64,000 nt of DNA. It comes from Flavobacteriales bacterium (GTDB taxonomy: Bacteria > Bacteroidota > Bacteroidia > Flavobacteriales_F > PHOS-HE28). The notes below the pieces were generated by a model that was given only the letters and a program-made list of their open reading frames with translations, had not been told where the DNA came from and ran no database searches. A program made the position numbers and the translations under genes. Position 1 is the stretch's first letter. Every line of letters begins with the position of its first letter. Shown here piece after piece: positions 1-64,000 of this stretch. The stretch is from assembly GCA_039933875.1 (NCBI GenBank), contig JBDTNF010000016.1, positions 1,522 to 65,521 of the forward strand, read 5' to 3'.

Positions 1-114
1 TACCTCGTGCCTGAGGGCATCATCACCGGGGAGCGCAAGCTACCCGAGGTCTTGCTGCACATCGCTTCAGTGCTGCCCATGCCAAAGCCGAAGAAGAAAG
101 CGAAGAAGGGCTAA
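1..114 (+). CDS. 3' end of an unidentified CDS (start lies upstream of the window)
   Basis: Frame 1 is open from base 1 to TAA at 112-114 (...YLVPEGIITGERKLPEVLLHIASVLPMPKPKKKAKKG*). It has a lysine-rich tail and I recognise no family. Confidence 0.4.
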   Translation, partial: YLVPEGIITGERKLPEVLLHIASVLPMPKPKKKAKKG

Positions 115-148
115 GCGGGTAGCCTGGGTCATGTATGGAGCTGCCGCG

Positions 149-787
149 CTATGTCAGCAGCCCGAGCCGTTCGGCCAAGGCGATCACATCCTCGTTCACC
201 AGATCCAGGTGCTCGGCCTGCAAGCCGGCCTCGCGTGCACCGATCACATGCTGGATCGAATCGTCGATGAACAGTGTGCGCCCCGGCGCTGCGCCGTGTT
301 CACGGAGCACATGTTCGTATGCGTCGGCGTTCGGCTTGCGCAGGCCGATCTCGCAGCTGTAGTAAGCACCGTGGAACAGCGCCTTGAAGTCGACGAAGCC
401 GTTCTCTCGTTCCACGATGGCCGAGAACGCGGGCACATGGATGGCGTTGGTGTTGCTCAGCAAAAGCACACGATAGCGCTCTTTCAGTCGATGGATCAAT
501 TCAATGCGTGCGGCGGGGATGGAGCCGAGCATCGCGTTCCAGCAGTCGTCGATCCGCTCGTCGGTGATCCCGGTGCCATGAAGCTGCCGGATACGATCGC
601 GGAATTGCGCTGGCGAGAGAGCCCCTGTCTCGAACCCATCGAAGAGATGGTCCTGCTTCGCCTTGCTGTACAACGTTTCGAAATCAGCGAATCCCAATGC
701 TTTGAACGCGTTGGTCGTAGCGTGATAATCCACATCGATCAGCACGCCGCCGAGGTCGAGCAGGAGAGTATCGATGTGGTTGTGCAT
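149..787 (-). CDS. HAD-IA family hydrolase (YihX-like sugar-phosphatase type)
   Basis: ORF 149..838(-). I place the start at the internal Met (ATG 787-785) because the longer ORF runs into the tRNA. HAD motifs: 'LLLDLGGVLIDVD' (motif I, DxG variant as in E. coli YihX), 'LLLSNTN' and 'FIDDS'. Confidence 0.85.
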   Translation of the reverse strand: MHNHIDTLLLDLGGVLIDVDYHATTNAFKALGFADFETLYSKAKQDHLFDGFETGALSPAQFRDRIRQLHGTGITDERIDDCWNAMLGSIPAARIELIHRLKERYRVLLLSNTNAIHVPAFSAIVERENGFVDFKALFHGAYYSCEIGLRKPNADAYEHVLREHGAAPGRTLFIDDSIQHVIGAREAGLQAEHLDLVNEDVIALAERLGLLT

Positions 788-830
788 GGCGGCGGCGAAG
801 GTACCCGCCGGTCTACATTTGCGGCCGACC

Positions 831-903
831 GGGCCCATAGCTCAGCGGTCAGAGCAGGGGACTCATAATCCCTTGGTCGCAGGTTCAAATCCTGCTGGGC
901 CCA
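831..903 (+). tRNA. tRNA-Met (anticodon CAU); could instead be a lysidine-modified tRNA-Ile2
   Basis: Cloverleaf folded by hand. Acceptor GGGCCCA/TGGGCCC, D-arm AGCTCAGCGGTCAGAGC, anticodon stem GGGGA/TCCCT with loop CT-CAT-AA, T-arm GCAGG-TTCAAAT-CCTGC, discriminator A. CCA is not encoded. Confidence 0.9.
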
Positions 904-934
904 CCTCGCCACGGCGCGTTGTCCAAGCGCCTGT

Positions 935-2725
935 TCAATACGGCCGCACGGCGGACACCCGCATGAACACATCGTCGATCAGCAGGCTGGCGGTGTGTTC
1001 GTGGTTCCAGAAGTAGAAGCGCAATTCATCACCGGGCTCCAGTGGGGGCACAGGGATGCGGTACTCGAGTTGTTGCCAGACCCCGGCTTTTCCGGGTACC
1101 GGGTTGATCGGGAACGGCTCATAGTAGGCGGGTGTTCCATCGGGCCGTTTCACTTCGGTAACGCCATACAGGGAATGCGAATCGCCGGAGTTCACCTCGT
1201 ACCGTTGCAGGCCGACCTCGAGGAATAGCGCTCTACCCGTGGGGATGACATCGGTGTTCGCCTTGAAAGAGAGCCCGAACTCGATGGAGGGCTCGAAGAT
1301 GCATACGTTGTCCTTGCTGAACGCTTCGGGTCTGTGCTCCACTTTTCCTTCGCTCCAGTAGGTGCATCGATGTTCCATGTCGCAGCTCTCCTCAAGGACC
1401 ACGTCCATGCCGTTCGGGTTGAACGGCGCGGCCTGGTAGTTCCCGCCCAGTTGGTTGCGGTAAGCATCGCCGAACTTTAGAAAACTGTAGAAATATTTCT
1501 CGCGGTCCATGCTCTCGTGGTGAAGGATACGGGCATGGTACTGCCACATCTGGGCGAGCTGCAAGGTGATGCATGCGACGATGAACACACGGGCCGCGAT
1601 CCACCAACGGCCCTGCCAATGGTGCAGTACGAGCGCCAGAGGCAGCACGAGGACCGGGTAGTGATCGATGAAGACACGGCTGCCGAAGCCGCTGCCGTAG
1701 TACCAGATCCACCAGCTGCTGATCACGAACGTGTTCACACCCCAATAGACCAGGCTTGAAACGGATCGAACGCGATCACGACCCCACAGGAGCACAGCGC
1801 TCATTGCGGCCAGCAGGAAGAAGGGGGTCCACAGGAACAGCCCGCGTCGGAAGCCGAAAAGCACCTTGACCATCTCGGACCGCCCCCAGTGGAAACCTTC
1901 GCCTTTGTAGCCCCACTCGAACCAGTGGCCCGTTTGAAAATGCCAGAGCAAGGGTTGTATCCCGACCACAAGCGCCCCCGCCAGTATCGCGCTCCCCAAC
2001 ACCAGCGGTCGTTTGAACAAGCGGGCGGCGAGCTTCAGTGTATCCGCGCCAGCCACAACGGGCACAGCCAGCAACACCAACGCGTTCACAGGCCGGATCA
2101 ACACTACGAGCCCGAGAACGGCTGCAGCGGCGACGGCCCACCACAACGAAGCGCCGCGCACGAGTCGGTGGACCAGCAGCAGGAACACGCTGACCGCACA
2201 GAAGGAGTAGACATGCGACCAGCCCGGTTGCAATGCCGCGTATTGCAACAAGGTGGTGCCGAGACCAAGCCCGAGCAGGACGCAGGCGATCACACCATCG
2301 CGAATGCCCATTCCGCGGAACAGCGCGCGCAATGCGAGCATGCCCAATAGGAGGTAAGCCCAGGCCCCCATACTGATCGCTGTGAGCTCGTAGATGGTGA
2401 ACCCGTCCCGCGGCTTATCCGGATCGGCCAGCGCGAAATGGCCCAATGCGAACCAGGGAGCCATCATCACGCTTGTGCCGCAGAAGTACTTGTTCAGCGT
2501 GCCGGTCGGGGTCCGGTTCACATACTCCCAAACGAACTCCTCGTGACCCAGATCGTGACGCAGGCAGATCGCCATCAGGTAGCCGTAGTAGCCCTTGGCG
2601 TCACTGCGGATGATGGTTTGCCAGGCTTTCCCGTCCTCGCCCCACCAGAGCCCGCGCACAGAGAGCACGGCGGTGAACAGTACCACCGTGAACGTCACAA
2701 GAAGGGATGCGGAGGGGCGGCGCAC
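935..2725 (-). CDS. Polytopic membrane protein, possible GT-C-type (ArnT/PMT-like) glycosyltransferase, with a soluble C-terminal domain
   Basis: 596-aa ORF with about 10 or more hydrophobic helices over the first ~400 aa and an early loop 'IRSDAKGYYGYL'. The last ~190 aa are non-membrane. The function is a guess from architecture only. Confidence 0.6.
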   Translation of the reverse strand: MRRPSASLLVTFTVVLFTAVLSVRGLWWGEDGKAWQTIIRSDAKGYYGYLMAICLRHDLGHEEFVWEYVNRTPTGTLNKYFCGTSVMMAPWFALGHFALADPDKPRDGFTIYELTAISMGAWAYLLLGMLALRALFRGMGIRDGVIACVLLGLGLGTTLLQYAALQPGWSHVYSFCAVSVFLLLVHRLVRGASLWWAVAAAAVLGLVVLIRPVNALVLLAVPVVAGADTLKLAARLFKRPLVLGSAILAGALVVGIQPLLWHFQTGHWFEWGYKGEGFHWGRSEMVKVLFGFRRGLFLWTPFFLLAAMSAVLLWGRDRVRSVSSLVYWGVNTFVISSWWIWYYGSGFGSRVFIDHYPVLVLPLALVLHHWQGRWWIAARVFIVACITLQLAQMWQYHARILHHESMDREKYFYSFLKFGDAYRNQLGGNYQAAPFNPNGMDVVLEESCDMEHRCTYWSEGKVEHRPEAFSKDNVCIFEPSIEFGLSFKANTDVIPTGRALFLEVGLQRYEVNSGDSHSLYGVTEVKRPDGTPAYYEPFPINPVPGKAGVWQQLEYRIPVPPLEPGDELRFYFWNHEHTASLLIDDVFMRVSAVRPY

Positions 2726-2815
2726 GGCGATGGGCGTTCGAGGCCGTGAAGATGGGAAGGAAGGCGAACACGCGACCAGCAGGCTACTTTAGCCACCTCA
2801 CGCGCAGGAGCAGGA

Positions 2816-3829
2816 ATGAAGAAGGTCATCGTCACGGGAGGAGCGGGGTTCATCGGTTCGCACACGGTGGTGGAGCTGATCGCCGCTGGCTATGAGCCGG
2901 TGATCGTGGATGATCTGCGCAATAGCGACGAGCGGGTACTGAAGGGGTTGGCGGCGATCCTCGGACGGGACCCGAAGGTCCATCGCGTCGATTGTACCGA
3001 CGAAGTGGCGTTCGACCGGGTTTTCGCTGCGGAAGCCCCAGTTCATGGCGTGATCCACTTCGCCGCCTATAAAGCGGTCGGGGAGAGCGTTGCCCAACCG
3101 CTGAAGTACTATCGCAACAACGTGGGGTCTCTCGTGGTGCTGTTGCACCTGATGGCGGAACACGCCGTCAAGCGCCTGGTGTTCTCTTCCAGCTGTACTG
3201 TCTATGGCCAGCCGGAGAAACTGCCCGTGACCGAGACCTCGCCGGACCGTGATGCACAGTCGCCCTACGGATACACCAAGGTGGTGTGCGAGCAATTGCT
3301 CCGTGATCAGAGCGCAGCGGATCCGTCGTTGAAGACGGTGATGTTGCGGTACTTCAACCCGATCGGTGCGCACACCTCGGGCCTCATCGGGGAACTCCCC
3401 ATCGGCGTGCCCGGCAACCTGGTGCCTTACGTGACACAAACGGCGGCGAAGATCCGTGAGCGATTGCGGGTGAACGGCAACGACTACGACACCCCCGACG
3501 GCAGTTGTGTGCGCGACTACATCCACGTGATGGACCTGGCCAAGGCACACGTGAGGGCACTCGACTGGGTGGAGGAACGGGAGGCGCCGCTGTGCGAGGT
3601 CTTCAATCTGGGTACTGGCCGTGGTAACTCCGTGCTGGAGGTGGTGAACACGTTCATCGCGGTGAACGGTGTTGATGTGCCCTACGAGATCGGCCCGCGG
3701 CGACCGGGTGATGTCGAACGTGTTTATGCGGACACGTCGAAGAGCCGCGATGTTCTCGGGTGGGAATGCCGCTACGACCTGCGCGATGCCCTGCGCGATG
3801 CGTGGAAGTGGCAACAGGCCTTGGGCTGA
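2816..3829 (+). CDS. galE: UDP-glucose 4-epimerase
   Basis: N-terminal Rossmann motif 'KVIVTGGAGFIGSH', catalytic 'SPYGYTK', and 'LRYFNPIGAH'. The 337-aa length is typical for GalE. Confidence 0.95.
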   Translation: MKKVIVTGGAGFIGSHTVVELIAAGYEPVIVDDLRNSDERVLKGLAAILGRDPKVHRVDCTDEVAFDRVFAAEAPVHGVIHFAAYKAVGESVAQPLKYYRNNVGSLVVLLHLMAEHAVKRLVFSSSCTVYGQPEKLPVTETSPDRDAQSPYGYTKVVCEQLLRDQSAADPSLKTVMLRYFNPIGAHTSGLIGELPIGVPGNLVPYVTQTAAKIRERLRVNGNDYDTPDGSCVRDYIHVMDLAKAHVRALDWVEEREAPLCEVFNLGTGRGNSVLEVVNTFIAVNGVDVPYEIGPRRPGDVERVYADTSKSRDVLGWECRYDLRDALRDAWKWQQALG

Positions 3830-4079
3830 AGCCGCTGACCCTTGGATGACCGTGCTAAAGGTGAAGCTTGAGGGGAAGCTGAGGCTGTATCGGGGGCAGG
3901 GTGGGTTCTGAGGAGCGGCACCGGTGTACTCCGCTCTGATCGTCCTACCGTGGATCCGGTAGGTCCTTCGAAGAAGCACCGCCGGACCTGCTGAAAATAC
4001 CAACGAATGGGTATTGATACGGCTTCGTGATGATGGTTCATTTGAGGGAGCGATTTTGCTCTACCAAAGATCCCAAGCC

Positions 4080-4688
4080 ATGAAAACCACAGGGATTGTT
4101 CTCACCGCGACTCTAGTCGCTACTTGCCTGCTCACCTCCTGCGCCAAGGATGAACTCACCGCCCCGAGCGCTCCCTCCGCCCAGGGTCTTGCCAACCCGC
4201 TCAGTGCGGAGCCCGCGCCTGTTCTTGATACCAAGATGGACATGCCTTGTCTCGATGCCGATGTCCCCCTCTTGCATATCCGCTGGACCCTGCAACGGCT
4301 GGATGGCCGGCCGATCTCCCTGGCTACCGATGCCATCCGACCATGGCTGACCTTCAGCGATGGTCCCGATCAGGCGATCAACGGTTTCGGTGGGTGCAAT
4401 GCGATCACCGGCACCTTCGAGTTCGATTGCGAGTCGCTCCATTTCGCGTCCCTCGGCAGTACTCACATCTACTGCGCTAACACCTACGACCTGGAACAAC
4501 ACTTCCTGGCTGCGCTGGGTGAGGCGGATTCATTCGCGGTCTGGGGCGACCGGCTGCAACTCTTCAAAGGCTCCGTGGAGATCGCCGCGCTTTATCAACA
4601 CCAGTTACCGATCGCTTCGGCGATGGGACAAGGGCTCGGTCAGGATCACACCAGCACCCCGCCCACAGTGCCGTTCCCGGACAATTGA
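4080..4688 (+). CDS. META-domain (HslJ-like) lipoprotein
   Basis: Start taken at MKTTGIVLTATLVATCLLTSC (lipobox LTSC). META-type motifs 'WTLQRLDGRPI' and 'INGFGGCNAITGTFEFD...LHF'. Confidence 0.75.
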   Translation: MKTTGIVLTATLVATCLLTSCAKDELTAPSAPSAQGLANPLSAEPAPVLDTKMDMPCLDADVPLLHIRWTLQRLDGRPISLATDAIRPWLTFSDGPDQAINGFGGCNAITGTFEFDCESLHFASLGSTHIYCANTYDLEQHFLAALGEADSFAVWGDRLQLFKGSVEIAALYQHQLPIASAMGQGLGQDHTSTPPTVPFPDN

Positions 4689-4729
4689 GAGGATCGTCCC
4701 CGGTGATCAAGAAGGATCCCGGTTCTGTT

Positions 4730-4767
4730 GGACCCCGATGCCAGGCAATGACCCGGCATCGGGGTCC
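4730..4767. terminator. GC-rich hairpin between convergent genes (probable bidirectional terminator)
   Basis: 13-bp perfect stem GGACCCCGATGCC (4730-4742) / GGCATCGGGGTCC (4755-4767) between the META gene stop (4688) and the fucosidase stop (4795). There is no clear T-run. Confidence 0.5.
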
Positions 4768-4794
4768 AGCGCGTCATCCCGGTCGCACGCGGGT

Positions 4795-6255
4795 TCAGAA
4801 CCGTGGTGAGTTCAGTGGCCAGTACATCACCTTGACCACCTTCAGGCCGGAGCCGAACGAAGGCTTCGGTCGGGGAAGTGTGATGACGAATTCGTCATGC
4901 TCCACTCGAATTTTCAGATCCTTTCCGGTAGCCAGCAAGCTGGCCGATCTGACCTGCGCGAAAACCCACCAGGCGAGTCGGACCTCCCCGTTGGCATCGG
5001 GTTCAAGGAACAAGTAGGCCGTGCTATTTTCACGGGTCTCGTGTTCCCGGTACTTCATGGTGCAGCCCAGCACGTTAGTGGGCAATGCCCCCTGGAAGGC
5101 TTCGGCGCCGTAGATCGCCTCCCCGTTCACCTTCAACCATGCGCCTACTTCCTCCAGTCGTTCGTAGGCAGCAGGATCCCATTGCCCATCAGGCCCAGGA
5201 GCCACGTTCAACAGCAGACTTCCGCCGCGCGAGACCACGGTCACTAACGTGCGAATGATCTCGTCCGTGCTCTTGTACTGCTCGTTTGGCACCCAACTCC
5301 AGCTTGTGCCCATCGGCATGCACGTTTCCCACGGCACGCCGGGATCCTTGTCCGGCACATGCCCTTCCGGTGTGATGTAGTTCTCGTACGCGCCACCCAC
5401 GGTGCGATCGACAACGAGCAAGCCAGGCTGGTGTGAGCGTGCCATCGCCGCGATCCGGGGCATGTCGATGTCCTGCTCGATGGTGATCGCCTTTTGCCAG
5501 CTCACGCTCGTGTCGATGCTGTTGAACGGGCGCACCCAACCGCCATCGAGCCAGAGGATGTCCATTGGACCATAGCCCGTCATCAGTTCCTCGATCTGTG
5601 TGTACGTGTGGTCTTGAAAGGCCTTCCAACGCTGTGGATAGTTGGTTGGCAGGTAGTTCACGCTGCGGTCCTTCGGCGGGAAGTTGCGCCACCAGTAATC
5701 GTCGCTGTGCCAGTCCGGCTTGCTGAAGTAGGCTCCAGTCCAGAGGCCTTCGTTGCGGAACGCGGAGAAGAGCTCCTTGGTCACGTTCGCGCGTGGATCA
5801 CTGTGGAACGGTGTGTTCGGCGACGTGATGCGATAGTCCGTCGTCTTTGTATCGAACATGCAGAAGCCGTCGTGGTGCTTCGTGGTGAAGACCATGTACT
5901 TCATGCCAGCCTCCTTCGCTGCATGCGCCCATTTCGCCGGATCGAACACCCGCGGGTCGAACGTGTTCTGGAGCGCCTCGTAGTTGCGCACGTATTCGTT
6001 GTAAGTGGCGCCGTGCTTCGGATCGCGCACGCACCAGCCCTCATCCTCCGGGCAGATGCTCCAGCTCTCCACCACGCCCCATTGGCTGTATGTGCCCCAG
6101 TGCATCAGCAAGCCGAACTTCAGATCCTTCCACCGGGCCAATTTGCTCGCGACCGCTGTGTCGCTGGGTGCGATGTATGGTGCCTGGGCCACGAGATGGT
6201 TCGCGCTGCCCAGAAGAGCAAGGATGCAGATGACGATGAAGGACGTTCGACGCAT
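4795..6255 (-). CDS. alpha-L-fucosidase (GH29), secreted
   Basis: Start at MRRTSFIVICILALLGSANHLVAQ (signal peptide). GH29 hallmarks 'KFGLLMHWGTYSQWG' and 'TKHHDGFCMFDT'. Confidence 0.9.
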   Translation of the reverse strand: MRRTSFIVICILALLGSANHLVAQAPYIAPSDTAVASKLARWKDLKFGLLMHWGTYSQWGVVESWSICPEDEGWCVRDPKHGATYNEYVRNYEALQNTFDPRVFDPAKWAHAAKEAGMKYMVFTTKHHDGFCMFDTKTTDYRITSPNTPFHSDPRANVTKELFSAFRNEGLWTGAYFSKPDWHSDDYWWRNFPPKDRSVNYLPTNYPQRWKAFQDHTYTQIEELMTGYGPMDILWLDGGWVRPFNSIDTSVSWQKAITIEQDIDMPRIAAMARSHQPGLLVVDRTVGGAYENYITPEGHVPDKDPGVPWETCMPMGTSWSWVPNEQYKSTDEIIRTLVTVVSRGGSLLLNVAPGPDGQWDPAAYERLEEVGAWLKVNGEAIYGAEAFQGALPTNVLGCTMKYREHETRENSTAYLFLEPDANGEVRLAWWVFAQVRSASLLATGKDLKIRVEHDEFVITLPRPKPSFGSGLKVVKVMYWPLNSPRF

Positions 6256-6296
6256 GCGCTGACCGGTCAAGCAAAGTTGACGAAAGGAGCGACTCT

Positions 6297-6914
6297 TCAA
6301 GGAGCAGCGAAGAGCACCACGCACACATACGTACAGGCACCGCCGAGCAGGACGCCCGCATATACCTGAGCCGGTGAATGATCGCTGGAGAGCAACCGCG
6401 CCGAGGCCAGCGCCCCGGCCAGCACGATCAGCGCGGCGATCGGCGGCAGCAAGGGCAGGCTATGCAGCACCGATAATCCAACGAGCGCACCGATGGCGCC
6501 ACCGATGCCCACCATGTGCGCACTGATCTTCCAGCGGAATGTGACCACCGTTGTCACCCCCAGTGCGACGAGCGCACCGAGGAAAAGGCCGTGCACCGCG
6601 GGATGCAACGGGGAACGCCGGAGCAGGTACCACGTCATGGCGTAGTAGATCATGGTCATGATGTACGGGGCGATGCGCTCCGTGCGCGTCGGCATCAGCA
6701 GGCTGGAGATCAGCCCGGCGCGCAAAAGGAGCAAGGCGCTGGTGAGCGGGAAGACGATCGTCATCAACGCGACCATGCCGAGGATGATCCATCGGGCTTC
6801 GTCGGGAATGAAGAACGCCAGGTGCGGATCGACGCGGAACGCGAGCCACAACGTGAACACCGGCATGAACAGCGGATGCAGCAGGACGGATAGCCAGCGG
6901 GCGGCGGTGCGCAT
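6297..6914 (-). CDS. PAP2-family membrane phosphatase (probable)
   Basis: Six hydrophobic helices. The C-terminal half has 'ISAHMVG' and 'ARLLSSDHSPAQVYAG', resembling PAP2 motifs C2/C3 (SxH ... SRxxxxxHxxxQ/D). Start chosen at MRTAARWLSVLLHP. Confidence 0.6.
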   Translation of the reverse strand: MRTAARWLSVLLHPLFMPVFTLWLAFRVDPHLAFFIPDEARWIILGMVALMTIVFPLTSALLLLRAGLISSLLMPTRTERIAPYIMTMIYYAMTWYLLRRSPLHPAVHGLFLGALVALGVTTVVTFRWKISAHMVGIGGAIGALVGLSVLHSLPLLPPIAALIVLAGALASARLLSSDHSPAQVYAGVLLGGACTYVCVVLFAAP

Positions 6915-7026
6915 CGTCAATGAATGAGCGGCAAGTTCCCCAGCGGCCAGGGGCAAGTGGGGCCACTCTTTGCGCACTCCCGAACTCGCCGCCTGCCGAC
7001 TCGCCGCTGCTTCGGTCCCTGCTGCA

Positions 7027-8493
7027 TCAAAGCTCTTTGCGCAAACGCGCCACCGAGATGTTCAATTGCTCTCGGTATTTGGCCACGGTACGCCGCGCGA
7101 TGTTGTAGCCCTTGCTCTTGAGCAAGGCGGTCAGTTCGTCGTCGGTCAGCGGCTTGCGCTTCTCTTCGGCCTCGATCGCGTCCTTCAGGATCTTCTTCAC
7201 CTCGCGTGTGCTCACCTCCTCACCACTGTCGGTGCTCAGGCTTTCGCTGAAGAAGAACTTGAGCAGGAAGGTGCCGTGGTTCGTTTGCACGTACTTGCTG
7301 TTGGCTACCCGGCTGATGGTGCTGATGTCCAGCTTCACACGTTCGGCGATGTCCTTCAGGATCATCGGTTTCATTTTCGTCTCATCGCCACTGAGGAAGA
7401 ACTCGCGCTGGTGCTCCATGATGGCCTCCATGGTCACGAGCAGGGTGTTCTGCCGCTGCTTGATCGCGTCGATGAACCACTTCGCACTGTCCAGTTTCTG
7501 CTTGATGAACTGCAGGGCCTCGCGCTGGTCCTTGTCCTTCTTGTTCCGCTGGTATTCCTTGATCATGTCGCGGTACTGCCGGCTCACCCGCAGTTCCGGC
7601 GCATTGCGTCCGTTCAACGAAAGTTCGAGCTGCCCATCGCTGGCCATCACCATGAAGTCGGGGATGATCTCCTGCGATGGCTTGTCCGTGTCGCGCATGG
7701 TGTTGCCCGGCTTCGGGTTCAGGTGCACGATCAGGTCGATGGCGCCTTTCAGCGCGTCCTCGTCGATCTCAAGCCGGTCCAGGATGCGCTCGTAGTGCTT
7801 CTTGCTGAACGCCTCGAAATTCTTGTCCAGGATCTCACGTCCTACACGTTGTTCGAGGCTGTGCGGCATACGGTCCACTTGCAACAGCAGGCACTCACGC
7901 AGGTCGCGGGCACCCACCCCGGCGGGGTCGAGCGACTGCACCTCCTTCAGGGCCTTCAGCAACTCCTCACGCGTGCAGATCACGTTCTGTGTGAAGGCGA
8001 GGTCGTTCACGATGGCGTCGACGTCGCGACGGAGATACCCATCCTCGTCCAGGTTGCCGATCAAGTGTTCGGCGAGCAGTTCGGTGCGGTCGTCGCAGGC
8101 CCGCAGGCCCAGTTGCGCCTTCAGTGAATCCTGGAAGGTGGTGCCGCCGGCCAGCGGCATCACGCGCTCCTCCTCATCGGGGCCGCTGTTCTTCACGCTC
8201 AGCTTGTAATCAGGCGTGTCGTCGTCCTGGAAGTAATCGCTCAGGTCGAAATCGTCGCGCTCGTTCTCATCGTTGCCGTCGGCGTCCTGGTTCTGCTCCT
8301 CGATGGCCTGCTCCTCCGTGGGGGCCTCCTCCTCCTCATGGTCCTCGCCTTCCTCCAGGGCGGGATTGTCCTCGATCTCCTGCTTGATGCGCTGCTCCAG
8401 CTCCACGGTGGGCACCTGCAACAGCTTCATCAGCTGGATCTGCTGTGGGCTCAGCTTCTGCTGCAGCTTCTGGAAAAGGCCTTGTTTCAACAT
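7027..8493 (-). CDS. rpoN: RNA polymerase sigma-54 factor
   Basis: Start at MLKQGLFQKLQQKLSPQQIQLMKLLQ (canonical RpoN N-terminus). It has an acidic linker, and the C-terminal RpoN box 'ARRTVAKYREQLNI'. Confidence 0.95.
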   Translation of the reverse strand: MLKQGLFQKLQQKLSPQQIQLMKLLQVPTVELEQRIKQEIEDNPALEEGEDHEEEEAPTEEQAIEEQNQDADGNDENERDDFDLSDYFQDDDTPDYKLSVKNSGPDEEERVMPLAGGTTFQDSLKAQLGLRACDDRTELLAEHLIGNLDEDGYLRRDVDAIVNDLAFTQNVICTREELLKALKEVQSLDPAGVGARDLRECLLLQVDRMPHSLEQRVGREILDKNFEAFSKKHYERILDRLEIDEDALKGAIDLIVHLNPKPGNTMRDTDKPSQEIIPDFMVMASDGQLELSLNGRNAPELRVSRQYRDMIKEYQRNKKDKDQREALQFIKQKLDSAKWFIDAIKQRQNTLLVTMEAIMEHQREFFLSGDETKMKPMILKDIAERVKLDISTISRVANSKYVQTNHGTFLLKFFFSESLSTDSGEEVSTREVKKILKDAIEAEEKRKPLTDDELTALLKSKGYNIARRTVAKYREQLNISVARLRKEL

Positions 8494-8641
8494 CGCGGGG
8501 TAAAAATACCGGCACGGGCGCGGTTGGCGAAACAGAAAGCCGCGGAGAAGGTGTTTTCCGACCCCGCCACCCTGACGGTGGTCCGGGAAGCATTGACGCT
8601 GAGAATGATACATTCGAGCCTCTTCGCCACTTACCACCATA

Positions 8642-10363
8642 ATGATGGCACATTACCCAGCAAGGAGATCGGATCTCTTGAGATGGACGCTCGCGGTCCT
8701 TGGATCGCTGTGCGTGGTCACTGGCGCATGGGCGCAAGGGGAAAAGTTCGCTTACATCTGCTCGGGATATCCGATCCAGGCGGGGAAGGAACTGGTGGTT
8801 ACCGCCAGGGGAGAGGATGGCTCCACTGAAAAGGCCAGCGTTACCAAGCCGGGTGGTCAGTATTACCTGGTGAATGTGAGGTTGCGAATGGGCGTGGCCT
8901 ATGATGTGGAGTATGAGCTTGGAGGTACGTTGGTCCATACCGATGCGCTTGATGCGGTCGAGCGTGTGACGCCAGCGAGACCCCGCATCAAGGAGATCCA
9001 GTTCGACAAGGTCCCGAAAATGAAGAGCGGGCCTTCGGGCATGGTACCCCTGAGCGTACAGGCCAAGGGGGTCAGCGCCAGCGACCTTGGCCAGCCCACC
9101 CTCTCGGTCACCTCGGACGCGGGCAAGTCCCAGAACTCAACGAGGAAGCTGTCGAATGGGCTTGGCTTCGTGTATGTGAAGCCCGGCTTCACATACACGG
9201 TGCTCTATGAGCTGGGGGGCAAACACTATTCCCGCACCGGCCTTGTGCCCGATGATGGAACGGTGCCTGCGCGCTGGGACCTTGCCTTCGTCGAACCGCC
9301 CCCTCCGCCCCCTTGCGAGGTCGGTGCGTCCTGCGATGATGGCGACCCCAAGACCAAGAAGGACAAGCTCCTGCCCGATTGCACGTGCAAGGGGATCCCC
9401 GACGATTGCACGCGTGGGACACCCTGCGATGATGGTGACCCCGGTACGATCGGGGAGAAATTCAACAGCCGGTGCGAATGTGTGGGCGGCGTCCAGAAAC
9501 CCGACTGTCTTGGGGTGCCTGGCGGTTCCAGCAATCCCGGGGAGTCTTGTGACGATGGGAACCCACAGACCGTGAACGATGTCTTCTCGCCGGAGTGCAA
9601 GTGCGTAGGAACCACGTTGGAAAAGGACTGCGAGGGGAATGTGGGTGGCACCGCGGTGAAGGGGAGCTCTTGCGATGACGGCGACGCCAGGACAACGAAC
9701 GACAAGTGGGGTTCGGATTGCGTTTGCCGCGGCATGGTCGTCAGCAAGACCTCGTTGCCCATCATCGAGCATAGCGCATCGAGTGAGCTTCGATGCAGCG
9801 ACCTGCACGTATTGGTCTCCGGTAAGCCACGGGAGGCTTGGAAGGTGGGCGATGTGGATGAGGTGAACATGGAAGTGGATCGCACCGCTTATGCCGGACC
9901 TTCCTCCCAGGGCGAATCACTGGTGGCGCACGGGGACAGCCTGCGCGGCCTCATCTACGTGAACGACTCCCTCTGGCTGGAGCTCTCTTCACCCGATGGC
10001 TCCTTCACCATCGAGGCTGGAAAGGGCAACAGGCATCGCTCCATCCGCGAAACGGCGCCGCTGAGGTTCAAGTGGACCATCACCGCAGCGAAGGCCCCCT
10101 CCGAAGAGAAGGATGATTGGACCGTGTTGAAGCTGACCTCGTACACGCTGAACTGCAACACCGGCAATGCGCGCCTGGAGGAGTTCAACACCGTGGAATA
10201 CAAGGTCAAGGTCACCGAGAAGGTCGATATCCTGAAATGGATCCAGGAACACATCGCGGCCATCGGCACCATCCTGGCGGGCATCGCGGTCATCGTGGGA
10301 TACTTCCGGGACTGGTTCGGCGGCTTGTTCAAGCGCAAGGAGAAGGGCGGAACCCCGGCTTAG
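8642..10363 (+). CDS. Hypothetical type-I membrane-anchored surface protein with Cys-rich CDDGD repeats
   Basis: Signal peptide (LAVLGSLCVVTGAWAQ). Two related N-terminal segments ('AYDVEYELGGTLVH' and 'TYTVLYELGGKHY'), a PPPPPP linker, four Cys-rich repeats, a ~190-aa domain, and one C-terminal TM helix (IAAIGTILAGIAVIVGYF) followed by a basic tail. Confidence 0.8.
   Translation: MMAHYPARRSDLLRWTLAVLGSLCVVTGAWAQGEKFAYICSGYPIQAGKELVVTARGEDGSTEKASVTKPGGQYYLVNVRLRMGVAYDVEYELGGTLVHTDALDAVERVTPARPRIKEIQFDKVPKMKSGPSGMVPLSVQAKGVSASDLGQPTLSVTSDAGKSQNSTRKLSNGLGFVYVKPGFTYTVLYELGGKHYSRTGLVPDDGTVPARWDLAFVEPPPPPPCEVGASCDDGDPKTKKDKLLPDCTCKGIPDDCTRGTPCDDGDPGTIGEKFNSRCECVGGVQKPDCLGVPGGSSNPGESCDDGNPQTVNDVFSPECKCVGTTLEKDCEGNVGGTAVKGSSCDDGDARTTNDKWGSDCVCRGMVVSKTSLPIIEHSASSELRCSDLHVLVSGKPREAWKVGDVDEVNMEVDRTAYAGPSSQGESLVAHGDSLRGLIYVNDSLWLELSSPDGSFTIEAGKGNRHRSIRETAPLRFKWTITAAKAPSEEKDDWTVLKLTSYTLNCNTGNARLEEFNTVEYKVKVTEKVDILKWIQEHIAAIGTILAGIAVIVGYFRDWFGGLFKRKEKGGTPA
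9314..9733 (+). repeat. Four in-frame Cys-rich repeats, consensus C-x5-6-C-D-D-G-[DN]-x2-T-x2-[DE]-x5-C-x-C-x-G
   Basis: Read directly from the translation: 'GASCDDGDPKTKKDKLLPDCTCKG', 'GTPCDDGDPGTIGEKFNSRCECVG', 'GESCDDGNPQTVNDVFSPECKCVG', 'GSSCDDGDARTTNDKWGSDCVCRG'. Confidence 0.85.
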
Positions 10364-10486
10364 TCCGAGGGATCACGTGATGAGAAGTCGTTCCATCACG
10401 ATACGAAAGGAGGCCTGATCCGCTGCGTGCGATGACGGGCTCATATGAGCCTTCGGTCCATCAAGATCCTTCGGGGAGCGGATCGC

Positions 10487-13400
10487 TCAGCGCGCGGTCA
10501 ACATGATCCGCTCGATCACCGCGTCGGTGCCGTTGCCGATCCGCATCAGGTAGAGGCCCGTGACAGGATGCAGCAGGTCGATCCGCGCACGGCCTTCCGC
10601 GATGGTGGTGCGTGTGTAGGGCACGCTTTGGCCCAATGCGTCTATGAGCTCCAGCGGAGTTCCGGCGGGGAGGCTCACCCAGAAGCTGCCATCGTTCGGG
10701 TTGGGATACACCAACGTGCGTTCCTTCCAATCCGCCGATACGGTGGGTGAAAAGGTCTGGGTGTTGTCCAGATCGACCATGCGCAGGCGGTAGTAATTGG
10801 TGCCGGTCTTCGGCGCTTCGTCCAGGAACGAATACTCGATCATCGCGACGGAGTTCCCGGCGGCGGGCTGCGTGCCGATGCGTGCCCAGTCCGTTCCGTT
10901 GGTGCTGCGCTCGATGTCGTAGCGGGCACTGTTCAACTCGGTCGCGGTCGTCCAGGTCAGCAGGATGCCGCTGTTGTTCGGCCAGGCGTGCAGGTCAAGC
11001 AACTCCACAGGCAATGTGCTGTTGCCGAAGAGTTGCACATTGTCGAAGTAGAAGAAGTTGCCGTAGGCGTTGAGCCCCACGAAACGGATCTGTACGGTCT
11101 GTCCATCGTAGGCGCTGATGTTGATCGTGTTCGTCTGCCACTGCGAACAGTTCGTTGGTGCCCAGGCGTTGGTGTTAGCAGCGGTGGTCGCCAATGCGAC
11201 GCCAGAGGCGTTGTAGAGCGTCGTCCAACTTCCGCCGCAGTTGTTGCTGATGTCCACACGGAAACCGTCGTAGTAGCCGGCACCATAAGGAGCGAAGGCG
11301 CGGTCGAAGCGCAGTTGGCAACTCGACAGGCCGTTGAGGTTGATGCGCGGTGTCACCAGGCGATCCTCCTGGCCCACGCCATTGTAATTGTAGTTGTCGA
11401 TGCTCCACGCGCGTGTCGATCCGCAGTTGATGCCGTTGGTGAGCACCGTCGTGGTCCAGGTGGTCAGCGCATCGGGGTTCTCCAGGCGCCAACCCGCTGG
11501 TGCGGGCACCGTGGCCACGGCGAGCCCTTCGGAGAACGGCGCGGGAACGATGGTCGCATTGGTGACCGTGAAGGAACTGGTGGCTTGATCATTACCGGCG
11601 AACGAATCGCCGCCAAGCAAGGTGGATACCGCGACGGTGTGTGCTCCCGTTGTGCCGATCACCAGCGGTGTGGCGAAGGTGTAGGTCGCGCTGGCACCTG
11701 CGGCGATCGTCGCCGTGAACGTTTCGGCCACCCAGGCGCCGGCATCCAGGCGGTAGCGGATCGGGAAGTTGCTCTGGGCGTTCGATCCGAAATTCCGAAC
11801 GGTGGCGCTCACGATCGTGTTGTTGCCCGAGCAATCAAGCGTGCCCGAAGCCGACGGTGTGAGCACGGCCGAAACCCCGACGTTGTTCGGCAGCGGTGTA
11901 TCGTATGCTTCGGTCTGGTCGGTGCGGCTCAAGCTGCTGCCCTGGTTCGCGCTCACGCCAAGGCCGCGTCGCGCGAAGGCGTTCCACATGGCCGTTTGGT
12001 GAACGCCGCCGTAAAGCGCAGCATCGGCATTGATGAGCGCATTGCGCGCATCCACGAAACCGGGATTGCACGCGGTCAGCTTCATGCCCTCCATCACCAG
12101 GTGCATGGCGATGTTGTTGCCGCCGGTCCCGGAATAGATGTTCGGGTCGTAACCGTAGGTGTTGATCAACTCCCACGTCATTTCCCACAGGATGGTGCAC
12201 CACACGAAACCGATGCCGTGCGGCACGGCGATGGCCGCCGTGTTGTTCGTTGCCGCGTACGTGTAGTTGTTCTGCGCGAAATCGGTGCTGTACGGTGCAG
12301 GGCGTATGCCCCCACCGGTAACTCCCTGCCCGATCACGTAGGTGCCGATGCCGCGGCGATCCGTTCCCTGGTCCCCCACCTCGATTGTCATCATCAGCGC
12401 CACCCAGTCGCTCCAGCCTTCGCCCATCTGTTCGGCGTTGGTGAGGCAGTTCACGTTGGCCGGGCCACCCACCAGGCGGTTGCTTATGCCGTGCGCGTAT
12501 TCATGCGCGATCACACCGTTGTCGATGTCCCCATCGCGGCTCGGTGTGGTGTAGGTCCACACGTACATCTGCATGCGCGGTGAACTGCCTTCGGCAGGTG
12601 TTCCGAAGTTGGCGTTGTTCGTGCCGCCACCATCCTGTGCATCGGCGAACACATAGTCGTTGCCCGTGCCACCCCGGCCGTAGTTGTTCTGCTGGAAATT
12701 CCCGCTCGGGTCATCGAACCCGTAGGGGTACCACACATCGTGAACCAGGTTGTTCCAGTAGTAGAGGTTCGTGATCGCCGCGTTCTGGTAGGTGCTGGGC
12801 GCCCCGCCGAGGTTGATCGTGTAATCGAAGTCCAGCGTGGCGCTCACCGGCGATGCGCCTGTACCGTTGTTGTTGTTCGCATCCTCCTGCGCCCATGCGT
12901 TGTTGCCGCGCGTGGTGGTGTATTCGGGACCGGCAGCACCGTTGGTGTCGTTCCATCCGTAGGGCGAGGCGATGCCGCCGGCGGTCCAGGGTGCGTTGCG
13001 CAACGCCCGTGCCCCGTGGTTCGGGCTTTCAACCGGCATGGGGTACACGTTCAAGTCGTTCGCCACGAGCGGCGGTGGTGCAGCTTCGGGTGCAGCTTCG
13101 TCCAGGTGCGCCTCGCAAGCGGCATCATCGAAATGGCACTCGCTCACCCAATCGTTGCGGTCCAATTCATTGCCGGTCACCGCATCGATCCGCACGTTCC
13201 ACCAGTGCGAACCATCGGGGGTGTAGTGGTTCACGTTCCACACCAGGCGCAACTTGTCCTCCACCGGTAGCAGCATCAGCTGCACATGCACGGGCTCATT
13301 GCCCAGCGCGGCCCCGGCGAAGGTCAGCAGACGGCCACCATCCTCGGTGCTGAGTAGGGCGGGTGTTGCAGCGCCCGGAACGGTCTTCGCGAGCACGCTG

Positions 13401-13759
13401 GCAAGGGCCACTTCGGCACTCACACTCGGCGTGGTCGTGTTCACGCGTTTGGCCAGTTGCGGCCACGCACCATTGTTCAGTTGCAGCACCTGCCCATCGG
13501 GGGTAAGGTGTACGGCGATGTCGCCGTTCCATACCTCGATGCCCTGCCAGCGCTGGCGCAGGTAGGTGTGGCGCACCGGGCTGGCGGCACTCACGTAATC
13601 GTTCTTCACCACAAGGTCGCCCAGGTCCTCGGCCTGGAACCCCTGTTGCAGCAGGCTTTCCAGCACTTTCGTGCGCGCCACATCCACAGGTGCCTGCGCC
13701 ATGGCGGCAAGCAGAAGGCCGGAGGCCATCACTGTGAGGAGCGAGCGGTGCAGGTGCAT
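10487..13759 (-). CDS. Secreted M36 (fungalysin-type) zinc metalloprotease with CARDB-like, MAM-like and T9SS C-terminal sorting domains
   Basis: Signal peptide, then an FTP-like propeptide ('RHTYLRQRWQGIEVWNGDIAVH'). Zinc site 'HEYAHGISNRLVGGP' plus 'EGWSDW'. The C-terminal tail 'VYPNPNDGSFWV...LYLMRIGNG...' is a typical type-A T9SS sorting domain. Confidence 0.9.
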   Translation of the reverse strand: MHLHRSLLTVMASGLLLAAMAQAPVDVARTKVLESLLQQGFQAEDLGDLVVKNDYVSAASPVRHTYLRQRWQGIEVWNGDIAVHLTPDGQVLQLNNGAWPQLAKRVNTTTPSVSAEVALASVLAKTVPGAATPALLSTEDGGRLLTFAGAALGNEPVHVQLMLLPVEDKLRLVWNVNHYTPDGSHWWNVRIDAVTGNELDRNDWVSECHFDDAACEAHLDEAAPEAAPPPLVANDLNVYPMPVESPNHGARALRNAPWTAGGIASPYGWNDTNGAAGPEYTTTRGNNAWAQEDANNNNGTGASPVSATLDFDYTINLGGAPSTYQNAAITNLYYWNNLVHDVWYPYGFDDPSGNFQQNNYGRGGTGNDYVFADAQDGGGTNNANFGTPAEGSSPRMQMYVWTYTTPSRDGDIDNGVIAHEYAHGISNRLVGGPANVNCLTNAEQMGEGWSDWVALMMTIEVGDQGTDRRGIGTYVIGQGVTGGGIRPAPYSTDFAQNNYTYAATNNTAAIAVPHGIGFVWCTILWEMTWELINTYGYDPNIYSGTGGNNIAMHLVMEGMKLTACNPGFVDARNALINADAALYGGVHQTAMWNAFARRGLGVSANQGSSLSRTDQTEAYDTPLPNNVGVSAVLTPSASGTLDCSGNNTIVSATVRNFGSNAQSNFPIRYRLDAGAWVAETFTATIAAGASATYTFATPLVIGTTGAHTVAVSTLLGGDSFAGNDQATSSFTVTNATIVPAPFSEGLAVATVPAPAGWRLENPDALTTWTTTVLTNGINCGSTRAWSIDNYNYNGVGQEDRLVTPRINLNGLSSCQLRFDRAFAPYGAGYYDGFRVDISNNCGGSWTTLYNASGVALATTAANTNAWAPTNCSQWQTNTINISAYDGQTVQIRFVGLNAYGNFFYFDNVQLFGNSTLPVELLDLHAWPNNSGILLTWTTATELNSARYDIERSTNGTDWARIGTQPAAGNSVAMIEYSFLDEAPKTGTNYYRLRMVDLDNTQTFSPTVSADWKERTLVYPNPNDGSFWVSLPAGTPLELIDALGQSVPYTRTTIAEGRARIDLLHPVTGLYLMRIGNGTDAVIERIMLTAR

Positions 13760-13915
13760 GAGCGCGGTGAGCGACCGCGAAAGTACCTGACTGACAGTAG
13801 GAAAACAAGTGGATTTTGGGGCAGGCGGGGGAGGCTGGCCGAGGGGCTGCTTAAGGCCGGATCGGGCCTTGTGCAGTGGGTCGGCGAACTCTAGAACGCT
13901 TGGGCTTGAGACGGA

Positions 13916-15820
13916 CTAGAACTCCGCACTCTTCGGTGTGCGCGGGAAGGGGATCACATCGCGGATATTGCCCATGCCGGTAACGAAGAGCACGAAGCGC
14001 TCCAGCCCCAGCCCGAAGCCCGCGTGCGGCACCGTGCCGAATTTGCGTGTGTCCAGGTACCACCACAACTCTTCCTTGGGCAGGTGCATGGCGTCCATGC
14101 GCTTCACGAGTTCGTCGTAGCGCTCCTCGCGCTGGCTGCCACCGATGATCTCGCCGATGCCAGGGAACAGCACGTCCATCGCAGCCACGGTGGGGCCTTT
14201 GTCGCTGTAGCCGAAGTCGCCCGGCGCGTTCATGCGCATGTAGAAGGCCTTGATCTGTGCCGGGTAGCCCGTGACGATCACCGGCTTCTTGAAATGCTTC
14301 TCCACCAGGAAGCGCTCGTGCTCGCTCTGCAGATCGACACCCCATTCCACGGGGAACTGGAACTGCTTCTTCTGGTAGGGCTTGCTGCGCAGCAGGATGT
14401 CGATGGCCTGGTCGTAGGTGATGCGCTCGAAGGGGTTGTCGTGTACGAACTTCAACCGTTCGATAAGGCCCATCTCGCTGCGCTGCTCCTTGGGTTTGGT
14501 GGCTTCCTCTTCCGTGAGGCGCGCATCGAGGAAGGCGAGGTCGTCGGCACTGTTCTTCAGCACTCGTGCGATCAAATGCTTGCACAGGCCTTCGGCCAGG
14601 TCCATGTCGCCCTTCAGGTCCATGAAGGCAGCCTCGGGCTCGATCATCCAGAACTCGGCGAGGTGGCGTGTGGTATTGCTGTTCTCCGCGCGGAACGTAG
14701 GGCCGAATGTGTAGACCTTGCCCAATGCGAGCGCGGCGAGCTCGGCTTGCAACTGCCCGCTGACGGTCAGACGACTCTCACTTCCGAAAAAATCCTTGTC
14801 ATAATCAATGGTGCCTGGAATCACGACAAATAGGTTGTGAAACGCCAGCGCTCCAATGGGAAATTCTTCAATCGAGAAGAGTCGTTCGTATTCACCACCT
14901 ACTCGACGTCGTAGGGTGTACCCGTGCTCTCGGCAAAGTCTTTCCATATCTCGTTGATAGTCCGAGATGTCCTTATCCCCAATTCTGCCTTGATTGAGAC
15001 GGTTGGATATGTCGGTTACAAGATCCGTAAAGATTTTACGAATGCCAGGCTTTGCATCGAGGGGCTTCGTTAGCTCAGCTCGATTCTCATAGCCTTTCAT
15101 CAAGGCATTTGGAGGCAAGAAGATATAGTGAGCAAAGACCTCCATGTAGGCCTTAGTAAGGTCCGGTTCGAAGCCAACATCTTCTAACTTCTTCCGAAGA
15201 GTTACGAGAGCGGTCACTGCATATTCTTGAACAACCTTGTCAAAAATCGAATAGTCAACGGGCTCTGATCTCAACGACAACGGCGGGTTTGCAATGGGAA
15301 GGGTTGTGACTTGAAACATCTCGCCCGCACCCTCCGCATCGCTAGCCGTGATGATGGGCGCATGGAAGTAGTTGTAGCCGAGCCCGTCGAAATACTCGTG
15401 GATGCCGAAACTCACCTGGTGCCGCATGCGGAACACCGCGCTGTAGGTGTTGGTGCGGAAACGCAAATGCGCCTGCTCGCGCAGGAACTCGAGCGAGTGT
15501 TTCTTCGGTTGGATCGGATAGGCGGTGGCGTCGCTATCGCCGAGCACGACGACCTCCGTCACTTTCAGCTCGACGCGCTGGCCACTGCCTTGCGAGGCCA
15601 CGAGCTCACCGGTGCAACGCACTGCCGCACTGGTGGTGAAGCGTGCGCGTGTGGCCGCGTCCACCTTTTCCTGATCGATGACGCACTGCAGGTTGCGGAT
15701 GGTGCTGCCGTCGTTGAGCGCGATGAAGCGGTCGTTGCGGAAGGTGCGCACCCAGCCGGCCACCGTTACGGTCTGTCCGGTGAGGGTTTCGTTGTCAAGG
15801 ACGTCTTTGATGGAATGCAT
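13916..15820 (-). CDS. asnS: Asparagine--tRNA ligase with a ~150-aa in-frame insertion
   Basis: Start at [30 protein letters not shown] (typical AsnRS N-terminus, ATG 15820-15818). Class IIb motifs '[21 protein letters not shown]' and 'GGSQREER...[12 protein letters not shown]'. The protein is 634 aa versus about 465-480 aa for typical bacterial AsnRS. The extra residues (~181-335) lie between '[12 protein letters not shown]' and 'IDYDKDFFG'. Confidence 0.9.
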
Positions 15821-15972
15821 CGGCGAGAAAGAAGGGTGCGAGGGTGAAAGAGTGAGAGGGGTGGACTTGCCCTCGCGCTCTTTCACGCTTTCGGCGGCAA
15901 AGATGCACAAGCCTCCGCTACCGCTTGTTGTGCTGGGCGTGGCTGATGCACCCATGGACGCCCCTAACGCAA

Positions 15973-15998
15973 CAGGCAGGGACCGAAGTCCCTGCCTG
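15973..15998 (-). terminator. Hairpin terminator downstream of the OmpA-like gene
   Basis: On the minus strand: CAGGCAGGGAC-TTCG-GTCCCTGCCTG. This is an 11-bp stem with a UUCG-type tetraloop, 40 nt after the stop at 16038. The T-run is weak. Confidence 0.55.
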
Positions 15999-16037
15999 CT
16001 CGTTCGACGCCGCTCCAATTCAAGAGCGAGGTCGGCG

Positions 16038-16877
16038 CTACTTTTTAGTGGGGGCGGGTTGCGTCGGACTTCCCACCAGTTTGAAGAGTTCATCGAGCTT
16101 GGGCACCAGGATGATCTCCGTGCGGCGGTTGCGTGCACGATCCTCCGCGCTGCTGTTGCTGGCTATCGGCTGGAACTGGCTCCGCCCAGCGGCCTCCACC
16201 CGTTCAGGCGGTACCGAGTACGTGGTGGTGAGCAGGCGCACGATGCTCACGGCGCGTGCGGTGCTCAGGTCCCAGTTGTCGGTGTATTTCGAGGTCTTGA
16301 TGGGGATGCTGTCGGTATGCCCCTCCACCATCACATTGATGTCGGCGTTGGTGCGCAGTACGCCGGCCAGTTTGCCCAAGGCGTCCTTTCCTTTGGGATC
16401 GACTTTGGCGCTGCCGCTGGCGAAGAGCAGCTTTTCCGAGAGGGATACATAGATCTTGCCATCGCGCTCGGTGACGGTGAGGTCCTCGGCCTTGAAATTC
16501 ACCAGGGCATCGGTCACCTTTTTGCGCAGGGAGCTCATGGCATCGGTCTGCGCGCGCAATCGCGCATCCAGATCGTCCATGCGTTTCGCCTTCTGGCGGA
16601 GTTCCTCTTGGGTGGCGCGCAGTTCGCGACCACGCTCCTCCAATTGGGCCTTGGTCATATCGGCATCGCCCTGCAGACCCAGGTATTCAGCCCGTATGCT
16701 GCGCAGGTCGGTGGTGCATGAGGCGCTATCGGCACGCATGCGCTCGATAGTGGCCGCTTTCATGGCGGCGTCTTCCTTGTACCGGCCCATTTTGCAGCCT
16801 GAACCGAGGAGGATGATAGCCGCCAGCGCTGCCGCTGCCGGAAAGTATGTGGATGTGTTACGCATGGGGGTGTTCAA
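16038..16877 (-). CDS. OmpA/MotB-family peptidoglycan-binding lipoprotein with coiled-coil N-terminal region
   Basis: Lipobox 'LLGSGC', then a heptad-rich segment. OmpA-like domain '[12 protein letters not shown]...[17 protein letters not shown]...[11 protein letters not shown]'. Confidence 0.9.
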
Positions 16878-16901
16878 TAAGTGGTGTTATGGAGGTGGGG
16901 G

Positions 16902-17525
16902 TCAATTGTTCTTGTCCACCGCGTCCTTGTCATCATCGCCGATGTTCACGCCCAGGGTGAACAAGTACGTGAGGTACTTGCTGTCGAGGTTCTGCACCGA
17001 GACATCATCGTTGTACACACGACTGAGACCGAGGCTGACGCTGGGTTCCGCGGTGAAGCGCCCCATGTCGAATCCCAGGGCGACATCCAGGTTCCAGAGC
17101 GCCTCATTGAACTCACCATCATTGAATTCGATGTCGGAGTCCTTCACATCCTGGCTCAAGGAAACATCGAACGTGGGTCCCACGGCCAGGCGCATGTCGA
17201 ACTGGTAGTGATCGATGAGGCGGTAGCCCCCCATGAGTTTCAACTTGAGGTTGGTGGTCACGATGCGCCCACTTTGCGCGATGGTATCCTGGAATTCAAC
17301 GAACGTGGAGTTGCGACCGATGAAGGCACCCGGCTGCAGGTAGACCTTGTTGCCCCAGCGTGCATCGGCACCCAACAGGAAGCCGACGCGTGCGGAGTAG
17401 GTGACACCCTCGGGTGGCTTGGTGATGTTCTGATAGGTGACCCCCAATTGCGGGTTCACCTGCCACTGGGCCGCGGTGGCAAGGGCAAGCGGTCCCAGGG
17501 CAAGGACGAATAGCATACGTTTCAT
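16902..17525 (-). CDS. Outer-membrane beta-barrel (porin-family/OmpW-like) protein
   Basis: Start at MKRMLFVLALGPLALATAAQ (signal peptide). Alternating hydrophobic beta-strand pattern throughout. It lies 24 nt upstream of the OmpA-like gene on the same strand. Confidence 0.7.
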   Translation of the reverse strand: MKRMLFVLALGPLALATAAQWQVNPQLGVTYQNITKPPEGVTYSARVGFLLGADARWGNKVYLQPGAFIGRNSTFVEFQDTIAQSGRIVTTNLKLKLMGGYRLIDHYQFDMRLAVGPTFDVSLSQDVKDSDIEFNDGEFNEALWNLDVALGFDMGRFTAEPSVSLGLSRVYNDDVSVQNLDSKYLTYLFTLGVNIGDDDKDAVDKNN

Positions 17526-17705
17526 TTTCCGGGTTTTTTGATCTCCACCGTAGTCCCAATGCGTGTGCCCCCGCACCGATATGCGCTACAGCGCAACAGG
17601 GACGCAGGAACACAACCACTGGCTCCTTTTGTCGAAACGGGTGCGCCATGCCCATCGTGGGTACACACTGCCCCGAATGGGAACTGTCGAAATGGGCCTC
17701 GAGAA

Positions 17706-18410
17706 CTAGGGTGTCCCGACCGGCAAGCGCTCCTGCCACGCCTGTTGCAAGGCGCCGAGGAAGTGGTCTGCGTGTTGCGCACCACTCACCGCGTAGCGAC
17801 GGTCGAGCACGAAGAAGGGCACACCGCTTATACCCAGCTGCCGGGCCTCCCGCTCGTCCAGGCGCACGGCATCGGTGAGATCCATGCCAGCGAGCAGCGT
17901 CCGCACTTCGGCTTCCGCCAGGCCGATGTCCGTACCGAGACGCACCAGCGTACCGGCATCGGCGATGTTGGCACCTTCGATGAAGTACGCCTTGAACAAA
18001 CGCTCTTCGGCGGCATCGCCCAAGCCGTGTGTCTTGGCGAGTTGGATCAGTCGGTGCGCATCGAACGAGTTGGCGATCACGGTGGCGTCCATGTCATAGC
18101 TAAGCCCGAGCGATGCTGCCCGCTCCACCACGCCGCGCACGCGATCGCGTGCCTGCTCGATGCTCATGCCGTATTTGTGGGCGAGCATCTGGTAGGTGTT
18201 CATATCGCTGCGCGACGGGGCCTTGGGGTCCAACTCGAAGCTCTTCCAAGTCACGCGCACACGGTCCTTATGGGGAAAACGCTCCAGCGCGTTCTCGAAC
18301 TCGCGCTTGCCGATGTAGCAGAAGGGGCAGGCCACATCGCTCCAGATCTCGACGGCAAGGGGTTGTTCGCTGGCTTCACTGGCTTCGATGGGCGTTGGCA
18401 CGTTCGTCAT
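17706..18410 (-). CDS. DsbA-family (FrnE-like) thiol oxidoreductase
   Basis: Thioredoxin-fold active site 'WSDVACPFCYIGK' and C-terminal 'GVPFFVLDRRYAVSGAQ'. Start chosen at MTNVPTPIE. Confidence 0.85.
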   Translation of the reverse strand: MTNVPTPIEASEASEQPLAVEIWSDVACPFCYIGKREFENALERFPHKDRVRVTWKSFELDPKAPSRSDMNTYQMLAHKYGMSIEQARDRVRGVVERAASLGLSYDMDATVIANSFDAHRLIQLAKTHGLGDAAEERLFKAYFIEGANIADAGTLVRLGTDIGLAEAEVRTLLAGMDLTDAVRLDEREARQLGISGVPFFVLDRRYAVSGAQHADHFLGALQQAWQERLPVGTP

Positions 18411-18454
18411 AGGGTACAAAGGTCCGGCGCGTGGAGTAACGAGGGACATCCACA

Positions 18455-18483
18455 GGAAACATTTTCACACTTAAAGTGTTTCC
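18455..18483. promoter_or_regulatory. Candidate TetR operator (overlapping inverted repeats)
   Basis: GGAAACA (18455-18461) / TGTTTCC (18477-18483), overlapping the 11-bp palindrome CACTTAAAGTG (18468-18478). It sits in the divergent spacer just upstream of the -7 box of the tetR-efflux operon. Confidence 0.3.
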
Positions 18484-18500
18484 GATGTGTTAATCGTCAT

Positions 18501-18508
18501 TACGTTTG
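18501..18508 (+). promoter_or_regulatory. Bacteroidota-type -7 promoter box (TAnnTTTG)
   Basis: TACGTTTG lies 44 nt upstream of the tetR ATG. No clean -33 TTG was seen. Confidence 0.4.
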
Positions 18509-18551
18509 CGCCCCCGAAAGCCGAGGTGGCATTTCGGAGCCGACCTGAACC

Positions 18552-19223
18552 ATGGCCAACGACAAACTGAACCCGACCGACCAGCCCGGCCTAGAGCCGA
18601 TGGATGAACGCGGTCGGCGCATCCTGGAGGAAAGCGCCAAGGTCTTCTGGAAACTGGGCATCAAGAGCGTGACGATGGACGACGTGGCCACGCGCCTGGG
18701 GATCTCCAAGAAGACCCTCTACCAGTACGTCACCGACAAGAACGACCTGGTGGACCGTGTGCTGAAGTACCTGAGCGTATGCTACAAGTGCGACATCGAC
18801 GCGGTGCGCGCACGGGAGAAACAGAACGCGATCGACGAGCTGTACGCGGTGACCACCACGGTGGCCGGACAACTCGAAGGCATCCATCCCTCGATCCACT
18901 TCGATCTTGAGAAGTACCACCCCGAGGCCTTCCACAACATGGTGGACGGTAAGCGCAAGGAGATCTTCTCCTGCATGACGGAGAACATGGCCAAGGGGAT
19001 CGCCGAGGGGCTGTACCGAGAGGACTTGAACATCCCGATGATCGCGACGATCTACATCGCGCGCTTCGACATGGTGTTCGATGGGAAGTTGTTCCCGCCG
19101 GACCGCTTCAGCATGAACGACCTGCACTGGGAGATCTTCAAGTACCATGTGCGCGGCATCGCGAGCAAAAAGGGACTGGACTACCTGGAGAAGAAGATGA
19201 CCAAAGAACGTGTGAACGCATGA
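18552..19223 (+). CDS. TetR/AcrR-family transcriptional regulator
   Basis: N-terminal helix-turn-helix 'GIKSVTMDDVATRLGISKKTLYQYV'. It is the first gene of the efflux operon, and its stop overlaps the next start (ATGA at 19220-19223). Confidence 0.9.
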   Translation: MANDKLNPTDQPGLEPMDERGRRILEESAKVFWKLGIKSVTMDDVATRLGISKKTLYQYVTDKNDLVDRVLKYLSVCYKCDIDAVRAREKQNAIDELYAVTTTVAGQLEGIHPSIHFDLEKYHPEAFHNMVDGKRKEIFSCMTENMAKGIAEGLYREDLNIPMIATIYIARFDMVFDGKLFPPDRFSMNDLHWEIFKYHVRGIASKKGLDYLEKKMTKERVNA

Positions 19224-20545
19224 AGAGCCTGTTGACCATACTGTGCACCGCGGCCGTGTTGTCCGCGAGCGCGCAAGGCCCCGTGAGCCTGACCCTGAAG
19301 GAGGCCATGGACCGTGCCGCCCAATACAACTACGTGGTGCAGAACAGCACCCTGGAAGCCGAGAAGGCGTCCAAGCGCATCAAGGAGACCCTGGCGATCG
19401 GCCTTCCACAGATCGATGCGAGCGGGAGCCTGAACAACTACATCGATGTGCCCACGCAGGTGATCCCCAACTTCTTCGGCGAAGGCCCTTCGGTGGTGCC
19501 GGTGCAGTTCGGCCTGCCCTGGAACGCAACAGGCAGCATCCAGCTGTCGCAGTTGATCTTCAACGGGTCGTACATCGTCGGGGTGCAGGCCACCAAGAAG
19601 TTGCAACAGCAGAGCGATGAGCAGTTGGAACAGAACGTGACCGCAGCGCGCATTGCCGCCGCCAAATCCTACTACGCCGTACTGGCCGCCATGGAAGGCC
19701 GTCGCCTGCTCGCCGAATCCGTTCCGCTCCTGGAGAAGAACGTGAACGAAAGCACGGCCATGGAGCAGGCCGGTTTCATGGAGAACACCGATGTGGACCG
19801 CCTGCGCATCGAACTCACGACCCTCCAGGACAACCTGGCGGTGTTCGAGCGACAGGAACAACTGGCGCGCAACTACCTGCTCTTCGCCCTTGGCCTGCCC
19901 AGCGGCACCCCGGTGCAACTCACCGATGACCTCGACGTGCTGCTCGCCGACCCGAACGAGACCGCCCTTATCGGCGCCGCGTTCGACCTGAACACGCACA
20001 TCGACCACCAGCTCGCCACCACGGTGATGGGCGTGCAGGAACTCAGCCTCAAGAACGGGAAGAGCGCCTACCTGCCATCGATGAACGGCTTCATCAGTCA
20101 CTCGCAGCAGGCTTACAGCCAGGAGTTCGATTTCTTCGGCAGCAACGGCGCATGGTACCCAGCCACCATGTGGGGCTTGAGCCTGAACGTGCCCATTTTC
20201 AGCAGCGGCATACGCCATTACAAAGTGGCGCAGGAAAAGATCGCGTTGGAGCAAACACAAGTGAACCTTACCGCCACCGATGAGCGGCTCCGCCTGGAAT
20301 ACGCGCAGCGCCGATCCGACGCCCAGACCGCCGAGCAGTTGTTCGCCAGCCAGAAGGACCGCCTGGAATTGCAGAAGCGCGTCTTCGAACGCACCTCGGT
20401 GAAATTCACCAACGGTGTGGCGAGCAGTTTCGAACTCACCCAGGAGCAGAGCAACTACCTGCAGGCGCAGCAGGATTACATCCAGCGCGTGGTGAACCTG
20501 GTGCAAGCCCGCACCGAACTGCGCAAAGCACTCGATCTCTATTGA
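19220..20545 (+). CDS. TolC-family outer-membrane efflux protein
   Basis: Signal peptide, a two-fold repeated OEP architecture, and operon context with the MFP and RND genes. Confidence 0.9.
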   Translation: MKSLLTILCTAAVLSASAQGPVSLTLKEAMDRAAQYNYVVQNSTLEAEKASKRIKETLAIGLPQIDASGSLNNYIDVPTQVIPNFFGEGPSVVPVQFGLPWNATGSIQLSQLIFNGSYIVGVQATKKLQQQSDEQLEQNVTAARIAAAKSYYAVLAAMEGRRLLAESVPLLEKNVNESTAMEQAGFMENTDVDRLRIELTTLQDNLAVFERQEQLARNYLLFALGLPSGTPVQLTDDLDVLLADPNETALIGAAFDLNTHIDHQLATTVMGVQELSLKNGKSAYLPSMNGFISHSQQAYSQEFDFFGSNGAWYPATMWGLSLNVPIFSSGIRHYKVAQEKIALEQTQVNLTATDERLRLEYAQRRSDAQTAEQLFASQKDRLELQKRVFERTSVKFTNGVASSFELTQEQSNYLQAQQDYIQRVVNLVQARTELRKALDLY

Positions 20546-20561
20546 ACCTCCTACCGAACAC

Positions 20562-21728
20562 GTGATGAAGAACACGATCCTGTTTACAATGACCGCGGTC
20601 CTCCTGGCCGCATGCGGTGCCACCACCGCTGGCTCCGAATCAGTGCTCAAGAAGCGCGCGGAACGCGACTCCTTGAAAACCGCTTACGCCGAGATCGGCG
20701 TGAAGATCAAGGAAGCCGAGGAATGGCTCACAGAGAACGACACGAGCTTGAAGCGCAACCTGCCGACGGTGACGGCGCTCGAACTGAAAGTGGGTCGCTA
20801 TGCCCACTTCGTGGACGTGCATGGCAGCGTGCGGGCGGACAAGGCCGCCACACTGTACTCCATGGGTGGGGGGCGCGTGCGCTCCATCCAGGTGAGCGCT
20901 GGCGACCGTGTGAGCGCCGGCGACTTGTTGGTGGGCATGGACAGCGACGTGATCCAGAAGCAGATCGCACAGGCTGAGACCGGTGCCGAACTCGCGCGTA
21001 CCACGTTCGAGAAGCAGGACCGCCTCTGGCAACAGAAGATCGGCAGCGAGATGCAATACCTCCAGGCCAAGACCCAGAAGGAACAGGCCGAAGCGGGTGT
21101 CGCCGCATTGCGGGAACAACTACGCCTCACCAATGTGACCGCGCCCTTCTCAGGCACCGTGGATGAAGTGATGGTGCGCCTGGGCGACATGACGGCGCCT
21201 GGTCTTCCCGTGGCGCGCGTGGTGGACCTGAGCGGTGTGCAGCTCGAGGCCGATGTGCCCGAGGGCTACGTGAAGAGCGTGGTGACCGGCGCACCGGTGA
21301 AGGTCTCCTTCCCCAGCATCGGGGAGTCCTTCGATGCCCAGCTTGCCCACGTCGGTGAATTCATCGACCCCACGAACCGCACGTTCAAGATCACCGTGCG
21401 CGTGCCGAAGGACGAAGCCTACATGCGGCCCAACCTGCTCAGCGACCTGAGCATCCAGGACGCAAGTAGCGACAGCGCTATCGTGGTGCCGAGCCGCACG
21501 CTGTTGGAGGATGTCGACGGCAACAACTATCTCTTCGTGCTCGACGCCACGAAGGATGATGAGGCGAAAGCCCGCAAGGTGATGGTGAAGCGCCTGAGCG
21601 AATACAAAGGCGACGCCAGCATCGCACCCGTTGAAGCCGGTGCGCTCAAGGGCGGTGAGATGATCGTGGACGAAGGCGCCAAAAACGTGACGGGTGGACA
21701 GACCGTCCGCGTCGCACCCAAACACTGA
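20562..21728 (+). CDS. Efflux RND periplasmic adaptor (membrane fusion protein, HlyD family)
   Basis: Lipoprotein signal 'LLAACG', a coiled-coil hairpin, lipoyl-like 'GGRVRSIQVSAGDRVSAGDLLV', and a position between the TolC and RND genes. Confidence 0.9.
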   Translation: MMKNTILFTMTAVLLAACGATTAGSESVLKKRAERDSLKTAYAEIGVKIKEAEEWLTENDTSLKRNLPTVTALELKVGRYAHFVDVHGSVRADKAATLYSMGGGRVRSIQVSAGDRVSAGDLLVGMDSDVIQKQIAQAETGAELARTTFEKQDRLWQQKIGSEMQYLQAKTQKEQAEAGVAALREQLRLTNVTAPFSGTVDEVMVRLGDMTAPGLPVARVVDLSGVQLEADVPEGYVKSVVTGAPVKVSFPSIGESFDAQLAHVGEFIDPTNRTFKITVRVPKDEAYMRPNLLSDLSIQDASSDSAIVVPSRTLLEDVDGNNYLFVLDATKDDEAKARKVMVKRLSEYKGDASIAPVEAGALKGGEMIVDEGAKNVTGGQTVRVAPKH

Positions 21729-21736
21729 CCCGAGCC

Positions 21737-24700
21737 ATGCAAGTGAACGATATCGAGAACGACCTGCACGACGGGCCTGAACGCCAGTTCGGGATCACGA
21801 CATGGGCGGTGAACAACCGCACCACCGTGATCGTGCTCACGGTGCTGATCTGTGTGCTGGGCATCTACTCCTACATGGTGATGCCCAAGGAGAGCTTCCC
21901 CGAGGTGGTGACGCCTGAAGTGTTCGTGGGCACGGCCTACAACAGCAGCTCGGTGGTCGACATCGAGAAACTGATCACCAAGCCGATCGAGAAGGAACTC
22001 AAATCGATCAGCGGGATCGACGTGATCAAGAGCACCAGCGTGCCGAACTACAGCGCCATCGACGTGAAGTTCAACTACAACGTGACGCCCACGGAGGCGC
22101 TGCGCAAGGTGAAGGACGCGGTGGACAAGGCGCGTGGTGACAAGAACTTCCCGACCGACCTGCCCCAGGAACCGAACGTGGTGGAGCTGAACTTCTCGGA
22201 GCTCACGCCGGTGATGAACATCAACCTGAGCGGCGACTATCCGATGACGCAGTTGCATTCGTACGCGAAGCACCTGCAGGACCGGATCGAGGCGTTGCCC
22301 GAGATCAACAAGGTGGAGATCCGCGGCGTGCCTGAACGTGAGATGCGGGTCAGCATCGACCTCGGCCAGCTCGAAGCACTGCAGATGAACTTCGGTGATG
22401 TGGCCCAAGCGCTGCAAACCGAGAACCTGACCATGAGCGGCGGTGAACTGCTGGTGGGCGATCAGCGCCGCGCTGTGCGCGTGATCGGCGAGTTCAAGAA
22501 CGTGGAGCAGGTGCGCGACATCGTGGTGAAGAACGAGAAGATGCGGGAAGTACGCCTTGGCGATATCGCCGAGGTGGCGTTCGCCTACAAGGAGGCCGAG
22601 AGCTTCTCCCGCGAATACGGGAAGCCGGTCGTGATGCTCGATGTGTTCAAACGCGCGGGTGAGAACCTGCTCACCGCGAGCGACGGCATCAACTCGATCC
22701 TCGCGGAGGACAAAGGGCGTGTGCTGCCCGAGGACCTCACCATCACCATGACCGGTGACCAGAGCGATAACACGCGCACCAGCGTCGATGAGTTGATGAA
22801 CCACATCGTGCTCGGCGTGATCCTGGTCGTGGGTGTGCTCATGCTTTTCCTCGGCCTGCGCAACGCGGCCTTCGTGGGTCTTGCGATCCCGATGAGCATG
22901 TTCATCTCCTTCACCCTCCTCAACGCATTCGGCGTCACGCTGAACATCATGGTGCTGTTCGCCCTCATCCTCGCCCTCGGCCGCCTGGTGGACGATGGCA
23001 TCGTGATCGTGGAGAACATCTACCGCCACATGAGCAACGGTGAACCGGCCGCCCGGGCGACCCGACTTGCCGTGGGCGAAGTGACCATGCCCATCATCGC
23101 GGCCACCACGGCGACGGTGATGGTGTTCGTGCCACTGCTCTTCTGGCCCGGCATCATGGGCGCGTTCATGAAGTTCCTGCCCATCACGTTCATGATCGCG
23201 CTGGGATCATCGCTCTTCGTGGCGCTCGTGGTGAACCCCGCACTGGCCTCCAAATTCATGAAGATCGAGAAGAGCACGCCGAACATGCGCAAGACCTGGC
23301 GACTCGCGGGCATCCTGATGATCATCGGCACAGTGATCGCGGTGCTTGGATCGAGCGCGAAGTCCTCGGGCCTTTTCGGTCTGGGCACGCTCACGCTCTT
23401 CCTCGGCCTCCTGGTGGTGGCGAACGCCAAGTGGATCGAACCCGCGACGGACTGGTTCCAGAACACCTGGCTGCCGCGCATCGAGTCGCGCTACGAAGGC
23501 TTCCTGCGTTACGCGCTGGACCGACACCACCCACGCACGTTCCTGATCGGGACGTTCGCGCTGCTCATCACAGCGTTCGTTCTCATCTTCAAAGTCTTCC
23601 CACCTAAGACCCTGTTCTTCCCGGAGAACGAACCGCAGTTCGTCAACGCCTTCATCGAAGCGCCCATCGGCACCGACATCCTCAAGACCGATAGCATCGC
23701 CCGCATCGTGGAGAAGCAAGTGATGAAAGTGATCAACGCACCGGAGTACATGGAAGCGCGCGAAACGACGATGCCCGATGGCACCGTGCGCAAGGATAGC
23801 GTCAACTACCTGGTGAAATCCGTGATCGCTCAAGTGGGGCGTGGTACGAGCGACCCGGGCAGCGGTGAACAGGAAACAAGCGCCACCCCGCACAAGGCCC
23901 GTATCCAGGTGACCTTCGTGAAGTTCTCCGATCGACATGGTAAAAAGACCAACGCCGTGCTCGAAGCGCTCCAGAAGGGTGTCACCGGCTACCCGGGCGT
24001 GATCGTCACCGTGGCGAAGAACGCAGCGGGTCCTCCCACCGGAAAACCGATCAACCTGGAGATCAGCGGGGACGAGATCGAAGGCCTGCTGGCCGAGGCC
24101 GAGCGTGCCAAGACGTTCATCGAAAGCCGCAACGTGCCGGGTGTCGAGGCGTTGCGCCTGGACATCGACCGGGCCAAACCGGAGATGCCGATCGTGATCG
24201 ACCGCGCGAAGGCCCGCCGGTTGAACGTGAGCACCTATGCCATCGCCGATGCGATCCGCACCGCGCTGTTCGGCAAGGAGGTGAGCACCTACCGCATCGA
24301 CGGTGACGACGATGACTACGAGATCAACGTGCGCCTGAAGGATGACTACCGCTACGACGCGCAGAAGCTGATGGACATGAAGATCACCTTCCGCGACATG
24401 CTCTCCGGGCAGATCCGGCAGGTGCCCATCAGCGCCGTGGCCAAGGATGAACGCAGTACCACCTTCAGCGCCATCAAACGCAAGGACCTGAAACGGGTGG
24501 TGAGCGTGAGCAGCAACGTGATCGCAGGCTACAACAACACCGAAGTGGTGCAGCAGATCAAGGACGAGATGGACAGCGGATTCAAGCTTGGTGACGCCTA
24601 TACCATGCGCTTCACCGGTGAGCAGGAGGACCAGGCCAAGGACATGGGCTTCCTCATGAGCGCCTTCATGGTGGCCCTCTTCGTGGTGTTCCTCATCATC

Positions 24701-25348
24701 GTGGCGCAGTTCAACAGCATCAGCTTCCCCGTGGTGGTGATGAGCACGGTGGTCTTCAGTACCATCGGCGTGTTCCTCGGCCTCGTGGTGTTCCGTATGG
24801 AGTTCGTGGTGCTCATGACCATGCTGGGGATCATCTCCCTGATCGGTGTGGTGGTGAACAACGCGATCGTGCTCATGGACTTCGCACGCCTGCTCTTCGC
24901 GCGCACCGGTCGCAAGCTGGGCCTGGACGCGGATGCCATTATCCCCAACCACGAAAGCCGCGAAGCATTGGTCATCGCCGGCAAGACACGTCTGCGACCC
25001 GTGCTGCTCACGGCGGTTACCGCCGTGCTCGGCCTGCTGCCGCTGGCGATCGGGCTCAACTTCAACTTCTTCACGTTGTTCAGCGAGCTCGATGCGCACA
25101 TCCACATGGGCGGTGACAACACGATCTTCTGGAGTCCGCTTAGCTGGGCGGTCATCTTCGGGTTGACGTTCGCCACCTTCCTCACGCTCATCATGGTGCC
25201 GGTCATGCTGCTGATCATCCAGAAGATCAAGCACCGTCGCGCCTGGAAGCGTTCACTGGTGGCTGCGAACGATGCCAGTGCTATGGGCACCGCAGGTCGC
25301 AACACGCTCCGCACGGGCCCGATCGATATCGGCCCTGCGACGGCCTAG
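21737..25348 (+). CDS. Efflux RND permease (AcrB/AcrD/AcrF family)
   Basis: 1203 aa with a 12-TM arrangement and two large periplasmic loops. Typical blocks 'LALGRLVDDGIVIVENI' and 'IGVVVNNAIVLMDF'. Confidence 0.95.
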   Translation: MQVNDIENDLHDGPERQFGITTWAVNNRTTVIVLTVLICVLGIYSYMVMPKESFPEVVTPEVFVGTAYNSSSVVDIEKLITKPIEKELKSISGIDVIKSTSVPNYSAIDVKFNYNVTPTEALRKVKDAVDKARGDKNFPTDLPQEPNVVELNFSELTPVMNINLSGDYPMTQLHSYAKHLQDRIEALPEINKVEIRGVPEREMRVSIDLGQLEALQMNFGDVAQALQTENLTMSGGELLVGDQRRAVRVIGEFKNVEQVRDIVVKNEKMREVRLGDIAEVAFAYKEAESFSREYGKPVVMLDVFKRAGENLLTASDGINSILAEDKGRVLPEDLTITMTGDQSDNTRTSVDELMNHIVLGVILVVGVLMLFLGLRNAAFVGLAIPMSMFISFTLLNAFGVTLNIMVLFALILALGRLVDDGIVIVENIYRHMSNGEPAARATRLAVGEVTMPIIAATTATVMVFVPLLFWPGIMGAFMKFLPITFMIALGSSLFVALVVNPALASKFMKIEKSTPNMRKTWRLAGILMIIGTVIAVLGSSAKSSGLFGLGTLTLFLGLLVVANAKWIEPATDWFQNTWLPRIESRYEGFLRYALDRHHPRTFLIGTFALLITAFVLIFKVFPPKTLFFPENEPQFVNAFIEAPIGTDILKTDSIARIVEKQVMKVINAPEYMEARETTMPDGTVRKDSVNYLVKSVIAQVGRGTSDPGSGEQETSATPHKARIQVTFVKFSDRHGKKTNAVLEALQKGVTGYPGVIVTVAKNAAGPPTGKPINLEISGDEIEGLLAEAERAKTFIESRNVPGVEALRLDIDRAKPEMPIVIDRAKARRLNVSTYAIADAIRTALFGKEVSTYRIDGDDDDYEINVRLKDDYRYDAQKLMDMKITFRDMLSGQIRQVPISAVAKDERSTTFSAIKRKDLKRVVSVSSNVIAGYNNTEVVQQIKDEMDSGFKLGDAYTMRFTGEQEDQAKDMGFLMSAFMVALFVVFLIIVAQFNSISFPVVVMSTVVFSTIGVFLGLVVFRMEFVVLMTMLGIISLIGVVVNNAIVLMDFARLLFARTGRKLGLDADAIIPNHESREALVIAGKTRLRPVLLTAVTAVLGLLPLAIGLNFNFFTLFSELDAHIHMGGDNTIFWSPLSWAVIFGLTFATFLTLIMVPVMLLIIQKIKHRRAWKRSLVAANDASAMGTAGRNTLRTGPIDIGPATA

Positions 25349-25372
25349 GACGATCCCAGATCGCTTATCGAC

Positions 25373-25410
25373 AAGGGCGCTCACCACACGGTGAGCGCCC
25401 TTCTTGTTTT
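25373..25410 (+). terminator. Intrinsic terminator of the efflux operon
   Basis: 13-bp stem AAGGGCGCTCACC / GGTGAGCGCCCTT with loop ACAC, followed by CTTGTTTT. Confidence 0.75.
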
Positions 25411-25481
25411 CCGGTCCATCGGCTGACGGAAATGGTGGATCCGCGGATCCATCATCATATTTGCTTAAACACCGACGGAGC

Positions 25482-25883
25482 ATGGCACCAGAACCCACCC
25501 GGACGATCCACCAGGAACCGGCCACCAGCGGGAAGGCGCGGGTGCCGTATGGCGAACGGATGACGCTCAAGATCGGAGTGGGACAACAGGGCCAGACCGG
25601 TGGCTCCAAGGTCGTACTCAATGGCAAGGTGCTGTATGAAGGGATCGACCCCGCCGATGTTCCGCTCGGCCTGATCGATGATCTCGATGGTGCGTCGGTG
25701 CACATCACCACCACGGTGACGGACCTGAGCAACACGCACAACAACATCAACCGGAAGCTGGAAGTGGTCTCCGGAACACCCGCGGTGCAACGCTACCTCG
25801 ACGAACGGACGAAGACCGTACCCAACAATGGCGATAGCGTGGTGTACGATGATTTCATTTCACTCGTCGCGGTGCTGCCATGA
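25482..25883 (+). CDS. Hypothetical small protein with no signal peptide
   Basis: Part of ORF 25404..25883. Start uncertain: ATG 25482, preceded 19 nt upstream by the near-consensus -7 box CATATTTG, or ATG 25560 (MTLKIGVG...). Its stop overlaps the next gene's start (ATGA at 25880-25883). I recognise no family. Confidence 0.5.
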   Translation: MAPEPTRTIHQEPATSGKARVPYGERMTLKIGVGQQGQTGGSKVVLNGKVLYEGIDPADVPLGLIDDLDGASVHITTTVTDLSNTHNNINRKLEVVSGTPAVQRYLDERTKTVPNNGDSVVYDDFISLVAVLP

Positions 25884-27244
25884 GGTTACGCGCCGCACTT
25901 TTCCATGGCGCGCTATCGCTGACGACGGTGCTTCAGGCACAACTGGACACGACGACGATCAGCCTCGACGTGCTGCACGCGCCGAGTTCTCCGGGATCGG
26001 TGCTCTTGGGAATGGCGCAGAACGAGATCGAGCGACCGACGGACGCCACCGACTTCATGTTGTCGCTCCGGCAAGCCACCGGGGAGTTCACGGCGTTGCC
26101 GAACAACTATTCCGCTGAGTTCGCACCAGGCCTCTTCGCACAGCCGAACCTGACGGCGCGCAACATGCTTGGCCTGGCGAACATTCCCGGCACAGGGCGG
26201 ACCACCGCCGCACCCACCTGGGGACAACGGTTCCTGCAGAGCACCGTTGCCTCGCTCGCGGTGAAGGACCTGTTCCAGTCGCAGGACACTTCGACATCCG
26301 CGATGCCTCAGACCGCGTTCGGCCTGAAATTCTCACTGTGCCAGGGTCGGCCAAGCAAAGCGACGCTGGACACACTCGCCGCTGTGGAGGCCGCCATCCG
26401 CAGGTACACCAGTGCGGTGAGTGATTCCGTCGAGAAGCGGCTTGCCACGGACACGGTCATCCAGCGCATCAATGCGCGCATGGAGGGGATCAGGATCGAG
26501 AAGAAGCGCATCGCCGGTGAACTCCAGATCCTTCGCGGAAGCCTGGCACAAAGCGCGGACAGTGCTGCGCGCATATCCATCCGGTTCCAGCTGATCCAGG
26601 AGCGTGCGGATTTTCAGGCACTGCTGGATGAACAAGCACAACTTGACGAAACGCGCCGCGTACGACAACGGGAGATATCGGACGAAGTACGCGCCGACCG
26701 CGCACTGGCCGAGCAGGATGCCGCGCGGTTGATGGATGCCGTGGAGCACTTCAAGATCAAGCGGGTCGGGTTCAAGTGCGATCTGGCGGGAGGGCTGGTG
26801 CTCGGCTTTGAGGAGCATCGCCTCGATCAAAGCCGAATGACCAAGGCCGGAGGGTGGATCACCGCGGGATGGGAGACCGAGAAGAACATCGGGATCTTCT
26901 TCCTGACCCGTTTCATGGTCAACCCCGATAATGTGTTCGTCAACGAAGCGGGCACATTGGCCATGGCTGAGATCCACAACCTGGACGTGGGCGCACGCCT
27001 TGCTTTCGATCCGGGACGGAGCAACCTCACTTTTAGTGCCGAGGCGGTCTACCGGCAGGTGCAGGCCGATCTCGGTATCGAACCCAACTGGCGGTTTGTG
27101 ACCAATGCGGAGTACGACCTGCGCGCGAACCGCAAGCTCGCGCTGAGCTTCGGCAAGAACTTCGACGGGCTCGTGACGAAGGATGGCAACCTGATCACCG
27201 CAATCAACCTGCTCCTTGGCTTCGGCAGTACACGCAAGCTTTAA
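25880..27244 (+). CDS. Hypothetical secreted/outer-membrane protein with a central coiled coil and beta-rich C-terminus
   Basis: Signal peptide 'ALSLTTVLQAQ'. A charged heptad-like segment of about 130 aa (AAVEAAIRRY...AVEHFKIKR) is followed by alternating-hydrophobic strands (GGLVLGF, GWITAGW, GIFFLTRF, NLTFSAEAVY, KLALSFG). No family recognised. Confidence 0.7.
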   Translation: MRLRAALFHGALSLTTVLQAQLDTTTISLDVLHAPSSPGSVLLGMAQNEIERPTDATDFMLSLRQATGEFTALPNNYSAEFAPGLFAQPNLTARNMLGLANIPGTGRTTAAPTWGQRFLQSTVASLAVKDLFQSQDTSTSAMPQTAFGLKFSLCQGRPSKATLDTLAAVEAAIRRYTSAVSDSVEKRLATDTVIQRINARMEGIRIEKKRIAGELQILRGSLAQSADSAARISIRFQLIQERADFQALLDEQAQLDETRRVRQREISDEVRADRALAEQDAARLMDAVEHFKIKRVGFKCDLAGGLVLGFEEHRLDQSRMTKAGGWITAGWETEKNIGIFFLTRFMVNPDNVFVNEAGTLAMAEIHNLDVGARLAFDPGRSNLTFSAEAVYRQVQADLGIEPNWRFVTNAEYDLRANRKLALSFGKNFDGLVTKDGNLITAINLLLGFGSTRKL

Positions 27245-27296
27245 CGGGCGCAGCAGACGCTTATGGTCGGCAGTGCACTGGACCTTGCACAACGTG

Positions 27297-27324
27297 GGAA
27301 CGGCACCCCGAGGGATGCCGTTCC
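27297..27324. terminator. Hairpin between convergent genes
   Basis: 9-bp stem GGAACGGCA / TGCCGTTCC around a 10-nt loop, between the stops at 27244 (+) and 27374 (-). No T-run. Confidence 0.45.
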
Positions 27325-27373
27325 GGTCTCGACATTGGCACTTCCACCAAAGTGACAGGTCGAAAGTCGTTGT

Positions 27374-27883
27374 TCAATGGCCGTCCTTGTCGTAGTCGGA
27401 CTCGGTATGCCTGTCCTGCTCCTCCTTGACCTTGTCCCACCAGGTCTTCACCTCATCACGCGTCTGTTCGGCTTTCACACGCACGGTCTCGCGGTCGGCG
27501 GGGGCGGCATCGGTTCCGATCCCTTCAACCTCGGCGATGGAAGCGTCAACCAAGCCCTTTTCGCGGTCCAGCTCCACCTTCATGGCTTCGTGCTTCGCGC
27601 GTTCGTCGGCCTTCAAGTCCTTTTTCGCAAGCTCTGCGCTGGTGGTACCCAACTGTTTGTCGATCCCATCGCGCAGATCACGTAGATCGGCCAGGATCTG
27701 GTTGCGTTGCTTTTCCCAATCGAGCGAGGTCCGCACTTCTGTGTTGGCGGCATCATCGGCGATCTTCTGCATCTCATCGCTAGTGCCTTCGGCTTGTTCG
27801 GCGGGTGTTTCGGAACAACCGGTGAGCAGGATACCCCCGCAAAGAGCGGCGGCCATCCAAGTGCTTCGGGTTATGGCTTTCAT
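27374..27883 (-). CDS. Hypothetical lipoprotein, highly charged and helical
   Basis: Lipobox 'LLTGC'. The rest is rich in D/E/K/A (LEA-like composition). No family recognised. Confidence 0.7.
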   Translation of the reverse strand: MKAITRSTWMAAALCGGILLTGCSETPAEQAEGTSDEMQKIADDAANTEVRTSLDWEKQRNQILADLRDLRDGIDKQLGTTSAELAKKDLKADERAKHEAMKVELDREKGLVDASIAEVEGIGTDAAPADRETVRVKAEQTRDEVKTWWDKVKEEQDRHTESDYDKDGH

Positions 27884-28097
27884 GGTTTCAGGTTTGGCCA
27901 GGTGTAGGCCAACATTGTTCCAGCGGCGCGCTCAAAGGCTGTGAAGCACCGCATGCGCAGGGCTGTCAAGGGTTATTGCCAACATCAGGGCCAGGGGTCG
28001 GCTGATAGGTCGTTGTGGAAATGGGGTCGCCTTTCCTCATGATCGGGTGATCACAACCACGTTGACGGCCCCACGATCGAATCCGCATCTTAGCTCC

Positions 28098-29198
28098 ATG
28101 CGCACGATCGCTTTGCTAACCCCGCTGTTGCCACTGGTCGCCAGCGCACAGATGCTTGTCCCGACCGTCATCACGCCGCTGAATACAGCCCTCAATGAGA
28201 CGAGCGGCTTGGTGGTGCTGGGCGGGGAAGTGTGGACCCAGTTGGACAGTGGCAACCCGAACGCGCTGTACAACATCGATCCCGCAAGCGGTGAGATACT
28301 GCGCACGGTAACGGTGATGAACGCCACGAACGTGGACTGGGAGGACATCGCCGCGGATGATGACTGGTTGTACATCGGCGACTTCGGGAACAACGGTGGT
28401 GATCGCATCAACTTGCGCGTATACCGCGTTGCGTTGACCGAGCTGCTCGATCCCGGGACCACGGAGATCTTGGCCGACACCATCCGGTTCGCCTATGCGT
28501 TGCAAACGGACTTCACGGCAGCAGGCAACAACAACGACTGGGATTGTGAAGCGATGATCGCGGTGGACGACAGCCTCTTCCTCTTCAGCAAGAATTGGGT
28601 GACGAATACGAGCTACCTGTACGCGCTGTCGGCCACACCGGGCGATCGGCTCGCCGAACGTCGCGACACGATCGATGCGCAAGGGTTGATCACGGGAGCG
28701 ACGTACGATCCCAGCAACGGGGCGATAGCGCTGGTGGGTTATACCGATGGTCTCTATCTACCCTTCGTTTGGCGCTTCGCCGGCTATCCGGGTCATGCGT
28801 TCTTCCAGGGTATCGCGCAGCGGAACACCTTGAGCTCGGGCATCACGCAGATGGAAGGTATCGCCTGGGCCGCCACCGCCACGGTGTACCTGAGCAACGA
28901 ACAGAGCATCCTGAACGGCGCGCGCTTGTGGGAACTGGCGCTGGACCTGCCCACCGGCATTTTCACGTCACCACAGGCGACCATCCAAGCGTGGCCCTCG
29001 CCGAACGATGGGCATTTCACGGTCGCTGTGAACGACCCCAGCCTGTTGGAGATCTGGGACGCACGCGGTCGCACGGTGTGGAAGCAGGCCTTGGGCGCAG
29101 GTGAGAACGCCGTGCAAGCCGATACGCTGGCCACGGGCCTTTACACGGTACGCGTCGGACCGGCGGGCTCGGTCTTCCGGATCGCCATCCAGCGTTGA
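28098..29198 (+). CDS. T9SS-sorted secreted protein, beta-propeller-like (SdiA-regulated/phytase-like type)
   Basis: Start at MRTIALLTPLLPLVASAQ. 'LNETSGL' and 'DWEDIAADDDWLYIGDFGNNGGDR' motifs. C-terminal sorting tail 'WPSPNDGHFTV...GLYTVRV'. Confidence 0.8.
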   Translation: MRTIALLTPLLPLVASAQMLVPTVITPLNTALNETSGLVVLGGEVWTQLDSGNPNALYNIDPASGEILRTVTVMNATNVDWEDIAADDDWLYIGDFGNNGGDRINLRVYRVALTELLDPGTTEILADTIRFAYALQTDFTAAGNNNDWDCEAMIAVDDSLFLFSKNWVTNTSYLYALSATPGDRLAERRDTIDAQGLITGATYDPSNGAIALVGYTDGLYLPFVWRFAGYPGHAFFQGIAQRNTLSSGITQMEGIAWAATATVYLSNEQSILNGARLWELALDLPTGIFTSPQATIQAWPSPNDGHFTVAVNDPSLLEIWDARGRTVWKQALGAGENAVQADTLATGLYTVRVGPAGSVFRIAIQR

Positions 29199-29202
29199 CG
29201 CA

Positions 29203-31041
29203 TCACTCCTTTACGAAGCGGTAGGTCGTTCGACCGCCCGGACCTTCGAAATGCAACGTGTACGAACCTTGCGGGAGCGTTGCGATGTCCAATGCCAGGA
29301 CCGGACCAGCGACCACCGCTTGTTGGATCAGTATCCTGCCCAAGGCATCGCGCACGGTGTATAGCATCGGACCGGTGGAGGAAGGCAAGGTGAGATGCAG
29401 GAGATCGTGCGACGGAACCGGATAGAGAAGGAGGCCTTCCCCTTTGTTCGAGGCAAGGAGACCAGCGCATACCTCCACCGTGAGGAAGGTGACCACGATG
29501 CTATCGCACCCACTGGCCGAGATGAACGGGTCCGTGAAAATACCCGAGGCGTATTGCCACTCGCCAGCGGCGAAGAGCGAGTCACCCAAACAGATCAACG
29601 TGTCCAGGTGGGCGGAATAGGGTGAACAGAGGCGCGTAAGGAAGGCATCGCGTGAACTCACGACCGAGGAGATCACATCGGTGCCCGGCCCGGGGTCGAA
29701 GTCCACGGTGAGTTCGAACGATCCGCCGATGAATTGGCGGCCGGATCCGCTCCAGGCTGCGGTCATGCCCATGTCAAGCCCGGTTCCGCCCCATGCGATC
29801 GCGTTCAGGAATTGGCCGGTACTGTCGAGGGTAAGCGAGTAGACATCCGAAACCCCATTGCCGACCACCTCGAACACATCCGGGCCGGGATCAAGGTCAG
29901 CAGTGGCGTCGAAGCCACCGGTGATCAGCATCTCATCCAATGGTCCCAAGGCGATGGCTTCCGCATCATCATAGCTCGGTCCGCCGAATGATCCCGCCCA
30001 CACGAACGCGCCACTGGTAGAGAGCTTCACCACGAAGCTGTCGTAGTTGCCAGCGGTGGTGATCATGGAGACGTTCGGCCCCGGGTCGTAGTCCCCATCC
30101 TCGCTGAATTGACCGACCGCGATCGCGTCGCCGTTGGAGGCGATGCGCAGGTCGCGCAGTATGTCATTCCCGTTGCCGCCCATGTGCCCGCCGGAAAGGA
30201 AGGCGCCCGCTTCGGTGAGGTGGATCAAGAACGCATTATCGTTGAAGCCGGGCGCTGTAACGCTCGTTGTTCCGTTGCCGGGATCGAGGTCCAGCGTTCC
30301 GAAGTAAGAGCCGCCGATCCATAGATCATCTCCGGCACCGGCAGCCACTGCGGTGCCGTTCTCGCTGCTTGTTCCGTTCCACGTGCGCACCCACACCAGC
30401 GCACCGTTCGGCCCCAGCTTCCACAGGAACATCGCATCGCTGCCACCCGCGCTCACCAAAGTCTGGTTCGGCCCGGGGTCGAAATCCACCGTGCCTTGGA
30501 AGTACCCGATCGCGATCACGTTGCCCTGCGTGTCCACCGCGATATCGTTCACATAGTCGGCGCCAGTACTGCCCGCCGTTGCCGCCCAAATCAATTGCCC
30601 GTCGTTCGTGTACCGTGCCACCACGGCGTCCTCATCCCCGTTGCTCACCTGCCATTGGGTGGCTGCCGTGGGCTGCACATCGAGCGAATCCTCGAAGCCA
30701 CCACCCACCCAGACACTGTTGTCCTTCGCGGCGACCGAATTCGCGTGGTCGTGATCGGTGCCCCGCAATTGGATGCTCCACTCGAACACACCTTCCGGTG
30801 TGAAGCGCGAGAGGAACATGTCCTGCACAGCCAGCGCGGTGAACGACGTTGTCCCCGCGCCGGGATCCATATCCGCCGTTCCCCAGAAGCCACCGAACGC
30901 GAAGATGTTCCCGGTTCCGTCCAACGCTACTGCGTTCAACTGGTCGCTATCTGTGCCACCCCAGGTGTTCACGCCGAGGTAGTCCTGGGCTGAAGCGGGA
31001 AGGCTGAGCAGGAGCGGAAGGAGAAGATGTGTGTTGCGCAT
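29203..31041 (-). CDS. T9SS-sorted secreted protein with SBBP-type beta-propeller repeats
   Basis: Start at MRNTHLLLPLLLSLPASAQ. About ten repeats of the form 'G(G/S)xxxDxxxxIAxDxxGNxxxxGxFxGTxDxDPGxG'. C-terminal tail 'LLLYPVPSHDLLHL...GSYTLHF'. Confidence 0.85.
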   Translation of the reverse strand: MRNTHLLLPLLLSLPASAQDYLGVNTWGGTDSDQLNAVALDGTGNIFAFGGFWGTADMDPGAGTTSFTALAVQDMFLSRFTPEGVFEWSIQLRGTDHDHANSVAAKDNSVWVGGGFEDSLDVQPTAATQWQVSNGDEDAVVARYTNDGQLIWAATAGSTGADYVNDIAVDTQGNVIAIGYFQGTVDFDPGPNQTLVSAGGSDAMFLWKLGPNGALVWVRTWNGTSSENGTAVAAGAGDDLWIGGSYFGTLDLDPGNGTTSVTAPGFNDNAFLIHLTEAGAFLSGGHMGGNGNDILRDLRIASNGDAIAVGQFSEDGDYDPGPNVSMITTAGNYDSFVVKLSTSGAFVWAGSFGGPSYDDAEAIALGPLDEMLITGGFDATADLDPGPDVFEVVGNGVSDVYSLTLDSTGQFLNAIAWGGTGLDMGMTAAWSGSGRQFIGGSFELTVDFDPGPGTDVISSVVSSRDAFLTRLCSPYSAHLDTLICLGDSLFAAGEWQYASGIFTDPFISASGCDSIVVTFLTVEVCAGLLASNKGEGLLLYPVPSHDLLHLTLPSSTGPMLYTVRDALGRILIQQAVVAGPVLALDIATLPQGSYTLHFEGPGGRTTYRFVKE

Positions 31042-31057
31042 GGACCGTAAGTTACGG

Positions 31058-31936
31058 TCACGGCTTCCCAGGCTTATCCAGCCGCAAGCGGTAGGCGAGG
31101 ACCACGCGTGCATAGGGCGAATCGACGATGTCGTGATCGGCGTAGCCGTTCTTGTTGGTATGGTCGGCGTCGAACAGCGGATCACCCGGCCCACCGAGCA
31201 CCTCCCGGATGAAGCTCCACCCTCCTTCGACCCTCAGCACGATGCTGCGCGTGAAGTACACATCGCCGAACAGGCCGAGCGGGTTCTCGTCCAGGCGGCG
31301 GTAGTCGCCATCGCGCACCCCGAAGCTCGTGGTGTAGGCCCGGAAGCTCGCCCCCCAATGGAAACGGGGTGAGCATTTGTGTTCGTAGTTGAACGTGCCG
31401 GGCAGTATGCCGAACAGGTTGTTCTTCGCATCGATGCGCCAGTCCAGGCCTAGCAGCGGAACCACGAACCAACCGAAGGCATCATAGTTGGCATACACGC
31501 CCGCGCGCACCGTGAGCGTGGGTTTGAACACGCGGCTCGTCAGCAGCACACCACCATATTGGATATCGCCGTGCTGCTGTTCCTCCAGCCAATGGTATTT
31601 GCCGATGCCTGCGACAGCCAGCTTCCATTTGCCACTGCAAAAGGGTGTCACGTACGTCAACGCCCCACCGACACCCTGCATCGTTTCGTTCACTAGTCCG
31701 TCGTGCGCCGGAGAATACAGGTCGCCCGCAGTTGTGGTATGCCATTGCACGAAGTAAGGATCCAGCACGAGCAGTCTGCCGTTCGTATCGAGTTGCAACG
31801 GCAACGTTGCGCTCACTTCTTCGCGATCGAGGCCGGGGCTTGCCAGCACGTTCGTGTGCAGGAGATCGATGAACGGTTGTGCGCTCGCGCAAAGCGGGAA
31901 CGCAATGACCCATGCGAAGAGCGGGCGGCGCATCAT
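31058..31936 (-). CDS. Hypothetical outer-membrane beta-barrel protein
   Basis: Start at MMRRPLFAWVIAFPLCASAQ (signal peptide). Alternating strand pattern and aromatic-rich composition. It lies 17 nt upstream of the preceding T9SS gene on the same strand. Confidence 0.6.
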   Translation of the reverse strand: MMRRPLFAWVIAFPLCASAQPFIDLLHTNVLASPGLDREEVSATLPLQLDTNGRLLVLDPYFVQWHTTTAGDLYSPAHDGLVNETMQGVGGALTYVTPFCSGKWKLAVAGIGKYHWLEEQQHGDIQYGGVLLTSRVFKPTLTVRAGVYANYDAFGWFVVPLLGLDWRIDAKNNLFGILPGTFNYEHKCSPRFHWGASFRAYTTSFGVRDGDYRRLDENPLGLFGDVYFTRSIVLRVEGGWSFIREVLGGPGDPLFDADHTNKNGYADHDIVDSPYARVVLAYRLRLDKPGKP

Positions 31937-32049
31937 CACCCAAAGAAAGGGATGTTCGTTGTGCTGGACCGCGGCTTGTGAACATCGGGCCTTGGGTACT
32001 TCGCCGTAAGCGCCCTGTGCTGCCGTGCGGGTGCGGGTAAGTTCGCACC

Positions 32050-34389
32050 ATGGTAGCGCGGGTGCCCCTTTGTATGATGTGCGGCGCATTGGTCCTTTTC
32101 CATGGCGTGAAGGCACAGGCCCAGACCACGGCATCGCTTTACGGGCGGGTCACAGATGCCACGACCACGTTACCACTGATCGGTGCCCAGGTCCGCGTGC
32201 TGCTGGAGGACACCGCCTTCTCCGCAGTGACGAACGCGGATGGCACCTTCCGATTCCACGCGGTGCCTTCGGGTATCCACCGGGTGCAGGTGGCTTTTCT
32301 GGGCTATGGTCCGGTGCTGGTCCCTGAGGTATGGCTGCGCACTGGCAAGGCCGAGGTGGTCGACATCGCCATGCAGGCATCGAGCACGGAGATCGGCGAA
32401 GTGATCGTGGAGGGTGTGGGGCCGCGCCACCTCACACCGGTGAGCAGCCATGCGCTGACCGTGGAACAAAGCCTGCGTTTCCCTGCGACGTTCTTCGATC
32501 CCGCACGACTTGCGGCCACACAACCGGGCGTAGCGAGCACCAACGACCAGGCGAACCATTTCAGCGTGCGCGGTAATGGCCCCGCCAGCAATGCATGGAT
32601 GCTGGAAGGGGCGGAGATCGTGAACCCGAACCACCTGACGAACGCAGGCACAGCGAGCGATCAACCGACGTTGAGCGGCGGCGGTGTGGATATCCTGAGC
32701 GCGCAGATGCTCGGTACATCGCAACTCTTGACGGGTGGTTTCCCAACGGCCTATGGCAATGCTCTCGGTGGCATCATGGACATGCAATTGCGGCGGGGAG
32801 CGACCGACGCACAAGCCTTCACGGCACAAGTGGGCCTCATTGGTATCGACCTCAGCACCGAGGGGCCGTTCAAGAAAGGGGGCGATGCATCTTACTTGGT
32901 GAATTACCGGTATTCGACACTGGGTTTGCTGAGCGCGATGGGCGTGAACCTTGGCGATGAGGTGATCACCTTCCAGGACCTGTCCTTTCATGTATCGTTG
33001 CCGCTCGGGCGCGGATCGATCTCGCTCTTCGGTCTTGGTGGCGTGAGCAGCAATACGTTCGAGGCGAAGACCGACACGGCTGAATGGGAGTTCGACAAGG
33101 ACAGCCGCAACATCGATTACACCGCGAGTATGGGTGCGGTGGGGAGCTCGTTGCGCATCCCGATCGGCCAGGGTGCCGTGTGGCATACGACGGCGGTGTT
33201 GTCGGAGAACGACCAGGAGCGCTCGGAAGAACGACTCTCCACATCCTATGAGGTGACCGGCACGAGCACATCGGCGTTGAACGAACGCAAGCTCTCGGTG
33301 GTGAGTTGTGTGCGCGGTGCTTGTGGTGCGCGGTTCACGTACCAGGTCGGTGGCAGTGCGATGGACCGCACCGTGCAGAAGGACCAGGTGAACGAGGAAC
33401 GCATCGAAGGGTGGTTGATGAGACCCTATGCGCAAGGCACCGTTGCACTGACCGATCGCCTGCGCGTGGAGGCGGGGGTGGCCTATGCGCACTACACGTT
33501 CAACAGTTCTTCCGTTGTGGAGCCACGCGCCACCATCCAGTTACGTATCGGTGCCGATCGCTCCTTGAGCCTCGCCGCCGGTCAACGCAGCCAGTTGCCC
33601 AACGTGCAGCTCTTCGCGGTGCAGCCCGGCTCCGATCTCTGGAACAATTCCGCCATCGGCCTCACGCGTGCGCAGGATATCGTGCTCGCCTACGACCATC
33701 CGTTCCGCCCTCACCTGGTGTTGCATGCGGAGGTTTTCCAACAACGGGTGTTGGATGTACCCACTGGCGATCCGGGCTTTTTCCAGCCCGCGTTGAACGA
33801 TGATGGAAGCATGGTGAATGCGTGGGATGCACCCTTGTTCCTGCCGCTCACGAACACCGGGGATGCGACCAATACGGGAGTGGAGGTCTCGTTCGTTCAC
33901 ACGTTCCGCAACGCGTTGTTCTACCAGGTGAACGCCACGTTGTTGGATGCAGTGTACACGGGCTTCGACGATAAGGAACGCGATGGGCGATGGAACACCG
34001 TGGCGATCGGCAATGTGATCGTCGGTCGCGAATTCGTCAAACAGAAGGAAGGGCTAAAGCGCACCTGGGGCGTGAACGGCAGGTTGAACGGCACGGGTGG
34101 CCAGCGCGTCACGCCGATCGACGAAGAGCTGAGTTCCATTTCGGGCGGCACGGTGTACGACGTGGATCGGCCGATGGCCGAACAGCTGCCCATGTTCTAC
34201 CGGGTCGATCTGCGCATCTACCTGAAGCGCGAGCATGAAGGCCGCACTGGCATGTGGGCGTTGGACGTTCAGAACCTGACCGGCGCACAGAACGAGGCCT
34301 ATCGCTACTACGATGTCCGCAAGGGGGAGGTCGTCACCAAATACCAGCTCGGCCTGATCCCCAATTTGAGTTACCGCATCGAATTCTGA
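32050..34389 (+). CDS. TonB-dependent receptor with N-terminal CarboxypepD_reg-like domain
   Basis: 'SLYGRVTDATTTLPLIGAQVRVL...TNADGTFRF' (CarboxypepD_reg), then a plug ('NHFSVRGNGP') and a long beta-barrel ending in '...LIPNLSYRIEF'. The start could be the Met at 32074. Confidence 0.9.
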   Translation: MVARVPLCMMCGALVLFHGVKAQAQTTASLYGRVTDATTTLPLIGAQVRVLLEDTAFSAVTNADGTFRFHAVPSGIHRVQVAFLGYGPVLVPEVWLRTGKAEVVDIAMQASSTEIGEVIVEGVGPRHLTPVSSHALTVEQSLRFPATFFDPARLAATQPGVASTNDQANHFSVRGNGPASNAWMLEGAEIVNPNHLTNAGTASDQPTLSGGGVDILSAQMLGTSQLLTGGFPTAYGNALGGIMDMQLRRGATDAQAFTAQVGLIGIDLSTEGPFKKGGDASYLVNYRYSTLGLLSAMGVNLGDEVITFQDLSFHVSLPLGRGSISLFGLGGVSSNTFEAKTDTAEWEFDKDSRNIDYTASMGAVGSSLRIPIGQGAVWHTTAVLSENDQERSEERLSTSYEVTGTSTSALNERKLSVVSCVRGACGARFTYQVGGSAMDRTVQKDQVNEERIEGWLMRPYAQGTVALTDRLRVEAGVAYAHYTFNSSSVVEPRATIQLRIGADRSLSLAAGQRSQLPNVQLFAVQPGSDLWNNSAIGLTRAQDIVLAYDHPFRPHLVLHAEVFQQRVLDVPTGDPGFFQPALNDDGSMVNAWDAPLFLPLTNTGDATNTGVEVSFVHTFRNALFYQVNATLLDAVYTGFDDKERDGRWNTVAIGNVIVGREFVKQKEGLKRTWGVNGRLNGTGGQRVTPIDEELSSISGGTVYDVDRPMAEQLPMFYRVDLRIYLKREHEGRTGMWALDVQNLTGAQNEAYRYYDVRKGEVVTKYQLGLIPNLSYRIEF

Positions 34390-34394
34390 TCACC

Positions 34395-34766
34395 ATGAAG
34401 AAGTTCCTGTTCATCCTGCTCGCGGTCATCTTCGCGCTCTTCGCCTACGTGAACCTGAACGACCCGGACCCGGTGCAATGGGTTCTGGCCTATGGGGCCA
34501 CGTCGGTCCTGTTCGGTTGCGCGGCGTTCGGTCGCGCCGATCGGCGGATCATCGGTGCGTTGGCCGTTGCGCTCTTCGTGTGGATGTGTACGATGGCCTC
34601 GGGCATGGTCGACTGGTATCACCTCGGCTTCCCGACGATAACCAGTGAGATGGAAGCGGCCACGCCGTACATCGAAGTGGTGCGCGAGTTCCTGGGCTTG
34701 TTGATCGCGGTAGTTGCCCTGGCGGGTCTGTTCTTCGCGACACCTCGCCAGTCGCGTATGGGATGA
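34395..34766 (+). CDS. Small 4-TM membrane protein (TMEM220-like)
   Basis: Start at MKKFLFILLAVIFALFAYVNLNDPDP. Four hydrophobic helices, beginning 6 nt after the receptor stop. Confidence 0.65.
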   Translation: MKKFLFILLAVIFALFAYVNLNDPDPVQWVLAYGATSVLFGCAAFGRADRRIIGALAVALFVWMCTMASGMVDWYHLGFPTITSEMEAATPYIEVVREFLGLLIAVVALAGLFFATPRQSRMG

Positions 34767-34805
34767 GGTCGACCACCAGCATCGCCACACCCACTTCTCC
34801 CTGAC

Positions 34806-36266
34806 ATGAAGCGCATCCTATTCACCATCGGCGGCCCACTCGCGGGAGGGGCGCTTTACCTGCTGCTCCATCACCTCGGGCATGTGCAGGCCGCGATGGC
34901 GGGCGTGGTGGCCTGGATGGCGGTGTGGTGGATCAGTGAGGCGGTACCCATCCCGGTGACCTCGTTGCTGCCCATCGTGCTCTTCCCCCTACTCGGCATC
35001 ACGGACCTGCCGAAGGTGGCGGGCTTTTACGGCAAGGATGTCATCTTCCTCTTCATCGGGGGCTTCCTGCTCGCGTTGGGCATTGAACGCAGCGGCTTGC
35101 ACAAGCGTCTCGCGTTGCACATCGTGCATCGTATCGGCGCGTCGCCATCGCGGTTGGTGTTGGGCACCCTGCTGGCAACGGGCCTGCTCAGCATGTGGAT
35201 CAACAGCACGGCGGCTGTGTTGGTGATGCTGCCCATAGGACTGAGCCTGCTGAGCGCGGCACCGGGACACGAGCGGCTGGGTGCGGCGCTCGCCCTGAGC
35301 GTAGGTTATGGTGCCACCATCGGCGGCATGGCCACTCCGGTCGGCACGCCCCCCAACCTCATCTTCATGGCGCAATGGAAGCAATTCTTCCCGGACAGCG
35401 CACCGATCGGTTTCGGGCAGTGGATGTTGTTCGGTGTGCCGTACGCGGTACTCTTCATGCTGGCCACTTGGTGGCTCATGACGCGCGTTCTCTTCCGCAT
35501 GCCCGGTAAGGCCAGCGTGCAACGCTCCGCTCTGCGCGAGCAACTCAAAGCCCTGGGGTCGGCCTCACGCGATGAGCGGCTCTCGGCACTCGTGTTCGCC
35601 ATCACCGCGTTGCTTTGGATGACCGGCGACGATGTGGTCCTCGACACGTTCACCATCCACGGCTGGCGCTACTGGACCGGACTCACCATGCTCGGCGATC
35701 CTGCTGTCGCGATCTTCGGCGGTACGTTGTTGTTCCTCATTCCATCGTCCCGAAAGGAACTGCCAACTGCTAACTCGCCAACTGCCAACTCTCTCCTCGA
35801 CTGGGACTTCGCACAAGCGCGCATCCCGTGGGGCGTGGTCCTGCTCATCGGCAGCGGATTCGCGATCGCGGGTGGCATCGATGCGAGCGGCTTGAGCGCG
35901 ACCATTGGTCAGGCCCTCGCGGGTTGGAAGCTCGGATCGCCAACGCTGCAGGTGGGCGCGATCGCCATGGGTGTCACCTTGCTGAGCGAACTCGGGAGCA
36001 ACACGGCCGTCGCCAGTTTGGTACTACCCATCCTGGCGCGCACTGCTGAGATGTGGGACATGCTCCCCCAGACGGTGATGATCCCCGCGACGCTCGCCGC
36101 CAGCTGTGGTTTCATGCTGCCGATCGCCTCGCCCATGCAGGCCATCGTGTTCGCGAGCGGTCAGCTCAGCATACGCCAGATGATGAAGGCCGGTGTGTGG
36201 ATGGATCTGATCGGCGTGCTGCTGCTGATGGGGCTTTGGGCGCTCATCGGTGAGGTGGTGTTCTGA
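34806..36266 (+). CDS. DASS/SLC13-family anion:sodium symporter (dicarboxylate/sulfate type)
   Basis: 'WWISEAVPIPVTSLLPIVLFPLLGI', and the duplicated hairpin motif 'GGMATPVGTPPNLIF' / 'CGFMLPIASPMQAIVF'. Confidence 0.9.
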   Translation: MKRILFTIGGPLAGGALYLLLHHLGHVQAAMAGVVAWMAVWWISEAVPIPVTSLLPIVLFPLLGITDLPKVAGFYGKDVIFLFIGGFLLALGIERSGLHKRLALHIVHRIGASPSRLVLGTLLATGLLSMWINSTAAVLVMLPIGLSLLSAAPGHERLGAALALSVGYGATIGGMATPVGTPPNLIFMAQWKQFFPDSAPIGFGQWMLFGVPYAVLFMLATWWLMTRVLFRMPGKASVQRSALREQLKALGSASRDERLSALVFAITALLWMTGDDVVLDTFTIHGWRYWTGLTMLGDPAVAIFGGTLLFLIPSSRKELPTANSPTANSLLDWDFAQARIPWGVVLLIGSGFAIAGGIDASGLSATIGQALAGWKLGSPTLQVGAIAMGVTLLSELGSNTAVASLVLPILARTAEMWDMLPQTVMIPATLAASCGFMLPIASPMQAIVFASGQLSIRQMMKAGVWMDLIGVLLLMGLWALIGEVVF

Positions 36267-36305
36267 GGATCACGGCCCGGACGAACGGCGCGCTACTTTC
36301 AACCC

Positions 36306-37541
<1,236 letters not shown>

Positions 37542-37562
37542 TACGCGCTCCCGCGTTGATGG

Positions 37563-38150
37563 TCAAGGTGGCAGTGGCCCGTTGTAGGTCACGCAGGGGG
37601 TCGCGTACCATGAACATTGGCCATGCATGGGATACTCCAGGTGCAAGGTGTCTCCATCGGTAATGTTCACCACACCGAACGGACCATTCAACCATCGTCG
37701 CATGCAAGCCGTGTCGATGGGTTCGTTGTACATGGCCGGCTTGGTGTAGTCGCGCAGGAGTTGGCGGTATCGACGATCGTCGATCCGGTCCCGGTCGAGG
37801 AAAAGGTACTTGCCAGCAGGGAGGCTCACATAGCCATGCCCTTCGGGGTTCATCGAGATCGTGTCTTGGATGGGTGTGCGCAGGTCATTGATAGCGAGCA
37901 GGCCGGTACTGTCCGGTCGCGCCGGACGAATGAACAGCATGCCGCGCCAAGGCTGGGGACGTGGGTAGTCACTCGGGTCGGGCTCGGCACCACCACAATA
38001 GGGTTCGGTCCAGGTGCAGTGCAAATGGAGTACTCCACCATCACCTCTGCGATGCCAGTTGTACATTTTCCCGTCCAGTGGCGGATGTTGGGTGCGGCAT
38101 GCCAGGAGACCCGCCGTTGCACAAACGCCGATCAATGCTGCCCGCAACAT
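37563..38150 (-). CDS. Hypothetical lipoprotein
   Basis: Start at MLRAALIGVCATAGLLAC (lipobox). Its ATG overlaps the RidA stop (TGATG at 38152-38148). No family recognised. Confidence 0.55.
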   Translation of the reverse strand: MLRAALIGVCATAGLLACRTQHPPLDGKMYNWHRRGDGGVLHLHCTWTEPYCGGAEPDPSDYPRPQPWRGMLFIRPARPDSTGLLAINDLRTPIQDTISMNPEGHGYVSLPAGKYLFLDRDRIDDRRYRQLLRDYTKPAMYNEPIDTACMRRWLNGPFGVVNITDGDTLHLEYPMHGQCSWYATPCVTYNGPLPP

Positions 38151-38560
38151 CACACGGTCGCCACTACCTTCAGTTCGATCGCGATGGGTGTGGGCAGGCA
38201 ATTGATCTCCAACGTGGTGCGGCACGGCGGATCGTTCTTGAAGTACTCCGCCCACAACCGGTTGTAGGCCGGGAAGTCATCTTTCATGTTAGTGAGATAG
38301 ACCGTCACATCCACGATCTTCTCCCACGACGAACCCGAATCCTCGAGTATCCAACGCACGTTCTGGAACACGCTGCGCACCTGAATCTCGATGTCGTAGC
38401 TCAGGATCGTACCATCAGCGTCCAGTTCCACGCCGGGGATCTTCTTCGTGCCACGTTCGCGAGGCCCCACTCCGCTGAGGAACAACAGATCGCCCACGCG
38501 ACGCGCATGGGGGTAATGGCCGACAGGCTCCGGTGCTTTGTTGGAAGAGATCGAACTCAT
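38150..38560 (-). CDS. RidA/YjgF-family reactive-intermediate deaminase
   Basis: 136 aa. 'APEPVGHYPHARRVGDLLFLSGVGP' and C-terminal 'PCRTTLEINCLPTPIAIELKVVA' are typical of the family. Confidence 0.9.
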   Translation of the reverse strand: MSSISSNKAPEPVGHYPHARRVGDLLFLSGVGPRERGTKKIPGVELDADGTILSYDIEIQVRSVFQNVRWILEDSGSSWEKIVDVTVYLTNMKDDFPAYNRLWAEYFKNDPPCRTTLEINCLPTPIAIELKVVATV

Positions 38561-38648
38561 GCGGCTGCGGGTCGTTTATGCTCCAAAGGTTCGAAAGTTC
38601 CGAGGTTCCGCACGGACGAACTTTGTACCCTTCCCAGATAGATCATTC

Positions 38649-39632
38649 ATGCGCTACCGTCGCCTCGGCACCTCCGGCCTCCAAGTGAGCGAACTCTCGC
38701 TCGGCTCATGGCTCACCTTCGGCAAACAGATCACCGATGCCACAGCCGAGAAGCTCATGCGCATCGCCTATGACGGTGGCATCAACTTCTTCGACAATGC
38801 CGAGATCTATGCGCGTGGCGAGAGCGAGCGCGTGATGGGCAAGATCTTGAAGAAGACGAAATGGCCCCGCGACACATGGGTCGTGAGCAGCAAGGTCTTC
38901 TTCGGTTCAGGCGGCAAGCTGCCGACGCAGACCGGGCTTCATCGCAAGCATGTCCGGGAGGCCTGCAACGATGCGCTCACACGTTTGCAGGTCGACTACC
39001 TCGACCTCTACTTCTGTCATCGACCCGACAAGAACACACCGATCGAGGAGACGGTGTGGAGCATGCACCAGTTGATCATGGCGGGCAAGATCCTCTACTG
39101 GGGCACCAGCGAATGGAACGCGCAGGAGATCATGGAGGCACACATGGTGGCGCGGCAGCACCACCTCATAGGCCCGGTCATGGAGCAGCCGCAGTACAAC
39201 ATGTTCCATCGCGCCAAGGTGGAAGTGGAATATGGACAACTCTACACCACCGTCGGCTTGGGCACCACCATTTGGAGCCCCCTGGCCAGCGGCATCCTCA
39301 GCGGCAAGCACGCACTGGAGGGCGACAAGACATCGCGCCTCCGCATGGCAGGCCTGGATTGGTTGCGTGAGCGTGAACTCACGGCCGACCGGTTGAAGAA
39401 AGTGGAGAAGCTGAAGGTGATAGCGAAGAAGCAGGGGATCTCCCTCGCGGTCATGGCGCTTGCGTGGTGCTTGAAGAACCCGCACGTGAGCACCGTGATC
39501 CTCGGAGCAAGCAAGGAAGCGCAGATCAAGGAGAACCTCTCCGCCGTTGAAGCTCAGGACAAGCTTCCCCCGGAGGTGATGGCGCGCATTGCCAAGGTGC
39601 TCGACAATGAACCAGGGAGGCCGCAGTTCTGA
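38649..39632 (+). CDS. Aldo/keto reductase (Kv-beta-like subgroup)
   Basis: Start at MRYRRLGTSGLQVSELSLGSWLTFG. 'FFDNAEIYARGESE', 'VDYLDLYFCHRPD', 'YWGTSEW'. Confidence 0.9.
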   Translation: MRYRRLGTSGLQVSELSLGSWLTFGKQITDATAEKLMRIAYDGGINFFDNAEIYARGESERVMGKILKKTKWPRDTWVVSSKVFFGSGGKLPTQTGLHRKHVREACNDALTRLQVDYLDLYFCHRPDKNTPIEETVWSMHQLIMAGKILYWGTSEWNAQEIMEAHMVARQHHLIGPVMEQPQYNMFHRAKVEVEYGQLYTTVGLGTTIWSPLASGILSGKHALEGDKTSRLRMAGLDWLRERELTADRLKKVEKLKVIAKKQGISLAVMALAWCLKNPHVSTVILGASKEAQIKENLSAVEAQDKLPPEVMARIAKVLDNEPGRPQF

Positions 39633-39724
39633 TCGGATGGACGGACGGTGTTCCGACTGGGCGAATGTGCAAGGGACGCGGTCAATTGCTATTTTTGACG
39701 CCCGTTCGCGAGAACGGTTGAAGT

Positions 39725-39801
<77 letters not shown>

Positions 39802-39805
39802 CTGG

Positions 39806-39834
39806 AAAGGCGGTTCGCGAGAGCCGCCTTTTTC
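39806..39834 (+). terminator. Intrinsic terminator after tRNA-Ala
   Basis: 11-bp stem AAAGGCGGTTC / GAGCCGCCTTT (one G-U pair) with GCGA tetraloop, running into TTTTTC. Confidence 0.75.
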
Positions 39835-40145
39835 ATTGGGGCCGTGCGAACGCTAACGACGGGATCGACCGGCCCAACATCAAGGTGTTGAAAAACAAGA
39901 CATTGTGCCTGCGTTCCTTGCCTAAGGGCCGTTGATCTTTGTTAACCGAACAATGATCCGGCGGAATAGCCGGTTCCTTTGTAGCGTCGGAGGGAAGGTC
40001 CCTTCGCAAGTTCTTTGGATCGTACACGAAAGGGAGAGGGGAGGGCCGGTTTTCGGAACACTCGGACCTGCAAGGGATCTTCGTCTCCGTTAGGTAGGTA
40101 GGGCAAGGCCCTTCCCTTCCCTTTCACCATCCATCACGCTGAACA

Positions 40146-42821
40146 TCAGCGTATTGCTGCTTTCTTCTTCTTGATGTAGGCGTAGGTAGCCTCTTGCGCA
40201 CGCAGAGGCCGTGCATTGCGGATCCGTTTCCGGTACGGGTTGGTCTGGGCAGCGTCGATCAAGCGCGCCTTCACCCGGTCTTTCCACTGGATCTCCAGAA
40301 GCTCGATCATCTCCTTTTGGATCATGGGGTCGAGCAAGGGGAAAGCCACTTCGATGCGATGGTCCAGGTTACGCCCCATCAGGTCGGCGGAGGAAAGGAA
40401 AAGCAGCGGTTTGCCGTTGTTGTGGAACACGTAGGCACGGCTGTGCTCGAGGAAGCGGTCCACGATACTGATGGCTTCGATGTTGTCGCTCGTTCCGGGT
40501 ATCCCGGGCACCAGGCAGCAAATGCCCCGGATGATCAGGCGCACTTTCACCCCGGCCCTGCTGGCATCATAGAGTTTGCTGATCATGGCCCGGTCCTCCA
40601 GGCTGTTCAACTTCAAGAGGATCGATGCGGGACGACCGCTCAGGGCATGCTCGATCTCCTTGTCCATGAATGCCTCCAGCTGATCGCGCAACGTGAGGGG
40701 GGCCATCAGCAGATGCTGCAGCCTTGGCCTGTGGCGGCGGTCGCGCAGGTGTGCGAACACTTCGGCCACCTCACGGGTGATGGCTTCGTTGCAGGTGAGC
40801 AAAGCCTGGTCGGAATAGAGGGGTGCGGTGCGTTCGTTGAAATTCCCCGTGGCCAGATACGCGTAGCGCCGTGTGCGGGCTTTTTCCACACGCTCGATGA
40901 GGCAGAGTTTGCAGTGGACCTTGAGTCCCTCATAGCTGTAAAGCACCTGCGCACCCGCCTTCTCCAAGGCCTCACCCCAGAACAGGTTCGAGCGTTCATC
41001 GAATCGGGCCTGCACCTCCACGAACACGGTGACCTGTTTGCCGCGGCCCAAAGCATCGAGCAGCGCCGTGCATACCTCCGAGCTTTCAGCTACACGGTAA
41101 AGGGTGATCGCGATGCGCTTCACGGCCTTGTCAGCCGCCGCCTGTTGCAACCACCGGGTGAACATGCCGAAGTCGTGGTATGGGTAGTGCCAGAGCATGT
41201 CGCCCTTGGCCACCGCGGCGAAGGTGTTCTTCACGCGGGCCGAACGTGGATGTGGCCGGGGCGGCCACGGCTTATCGCGAAGGGCCGCATGCCTCTTCAC
41301 GGGCAGTTTCATCAGGTCACTGAAGTTGTGGTAACGCCCGCCCGCCACCATGTCCTGTTTCGAGAGGCCCAGCAGGGTGCGCAAGGCGCGCAAGGTGGCG
41401 TGAGGCATGGCGCTGTCGTACAGGAACCGCGACGGCGTGCCGGTCTGCCGCTTGCGCAGGCTCTTGCGCACTTTCTCCTTGACATTGCCAACGAACTCTT
41501 CGTCCAGGTACAGTTCCGCATCACGCGAGAGCTTGATCGCGTGGCACCCCATCACCTTGTACCCGGTAAAGAGCGACGCCAGATGAACGCGCATCACATC
41601 GTCGAGGAAGATCACATCCGATCGTCCGGCGCGTGACGGCAACGCGATGAAGCGGCCGAGTTCATCACTGGGAATGTTCAAGAGCACCAAGCGTTGCCGC
41701 GACTTGCCCTTGGGCCGGAGGCGGCAGGCGAAATAGAGCTTGCGGTCCTCGATGAAGGGAGCGTTACCGGGCCGCACCGCAGCGGTGTTCAACAGCGGTG
41801 CGATGCGATCGGTGAAGAAGACACGCAAATGTTCGAGTTGTGCCTTGTCCAGTTGGTCCTCCCGCAGGATGCGGATGCCATGCCGCGCAAGGGCAGGCAG
41901 TAGCGTGCCGCGGTACAGCGCGCCGAACTCCTGCTGCTGCTTCAGCGCTTTCCGGTTTATCCGATCCACCAGTTTCTCCGCCGGAATATCCAGCGCGGTG
42001 CGGTCCGTCCGCTTCAATTTGACCAGGCTGCGCAAAGACGCCACGCGCACCCGGTAGAACTCGTCGAGGTTGCTGGAATAGATCGCCAGGAACTTCAGCC
42101 GCTCCAACAAGGGGACGCGCGGGTCCTTCGCTTCCTGCAGCACCCGGTCGTTGAAGGAAAGCCAGCTGAGGTCACGCTCGAAGAAACGTTCGATGGCCGG
42201 GGAGCGCGCGGGCCGCTTGCGTTTGGGCAGGGCGGCTCGTTGACGGAGCACATTGAGGTTGATGCGTTTCTGCAGACCATAGCGGCGTCGGGCATGGGCC
42301 GTGTGGAATCGGTGTGCCTCGAGGTAGGCGAGGTTCTCTTTCAACCACTCATCGTTCCCCAGCTTGCGCTTCCTCTGGACCTCGAGCTCTTTCCGCAGGC
42401 GTTCACTTCGTTCCTCGAAATCCATCTGGCCCGCCTTCGCGGAATCCGCATCGCGCAACACGTTTTGCGCGAGGGTGCGAGGCACAACACCCATGCGTGT
42501 GGCCAGGATCAACGAACGTACGTGCGCGATCGTACGCGACGCGACGCCGTGTTTCCCAAGGAAGGCCGTGGCCAATTGCGCGCTCTTCTCCTCATGCCCG
42601 GCGTACACAAGCGCATAACCCGTGTCATGGAACAATGCGGCTACTTCGAGGGTTCGCAGGTCACCATCGCCGAGTTTCATCGCCTGCCCGATGGCGACCG
42701 CGCTGCGGGTTACGGCAAGTGTATGGTCCAGGTCATGGAACAACAGGTACTTCGGCATACGCCGTGCGAACCAGCGTCGCACGTGCAGCCGGGCCAGGTC
42801 CAATGTCCGCTCGTTGATCAT
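40146..42821 (-). CDS. ppk: Polyphosphate kinase 1 with an N-terminal HD-domain extension
   Basis: The canonical PPK1 N-terminus 'ERFFERDLSWLSFNDRVLQEA' appears only after ~230 aa. The leading region carries HD phosphohydrolase motifs ('LLFHDLDHTLAV', 'AALFHDTGY', 'LRDAD'). The rest is collinear with PPK1, including two PLD-like C-terminal domains. Start chosen at MINERTLDL; the ORF extends to 42896. Confidence 0.9.
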   Translation of the reverse strand: MINERTLDLARLHVRRWFARRMPKYLLFHDLDHTLAVTRSAVAIGQAMKLGDGDLRTLEVAALFHDTGYALVYAGHEEKSAQLATAFLGKHGVASRTIAHVRSLILATRMGVVPRTLAQNVLRDADSAKAGQMDFEERSERLRKELEVQRKRKLGNDEWLKENLAYLEAHRFHTAHARRRYGLQKRINLNVLRQRAALPKRKRPARSPAIERFFERDLSWLSFNDRVLQEAKDPRVPLLERLKFLAIYSSNLDEFYRVRVASLRSLVKLKRTDRTALDIPAEKLVDRINRKALKQQQEFGALYRGTLLPALARHGIRILREDQLDKAQLEHLRVFFTDRIAPLLNTAAVRPGNAPFIEDRKLYFACRLRPKGKSRQRLVLLNIPSDELGRFIALPSRAGRSDVIFLDDVMRVHLASLFTGYKVMGCHAIKLSRDAELYLDEEFVGNVKEKVRKSLRKRQTGTPSRFLYDSAMPHATLRALRTLLGLSKQDMVAGGRYHNFSDLMKLPVKRHAALRDKPWPPRPHPRSARVKNTFAAVAKGDMLWHYPYHDFGMFTRWLQQAAADKAVKRIAITLYRVAESSEVCTALLDALGRGKQVTVFVEVQARFDERSNLFWGEALEKAGAQVLYSYEGLKVHCKLCLIERVEKARTRRYAYLATGNFNERTAPLYSDQALLTCNEAITREVAEVFAHLRDRRHRPRLQHLLMAPLTLRDQLEAFMDKEIEHALSGRPASILLKLNSLEDRAMISKLYDASRAGVKVRLIIRGICCLVPGIPGTSDNIEAISIVDRFLEHSRAYVFHNNGKPLLFLSSADLMGRNLDHRIEVAFPLLDPMIQKEMIELLEIQWKDRVKARLIDAAQTNPYRKRIRNARPLRAQEATYAYIKKKKAAIR

Positions 42822-42882
42822 ACGGAAGGCGGCGAAGATAGCCGGGCCCGCAGGGCGCCTTCTATATTTGGCCGGCTCGCAG

Positions 42883-43947
42883 ATGGACCTCGCCACGGTG
42901 CATACGCTGTACGACGTCCTGCAGGGGGACCGCTTCTGCTTTCTCTATAGCGGGCGTTTCCACGACGAGCACACCGCGAGCCTGATCACCCTCGGCGAGG
43001 AATCGTTGAACGATGCGCGTGCCGATCGGGCCTATCGCCAGCGGCTCTCCTATGTGATGGTGGAGGCGTACCAGAACATACTGCGGCACCGCGCCGCGCT
43101 GGCGCCTGAGTTGGAAAGCGGGGCTGGACGAAGTTTGTTCATGTTGCGAAGTCACGCCGCGGGCGATGAGATCGTAGCGATGGACCCGGTCACCGAGGCC
43201 GAGGTGCCTGCCCTCAAGGCATCCCTGGAACGCATCGGGGGATTGGACCTTCGCCAACTGAAGGAACTTTTCCTGCGCAGTCTGCAGGACGGTTCGCGAT
43301 CGGAACGGGGTGGTGCCGGTTTGGGCCTGATCGAAATGGCACGCCGCTCCGGACATCGGTTGCGCCATGCGTTGACCCCGATCGACGCAGCGCACCGGCT
43401 GTTCACCTTGCAGATCGTGGTGGGCGGGGGCGACACACAGGCCACAGCAATGGAAGCGCTACCCGAGTTGCATGGTTACGTTGCAGGAGCGGACCTGCTG
43501 CTGTTGTGCAAGGGGGCGTCATCGGCCGGTGTTCAGGAAGCGGTGCTGCGCATCATCGAGAAAGACCTCGATGATCGTCCGGACCGCTCCGAGGCGCGCG
43601 CGCGCGCCTATCTGGCCGCGGTCGAATGGTTGCAGGGGTTCGCTGCGGTCGACAATGGCCCGATCGTGGCGCTCGGCCGCCTCAATGGACAGTATGCGCT
43701 GGTTCTGGGTGTCAAGTTGGACCCGGCTGCTGCGGAGCGAACGCAAATGGAAGTGGAGGAGATCAACGCCTTGGAAGGCGCAGGACTGGAGCGTTATTAC
43801 CGCGATGTGCTGCTGGGGCGACGACAGGGCGCCGGCCCGGGCTTCATCGGTCTGCTCGATCTGGCACGCAGAAGCACCGCACGACTACGCGTGGAACGGA
43901 TCACCCGGCCGGATGGTGTGCTGGTGGTCCTCGAAGCCCTGATCTGA
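42883..43947 (+). CDS. Tandem-duplicated GHKL-like (SiaB/RsbW-type) ATPase-fold protein
   Basis: Start at MDLATVHTLYDVL (ATG 42883). The first half ends with the G2-box-like 'GGAGLGLIEMARRSGHRL'. The second half repeats the layout with 'GAGPGFIGLLDLARRSTARL'. It is divergent from ppk across ~60 nt. Confidence 0.7.
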   Translation: MDLATVHTLYDVLQGDRFCFLYSGRFHDEHTASLITLGEESLNDARADRAYRQRLSYVMVEAYQNILRHRAALAPELESGAGRSLFMLRSHAAGDEIVAMDPVTEAEVPALKASLERIGGLDLRQLKELFLRSLQDGSRSERGGAGLGLIEMARRSGHRLRHALTPIDAAHRLFTLQIVVGGGDTQATAMEALPELHGYVAGADLLLLCKGASSAGVQEAVLRIIEKDLDDRPDRSEARARAYLAAVEWLQGFAAVDNGPIVALGRLNGQYALVLGVKLDPAAAERTQMEVEEINALEGAGLERYYRDVLLGRRQGAGPGFIGLLDLARRSTARLRVERITRPDGVLVVLEALI

Positions 43948-44050
43948 GCAACGCCGCTCCTGCACCGCGTTGAACCGTTCACGGATCGCCGCCGCATGGT
44001 GCATACGGATCGGCGTGCTGTTGGAGTTAGCCTGCACAAACCGGCAAGTC

Positions 44051-44185
44051 ATGTTCAGCCTGTTCCTCCGTATCAGCGATCGCGTGGACCGATTCGCGGA
44101 TTGGTTCAATACGCGTTTCGGGTGGTTCTTCACCAATGGCATGAAGGACGGCCCTCCTCCGCGCGGGAGTGGGTTCAAAGCCTGA
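44051..44185 (+). CDS. Possible small protein (44 aa)
   Basis: MFSLFLRISDRVDRFADWFNTRFGWFFTNGMKDGPPPRGSGFKA. Third-codon positions are GC-rich like real genes. The last 11 nt overlap the convergent aldehyde dehydrogenase. No family recognised, so this could be spurious. Confidence 0.3.
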   Translation: MFSLFLRISDRVDRFADWFNTRFGWFFTNGMKDGPPPRGSGFKA

Positions 44186-45617
44186 TACACACGTTCTTCG
44201 CTTCGGTGAAGAAGCGCAACGCGTCCACACCGCCTTCGCGGCCGATGCCACTGTGCTTCACACCCCCGAACGGAGTGCGTAGGTCGCGCACCATCCAGCA
44301 ATTCACCCATACGATACCCGCCTGCAGTGCACGTGCCACGCGGTGTGTGCGTTTCAGGTCCGTGGTCCAAACGATGCTGGCAAGTCCATAGGGGGTGGCG
44401 TTTGCCAGGGCGATCGCTTCCGTCTCGGTGTCGAAAGGCTGAAGCGTGACCACCGGTCCGAAGATCTCCTCCTGATTGGTGCGGCATGCCGGGCCAAGCC
44501 CCTCGATCACTGTTGGGGCGATGTACCAACCGTCCTTCAACGCGCCGGTCAACCGTACGCGCTCACCACCGCACAGCACATGGCCGCCTTCGCCTTTGGC
44601 GATGGCGATATGGTCCAACACCTTCTCCATGTGCGAGCTGGAAACAACGGCTCCAAGGTCGCTGTGCTCATCGGCGGGATCGCCAACACGCAGTTGCTTC
44701 ACATGCGCCACGAACGCGTCACGGAAACGATCGTAGATGCTGCGCTCTATCAGGATGCGCGATCCGCACAAGCAGATCTGCCCCTGATTGGTGAAGCTGC
44801 TGCGCAACGTGGTCTTCAGCATTTCTTCGAAGTCGCAATCAGCGAAAACGAGCACAGGGTTCTTGCCCCCCAACTCGAGGCTCAGTTTCTTGAACATCGG
44901 AGCGGCCACACGCGCGATCTCCGCTCCGGTGCGGGTGCCTCCGGTGAAGGAGATCGCCGGAATGCCGGGGTGCGCGGTGATCGCAGCGCCAACCTTGGGG
45001 CCCAGGCCGTGGATGATGTTGAGCACGCCCGGTGGCATACCGGCCTCTTCGCACAAGAGGCTCATGCGATACGCCGTGAGCGGTGTGACCTCCGACGGCT
45101 TCGCCACCACGCAATTACCGGCGGCCAACGCAGGAGCGATCTTCCAGGTGAACAGGTACAGTGGCAGGTTCCAAGGGCTGATGCATCCCGCCACGCCGAA
45201 CGGTTGCCGATCGGTGTAGTTCACTGCTACATCGTCCATGAGGTGGGCCTCACTCGGGAAGTGAAGGATCGCTGTCGCGAAGAAGCGGAAGTTGGCCACG
45301 GCGCGTGGGATGTCGACCCGACGGGCCAGCTTCAGTGGCTTTCCGTTGTCGCGTGATTCGTCCATCGCGAACGCCTCGAGGTCGCGTTCGATGAGACCGG
45401 CAAGCCTCAGCAGCACTTGACCCCGCCCCTCGCGGCCGAGAGCGTTCCATGCGGGGAATGCGCGGTGCGCAGCGGTTACGGCCAGTTCGACATCACGCCC
45501 ATCACTGTCCGCCAGTTGTGCGTATACCTGTCCGGTCGCCGGCGCATGCACATCCAACCAAGCGCCCCCTAGTGCGGGGCGCAACTCGCCATCGATCAGG
45601 TTCAGGATGCGTTCCAT
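44175..45617 (-). CDS. NAD(P)-dependent aldehyde dehydrogenase (hydroxy/aminomuconic semialdehyde dehydrogenase-like)
   Basis: 480 aa. 'FTGGTRTGAEI', catalytic 'ELGGKNP' and 'NQGQICLCGSRILIE', and 'EEIFGPV'. Confidence 0.9.
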   Translation of the reverse strand: MERILNLIDGELRPALGGAWLDVHAPATGQVYAQLADSDGRDVELAVTAAHRAFPAWNALGREGRGQVLLRLAGLIERDLEAFAMDESRDNGKPLKLARRVDIPRAVANFRFFATAILHFPSEAHLMDDVAVNYTDRQPFGVAGCISPWNLPLYLFTWKIAPALAAGNCVVAKPSEVTPLTAYRMSLLCEEAGMPPGVLNIIHGLGPKVGAAITAHPGIPAISFTGGTRTGAEIARVAAPMFKKLSLELGGKNPVLVFADCDFEEMLKTTLRSSFTNQGQICLCGSRILIERSIYDRFRDAFVAHVKQLRVGDPADEHSDLGAVVSSSHMEKVLDHIAIAKGEGGHVLCGGERVRLTGALKDGWYIAPTVIEGLGPACRTNQEEIFGPVVTLQPFDTETEAIALANATPYGLASIVWTTDLKRTHRVARALQAGIVWVNCWMVRDLRTPFGGVKHSGIGREGGVDALRFFTEAKNVCIRL

Positions 45618-45917
45618 GTGCCCGGGCCGAAGTTAATGGAGGGGCTACCCCCTGAACGCCGAAAGGCCCCCATTCCCATGGAAGCCTTCCGACGCCTTGT
45701 TGCGCGGTCGCGAACCAAAACCTCCTTCGTACGACCAGCCTTTTCGATATGATGGTCCGCCATGCGGCGGATCGAAGAACGTATGCGAAAGCCCAACTAC
45801 GGCTTGCGGATACGAACGTATCCACTGTGCGCAAGGGCTGCTGTTAATGGGCTGCGAAGGATCCCTAAAGAACGTTAACGCGCTGGACCACGGGGGAGGT
45901 GCCGATAGATTCGTTCC

Positions 45918-47477
45918 GTGGACAAACGCTGGATCACCGGGCTGATGGCGGCGATCAGCCTCGCGCTGGTGGGCCTGGTGGCGATCCAGGTCTTCTGGAT
46001 CCGCAACACCATCGCCTTGAAGGAGGCCCAGTTCGATCAGAGCGTGGGCAATGCGCTTTACGCGGTCAGCGATCAGCTTGAGCAAGTGGAGAAGATGAGC
46101 GATCTGAAGCGGCACCGCGCTGGTCGAAGGCTCTTGAAGAAGTTGGACGCGATGCGTCGGGTCGGTTCCGCACCCAGCGTGCCTCATGCCATCGACGAGG
46201 TAGCCGTGCTGGCGACCACCGATTCGGGACACATGGCCGAAGTGCCAGAGCAACCGGTGCCGCCGGAGGACGCCGGTGCAACGGTGGATGCTGAACGGTC
46301 CGAAGAGGCGCCCGCGTGGGACCCCGCGGAGCGTGTGGACCATGAAACCCTCGTGACGGACATGGTGCGCGGGATCCTCGCACAGGAACTGGCGCGCGAC
46401 ATCCATGACCGTGTGGACCGTGACCTTCTGGATTCACTGCTCCAGGCCCAACTTGCGACGAACGGTATCCCCACCGGTGTGGAACATGGGATCTTCACCG
46501 AGCAGGGTGATCCGATCGATCCCGAAGAACCAAGCGGAGCCTCCGTGGAATTGAGCCAGAGTCCCTACCGTGAGCGCCTGTACCGCCACGACCTGGCGGG
46601 CCATCCGTACTACCTGCATGTTCTCGTGCCTGGCCAGCAAGGCATCCTGTTGCGGGGCATGGTGCCGATGTTGCTGGTGTCGGCGCTCTTCGTGGGGGTC
46701 ATCGCCATGGGCTTCGCCTTCACCATCCGCACCATCGTGCGACAAAAGCGGATCAGCGATATCCGCAACGACCTGGTGAACAACTTGACGCACGAACTGA
46801 AGACCCCTATCAGCACCATCGGCCTGGCTTGCGAGGCACTGGCCGACCCCTCCATGCCCAAGACCGAGCAGCAGGTCCGGACCTTCACGAGCATGATCCG
46901 CGATGAGAACAAGCGGCTCGGCGCACTGGTGGAGAACGTTTTGCAGAGCGCTGTGCTGGACAGCGGACACATGGTGTTGAAGCGTGTGGAACTGGACTTG
47001 CACAACCTGATACAGGATGTGGTGCGGAGCAGCGGGATACAGGTCTCGCGCCGCAATGGCCGCATCGAACTGGATCTGCAGGCGGAGATCCATCACCTGT
47101 TCGGCGATCGCATCCACCTGACCAATGTGCTCTACAACCTGATCGACAATGCGGTGAAATACACCGAACAGGAGCCCCGCGTGCGCATCGCTTCACGCAG
47201 CGACGATGTTGGGCTTACCGTAAGTGTTTCGGACAATGGCATCGGCATCGCGCCGGCCGAGCAACGCAAGATCTTCGACCGGTTGTATCGCGTACCCACA
47301 GGCAATATCCACAATGCGAAAGGCTTCGGCCTCGGCCTCAGCTACGTGAAGACCGTGGTCGAACGCCACGGTGGTCGTATCAAGGTGGAAAGCACTCCGG
47401 GCAGAGGCAGTACCTTCCACATCTTCATTCCGTTCGAACATGCAGGCCCCCACAAAGCTGCTTCTGGTAGAGGATGA
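45918..47477 (+). CDS. Two-component sensor histidine kinase
   Basis: N-terminal TM helix, a second TM helix (MVPMLLVSALFVGVIAMGFAF), H-box 'LTHELKTPISTI', N-box 'NLIDNAVKY', and G-boxes 'DNGIGI' and 'GFGLGLSYV'. Confidence 0.9.
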   Translation: MDKRWITGLMAAISLALVGLVAIQVFWIRNTIALKEAQFDQSVGNALYAVSDQLEQVEKMSDLKRHRAGRRLLKKLDAMRRVGSAPSVPHAIDEVAVLATTDSGHMAEVPEQPVPPEDAGATVDAERSEEAPAWDPAERVDHETLVTDMVRGILAQELARDIHDRVDRDLLDSLLQAQLATNGIPTGVEHGIFTEQGDPIDPEEPSGASVELSQSPYRERLYRHDLAGHPYYLHVLVPGQQGILLRGMVPMLLVSALFVGVIAMGFAFTIRTIVRQKRISDIRNDLVNNLTHELKTPISTIGLACEALADPSMPKTEQQVRTFTSMIRDENKRLGALVENVLQSAVLDSGHMVLKRVELDLHNLIQDVVRSSGIQVSRRNGRIELDLQAEIHHLFGDRIHLTNVLYNLIDNAVKYTEQEPRVRIASRSDDVGLTVSVSDNGIGIAPAEQRKIFDRLYRVPTGNIHNAKGFGLGLSYVKTVVERHGGRIKVESTPGRGSTFHIFIPFEHAGPHKAASGRG

Positions 47478-48153
47478 CCCCAATCTGGGCAATTTGCTGG
47501 CCGAATACCTGCGTGCCAAGGGGTTCGACACGGAGTTATGTACCGATGGCCAGCAAGGGTGGCTCGCATACAAAAAGGGCAAGTTCGACCTGCTGATCCT
47601 GGACGTGATGATGCCGGTGAAGGATGGTTTCACCTTGGCACGCGAGATCCGTCAGAACGATGCGGAAACCCCCATCATGTTCCTGACGGCCAAGAGCATG
47701 AAGCAGGACACCATCCATGGTTTCCAGACCGGGGCGGACGATTACCTGACCAAACCCTTCGTGATGGAGGAGTTGTTGCTGCGCATCGGTGCGGTCTTGC
47801 GCAGGACGAACGGTGTGGGGCCCAAAGCGGAAGAGCCGGAGCAGTATGTGATCGGGGCGTCCACCTTCGATCCGCGGAAGCAGGTGTTGCGCACGCCGGT
47901 GGGCGAACGCAAACTCACCACCAAGGAGTCCGAACTGCTGCGCCTGCTCTGCGCACAATGCAACGATGTGCTCGAGCGGTCCGATGCGCTCAACGCCGTG
48001 TGGGGGAACGACAGCTATTTCAGCGGCCGTAGTATGGACGTATACATCGCCAAGCTGCGAAAATACCTGCGCGAGGACCCGGGGGTGGAGATCATCAATG
48101 TCCACGGACGGGGTTTCCGCTTGATCGCCAAGGAGGGGGTCAACAAGGAATAA
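47440..48153 (+). CDS. OmpR/PhoB-family response regulator
   Basis: Start at MQAPTKLLLVEDDPNLG. Receiver domain 'DLLILDVMMP', 'FLTAK', and a winged-helix C-terminus 'LTTKESELLRLL...GRGFRL'. It overlaps the kinase gene by 38 nt. Confidence 0.9.
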   Translation: MQAPTKLLLVEDDPNLGNLLAEYLRAKGFDTELCTDGQQGWLAYKKGKFDLLILDVMMPVKDGFTLAREIRQNDAETPIMFLTAKSMKQDTIHGFQTGADDYLTKPFVMEELLLRIGAVLRRTNGVGPKAEEPEQYVIGASTFDPRKQVLRTPVGERKLTTKESELLRLLCAQCNDVLERSDALNAVWGNDSYFSGRSMDVYIAKLRKYLREDPGVEIINVHGRGFRLIAKEGVNKE

Positions 48154-48271
48154 CCTGTCCAGGCTGGTCCAGTCGCTACAGGCCTCTTTTGGGGCCGGAG
48201 GGATGGTGCATCCGGGTATTCTTCCATCTTTGTCGTTCCAAGGAACCTCTAACCCCCTAACACCCGATCGG

Positions 48272-49594
48272 ATGAAGAACATCTACGCAACATTGCTCAC
48301 TGGTACGGCCTTGCTGCTGGCCGGTGTGGCTGATGCCCAGAGCATCAATTCCCCGAAGACGAACCACCAGGCATCGCCTGCGAAACTCACCGCCCCTGGA
48401 GTGGTGGCCCACGATGTGGTCCCAACTGCGGCCCGTGGTGTATTGCCTCCCAATGATGGCTGCGGTACGGTCACGTTCGAAGCATTGAGCATCGACGGCT
48501 CCCTCACATTCACCGGTGACAACACGGGTGCAACGGAGGACGGCGACTTCGAAGCAGGCAGTGGGCTTGAAGGTTTCGGTCCCTGTGTATGGCACGGCTT
48601 CACCACCACGGAATGCGCGAACATCACGGTCGCCTACTGTGGCACCACCCCGGTCTTCGGCAATCTCGGGGCCTTTTTCGCACGCACCTGCCCGGCCACG
48701 GACGCTGATTACATCACTTACACCAGCGGCAACTTCACCGATTGCGCTGATCTCAATGGAACGATCACATGGCTCGATGTTCCCGCCGGGTCCTACTACC
48801 TGCCTGTGCTGATGGATCTTGCTGCTCCTGCGGTGGGCCCCTACACCATCCTGGTCAGCGCGGTGGCATGCATTGCGCCCCCCGATCCTCCGGCGAACGA
48901 TGATTGCGCCAATGCGATCCCCATTGATGTGGATACCTGGTGCAATTTCCAATACTTCACGGGAGCCGGTGGCACCGAGTCCCTCCCTGCCATAACCTGC
49001 AATACGTTCACCGGTGACGCGGGTGATGATGTATGGTTCTCGTTCGTTGCAACGGCAACGGATATTGCCATTGGTGCTCAGGGCGCTGATGATGGAGACG
49101 GCAACCCGAACACAGGCTACGACGCCGTGATCGAACTGTTCTCAGGTGCCTGCGGCGCTGGCACCTCCTTGGGCTGCGCTGATGCGACTCTTGGCAACGA
49201 GCCCGAAGAGATCGCCGCGACCGGTCTTACGGTAGGTGCTACGTATTACGTGCGTGTGTACGACTGGTACGCAAATCCTTGGCCGAATCACACGTTCGGG
49301 TTCTGCGTGGTCGAGGGTGGCGGCATCAACATCGGCATGGAAGAGCACAGCAACGTTGCCGATTGGAGCATCTTCCCGAACCCGGGCACAGGTGTGTTCA
49401 ACCTGCAGTACAGCGGTGCGAACGAGCTCGCCACGATCGACGTGATCGATGTGACCGGCCGTGTGGTTTACACCGAGCGCACTTCGTTGGGCACGAACCA
49501 CACCATGGACCTGAGCGGTTTGAGCACAGGTAACTATGGTGTGCGCCTCACCATGAACGGTGTGAGCACCGAGCAGCGCCTGATGGTGCAGTAG
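48272..49594 (+). CDS. T9SS cargo protein, paralog 1 (modules A-B-CTD)
   Basis: Signal peptide MKNIYATLLTGTALLLAGVADAQ. Module A ('FTGDNTGATEDG...WHGFTTTECANITVAYCGT...PAGSYYLPV...GPYTILVSAVAC'). Module B ('ANDDCANAIPI...DVWFSFVAT...DAVIELFSGACG...TYYVRVYDWY'). T9SS tail 'WSIFPNPGTGVFNL...'. Confidence 0.85.
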   Translation: MKNIYATLLTGTALLLAGVADAQSINSPKTNHQASPAKLTAPGVVAHDVVPTAARGVLPPNDGCGTVTFEALSIDGSLTFTGDNTGATEDGDFEAGSGLEGFGPCVWHGFTTTECANITVAYCGTTPVFGNLGAFFARTCPATDADYITYTSGNFTDCADLNGTITWLDVPAGSYYLPVLMDLAAPAVGPYTILVSAVACIAPPDPPANDDCANAIPIDVDTWCNFQYFTGAGGTESLPAITCNTFTGDAGDDVWFSFVATATDIAIGAQGADDGDGNPNTGYDAVIELFSGACGAGTSLGCADATLGNEPEEIAATGLTVGATYYVRVYDWYANPWPNHTFGFCVVEGGGINIGMEEHSNVADWSIFPNPGTGVFNLQYSGANELATIDVIDVTGRVVYTERTSLGTNHTMDLSGLSTGNYGVRLTMNGVSTEQRLMVQ

Positions 49595-49613
49595 TTCTGA
49601 CCACCTTTTGAAC

Positions 49614-49651
49614 GAAGGGCGTCCACCAAACGGTGGGCGCCCTTCGCTTTT
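49614..49651 (+). terminator. Intrinsic terminator
   Basis: 14-bp stem GAAGGGCGTCCACC / GGTGGGCGCCCTTC (one U-G pair), loop AAAC, then GCTTTT. Confidence 0.75.
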
Positions 49652-49691
49652 GGGTGGCTGCGGTATCGGATGAGGGGGACGCCGAAGAAGC

Positions 49692-50474
49692 CTACAAACA
49701 GCCGGTGCGGCCGCCGTCGACCGGAAGATTTATGCCGTTGATGTAGGCCCCGGAAGGTCCGGCCAGAAAGGCCACCGCGAACGCGATCTCCTCGGGCCGC
49801 GCGAAACGACGAAGAGGGATCTCGCTCATCATCTCATGCGCAGCATCGGTCTCGCTGCTGCTGTTCTTGGCCGCCTTGTTCTTGATGATCGTCGCGAGCC
49901 GTTCGGTCTCGGTTGCGCCCGGAAGCACATTGTTCACAGTGATGCCGTATTGGCCAAGTTCATTGGCCAGTGTCTTGCCCCAGTTTGCCACCGCACCGCG
50001 GATGGTGTTGCTCACGCCCAGGTTGGGAAGCGGCTGCTTCACGCTGGTGCTGATCACGTTGATGATGCGCCCACTGCCGCGTTTCTTCATGCCAGGCACC
50101 ACACTCCGTACGAGCGTCTGATATCCGATCAGGTGCAGGCGGAAAGCATCCATGAACGCCGTTGGATCCGCTTCGTGCGCCAGGCCCGGCGGTGGACCGC
50201 CGGTGTTGTTCACCAGGATGTCCACGGGGTGGTGCGTAAGCTCCTGTAGAGCCTTGGTGAGCGCAACGGTATCGGCCATGTCCACGACGATCAGACCGTG
50301 TGGCTGATCGTGGCCTCGTTCCAGTTCGGCCAGCGCGGTGCGCAAGCGGGGCTCATCGCGTGCGAGCAGTGTTACCTGTGCCCCGAGACGCGCGAACTCG
50401 CGGGCGATCGCCCGCCCGATGCCTTGTGAAGCGCCGCAGACCAGCGCATGTTTACCGACCAGCGAAGTTTCCAT
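49692..50474 (-). CDS. SDR-family oxidoreductase (FabG-like)
   Basis: Start at METSLVGKHALVCGASQGIGRAIA (TGxxxGIG). 'NNTGG' is present, as is the catalytic tetrad region 'SVKQPLPNLGVSNTIRGAV'. Confidence 0.9.
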   Translation of the reverse strand: METSLVGKHALVCGASQGIGRAIAREFARLGAQVTLLARDEPRLRTALAELERGHDQPHGLIVVDMADTVALTKALQELTHHPVDILVNNTGGPPPGLAHEADPTAFMDAFRLHLIGYQTLVRSVVPGMKKRGSGRIINVISTSVKQPLPNLGVSNTIRGAVANWGKTLANELGQYGITVNNVLPGATETERLATIIKNKAAKNSSSETDAAHEMMSEIPLRRFARPEEIAFAVAFLAGPSGAYINGINLPVDGGRTGCL

Positions 50475-50571
50475 CTTGGTCAAAGGTAGATGCGCGCATC
50501 GTGTGGCCTTGACCATGATGGGGTGTGAAGAACCGGGGAGCGCCATGGGATCAAAGGCGATGAACAGGGAT

Positions 50572-50579
50572 TATGTTTG
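50572..50579 (+). promoter_or_regulatory. Bacteroidota-type -7 promoter box (TAnnTTTG)
   Basis: TATGTTTG lies 40 nt upstream of the ATG at 50619. Confidence 0.4.
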
Positions 50580-50618
50580 AGAACTGACCCACGGAAACGA
50601 ACACCAACCCTACCAAGC

Positions 50619-52304
50619 ATGAAGAATACTTACGCCGCTTTATCGGCTTGCGCACTCGGGCTCACCATCGCTGGCGGTGTTTCGGCCCAATCGCACCGGA
50701 CCGTTGCCAACGTTTCGCGCCAGACCCTTTACGACATCAAGAAGCACGATGCCGCCTTGCACGCTGCCGCCCCTGTGGGAATGCGTGGTGGTGGCTTGCC
50801 CAATGATGAATGCGACTTCGCCACTGTCCTTGCGGTAGGTACCGAATGTGTACCCGTCTCGGGCACGATGGTAGGAGCCACCCAGTCGCTCGCCCCGAGC
50901 ACGTGCAGCACGTTCACCTCAAGTGCTGCCAATGATCAGTGGTTCAGCTTCGTTGCAACGGCATCGGTAACGCTCATCGAGGTCACCGGTGGGGGCGATG
51001 CGACCACGGGCATCGATGCCGTCCTCGAAGCGTACACAGCTCCCTGCGTGGACCTTGCCTCCCTGGGCTGTGTGGATGCCACCGTACGGGGTGAAACGGA
51101 GATGCTGACGCTGGTCACCACGCCAGGCAATACATACTTCTACCGCACCTACTATTGGATCTATACAGCGGAACAGACGGTGTTCGACTTCACCACCTGT
51201 GTTTATTCGCCGACGAATATCCCCGCGAACGACGATTGTTCTGGCGCGGTGGCACAAGCGTTGAGCGTTGGGTCCACGGTGACCTTCACCGGCGACAATA
51301 CCGGTGCGTTGGATACCGAGGGCCTGGGAATAGCTTCCGTATGGGAGTCCTTCACCACTACGGAGTGTTCGTTCATCACAATGGACTACTGCGGAACGAC
51401 ACCAGCCTTCGCGAACGCGTTCCTCAGTTTGTTCATCGGCTGCCCATACACGGGCTTCATCCCGGATGTCTCGTTCGAGACCACGACCTGTCCGGATGGC
51501 AATTTCACCATCCAATACGAGTACGTCCCCGCAGGGACATACTACTATGCGGTTCTGACCGAAGATGGTTCCGTCGGCCCCTATTCCATCAACGTGACCG
51601 CTGCGGCCTGCCCCCCGGGATACTGTCCTGCCAGCGCTGATCTGTGCGATGAATACATCGCCGAGGTCATGATCGGTACGATCGACAATGCGACCGATTG
51701 TGCTGTAGGACCAGCGGTGGACTACACCGCGATCAGCACCAACATCGCCCAAGGAGCGAGCCTGCCGATCACCGTCTTGAACGGCCCGGCCATTTATCCG
51801 GAGGATCAGGTCGTGGTGTGGGTCGATTGGAACAACAACGAGAGTTTCGGTGAGGCTGGAGAGACCTTCCCATTGGACTCGGCCGGTCTTGGGGCCACCT
51901 TCACGGGTGCCATCACCGCCCCGATCGATGCTGTGCTCGGCCCGGTGCGCATGCGCATCCGCATGATGTACACCGGTTCGCCATCGCCGTGCGGAGGTTC
52001 AGCCTACGGCGAAGTGGAGGACTATACCCTGAACGTGGATCAATTCAATGCGGTTGCCACCCTGGCTGTGAATACGTTCAGCGTGTTCCCGAACCCCACG
52101 GACGGCGATCTGACGGTGCGGGCGAGCACACCGATGAACGCCGTTGCGCAGGTGCTGGACGTCACCGGCCGCTTGCTCCACACCGAACGTATGGTCGGTT
52201 TGCAGGCCGATCTCGCGCTGGCGGGGAAGCTTGTGCCGGGCGCCTATCTGCTGCGGTTAAGCGATGCGGACGGCAGCAGCGAATATCCGTTCGTGGTTCG
52301 TTAG
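50619..52304 (+). CDS. T9SS cargo protein, paralog 2 (modules B-A-GEVED-CTD)
   Basis: Signal peptide MKNTYAALSACALGLTIAGGVSAQ. Module B ('NDECDFATVL...DQWFSFVAT...DAVLEAYTAPC...TYFYRTYYW'). Module A ('FTGDNTGALD...WESFTTTECSFITMDYCGT...PAGTYYYAV...GPYSINVTAAAC'). Then a domain ending in 'YGEVEDYTLNV' and the T9SS tail 'FSVFPNPTDGDLTV'. Confidence 0.85.
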   Translation: MKNTYAALSACALGLTIAGGVSAQSHRTVANVSRQTLYDIKKHDAALHAAAPVGMRGGGLPNDECDFATVLAVGTECVPVSGTMVGATQSLAPSTCSTFTSSAANDQWFSFVATASVTLIEVTGGGDATTGIDAVLEAYTAPCVDLASLGCVDATVRGETEMLTLVTTPGNTYFYRTYYWIYTAEQTVFDFTTCVYSPTNIPANDDCSGAVAQALSVGSTVTFTGDNTGALDTEGLGIASVWESFTTTECSFITMDYCGTTPAFANAFLSLFIGCPYTGFIPDVSFETTTCPDGNFTIQYEYVPAGTYYYAVLTEDGSVGPYSINVTAAACPPGYCPASADLCDEYIAEVMIGTIDNATDCAVGPAVDYTAISTNIAQGASLPITVLNGPAIYPEDQVVVWVDWNNNESFGEAGETFPLDSAGLGATFTGAITAPIDAVLGPVRMRIRMMYTGSPSPCGGSAYGEVEDYTLNVDQFNAVATLAVNTFSVFPNPTDGDLTVRASTPMNAVAQVLDVTGRLLHTERMVGLQADLALAGKLVPGAYLLRLSDADGSSEYPFVVR

Positions 52305-52320
52305 GCCTGTTCACATATCC

Positions 52321-52357
52321 AAAAACGAGCGGCCGAGCGGCCGCTCGTTTTTCTTTC
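52321..52357 (+). terminator. Intrinsic terminator
   Basis: 14-bp stem AAAAACGAGCGGCC / GGCCGCTCGTTTTT with loop GAGC, followed by CTTTC. Confidence 0.8.
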
Positions 52358-52408
52358 GGTAACAATGATGGTTTGAAACTTGAGCCAGGGGATGCTGTTC
52401 GATAGCGT

Positions 52409-52436
52409 TTGTATCATGGCATGTTGGATAAGTTTG
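52409..52436 (+). promoter_or_regulatory. Bacteroidota sigma-A-type promoter (-33 TTG / -7 TAAGTTTG)
   Basis: TTG at 52409-52411, a 17-nt spacer, then TAAGTTTG at 52429-52436. The -7 box ends 35 nt upstream of the ATG at 52471. Confidence 0.45.
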
Positions 52437-52470
52437 CCCCTCGCTTAGAAACGCACAAACCAATGAACGC

Positions 52471-55113
52471 ATGAAGAACCTATACCTCTCTCTGTCATTT
52501 GCGGCTCTGGCCTTCATGCCAGCGGTCGAGGGCCTATCCCAAGTGGTCCAAGGTCAGCCGAACGGCCCGGCGCAACTCGTCGACAAGGCGCAACGGGCAT
52601 CGGCACAACGGACCATGACCAATAGCGCATCGCATGCCATGGCCCGGGTGCGTTGGCACCAGGACAGCCATGGTGTCGCGCAATTGCGCGGAGGTGGCAT
52701 CGCCAACGACCTGTGCGCCAACGCCGAAGTCTTGACGGTGAACGCGCCTGGTGGCTGCCCGGGTTCGGGCATTGCCGGGAACAACGGAGGTGCCGGTAAT
52801 GACGGAGGCGACCCAGCCTGCGATGTCACGGCCACGGCGTTCGAGGACGTATGGTACGCATTCAACTCCGGCACGAGCACATCGATAACCATCGCTTTCA
52901 CCCAAGGCACGATCGCCGATCTCCTGGTTGAAGTACTCGAAGGCGGATGTGGTGGAACGTCCATCTTCTGCGATTTCACCGCCCTGAGCTACACCATTCC
53001 GGTGTCGGCGGGTACGGACTACCTGATCCGCGTCGCATCCAACAACGACTTCGGTGCCGGCGGCACGTTCGATATTTGTCTCACAGGCTCCGGTGGCGGT
53101 GGTACCCCCCCGAACGATGATTGCGGCAGCGTTACCGCCACGAACCTCGCCTCGGGTGCATCGGTCATCTTCACCGGGGATAACACCGGTGCTTCGAGTG
53201 CTGGTGATGTCGTACCGGGATCCGTGCTGGATGTCGGTGGTGATACCACCATCGTGTGGCACATGTTCACGACCACCGAGTGCAACGATGTGACCATCGC
53301 TTACTGCGGCACCTTGGTTCAGCCCGCCGTTTACTGGGCGACGCTGGCCACAAGCTGCCCGGCGGATGACAATGTGATCAACTTCAGCGGCGGGAATTTC
53401 ACGGATTGCCTTGATGGGAATGCGACCATCGTGTGGATCGGACTTCCGGCCGGGACCTACTACCTTCCTGTGCGTGGCGAACCAGCCACCGCAGGTCCAT
53501 ACACGATCGAGGTTTCCGCCGTGGCTTGCGCAACGGCTGGTCCGTATTGCGAGGCTGGTGCTACCATAGCACAGTTCGAGAAGATCAGCAACGTGACCGT
53601 TGCTGGCATAAACAACAACTCCACCAGCTCGGCTGGCTATGAGGACTTCACCGGAGGCACGGCGGGTAGCATGACCGTGGGCATGTCCTATCCCCTGAGC
53701 GTTTCGATCTCCGGTGCCTATGATACCGATGAGGTGCGCGTGTGGGTCGATTTCGACCAGAGCGACAGCTTCGAGGCGGGTGAGCTCGTGTTCACTTCGC
53801 CGCTCGGTGTTGGGCCCCACACAGGCAACATCCTTGTTCCAGTTGGTGCCGCAACGGGTTCCACGCGTATGCGTGTGCGCTTGCACGACACTTACGATGG
53901 CGTTGACTATTTCAACTTCCCGAACCCCACCCCATGTGATACCTCGACATTCGGGCAGGTGGAGGACTACACTGTGAACATCGGTGGTGGTGGCAACACG
54001 CCACCCAATGATGACTGCACGGGGGCTGTGGCGCAAAACCTCGCAGCTGGCGCAACGATCAGCTTGAGTGGTGACAACACTGGGGCGACCGAGGATGGTG
54101 GCGCCGGTTTCGTGATCGTATGGGAGGCGTTCACCACCACCGAGTGCACCGACGTGACCATCAACTACTGCGTGCCTGGTTCAGTGTTCACGAACTTCCT
54201 TACCAACCTCTCGGTCAACTGTCCTGATTTCCTTACGGGCTTGCTGGCTGGGGCGTTCGATGCCTGCACAGTGACCTTCACGGATCTCGCCGCCGGCACG
54301 TACTACATCCCAGTGCTGGTCGATCCTGCGACCACGCCGGTCGGTGCTTATACGATCGAAGTGAGCGCTGTTGCCTGCGGACCGCTCGGTCCATATTGCG
54401 AAGCCGGCGCGACCAGTTTGCAATTCGAGAAGATCAGTAACACGACGTTCTCGGATATCAACAACAACAGTACGAGCAACGCTGGCTATGAGGACTTCAC
54501 TGGTGTGACCGGTCAAGTTGTAGGCGGTGTTGATTACAACATCTCGGTGACCATCTCGGGCGGTTATGATACCGATCAAGTGCTCGCATGGATCGACTTC
54601 GATCAGAGCCAGACCTTCGATGCTTCGGAGCTCGTGTTCACCTCCGGTCTCGGAGTTGGTCCGCACACAGGGATCGTGTCCGTTCCGCTCACGGCTTCAC
54701 AAGGCCCCACCCGTATGCGTGTGCGCTTGCACGATACCTACGACCTGGGTATTGACTACTTCAACTTCCCGAACCCCACCCCGTGCGATACCTCGACCTT
54801 CGGACAGGTGGAGGACTACACCGTGGACGTGATCGGTGTCATCACTGGCGTGAACGAGAACCCGGTGTCAGCGTTCACCGTGTTCCCGAACCCCACCAAC
54901 GGTGATGTTGACTTCGTATCCAGTGCCGCGGATGCCATGACGGTGATCACCGTTCTGGACATGACGGGGCGTGAGGTATACAGTGAGAAACGCCAGCTTG
55001 TCAAGGGCCAGCAGGTTCATCTGCCCCTTGCCGGATCATTGGCCGCAGGCACGTATTCTCTGCGTCTCACCTCGGAATTCGGCCGTGGCGAGCAGCGCTT
55101 CGTTGTGCGCTAA
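52471..55113 (+). CDS. T9SS cargo protein, paralog 3 (modules B'-[A-GEVED]x2-CTD)
   Basis: Signal peptide, then module B' ('NDLCANAEVL...DVWYAFNSGTSTSITI...DYLIRVASNNDFGAGGTFDICLTG'). Two copies follow of module A plus a domain ending in 'FGQVEDYTV'. T9SS tail 'FTVFPNPTNGDVDF'. Confidence 0.85.
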   Translation: MKNLYLSLSFAALAFMPAVEGLSQVVQGQPNGPAQLVDKAQRASAQRTMTNSASHAMARVRWHQDSHGVAQLRGGGIANDLCANAEVLTVNAPGGCPGSGIAGNNGGAGNDGGDPACDVTATAFEDVWYAFNSGTSTSITIAFTQGTIADLLVEVLEGGCGGTSIFCDFTALSYTIPVSAGTDYLIRVASNNDFGAGGTFDICLTGSGGGGTPPNDDCGSVTATNLASGASVIFTGDNTGASSAGDVVPGSVLDVGGDTTIVWHMFTTTECNDVTIAYCGTLVQPAVYWATLATSCPADDNVINFSGGNFTDCLDGNATIVWIGLPAGTYYLPVRGEPATAGPYTIEVSAVACATAGPYCEAGATIAQFEKISNVTVAGINNNSTSSAGYEDFTGGTAGSMTVGMSYPLSVSISGAYDTDEVRVWVDFDQSDSFEAGELVFTSPLGVGPHTGNILVPVGAATGSTRMRVRLHDTYDGVDYFNFPNPTPCDTSTFGQVEDYTVNIGGGGNTPPNDDCTGAVAQNLAAGATISLSGDNTGATEDGGAGFVIVWEAFTTTECTDVTINYCVPGSVFTNFLTNLSVNCPDFLTGLLAGAFDACTVTFTDLAAGTYYIPVLVDPATTPVGAYTIEVSAVACGPLGPYCEAGATSLQFEKISNTTFSDINNNSTSNAGYEDFTGVTGQVVGGVDYNISVTISGGYDTDQVLAWIDFDQSQTFDASELVFTSGLGVGPHTGIVSVPLTASQGPTRMRVRLHDTYDLGIDYFNFPNPTPCDTSTFGQVEDYTVDVIGVITGVNENPVSAFTVFPNPTNGDVDFVSSAADAMTVITVLDMTGREVYSEKRQLVKGQQVHLPLAGSLAAGTYSLRLTSEFGRGEQRFVVR

Positions 55114-55131
55114 GCGACTCAATTCAATGGA

Positions 55132-55169
55132 AAGCGGGCGGGCCGGAAGGTCCGCCCGCTTCCTTTTTT
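55132..55169 (+). terminator. Intrinsic terminator
   Basis: Stem AAGCGGGCGG(GCC) / (GGT)CCGCCCGCTT with loop GGAA, followed by CCTTTTTT. Confidence 0.75.
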
Positions 55170-55332
55170 ACCCATCCCTCTCCTCCGATGCGGTCGATGG
55201 AATGTTCGCAAGGGGACCCCTGAAAGCCTTGCACGACCTGCGATACCGGCCCAACTTTGTACCTGACCCTGCTTTCCATGGATCTCCCGGTCAAGGGCAA
55301 CCTTGCCGGAATAGCGCGTCAATACTGAACAC

Positions 55333-58300
55333 ATGACCCGAACACCAGCCCTTTTTGGTCACCTGCGCACCATGTGCCTGGTCGCCTGCACCGTTCTGCT
55401 TCCGTTCGGGATCAATGCCCAGAACGGTCACACGCATGGCGCAGTTGGAACGATCGGGAACATCGCGCCGATCCCCGTTGGCTCGGATCGTGGTGGCGTG
55501 CCGCCCAATGCACTGTGTTCCGGGGCGTTGATACAACCACTGTCCTTGTTCGCTAGCGTTTCGAACAGCGGGGACAATACCGGCGGCCTCGTGGACAATT
55601 ACTTCCAACTACCGGTGGTTTGGGAAGGGTTCGTCTCAACGGAGTGTCTGACGGTGAGGGTCTCCTATTGTGGAACGACCCCGCGCTTCGAGGGGGCTCT
55701 GCTCGCCCTGGCGGTCGGGTGTCCGTTGAGCAATGTTGCCCGGATACCGGTATCCGGGGTCACTATGCAACTCTGCGCTGACCACAATTTCACGCTCACA
55801 TTCCCGAACCTTCCCGCAGGCACTTATTACTTCCCGGTACTCCAAGGGGTCGGATTCACCGGTCCGTACACGATCACGTTCACCGGTTTGCCCTGCACCG
55901 GTTCCCCGCCCACTAACGACGATTGTGCGGGTGCAACTGAACTGGTACCTGGTGTCGATTGCATAGAGACGACCGGCAACAATGCGGGCACCACGGTAGG
56001 CACTCCAGCCTCGCTCGGGTGCAATGGTGGTGATCCTTCGGATGATGTGTGGTATTCGTTCGTCGCGACGCATGCGGACCATACCATCACCGTTGAGCCC
56101 AGGACCGGGTTCGACGCTGTGATCGAAGTGTACAGCGGTGCATGTGGGTCGGGAACGCTGGTGGCCTGTCGTGACGTGGCCTTTGCTGGAGAGACCGAAG
56201 TGGCTACACTCACCGGGCTCACGGTAGGCGAGACCTACTACGTGCGGGTATACGACTGGTACGCCGGTGCTTCGATGACGAACAACTTCACCATCTGTGT
56301 GCAACGGCCTCCTTGTCTGGCCGACGCGGGAACGCTTGCACCGGCAAGTACACCGGTATGCCTCGTAGGCGGCCTCGCCACGATCGCTGCGATACTGAAC
56401 GGCGATGCGTTCGTGCCAGCCGGGTTCGATACGGCCTTCTTACTCACCCAAGACCCCGGATTCATCATACAGAATGTCGGCACCACACCGTCCTTCGATG
56501 TCAATGCGGCGGGACCGTATACGATCCACACGCTCGTATTCGATCCCCTTACGTTCGATCCCGGTACCATCCAGGTCGGCGTGACCACGTGCTTCGATGT
56601 GAACGCATTGCTGGAAGAGGGGGGAGGCCTTATTTGCGGAAGCCTCGATATGATCGGCGCGCTGATCACGGTCGACCTGTGCATTGTGTGCGACGCTGAG
56701 GCGGGAACCATCACAGCCGATGCCGATACGGTGTGCTTCGTTTCAGGTGCTGCCACAATTACCGCAACGCCGAACGGCGATGCGGTGGTACCTGTTGGCT
56801 TCGAACTGGTCCATATGCTCACCCAAGGAGCCGGTCTTGTGATCCAGGAGGTGGGTCCGCTGCCCTCGTTCGATGTGACGGCGGTGGGTAACTACACGAT
56901 CCATACGTTGGTCTACGATCCATTGACGTTCGATACAGGCACCATCCAGATCGGGGTGACCACGGGCTTCGATGTGAACGCATTGTTGGTGCAGGGTGGT
57001 GGTACCATTTGTGCAAGTCTGGATGTGAGTGGAGCACCGGTGAATGTGAGGGTATGCCTGGATTGTGAGGCGGTCGCCGGGACACTGACAGCGCTGAACC
57101 CGGCGATCTGTCTGGTCGGTGGCGCGGCCACTATCGCGGATACTCCCAATGGGGATGCTGTTGTCCCGGTTGGTTTCGAAGTGCTTTATCTCCTTTCGGA
57201 AGGGGGTGTGATACAAGCCTCATCACCAACACCCTCGTTCGATGTTGCTGCGGAAGGGTCTTACGCGGTGCACACACTGGTATACGATCCCCTCACGCTT
57301 GATATCGGGAGCCTCGTGTTCGGTGTTACCACGATGAGCGAATTGGACCTTCAATTGATCCAGGGCGGTGGCACCGTCTGCGCCAGCCTCGACTTGGCGG
57401 GCGGCGCCACCACGGTGCAAGTCTGTGTCAGTTGTACTGCCGCGTCCGGCACATTGACGGCTGATGCGACGTCGGTATGCATCCTTGGCGGTGTTGCCAC
57501 GGTGAGCGCAACACCCAATGGAAATGCTATCGTACCCGTTGGTTACGAGACACTGTATCTACTGGCGACCGGGGCCGTGGTCCAAGGGACGAGCACGGCC
57601 TCTTCGTTCGAGGTGAACAGCACGTTGGACTTTACGATCCATACACTGGTCTACGATCCGCTGACGTTCGATCCGGGTACGATCCAGAGCGGTGTGACCA
57701 CGGTTCTTGATCTGAACGCTTTGCTGATCCAAGGAGGTGGTGTTATCTGCGCGGGCCTGGATCTGGCGGGGGCCTCTCTTTCAGTGGAGGATTGCGCACC
57801 GCTGAACGACCAATGCGCGAATGCCATCACGCTCGCGGTGAACAGTGAGGGTGGTTGCCCGGCCGGAGGGACCACCGGCGATAACACCTATGCCACGTCA
57901 TCAGGAAGCCAACCCTCCTGTGACACCAATGGCCTCGACTTCGCCGATGTTTGGTACACCTTCAATTCAGGTTCGAGCACCACGGTTTTCATCACGTTCG
58001 ACCATGGTAGCATGACCGATTGGGGCATTACCGTGACGGATGCGTGCGATGGGAACGAGGTGGAGTGCGTGGTGCAGCCAGCCGATGTCATCGAAATTCC
58101 GACCCAACCGGACACGGACTACTGGGTGCGGGTCTATACCAACACGCAGTTCGGGGCTGGCGGTTCGTTCACTATCTGTCTTACCGGCCTCACGGAAGTG
58201 TGTGATGGTGGCATTATTTCAAGCGCGATCGGCGGTGTCAACCCTGTCATCGTCTGTCAAGATGCACAGCCTGATGTGATCGACCTGATCACGTCCAGCA

Positions 58301-58809
58301 CATCCATGGAGAACTATGTGTTCATCCTGACCGACGCGAGCGATCTTATTGTGACCACGCTGGTAGGGGCCTCGATTGACTTCAACCTCACACCGTTGGG
58401 CATCTATCATGTCTGGGGGGTGAGTTACAACGGAACCCTGGTGGGTACTGATCCGGGTGGACCGGTCGGGGGGGTCTCCTCCACGGGAAGTTGCATCGAC
58501 ATCAGTACCGGGTTCCTGGTTGTGAGCGTGGAGGTCTGCAATGGTGTCCGTGAGCGTGGTGGTGGAGTGTGGAGTCTATTCCCCAATCCCGGGAATGGCG
58601 ACCTTACAGTTGTTCACGGGACCCTCGAAGACAAGGTGCTTTTGGAGGTGTTCGATGTCACCGGCCGCGCGATGTACCAGGAACAGTGGCACGTCATACA
58701 AGGACAGCCACATCACGTTGCTCTTGCTGGACGTTTGGCCGAAGGCACCTACCTCGTGCGGTTCACCTCCAGCGATGGCCGCTCAGAACAGCGTGTCGTC
58801 ATACAATGA
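55333..58809 (+). CDS. Giant T9SS cargo protein, paralog 4 (A-B-[R]x4-B'-D-CTD)
   Basis: 1158 aa. It contains a signal peptide, modules A and B, four ~123-aa R repeats, module B' and a Cys-bounded module D ('YVFILTDASDLIVTTL...GIYHVWGVSYNG'). The T9SS tail is 'WSLFPNPGNGDLTV'. The start could be the Met at 55372. Confidence 0.85.
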   Translation: MTRTPALFGHLRTMCLVACTVLLPFGINAQNGHTHGAVGTIGNIAPIPVGSDRGGVPPNALCSGALIQPLSLFASVSNSGDNTGGLVDNYFQLPVVWEGFVSTECLTVRVSYCGTTPRFEGALLALAVGCPLSNVARIPVSGVTMQLCADHNFTLTFPNLPAGTYYFPVLQGVGFTGPYTITFTGLPCTGSPPTNDDCAGATELVPGVDCIETTGNNAGTTVGTPASLGCNGGDPSDDVWYSFVATHADHTITVEPRTGFDAVIEVYSGACGSGTLVACRDVAFAGETEVATLTGLTVGETYYVRVYDWYAGASMTNNFTICVQRPPCLADAGTLAPASTPVCLVGGLATIAAILNGDAFVPAGFDTAFLLTQDPGFIIQNVGTTPSFDVNAAGPYTIHTLVFDPLTFDPGTIQVGVTTCFDVNALLEEGGGLICGSLDMIGALITVDLCIVCDAEAGTITADADTVCFVSGAATITATPNGDAVVPVGFELVHMLTQGAGLVIQEVGPLPSFDVTAVGNYTIHTLVYDPLTFDTGTIQIGVTTGFDVNALLVQGGGTICASLDVSGAPVNVRVCLDCEAVAGTLTALNPAICLVGGAATIADTPNGDAVVPVGFEVLYLLSEGGVIQASSPTPSFDVAAEGSYAVHTLVYDPLTLDIGSLVFGVTTMSELDLQLIQGGGTVCASLDLAGGATTVQVCVSCTAASGTLTADATSVCILGGVATVSATPNGNAIVPVGYETLYLLATGAVVQGTSTASSFEVNSTLDFTIHTLVYDPLTFDPGTIQSGVTTVLDLNALLIQGGGVICAGLDLAGASLSVEDCAPLNDQCANAITLAVNSEGGCPAGGTTGDNTYATSSGSQPSCDTNGLDFADVWYTFNSGSSTTVFITFDHGSMTDWGITVTDACDGNEVECVVQPADVIEIPTQPDTDYWVRVYTNTQFGAGGSFTICLTGLTEVCDGGIISSAIGGVNPVIVCQDAQPDVIDLITSSTSMENYVFILTDASDLIVTTLVGASIDFNLTPLGIYHVWGVSYNGTLVGTDPGGPVGGVSSTGSCIDISTGFLVVSVEVCNGVRERGGGVWSLFPNPGNGDLTVVHGTLEDKVLLEVFDVTGRAMYQEQWHVIQGQPHHVALAGRLAEGTYLVRFTSSDGRSEQRVVIQ
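56314..57795 (+). repeat. Four in-frame tandem repeats (~123 aa, ~370 nt each) inside paralog 4
   Basis: Each unit runs C-x-A-x-AGT(L/I)TA...VC(L/F)VGG.ATI.A.PNGDAVVP.GF...PSFDV...G.YTIHTLVYDPLTFD.GTIQ.GVTT.FDVNALL.QGGG.IC.SLD..GA...V..C. Confidence 0.9.
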
Positions 58810-58982
58810 CCCAGGACGACCGGAAGTGAGGACAAGGTCTTTCCTACTAGCGCCGAAGCGTTCGGGAACGAGGGCCATACCATTGAAGAATGTGGAAAAC
58901 CTCGTTCGCGATCGTTCGGTTATGCAAGGCTACCTACCGAACTTCGCACCTTCCTTTTTCCAAACAAGACATCCCTCTGACT

Positions 58983-61900
58983 ATGGACGCACGTTACTCC
59001 GCAAAACCCCTGATCGCGCTGTTGTTCAGCGTCGTCATGGCACATGGCCTCATGGCCCAACAGATCTGGACGCTAGGCAACAAGGGTGGGCCGCGTCACG
59101 CGTTGGTAAACCCTTCCGCGGATCACGCTCAGGCGGAGTCCCGGGGTGTTCTTCCCGTCAATGACGAGTGTGATGGGGCGGTGGTCGTGGATCTGGCCAT
59201 CGATGCAACGGTGGTTCGCACCGGCGACCACACCGGAGCCACGGATAGCTATGGTTTCGGCAACGATGTGTGGGAAGCGTTCACTATTACGGAATGTGCG
59301 GATGTGACCGTGGACTTCTGCGGCAACTCGCCAACCTGGGCCGCCCCGCTTCCGCGGTTGTTCGTTGGATGCACACCACTGGAGAATTTCGTGTTGATCA
59401 ACGATGACAACATCTCCCTCTGTCCCGACGGCAATTTCATCTTCACCTTCCGTCAATTGACCCCGGGAACGTACTACTATGCTGTATCGGACGTGTTCGG
59501 GGCAACCGGGCCGTACCAGATCACCTTAAGTGCGGTCGCTTGCTCGGGGGCGGCACCCGTGAACGACGATTGTGCCAATGCGGTGGTGCTCACTCCGAAC
59601 CCGGTCTGTACTCCGGTCGATGGTGACGTGGCTGGTGCGACCATCTCTGGTGGTTCCATCCCAGGTAACGGTTGCGGTGGCTCGGACCCCAGCGATGACG
59701 TCTGGTACAGCTTCATTGCCACCTCCACCGATCACTCGATCGTCGTTGACCCATCCGCCGAAATGGACGTGGTTATCGAATTGCGAGATGGTACTTGCGC
59801 CAGCAGCACCGTGATCGGTTGCCAGGACGTTGCCGGGTTGGGGGCTGCTGATCAATTGGATGCCACCGGCCTGACGATCGGCACCACCTATTTCGTGCGG
59901 GTCTATGACTGGTATGCTGGTGTTCCCAGGACCACCCCGTTCAGCATTTGTGTGATGGGACCTGCGGGCTGCGCGGCAGATGCGGGTACGATCACGGCGG
60001 ATGCGTCCCCTGTTTGCCTGGTGGCTGGCTCTGCGGAAATAACGGCCACGCCGGATGACAATAGCATTGTCCCGGCAGGCTACGAAACGATCTATGTGCT
60101 TACCCAGGGAGTTGATCTGGTTATCATGGCTGTTGATGCGGCTCCTGTATTCACGGTAGCGAGCACGGGGGATTACACGATCCATACGCTGGTCTATGAT
60201 CCGCTGACACTGGATCCCGGTGTCGTTGAGATCGGTGTTACCACTGCGTTCGATGTGAGCGCGCTTCTGCTCCAGGGCGGCGGAACGATCTGTGGCAGCT
60301 TGGACATGCCTGGTGCAGCGATCATGGTGCAAGAGTGTCTTCCCTGCGATGCGAACGCCGGGGCCTTGACCGCTGATGTCACCCCGGTTTGTCTTGATGG
60401 CATCGCGGCGCTTACCGCAACTCCTGATGGGAACGCGGTAGTGCCTTCCGGTTTTGAGACCACCTACCTGCTCACTAAGGGCGTGGATCTGGTCATCCTT
60501 AGCATTAGCGCTACCCCCGAGTTCAGTACCACGCAGGTGGGTGATTATACCATCCACACCCTGGTGTACGACCCGAACACCCTTGACCTCAGCTTCATCG
60601 AACTGGGAGTGACCACAGGCTTCGAAGTGAATGGTTTGTTGATCCAGGGGGGTGGTGTGGTCTGCGCGAGTCTTGATGTGACCGGTGCGCCTATCACCGT
60701 CCAGATCTGCGTTCCGTGCGATGCCGATGCCGGGACGATCACCGCCGATGCATCGGAGGCCTGCCTGGTGGGAGGATCCGCCACGATCTCCGCCACGCCC
60801 GATGGGAACGCCAACGTGCCAGCAGGCTTCCTCACGGTTTATGCGCTCACCCAGGGACCGGAATTGTTGATCATCAATGCGTCACTGACACCGAGTTTCG
60901 ATGTGACCGCTGTGGGCGACTATACGATCCACACCCTGGTGTACGATCCGAACACGTTGGACCTTGGCCTCATCGAATTCGGTGTGACCACGGGCTTTGA
61001 TGTGAACGCATTGCTGATCCAGGGCGGTGGCGATATCTGCGCGAGCCTTGATGTGACGGGTGCGCCGATCAGCGTAAGCCTGTGCATCACCTGTGATCAA
61101 AGTGCCGGTGCCATCACCGCGGACGCTACTCCGGTCTGCCTGGTCAGCGGAGCGGCGGATATCTCCGCCACACCCGATGGCAACAGTGTTGTCCCGGTCG
61201 GCTACGAGACTATCTACGTGCTTACCCAAGGGGTCGACCTGGTGATCATCGGTACCGATGCGGCTCCGGCGTTCAGCGTACCCTCTGTGGGTCTCTACAC
61301 CATCCATACGTTGGTATACGACCCGCTGACATTGGATCTGGGCATCATCGAACCGGGTGTCACCACGGGAGCTGATGTGAACGCATTGCTCGTGCAGGGC
61401 GGTGGTACCATCTGCGCAAGCCTTGATCTCGCAGGCGCCCCCATCGAGGTTCTGGATTGCACACCGGCCAACGATGATTGCGCGAACGCGACCGCTTTGG
61501 TGATCAATGCCGTTGACGATTGCCCGGGCAACGCGGTGAGCGGCAATAACACCTATGCAAGCCAGGATGGTGTCGAGCCCGGCTGTGACACCGGGTCGTT
61601 GGCAGGCTACGTGGATGTGTGGTACACGTTCAATTCCGGTCTCAATACGTCCGTGACGATCAATTTGGATCCGGGCACCATGGAGGACTGGGCGGTAACG
61701 GTAACGGAAGGATGCGGAGGCAGCGAAGTGTATTGTGAGGTGAACCCCGCAGCTCCGATCGAGTTGACCACGACGGTGAGTACCACGTACGTGGTCCGGG
61801 TATACAGCAATCTTGATTTCGGCGTCGGGGGTGGGTTCACGATCTGTGTGACCGGGGCTGAGCCCACGATCGTGTGCGATGGTGGTAGCGTGCATACCCT

Positions 61901-62480
61901 TGGCGGACTGACCGATGTGACCGTGTGCCAGGATGTGGATGCCGACGTGGTCGAGTTCGCAACCTCGAGCATCAGTGCAGAGAGCTACGCGTTCGTGCTC
62001 ACCGATGCGAGCGATCTTATCGTGACCGTGCTCGCTGGCAATTCGCTCGACTTCAACAGCGCCCCCTTGGGCATGTACCGGGTTTGGGGCATCAGCTATA
62101 ACGGTGACCTTTTGGGTGCCGATCCCGGAGCCGACATCGCTACGGTCACCAGTACAGGTGCGTGCATCGCCCTGAGCAGTGATTTCGTGACGGTTATCGT
62201 GGAGATCTGCGATGGTATCGTTGAGGGAACGGACGTGAATTGGAACATCTACCCAAACCCAGGCAATGGCGACTTCACCCTGAGCTACTCGGGTGCCGAT
62301 GCCAGCACCGTGATCGAAGTGATCGACATGGGTGGCCGTACCGTGCATCAAGAGCGTGTAGCGATGGTACGCGGCCAGAAGTATCCGATCGCTCTTGGTG
62401 GCCAACTCGCCCAAGGGATCTACTCGGTGCGCCTGATGAGCGCCGTCGGTAGTGCGACGCTCCGTATGACGGTGCGCTGA
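58983..62480 (+). CDS. Giant T9SS cargo protein, paralog 5 (A-B-[R]x4-B'-D-CTD)
   Basis: Start at MDARYSAKPLIALLFSVVMAHGLMAQ. The module order matches 55333..58809. T9SS tail 'WNIYPNPGNGDFTL'. Confidence 0.85.
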   Translation: MDARYSAKPLIALLFSVVMAHGLMAQQIWTLGNKGGPRHALVNPSADHAQAESRGVLPVNDECDGAVVVDLAIDATVVRTGDHTGATDSYGFGNDVWEAFTITECADVTVDFCGNSPTWAAPLPRLFVGCTPLENFVLINDDNISLCPDGNFIFTFRQLTPGTYYYAVSDVFGATGPYQITLSAVACSGAAPVNDDCANAVVLTPNPVCTPVDGDVAGATISGGSIPGNGCGGSDPSDDVWYSFIATSTDHSIVVDPSAEMDVVIELRDGTCASSTVIGCQDVAGLGAADQLDATGLTIGTTYFVRVYDWYAGVPRTTPFSICVMGPAGCAADAGTITADASPVCLVAGSAEITATPDDNSIVPAGYETIYVLTQGVDLVIMAVDAAPVFTVASTGDYTIHTLVYDPLTLDPGVVEIGVTTAFDVSALLLQGGGTICGSLDMPGAAIMVQECLPCDANAGALTADVTPVCLDGIAALTATPDGNAVVPSGFETTYLLTKGVDLVILSISATPEFSTTQVGDYTIHTLVYDPNTLDLSFIELGVTTGFEVNGLLIQGGGVVCASLDVTGAPITVQICVPCDADAGTITADASEACLVGGSATISATPDGNANVPAGFLTVYALTQGPELLIINASLTPSFDVTAVGDYTIHTLVYDPNTLDLGLIEFGVTTGFDVNALLIQGGGDICASLDVTGAPISVSLCITCDQSAGAITADATPVCLVSGAADISATPDGNSVVPVGYETIYVLTQGVDLVIIGTDAAPAFSVPSVGLYTIHTLVYDPLTLDLGIIEPGVTTGADVNALLVQGGGTICASLDLAGAPIEVLDCTPANDDCANATALVINAVDDCPGNAVSGNNTYASQDGVEPGCDTGSLAGYVDVWYTFNSGLNTSVTINLDPGTMEDWAVTVTEGCGGSEVYCEVNPAAPIELTTTVSTTYVVRVYSNLDFGVGGGFTICVTGAEPTIVCDGGSVHTLGGLTDVTVCQDVDADVVEFATSSISAESYAFVLTDASDLIVTVLAGNSLDFNSAPLGMYRVWGISYNGDLLGADPGADIATVTSTGACIALSSDFVTVIVEICDGIVEGTDVNWNIYPNPGNGDFTLSYSGADASTVIEVIDMGGRTVHQERVAMVRGQKYPIALGGQLAQGIYSVRLMSAVGSATLRMTVR
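59970..61460 (+). repeat. Four in-frame tandem repeats (~124 aa each) inside paralog 5
   Basis: Units start at 'CAADAGTITADASPVCLV', 'CDANAGALTADVTPVCLD', 'CDADAGTITADASEACLV' and 'CDQSAGAITADATPVCLV'. Each ends in '...ICxSLDxxGAxIxVxxC'. Confidence 0.9.
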
Positions 62481-62495
62481 ACGCATACGCGCTGA

Positions 62496-62529
62496 GAGAA
62501 AGGGCGTCCGCAACCGGGCGCCCTTTCTC
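62496..62529 (+). terminator. Hairpin after paralog 5 (probable terminator)
   Basis: 14-bp stem GAGAAAGGGCGTCC / GGGCGCCCTTTCTC (one U-G pair) with a 6-nt loop. No T-run. Confidence 0.5.
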
Positions 62530-62587
62530 ATTGAACGTGGGGAACCTTTCGACCGCATGCGGGGTATAAACACGCAACTCCCCAACC

Positions 62588-63112
62588 ATGAACCAGTTCC
62601 AAAGGGTCCGTGCCAGCTTGTTGCTTGTCGCTTTGAGCGTCTGTACATCGCTCATGGCGCAGGAGGAAGCACTGCTGCTGCCCATTGTTGGTCGGATCAC
62701 GGATGGTGAGAAGAAGCTGGAGGGATGCGAAGTGCTTGTTTATGATGGGAACGATATGGTGGGTCGCCAGGTCACAGACCGCAGCGGTCGCTTCAATCTG
62801 GGCATGGGCTTGGGAAAGGAGTTCGCCATTGAGTTCCGGAAGGAGGGCTTTCTACCCAAACGGATCCTGGTGGACACGCGTGCCGACCTCCCGAAGGACC
62901 TGGTCGAGATCGCCCCTTTGGACATGGAGATGAGCATGCTGACCGCTTCCAAGTACGAAGGAGCCGATACCGACGTGTTGGATTTCCCCTTTGCGATCGT
63001 CAAGTACGACAAGAAGGCCATGGCCTTCACCCAGGACCACCAGTACACCACCGACATGATGCGCACCAATGGGGCGCTGCTGCTCATGTCCGTGCGGTCC
63101 GATAAAAAGTGA
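62588..63112 (+). CDS. Hypothetical secreted protein with CarboxypepD_reg-like N-terminal fold
   Basis: Signal peptide 'LLLVALSVCTSLMAQ', then 'IVGRITDGEKKLEGCEVLVYDGNDMVGRQVTDRSGRFNL'. The remainder is unrecognised. Confidence 0.65.
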   Translation: MNQFQRVRASLLLVALSVCTSLMAQEEALLLPIVGRITDGEKKLEGCEVLVYDGNDMVGRQVTDRSGRFNLGMGLGKEFAIEFRKEGFLPKRILVDTRADLPKDLVEIAPLDMEMSMLTASKYEGADTDVLDFPFAIVKYDKKAMAFTQDHQYTTDMMRTNGALLLMSVRSDKK

Positions 63113-63223
63113 ACCACACGCCATACACCATGGCGCGGGGCGTTCATCGCAAGATGGGCGCCCCGCTTCGTTCCGGGCTGTTCCTCGCACCTCGTTACCT
63201 TTAGGCACCGCCAAGCGCAGCGC

Positions 63224-63754
63224 ATGAGCATCCGCAGACCCTTCAACCTCAAAGGCTGGATCGCCGACAATCGCGACCTGCTGAAACCACCCATCGGCAA
63301 CAAGAATCTCTATGCCGACGCGGGTGACTACATCGTGATGGTGGTGGGCGGTCCCAATGCGCGGAAGGATTTCCATTGGAACGAGACCGAGGAACTCTTT
63401 TATCAGGTGGAGGGGGACATCGAAGTGGGTATCCAGGAGGATGGCAACGTGGTTACGATCCCGATCCGTGAGGGCGAGATGTTCCTGCTCCCTTCGCGCA
63501 CACCGCACCAACCGCGCCGTGGGCCCGGCACCGTGGGCCTGGTGATCGAGGTGAAACGCGATGACCGCGAATTGGAGGATGGTCTGCAGTGGTACTGTGA
63601 GAAATGCAACAACCTGTTGCACGAGTATCGCTTTGTGCTGCACAACATCGAGACCGATTTCATTCCGCGGTTCCGTGAGTTCTATGGGAGCGTGCAACTC
63701 CGCACATGCAGGAAGTGCGGCCACATGATGGAGGTGGATCCGCGCTTCGTGTAA
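63224..63754 (+). CDS. nbaC: 3-hydroxyanthranilate 3,4-dioxygenase
   Basis: Cupin core 'DFHWNETEELFYQVEGDI...REGEMFLLPSRTPHQPRR'. The C-terminal rubredoxin-like Cys pairs 'WYCEKCNN' and 'CRKCGH' are typical of HAAO. Confidence 0.9.
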   Translation: MSIRRPFNLKGWIADNRDLLKPPIGNKNLYADAGDYIVMVVGGPNARKDFHWNETEELFYQVEGDIEVGIQEDGNVVTIPIREGEMFLLPSRTPHQPRRGPGTVGLVIEVKRDDRELEDGLQWYCEKCNNLLHEYRFVLHNIETDFIPRFREFYGSVQLRTCRKCGHMMEVDPRFV

Positions 63755-63764
63755 GGTCCGGGGC

Positions 63765-64000
63765 ATGGCCGAGCTCTTTTCGATCGACATCCATACGCAC
63801 ATCCTGCCGGAGAACATCCCTGACTTCGGTCGGCGTTTCGGATACCGCGGCTTCATCCACCTGGACCATCATAAGCCAGGTTGCGCGAGGATGATGATGG
63901 ACGACAAGTTCTTCCGTGAGGTACAGGCCAACAGCTGGGATCCGCAGGTGCGCATCAACGAGTGCGACGCGCATCGTGTACATGTACAGGTGCTCAGCAC
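63765..64000 (+). CDS. 2-amino-3-carboxymuconate-6-semialdehyde decarboxylase-like amidohydrolase (5' part; runs off the window)
   Basis: My own translation from ATG 63765: MAELFSIDIHTHILPENIPDFGRRFGYRGFIHLDHHKPGCARMMMDDKFFREVQANSWDPQVRINECDAHRVHVQVLS. The 'IDIHTHILP' metal-binding start and 'W' + 'R..ECD' block match ACMSD. The gene is not in the ORF track because there is no stop within the window. Confidence 0.8.
   Translation, partial: MAELFSIDIHTHILPENIPDFGRRFGYRGFIHLDHHKPGCARMMMDDKFFREVQANSWDPQVRINECDAHRVHVQVLS

Follow-up and report, generated by a model that had tools for sequence, protein, structure and literature searches.

The asparaginyl-tRNA synthetase (AsnRS) gene asnS of the window, by which we mean the whole 64,000-nucleotide stretch of DNA analysed here, from an uncultured Flavobacteriales bacterium, contains an additional segment that is translated in frame, evolves under constraint at the protein level, is present in a patchy manner down to the nearest neighbours, and has a genealogy uncoupled from that of the gene around it. 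We consider it probable, at roughly 0.7, that this segment is an accessory-domain cassette passed between asnS alleles through homologous recombination. Aminoacyl-tRNA synthetases (aaRS) are classic cases of core enzymes that are conserved and vertically stable, and the domains added to them are usually fixed and lineage-wide.

The asnS of the window is a native chromosomal gene which, judging from its sequence, is predicted to encode a catalytically complete AsnRS. Its frame lies within a longer mechanically called ORF (13916..16138) and, counted from the ATG at 15820, gives the 634 residues reported by the first-pass annotation.

13916..15820, minus strand: asnS coding sequence, complete class IIb asparagine--tRNA ligase, interrupted by the insert (634 codons plus stop; open reading frame and start codon).
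15542..15769, minus strand: N-terminal OB-fold anticodon-binding domain, residues 18-93 (Pfam PF01336; model pLDDT >90).

The product matched the Pfam families tRNA-synt_2 (8.4e-62) and tRNA_anti-codon, the NCBIfam equivalog NF003037 (606.7 bits, cut-off 414) and TIGR00457 (544.3 bits, cut-off 342.6), the last two each in two stretches that skip the insert. The phmmer search of the PDB retrieved the Elizabethkingia AsnRS 6pqh (1.3e-182), which aligns with residues 3-180 and 336-634 and has about 4 residues between these two parts; the class II core is that of PF00152, with motifs 2 and 3 free of gaps against 6pqh. The full-length model superposed on 6pqh with a TMt of 0.88, AsnRS and AspRS being its sole Foldseek matches, and the host part of the enzyme (that is, outside the insert) evolves under purifying selection (dN/dS 0.05-0.16). 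The neighbourhood is shared as well: the OmpA-asnS arrangement is common to the window and the insert-less locus L096, and the TetR-OEP-HlyD-AcrB operon adjoins asnS in the window and likewise in L081, L085, L089 and L090.

The first-pass annotation had placed an insert of about 155 residues (~181-335) between conserved blocks, and both the 6pqh alignment and the spacing of these blocks agree with it: GAGEMF and DFFG lie 173 residues apart in the window versus 11-23, mostly 22, in about 105 insert-less relatives. The insertion site is a beta-hairpin loop that directly follows the flipping loop and precedes motif 2, with GAGEMF on one side and DFFG on the other.

14816..15280, minus strand: inserted domain, residues 181-335, mostly alpha-helical (gap in alignments to insert-less AsnRS; AF2 model; dN/dS 0.069).
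15242..15259, minus strand: N-side copy of the strand motif [VI][DN][YF]xx(D)F, here VDYSIF, residues 188-193 (present in 12/12 cassettes).
14876..14935, minus strand: best-conserved cassette core, C-x2-[HN]-G-[YW]-x-L..., residues 296-315 (C, G and L invariant in 12 cassettes).
14786..14809, minus strand: C-side copy of the strand motif, IDYDKDFF, residues 338-345 (matches the single VDFKEDFF of insert-less alleles).

In the DNA of the window the two strand-motif copies are in-frame direct repeats with a spacing of 438/441 nt. AF2 predicted six helices in the insert (190-214, 219-233, 237-245, 247-255, 258-276 and 285-298) and strands at 181-183 and 332-338, the insert being joined to the core by a two-stranded beta stalk. 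The pLDDT of the insert was 80-95 in the context of the full protein and 82 (pTM 0.78) when it was modelled alone. On these models, the insert appears to be a self-folding helical domain of a previously undescribed family, and a candidate new fold when compared with the PDB and BFVD. No family match was obtained with the Pfam, NCBIfam and PHROGs profiles (PHROGs none below E 0.02), no sequence match was found in the PDB, and Foldseek with the domain-only model gave best E values of 2 (PDB) and 0.9 (BFVD) at a TM of at most 0.34, with no relative among them; our literature searches found no description of the AsnRS insert. The helical-looking sequence that the first-pass annotation could assign to no family was recovered as a confidently predicted helical domain with no structural relative in either database. 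Purifying selection acts on it (dN/dS 0.069 for window-P0002 and 0.089 for P0006-P0008), with pN at 0.09 versus pS at 0.6.

Homologous inserts occupy the same site in 11 further AsnRS, which gives at least 12 alleles with that of the window among the best 120 of 8000 AsnRS matches, all from two Flavobacteriales lineages. Cassettes range from 155 to 175 codons (465-525 bp) and are open in 12/12 of these divergent alleles, so that the intact reading frame noted earlier for the window extends to its 11 homologues. Between carriers the inserts are 16-51% identical, a range also given as 21-48%, except for two pairs at 82-84%, the AsnRS parts being 86-97% identical; the 12 cassettes differ by indels and across all residue types, with P, P, F, C, G, L, F, N and F invariant.

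Copies outside asnS, which the first-pass annotation had proposed to look for, were not found in the loci examined: with tblastn, the 12 cassettes were found once per locus and solely within asnS in the window and 96 further loci. Using phmmer with the insert over 1.84 billion representatives, the sole match was the AsnRS P0001, probably since clustering at 50% identity places carriers together with insert-less AsnRS. The word-seeded search of 5.8 billion proteins, with the insert alone or the 12-cassette alignment, gave no match, a miss of the tool and not evidence of absence, since the full-length query found 11 members in the same database. Degenerate cassette patterns scanned over metagenomes and viruses found nothing, and zero matches were obtained with the cassettes by tblastn in a plasmid collection. 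Some weak matches were rejected: two of a hand-made cassette pattern fell by chance in unrelated ORFs, the Achromobacter phage primases returned by tblastn against phages (E ~0.3) were also attributed to chance, and the PADLOC matches of 13-17 bits, whose candidate families changed with the cassette type and the region, were taken as noise. The insert is not an element of the MITE/RPE type, as no terminal inverted repeats were found at its borders and it is single-copy per locus in the window and 96 loci. It was also rejected as the target of a diversity-generating retroelement, there being no second copy of the region in the 64 kb and no RT among the genes called in carrier loci.

What differs between alleles is more than the domain itself. 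The nearest relative of the window, P0010 (locus L096), is syntenic, with a host protein 96.7% identical (~90% in nucleotides), and has no insert but an ordinary 22-residue loop. Nucleotide identity between the two collapses only between ~15316 and ~14730. Four segments are distinguished around the insert.

15314..15343, minus strand: flipping-loop block, residues 160-169, putative 5' crossover anchor (last native GC-rich codons; invariant in 117 AsnRS).
15281..15313, minus strand: 5' co-transferred flank, residues 170-180 (homologous to asnS, with cassette-type codons and the 'TTLP' signature).
14741..14815, minus strand: 3' co-transferred flank, residues 336-360 (conserved asnS protein, cassette-type codons).
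14633..14722, minus strand: motif 2 block, residues 367-396, putative 3' crossover anchor (first native codons past the insert; near-invariant in 117 AsnRS).

At the 5' side identity to L096 falls directly after GAGATGTT, at ~15316; residues 159-167 of this region have a model pLDDT <50, as expected for a mobile loop. The flank that follows reads [QR]VTTLP in 12/12 carriers versus RVS[VT]LD or RVTTLD in insert-less alleles of the same clade, 'TTLP' being typical of the loops of other Bacteroidota, and its codons end in G or C in 2-8 of 10 carriers versus 2/2 insert-less alleles. At the 3' side identity to L096 runs 15/28, 31/45 and 36/45 and then returns to 41-43/45 in the motif 2 block, and GC-ending codons are found in 3-9 of 10 carriers up to codon 360 and in 9-10 of 10 from codon 361 (8-10 of 10 at codons 366-376 of the motif 2 block). 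Over the 10 alleles, the GC3 profile shifts at codons 169/170 and 360/361. In both flanks the synonymous sites are saturated and the protein is conserved (pS 0.63-0.91, pN 0.016-0.115). The unit differing between alleles is thus codons ~170-360, comprising the domain, 11 upstream and ~25 downstream asnS codons. The co-conversion of adjacent asnS sequence proposed in the first-pass annotation is matched by these flank codons, which travel with the insert in both GC3 and pS/pN. We propose that the cassette would be gained, lost and replaced via ordinary homologous recombination (allelic gene conversion) between asnS alleles, with crossovers resolving in the nearly invariant blocks that bracket it, the flipping-loop block and the motif 2 block. 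The cassette itself would not be self-mobile and, as its sequence suggests, would be kept in the mature enzyme.

The base composition of the tract delimits the same unit. GC3 is 95/192 = 0.49 over codons 169-360 and 377/442 = 0.85 in the rest of the gene (Fisher p = 4.5e-20), the profile along asnS moving from ~0.85-0.9 in the host part to 0.36-0.6 over the insert. The switch to A/T-ending codons in the insert and its conserved flanks, which had been noted in the first-pass annotation, is quantitatively significant, and so the second outcome that the annotation had named as refuting, a GC3 scan with no significant deviation, was not obtained. The insert is the segment of lowest GC in the 64-kb window (0.465 vs 0.605 +/- 0.023 over all 465-nt windows; z = -6), where all the other genes have a GC3 of 0.70-0.88. 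Two antisense ORFs, already noted for their limits, both break at the borders of the patch.

14024..14833, plus strand: spurious antisense ORF, a by-product of the high GC3 of native asnS, which stops at the low-GC tract.
15311..15847, plus strand: spurious antisense ORF, which resumes at the other border of the low-GC tract.

In the window and nine other high-GC carriers the low-GC3 tract takes in conserved asnS codons (~170-180 and 336-360); pooled over carriers, the flanks have a GC3 of 0.56 vs 0.89, and the same codons in insert-less alleles are at 0.78-0.86. Translational-pause codons under selection were rejected as an explanation, as the A/T-ending flank codons are not positionally conserved across alleles; the one that is, GAT at D161, is also found in insert-less alleles.

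Where this composition comes from is less straightforward. A donor of lower GC had been proposed, and while the low GC of the segment stands, the donor itself does not emerge: the nucleotide identity of the 3' flank is flat, at 65-73%, to 94 asnS loci, with no donor allele found among them. All ten cassettes in high-GC hosts are low in GC3 (0.38-0.62), even those of a pair at pS 0.64 from each other (within-type pS 0.58-0.64), and so the composition could be a stable local property, a compositional equilibrium, rather than the mark of a simple recent import. In the marine carriers (locus GC 0.32) cassette GC3 is 0.18-0.23, like that of the host (0.25), and the low GC is probably owed to time spent in lower-GC Bacteroidota like these, or to import from them. 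It is also conceivable, although we think it unlikely, that the cassette represents a novel class of in-frame 'parasitic or armour domain' in an essential enzyme, one that does not splice: a protein-coding module that exists in many ancient types and would travel through Flavobacteriales populations by converting a single conserved asnS site. Its upkeep may then be selfish, aided by a nuclease that has so far escaped notice or by imprecise losses being lethal, or may come from frequency-dependent selection by an antagonist docking at the flipping-loop face, which may be a toxin, a phage factor or a natural-product inhibitor; the stable low GC may in this case mark a tract that does not recombine with most alleles and escapes GC-biased conversion.

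The comparison of insert and host genealogies bears on the recombination reading and on its vertical alternative. On the neighbour-joining (NJ) host tree the carriers are scattered among insert-less alleles at no fewer than six positions, though the number of independent gains and losses is uncertain since most internal nodes have low bootstraps (exceptions being the window with the insert-less P0010, 100; P0003 with P0017, 79; and P0009 with P0055, 75). Host divergence is 0.031 in both P0006-P0008 and P0004-P0008, where the inserts diverge by 0.19 vs 0.78, and 0.125 in both window-P0002 and window-P0004, where they diverge by 0.17 vs 0.70; pairs of equal host divergence are thus 4-fold apart in their inserts, in comparisons of ratios that are inflated by the saturation of insert divergence near 0.75-0.8. 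The host part of P0002 is nearest to those of P0004, P0006 and P0008 (94-95%), and its cassette is nearest to that of the window (84%), despite the host parts of P0002 and the window being just 87% identical. With sharp breakpoints inside a conserved gene and incongruent block genealogies (P0002, window and P0004), asnS has the features of a mosaic gene.

We regard it as decidedly unlikely that the insert is instead a vertical, lineage-specific domain, inserted once in the distant past in an ancestor of these Flavobacteriales, evolving fast and unevenly, and lost many times independently and precisely. The shared borders and conserved core do indicate a single origin, the ratio of insert to host divergence (~4-6) in P0006-P0008 and P0087-P0089 suits a co-inherited fast domain, and the mostly low bootstraps leave room for it. 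However, the ratio is 1.3 for window-P0002, equal host divergences of 0.031 go with the unequal insert divergences given above, and neighbours at 96.7-97.5% host identity have the canonical 22-residue loop with native codons, so that many exact deletions would be demanded, together with the reversion of flank codons and residues; a long-resident segment would also be expected at host GC3. Presence and divergence therefore do not follow the host as in a vertical insertion: the nearest neighbours have no insert and the inserts diverge unequally. The first-pass annotation had judged slow in-situ growth the poorer explanation, and the scattered carriers, the insert-less nearest relative and the unequal divergence side with it; it had also named native codon usage and a congruent phylogeny in relatives as the pattern that would overturn an acquisition, and the relatives that carry the insert have low GC3 and an incongruent phylogeny. 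The simplest account of the decoupled history is the swapping of cassettes between asnS alleles. A single founding insertion would still be ancestral to all cassettes, given that they have both borders and the C..GY.L / F.N.F core in common.

Swapping might also be driven by a homing-type selfish element, in which the insert itself or a partner nuclease acting in trans cuts insert-less asnS and repair copies in the cassette with its flanks. This was one of the two events favoured by the first-pass annotation, and we now find it highly improbable. The occupation of one fixed site in a highly conserved essential gene, the patchy distribution, the short co-converted flanks with common boundaries, a composition unlike that of the host and cassettes that predate the host clade are all as a homing element would have them. 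No such machinery, however, was found: no HINT, LAGLIDADG, HNH or GIY-YIG match was obtained in the 12 cassettes at E <= 1, no profile match or conserved catalytic acidic or His residues of a homing endonuclease (PD-(D/E)xK included) were found, and none of the invariant residues of the domain is acidic or a His. The model predicts a helical fold, neither HINT nor alpha-beta-beta-alpha, Foldseek gave no nuclease-like match, and no nuclease gene recurs beside asnS in carrier loci. Intein junctions are likewise absent from the 12 cassettes, with no nucleophile conserved at either junction: the residue after the C-terminal one varies (T, K, Q, E or Y), and the 'HN' of the cassettes is an [HFY]-N followed by L/I/V, 6-8 residues ahead of that junction.

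It is barely credible that the insert is an intervening sequence (a cryptic intein or a group I/II intron) whose removal, at the RNA or the protein stage, leaves a canonical mature enzyme. Its size (~465 nt) is within the range of ORF-less group I introns and the site is a conserved one in an essential gene, but Rfam 15 at E <= 10 yields just chance snoRNA-like matches, the 12 divergent alleles keep 155-175 open codons under the purifying selection described above, the predicted protein fold is confident and the intein signature is absent. An assembly chimera or mis-join of the asnS of two organisms, which the abrupt composition switch within a conserved gene in probably metagenome-derived sequence might suggest, can be dismissed, since the frame is exact at both joints and the same architecture recurs in 12 alleles that independent projects and assemblers recovered, one of them on a 1.58-Mb contig, with identical proteins on 2-6 contigs from different samples (P0089 on 6).

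The recombination reading has a parallel in the mosaic penicillin-binding-protein genes of Streptococcus and Neisseria, into which divergent blocks have been imported from other lineages by recombination in conserved flanks. The sharp breakpoints inside a conserved chromosomal gene are alike, but there the block is a homologous part of the gene, whereas that of asnS brings a whole extra domain. Insertion domains are known in class II aaRS, for example the GAD domain of bacterial AspRS, which lies between motifs 2 and 3 and is phylum-wide and vertical; it too is an autonomous domain grafted in a loop of a preserved catalytic core, while the cassette follows the flipping loop, ahead of motif 2, and is polymorphic in presence and type. 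With inteins and homing elements the cassette shares a single conserved site in an essential gene, patchiness, flanks carried along and a decoupled genealogy, and differs in having no HINT fold, splicing residues or nuclease motif, in that general recombination could account for its spread and in being apparently retained. The Rickettsia palindromic elements and other in-frame MITEs, palindromic repeats of 100-150 bp with many copies spread over many genes (PMC10969869), likewise add translated DNA to the surface of otherwise intact, conserved proteins without breaking the frame, but the cassette is 465-525 bp, without terminal inverted repeats, and found once per locus set examined, in asnS only.

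In AsnRS itself, the Plasmodium enzyme has a 76-aa low-complexity insert next to the flipping loop, proposed by its authors to alter the dynamics of substrate binding and product release (PMC10831071). Both inserts are in frame near the flipping loop/motif 1 region, a spot that tolerates large additions. That of Plasmodium is of low complexity, restricted to one lineage and apparently vertical, in contrast to the confidently predicted 155-175-aa helical domain described here, polymorphic among near-identical hosts and with a composition of its own. The domain may be a surface module lying next to the flipping loop, which gates the way in for the acceptor end of the tRNA, its position relative to the tRNA being taken only from the sequence neighbourhood and PMC10831071; such a module might modulate substrate and product traffic, or mask this face of the enzyme from an antagonist. 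A nucleic-acid-binding appendage was considered and rejected on an inconsistent charge signal, the net charge of cassettes from high-GC hosts being neutral or acidic and only the marine ones being basic.

The asnS locus of these Flavobacteriales thus presents a whole folded domain as a presence/absence, multi-allelic polymorphism of an essential gene, beside the loop that gates the active site. If exchange by recombination is the correct reading, it would be a natural system for the entry and spread of domains in essential proteins without dedicated mobility machinery, it would show how islands of conservation set co-conversion tracts, and it would allow a local recombination deficit to be tested against foreign origin as the shaper of GC3. 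If the domain is a shield or regulator at the flipping loop, it would indicate that AsnRS of environmental Bacteroidota faces an antagonist, or is under a control, not yet recognised.

The asparaginyl-tRNA synthetase (AsnRS) gene, asnS, lies in a mechanical open reading frame (ORF) whose GTG start at 16138 runs 106 codons too far upstream, into the end of an OmpA-family gene. The true start is, as in all homologues, the ATG at 15820, from which the product counts 634 residues and has the same N-terminus as they do. Pfam placed an OB anticodon-binding domain at residues 18-93 and also matched the class II core; the NCBIfam asparagine--tRNA ligase equivalog scored 606.7 bits (cut-off 414) in two stretches with the middle skipped. 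The best solved relative, Elizabethkingia AsnRS 6pqh, aligned to residues 3-180 and 336-634, with ~4 of its own residues between, and the spacing from GAGEMF to DFFG, 11-23 residues (mostly 22) in ~105 of 117 AsnRS, was 173 here. The skipped residues and this spacing defined the insert.

13916..16138, minus strand: mechanical ORF containing asnS
14816-15280, minus strand: insert, residues 181-335, from the 6pqh alignment gap and the GAGEMF-DFFG spacing

At the insert site, the insert-less sister-group AsnRS P0071 and P0076-P0083 had a shorter loop of 11-15 residues (RVTALEDTKGTDP.E); the length of this hairpin is therefore generally variable, consistent with a permissive insertion point.

A full-length protein search revealed, among the best 120 of 8000 AsnRS matches, at least 11 further AsnRS, 632-656 aa long, whose homologous inserts occupy the identical site, nine of them (P0001-P0009) from the window's own high-GC Flavobacteriales clade and two (P0087 and P0089) from low-GC marine flavobacteria. 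These alleles stem from independent projects and assemblers, one being on a 1.58-Mb contig and P0089 on six contigs, and homologous inserts across independent assemblies rule out an artefact or a one-off. Since insert-only searches missed members later found with the full-length query, and an exhaustive representative search recovered P0001 alone, the true spread of the insert is probably underestimated.

The reading frame was open in all 12 carrier alleles, and dN/dS in two closely related cassette pairs (0.069, with pN 0.094 and pS 0.64, and 0.089) was on a par with the low dN/dS of the enzyme. AlphaFold2, using a 117-sequence alignment, placed residues 181-300 at pLDDT 80-95, in a model with six helices that two short strands (181-183 and 332-338) connect to the core as a stalk; a domain-only model from 12 sequences reached pLDDT 82 and pTM 0.78. 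As modelled, the insert is a translated, folded and constrained protein domain. It had no match in Pfam, NCBIfam, PHROGs or PDB sequences. Foldseek gave no structural relative, its best E being 2 against PDB and 0.9 against BFVD and TM never exceeding 0.34, and we found no description of the insert in the literature searched. The insert is a new domain family. Rfam detected no intron in the insert region; the only Rfam families at gathering score in the 64-kb window were two tRNA genes (831-903 and 39728-39801).

The insertion site adjoins the flipping loop, which holds Asn-AMP locked and shifts away so that the tRNA acceptor end can enter. At this loop the Asp codon D161 (15338-15340) was GAT in 10/10 carrier and 2/2 insert-less alleles, a conserved 'rare' codon where the surrounding codons are ~90% G/C-ending. 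The charge of the cassette was not consistently basic. In Plasmodium AsnRS a 76-aa insert lies close to this loop as well, and altered substrate and product dynamics have been proposed for it (PMC10831071). It is plausible that the domain modulates or shields AsnRS at the flipping loop.

The first-pass annotation had described a composition switch inside asnS, and this was borne out. GC3 was ~0.85-0.9 in the native parts versus 0.36-0.6 through the insert, and 0.49 in codons 169-360 versus 0.85 in the remaining gene (Fisher p = 4.5e-20); all other window genes had GC3 of 0.70-0.88. The GC content of the insert (0.465) was the lowest of all 465-nt segments in the window (mean 0.605, sd 0.023, z = -6), and the antisense ORFs that the annotation named were present and broken at the borders of the low-GC patch. 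The low-GC donor it proposed is unproven. Marine carriers (locus GC 0.32) had cassettes whose GC3 (0.18-0.23) matched the host part (0.25), and this match, together with the TTLP signature typical of other Bacteroidota, favours a lower-GC reservoir. However, no donor allele for the low-GC tract was found among the asnS sequences compared, and cassettes at pS ~0.6 from each other were both still near GC3 0.5, which partial amelioration and a local equilibrium fit equally well.

In the marine loci L086 and L095, rpoN (sigma-54) directly follows asnS; in the window two genes separate asnS from rpoN (7027-8640; region 7027-13759), and this conserved pair looks to have been interrupted by a local insertion.

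10487-13759: M36 fungalysin-type metallopeptidase with a T9SS sorting tail, between asnS and rpoN
8642-10363, opposite strand: 573-aa ORF without a Pfam match, between asnS and rpoN

Upstream (16038-25348) lie the OmpA-family gene, genes for an OMP beta-barrel and DsbA, and an efflux operon (TetR-OEP-HlyD-AcrB). Carrier loci L081, L085, L089 and L090 also have this operon next to asnS; apart from that, the gene neighbourhood is rearranged among close relatives. An AAA_14/DUF4143 ATPase gene downstream of the carrier asnS P0006 (L088, 6964-8103) occurred in no other carrier locus.

Each cassette is bordered on either side by the motif [VI][DN][YF]xx(D)F, of which the insert-less loop has a single copy. 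The insert ends in the window carry two in-frame direct repeats (14789-14862 and 15230-15300), 438 and 441 nt apart, of 22 nt at 73% and 16 nt at 81% identity (LPIANPP../FPIGALAF and ..FDKVV/..YDKDF), which may be a relic of target duplication or a chance or structural resemblance. The double motif and the window's repeats, together with the C..GY.L and F.N.F core that the cassettes share, indicate a single founding insertion, which may have involved a short target duplication, and long diversification thereafter.

The residues invariant across the 12 cassettes (P, P, F, C, G, L, F, N, F) include none that is acidic and no His, and the junction residues differ; intein and nuclease readings were therefore rejected. 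There were no signs of self-mobility, each locus of the window and its relatives having a single copy and no terminal inverted repeats; no copies were found in phages or plasmids, and no nuclease gene recurred beside asnS across carrier loci. Homing, as first suggested, is thus not supported.

Carriers of the high-GC clade were 86-97% identical in their AsnRS parts and 21-48% in their inserts, except for the inserts of window-P0002 (84%) and P0006-P0008 (82%). At equal host divergence, insert divergence was very unequal.

Divergence between carrier pairs
Pair: host part; insert
P0006-P0008: 0.031; 0.19
P0004-P0008: 0.031; 0.78
window-P0002: 0.125; 0.17
window-P0004: 0.125; 0.70

The host part of P0002 was nearest P0004, P0006 and P0008 (94-95%), yet its cassette was of the window's type. 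In a host-only NJ tree, carriers were interspersed with insert-less alleles and occupied at least six positions: the window paired with insert-less P0010 (bootstrap 100, 96.7% identity), P0003 with P0017 (79, 97.5%) and P0009 with P0055 (75). Deeper nodes were mostly weakly supported, so the number of events is uncertain. On these comparisons, the history of the cassette is decoupled from that of asnS.

The contig of P0010 (L096) shared the window's gene order, an OmpA gene followed by asnS, and ~90% nucleotide identity, which collapsed directly past GAGATGTT at ~15316 and was regained only at ~14730-14700. In ten high-GC carriers the low-GC3 tract ran from codon 169/170 to 360/361 and therefore included 11 upstream and ~25 downstream asnS codons. 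GC3 of these flanks was 0.56 pooled over carriers, versus 0.89 elsewhere in asnS and 0.78-0.86 at the same codons of insert-less alleles; their synonymous sites were saturated (pS 0.63-0.91) and their protein conserved (pN 0.016-0.115). Flank residues co-varied with the insert, being [QR]VTTLP and ..DY.[KRQ]DFFG (mostly DFFGRE) in carriers and RVS[VT]LD and VDFKEDFFG.ES in insert-less clade members. The sharp identity breakpoints, co-varying flanks and decoupled histories support the gene conversion envisaged in the first-pass annotation. The tract is bracketed by the two most invariant blocks of AsnRS, and the simplest mechanism would be ordinary homologous recombination with crossovers in these blocks. 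Within an essential aminoacyl-tRNA synthetase gene, the insert behaves as a cassette exchanged by recombination.
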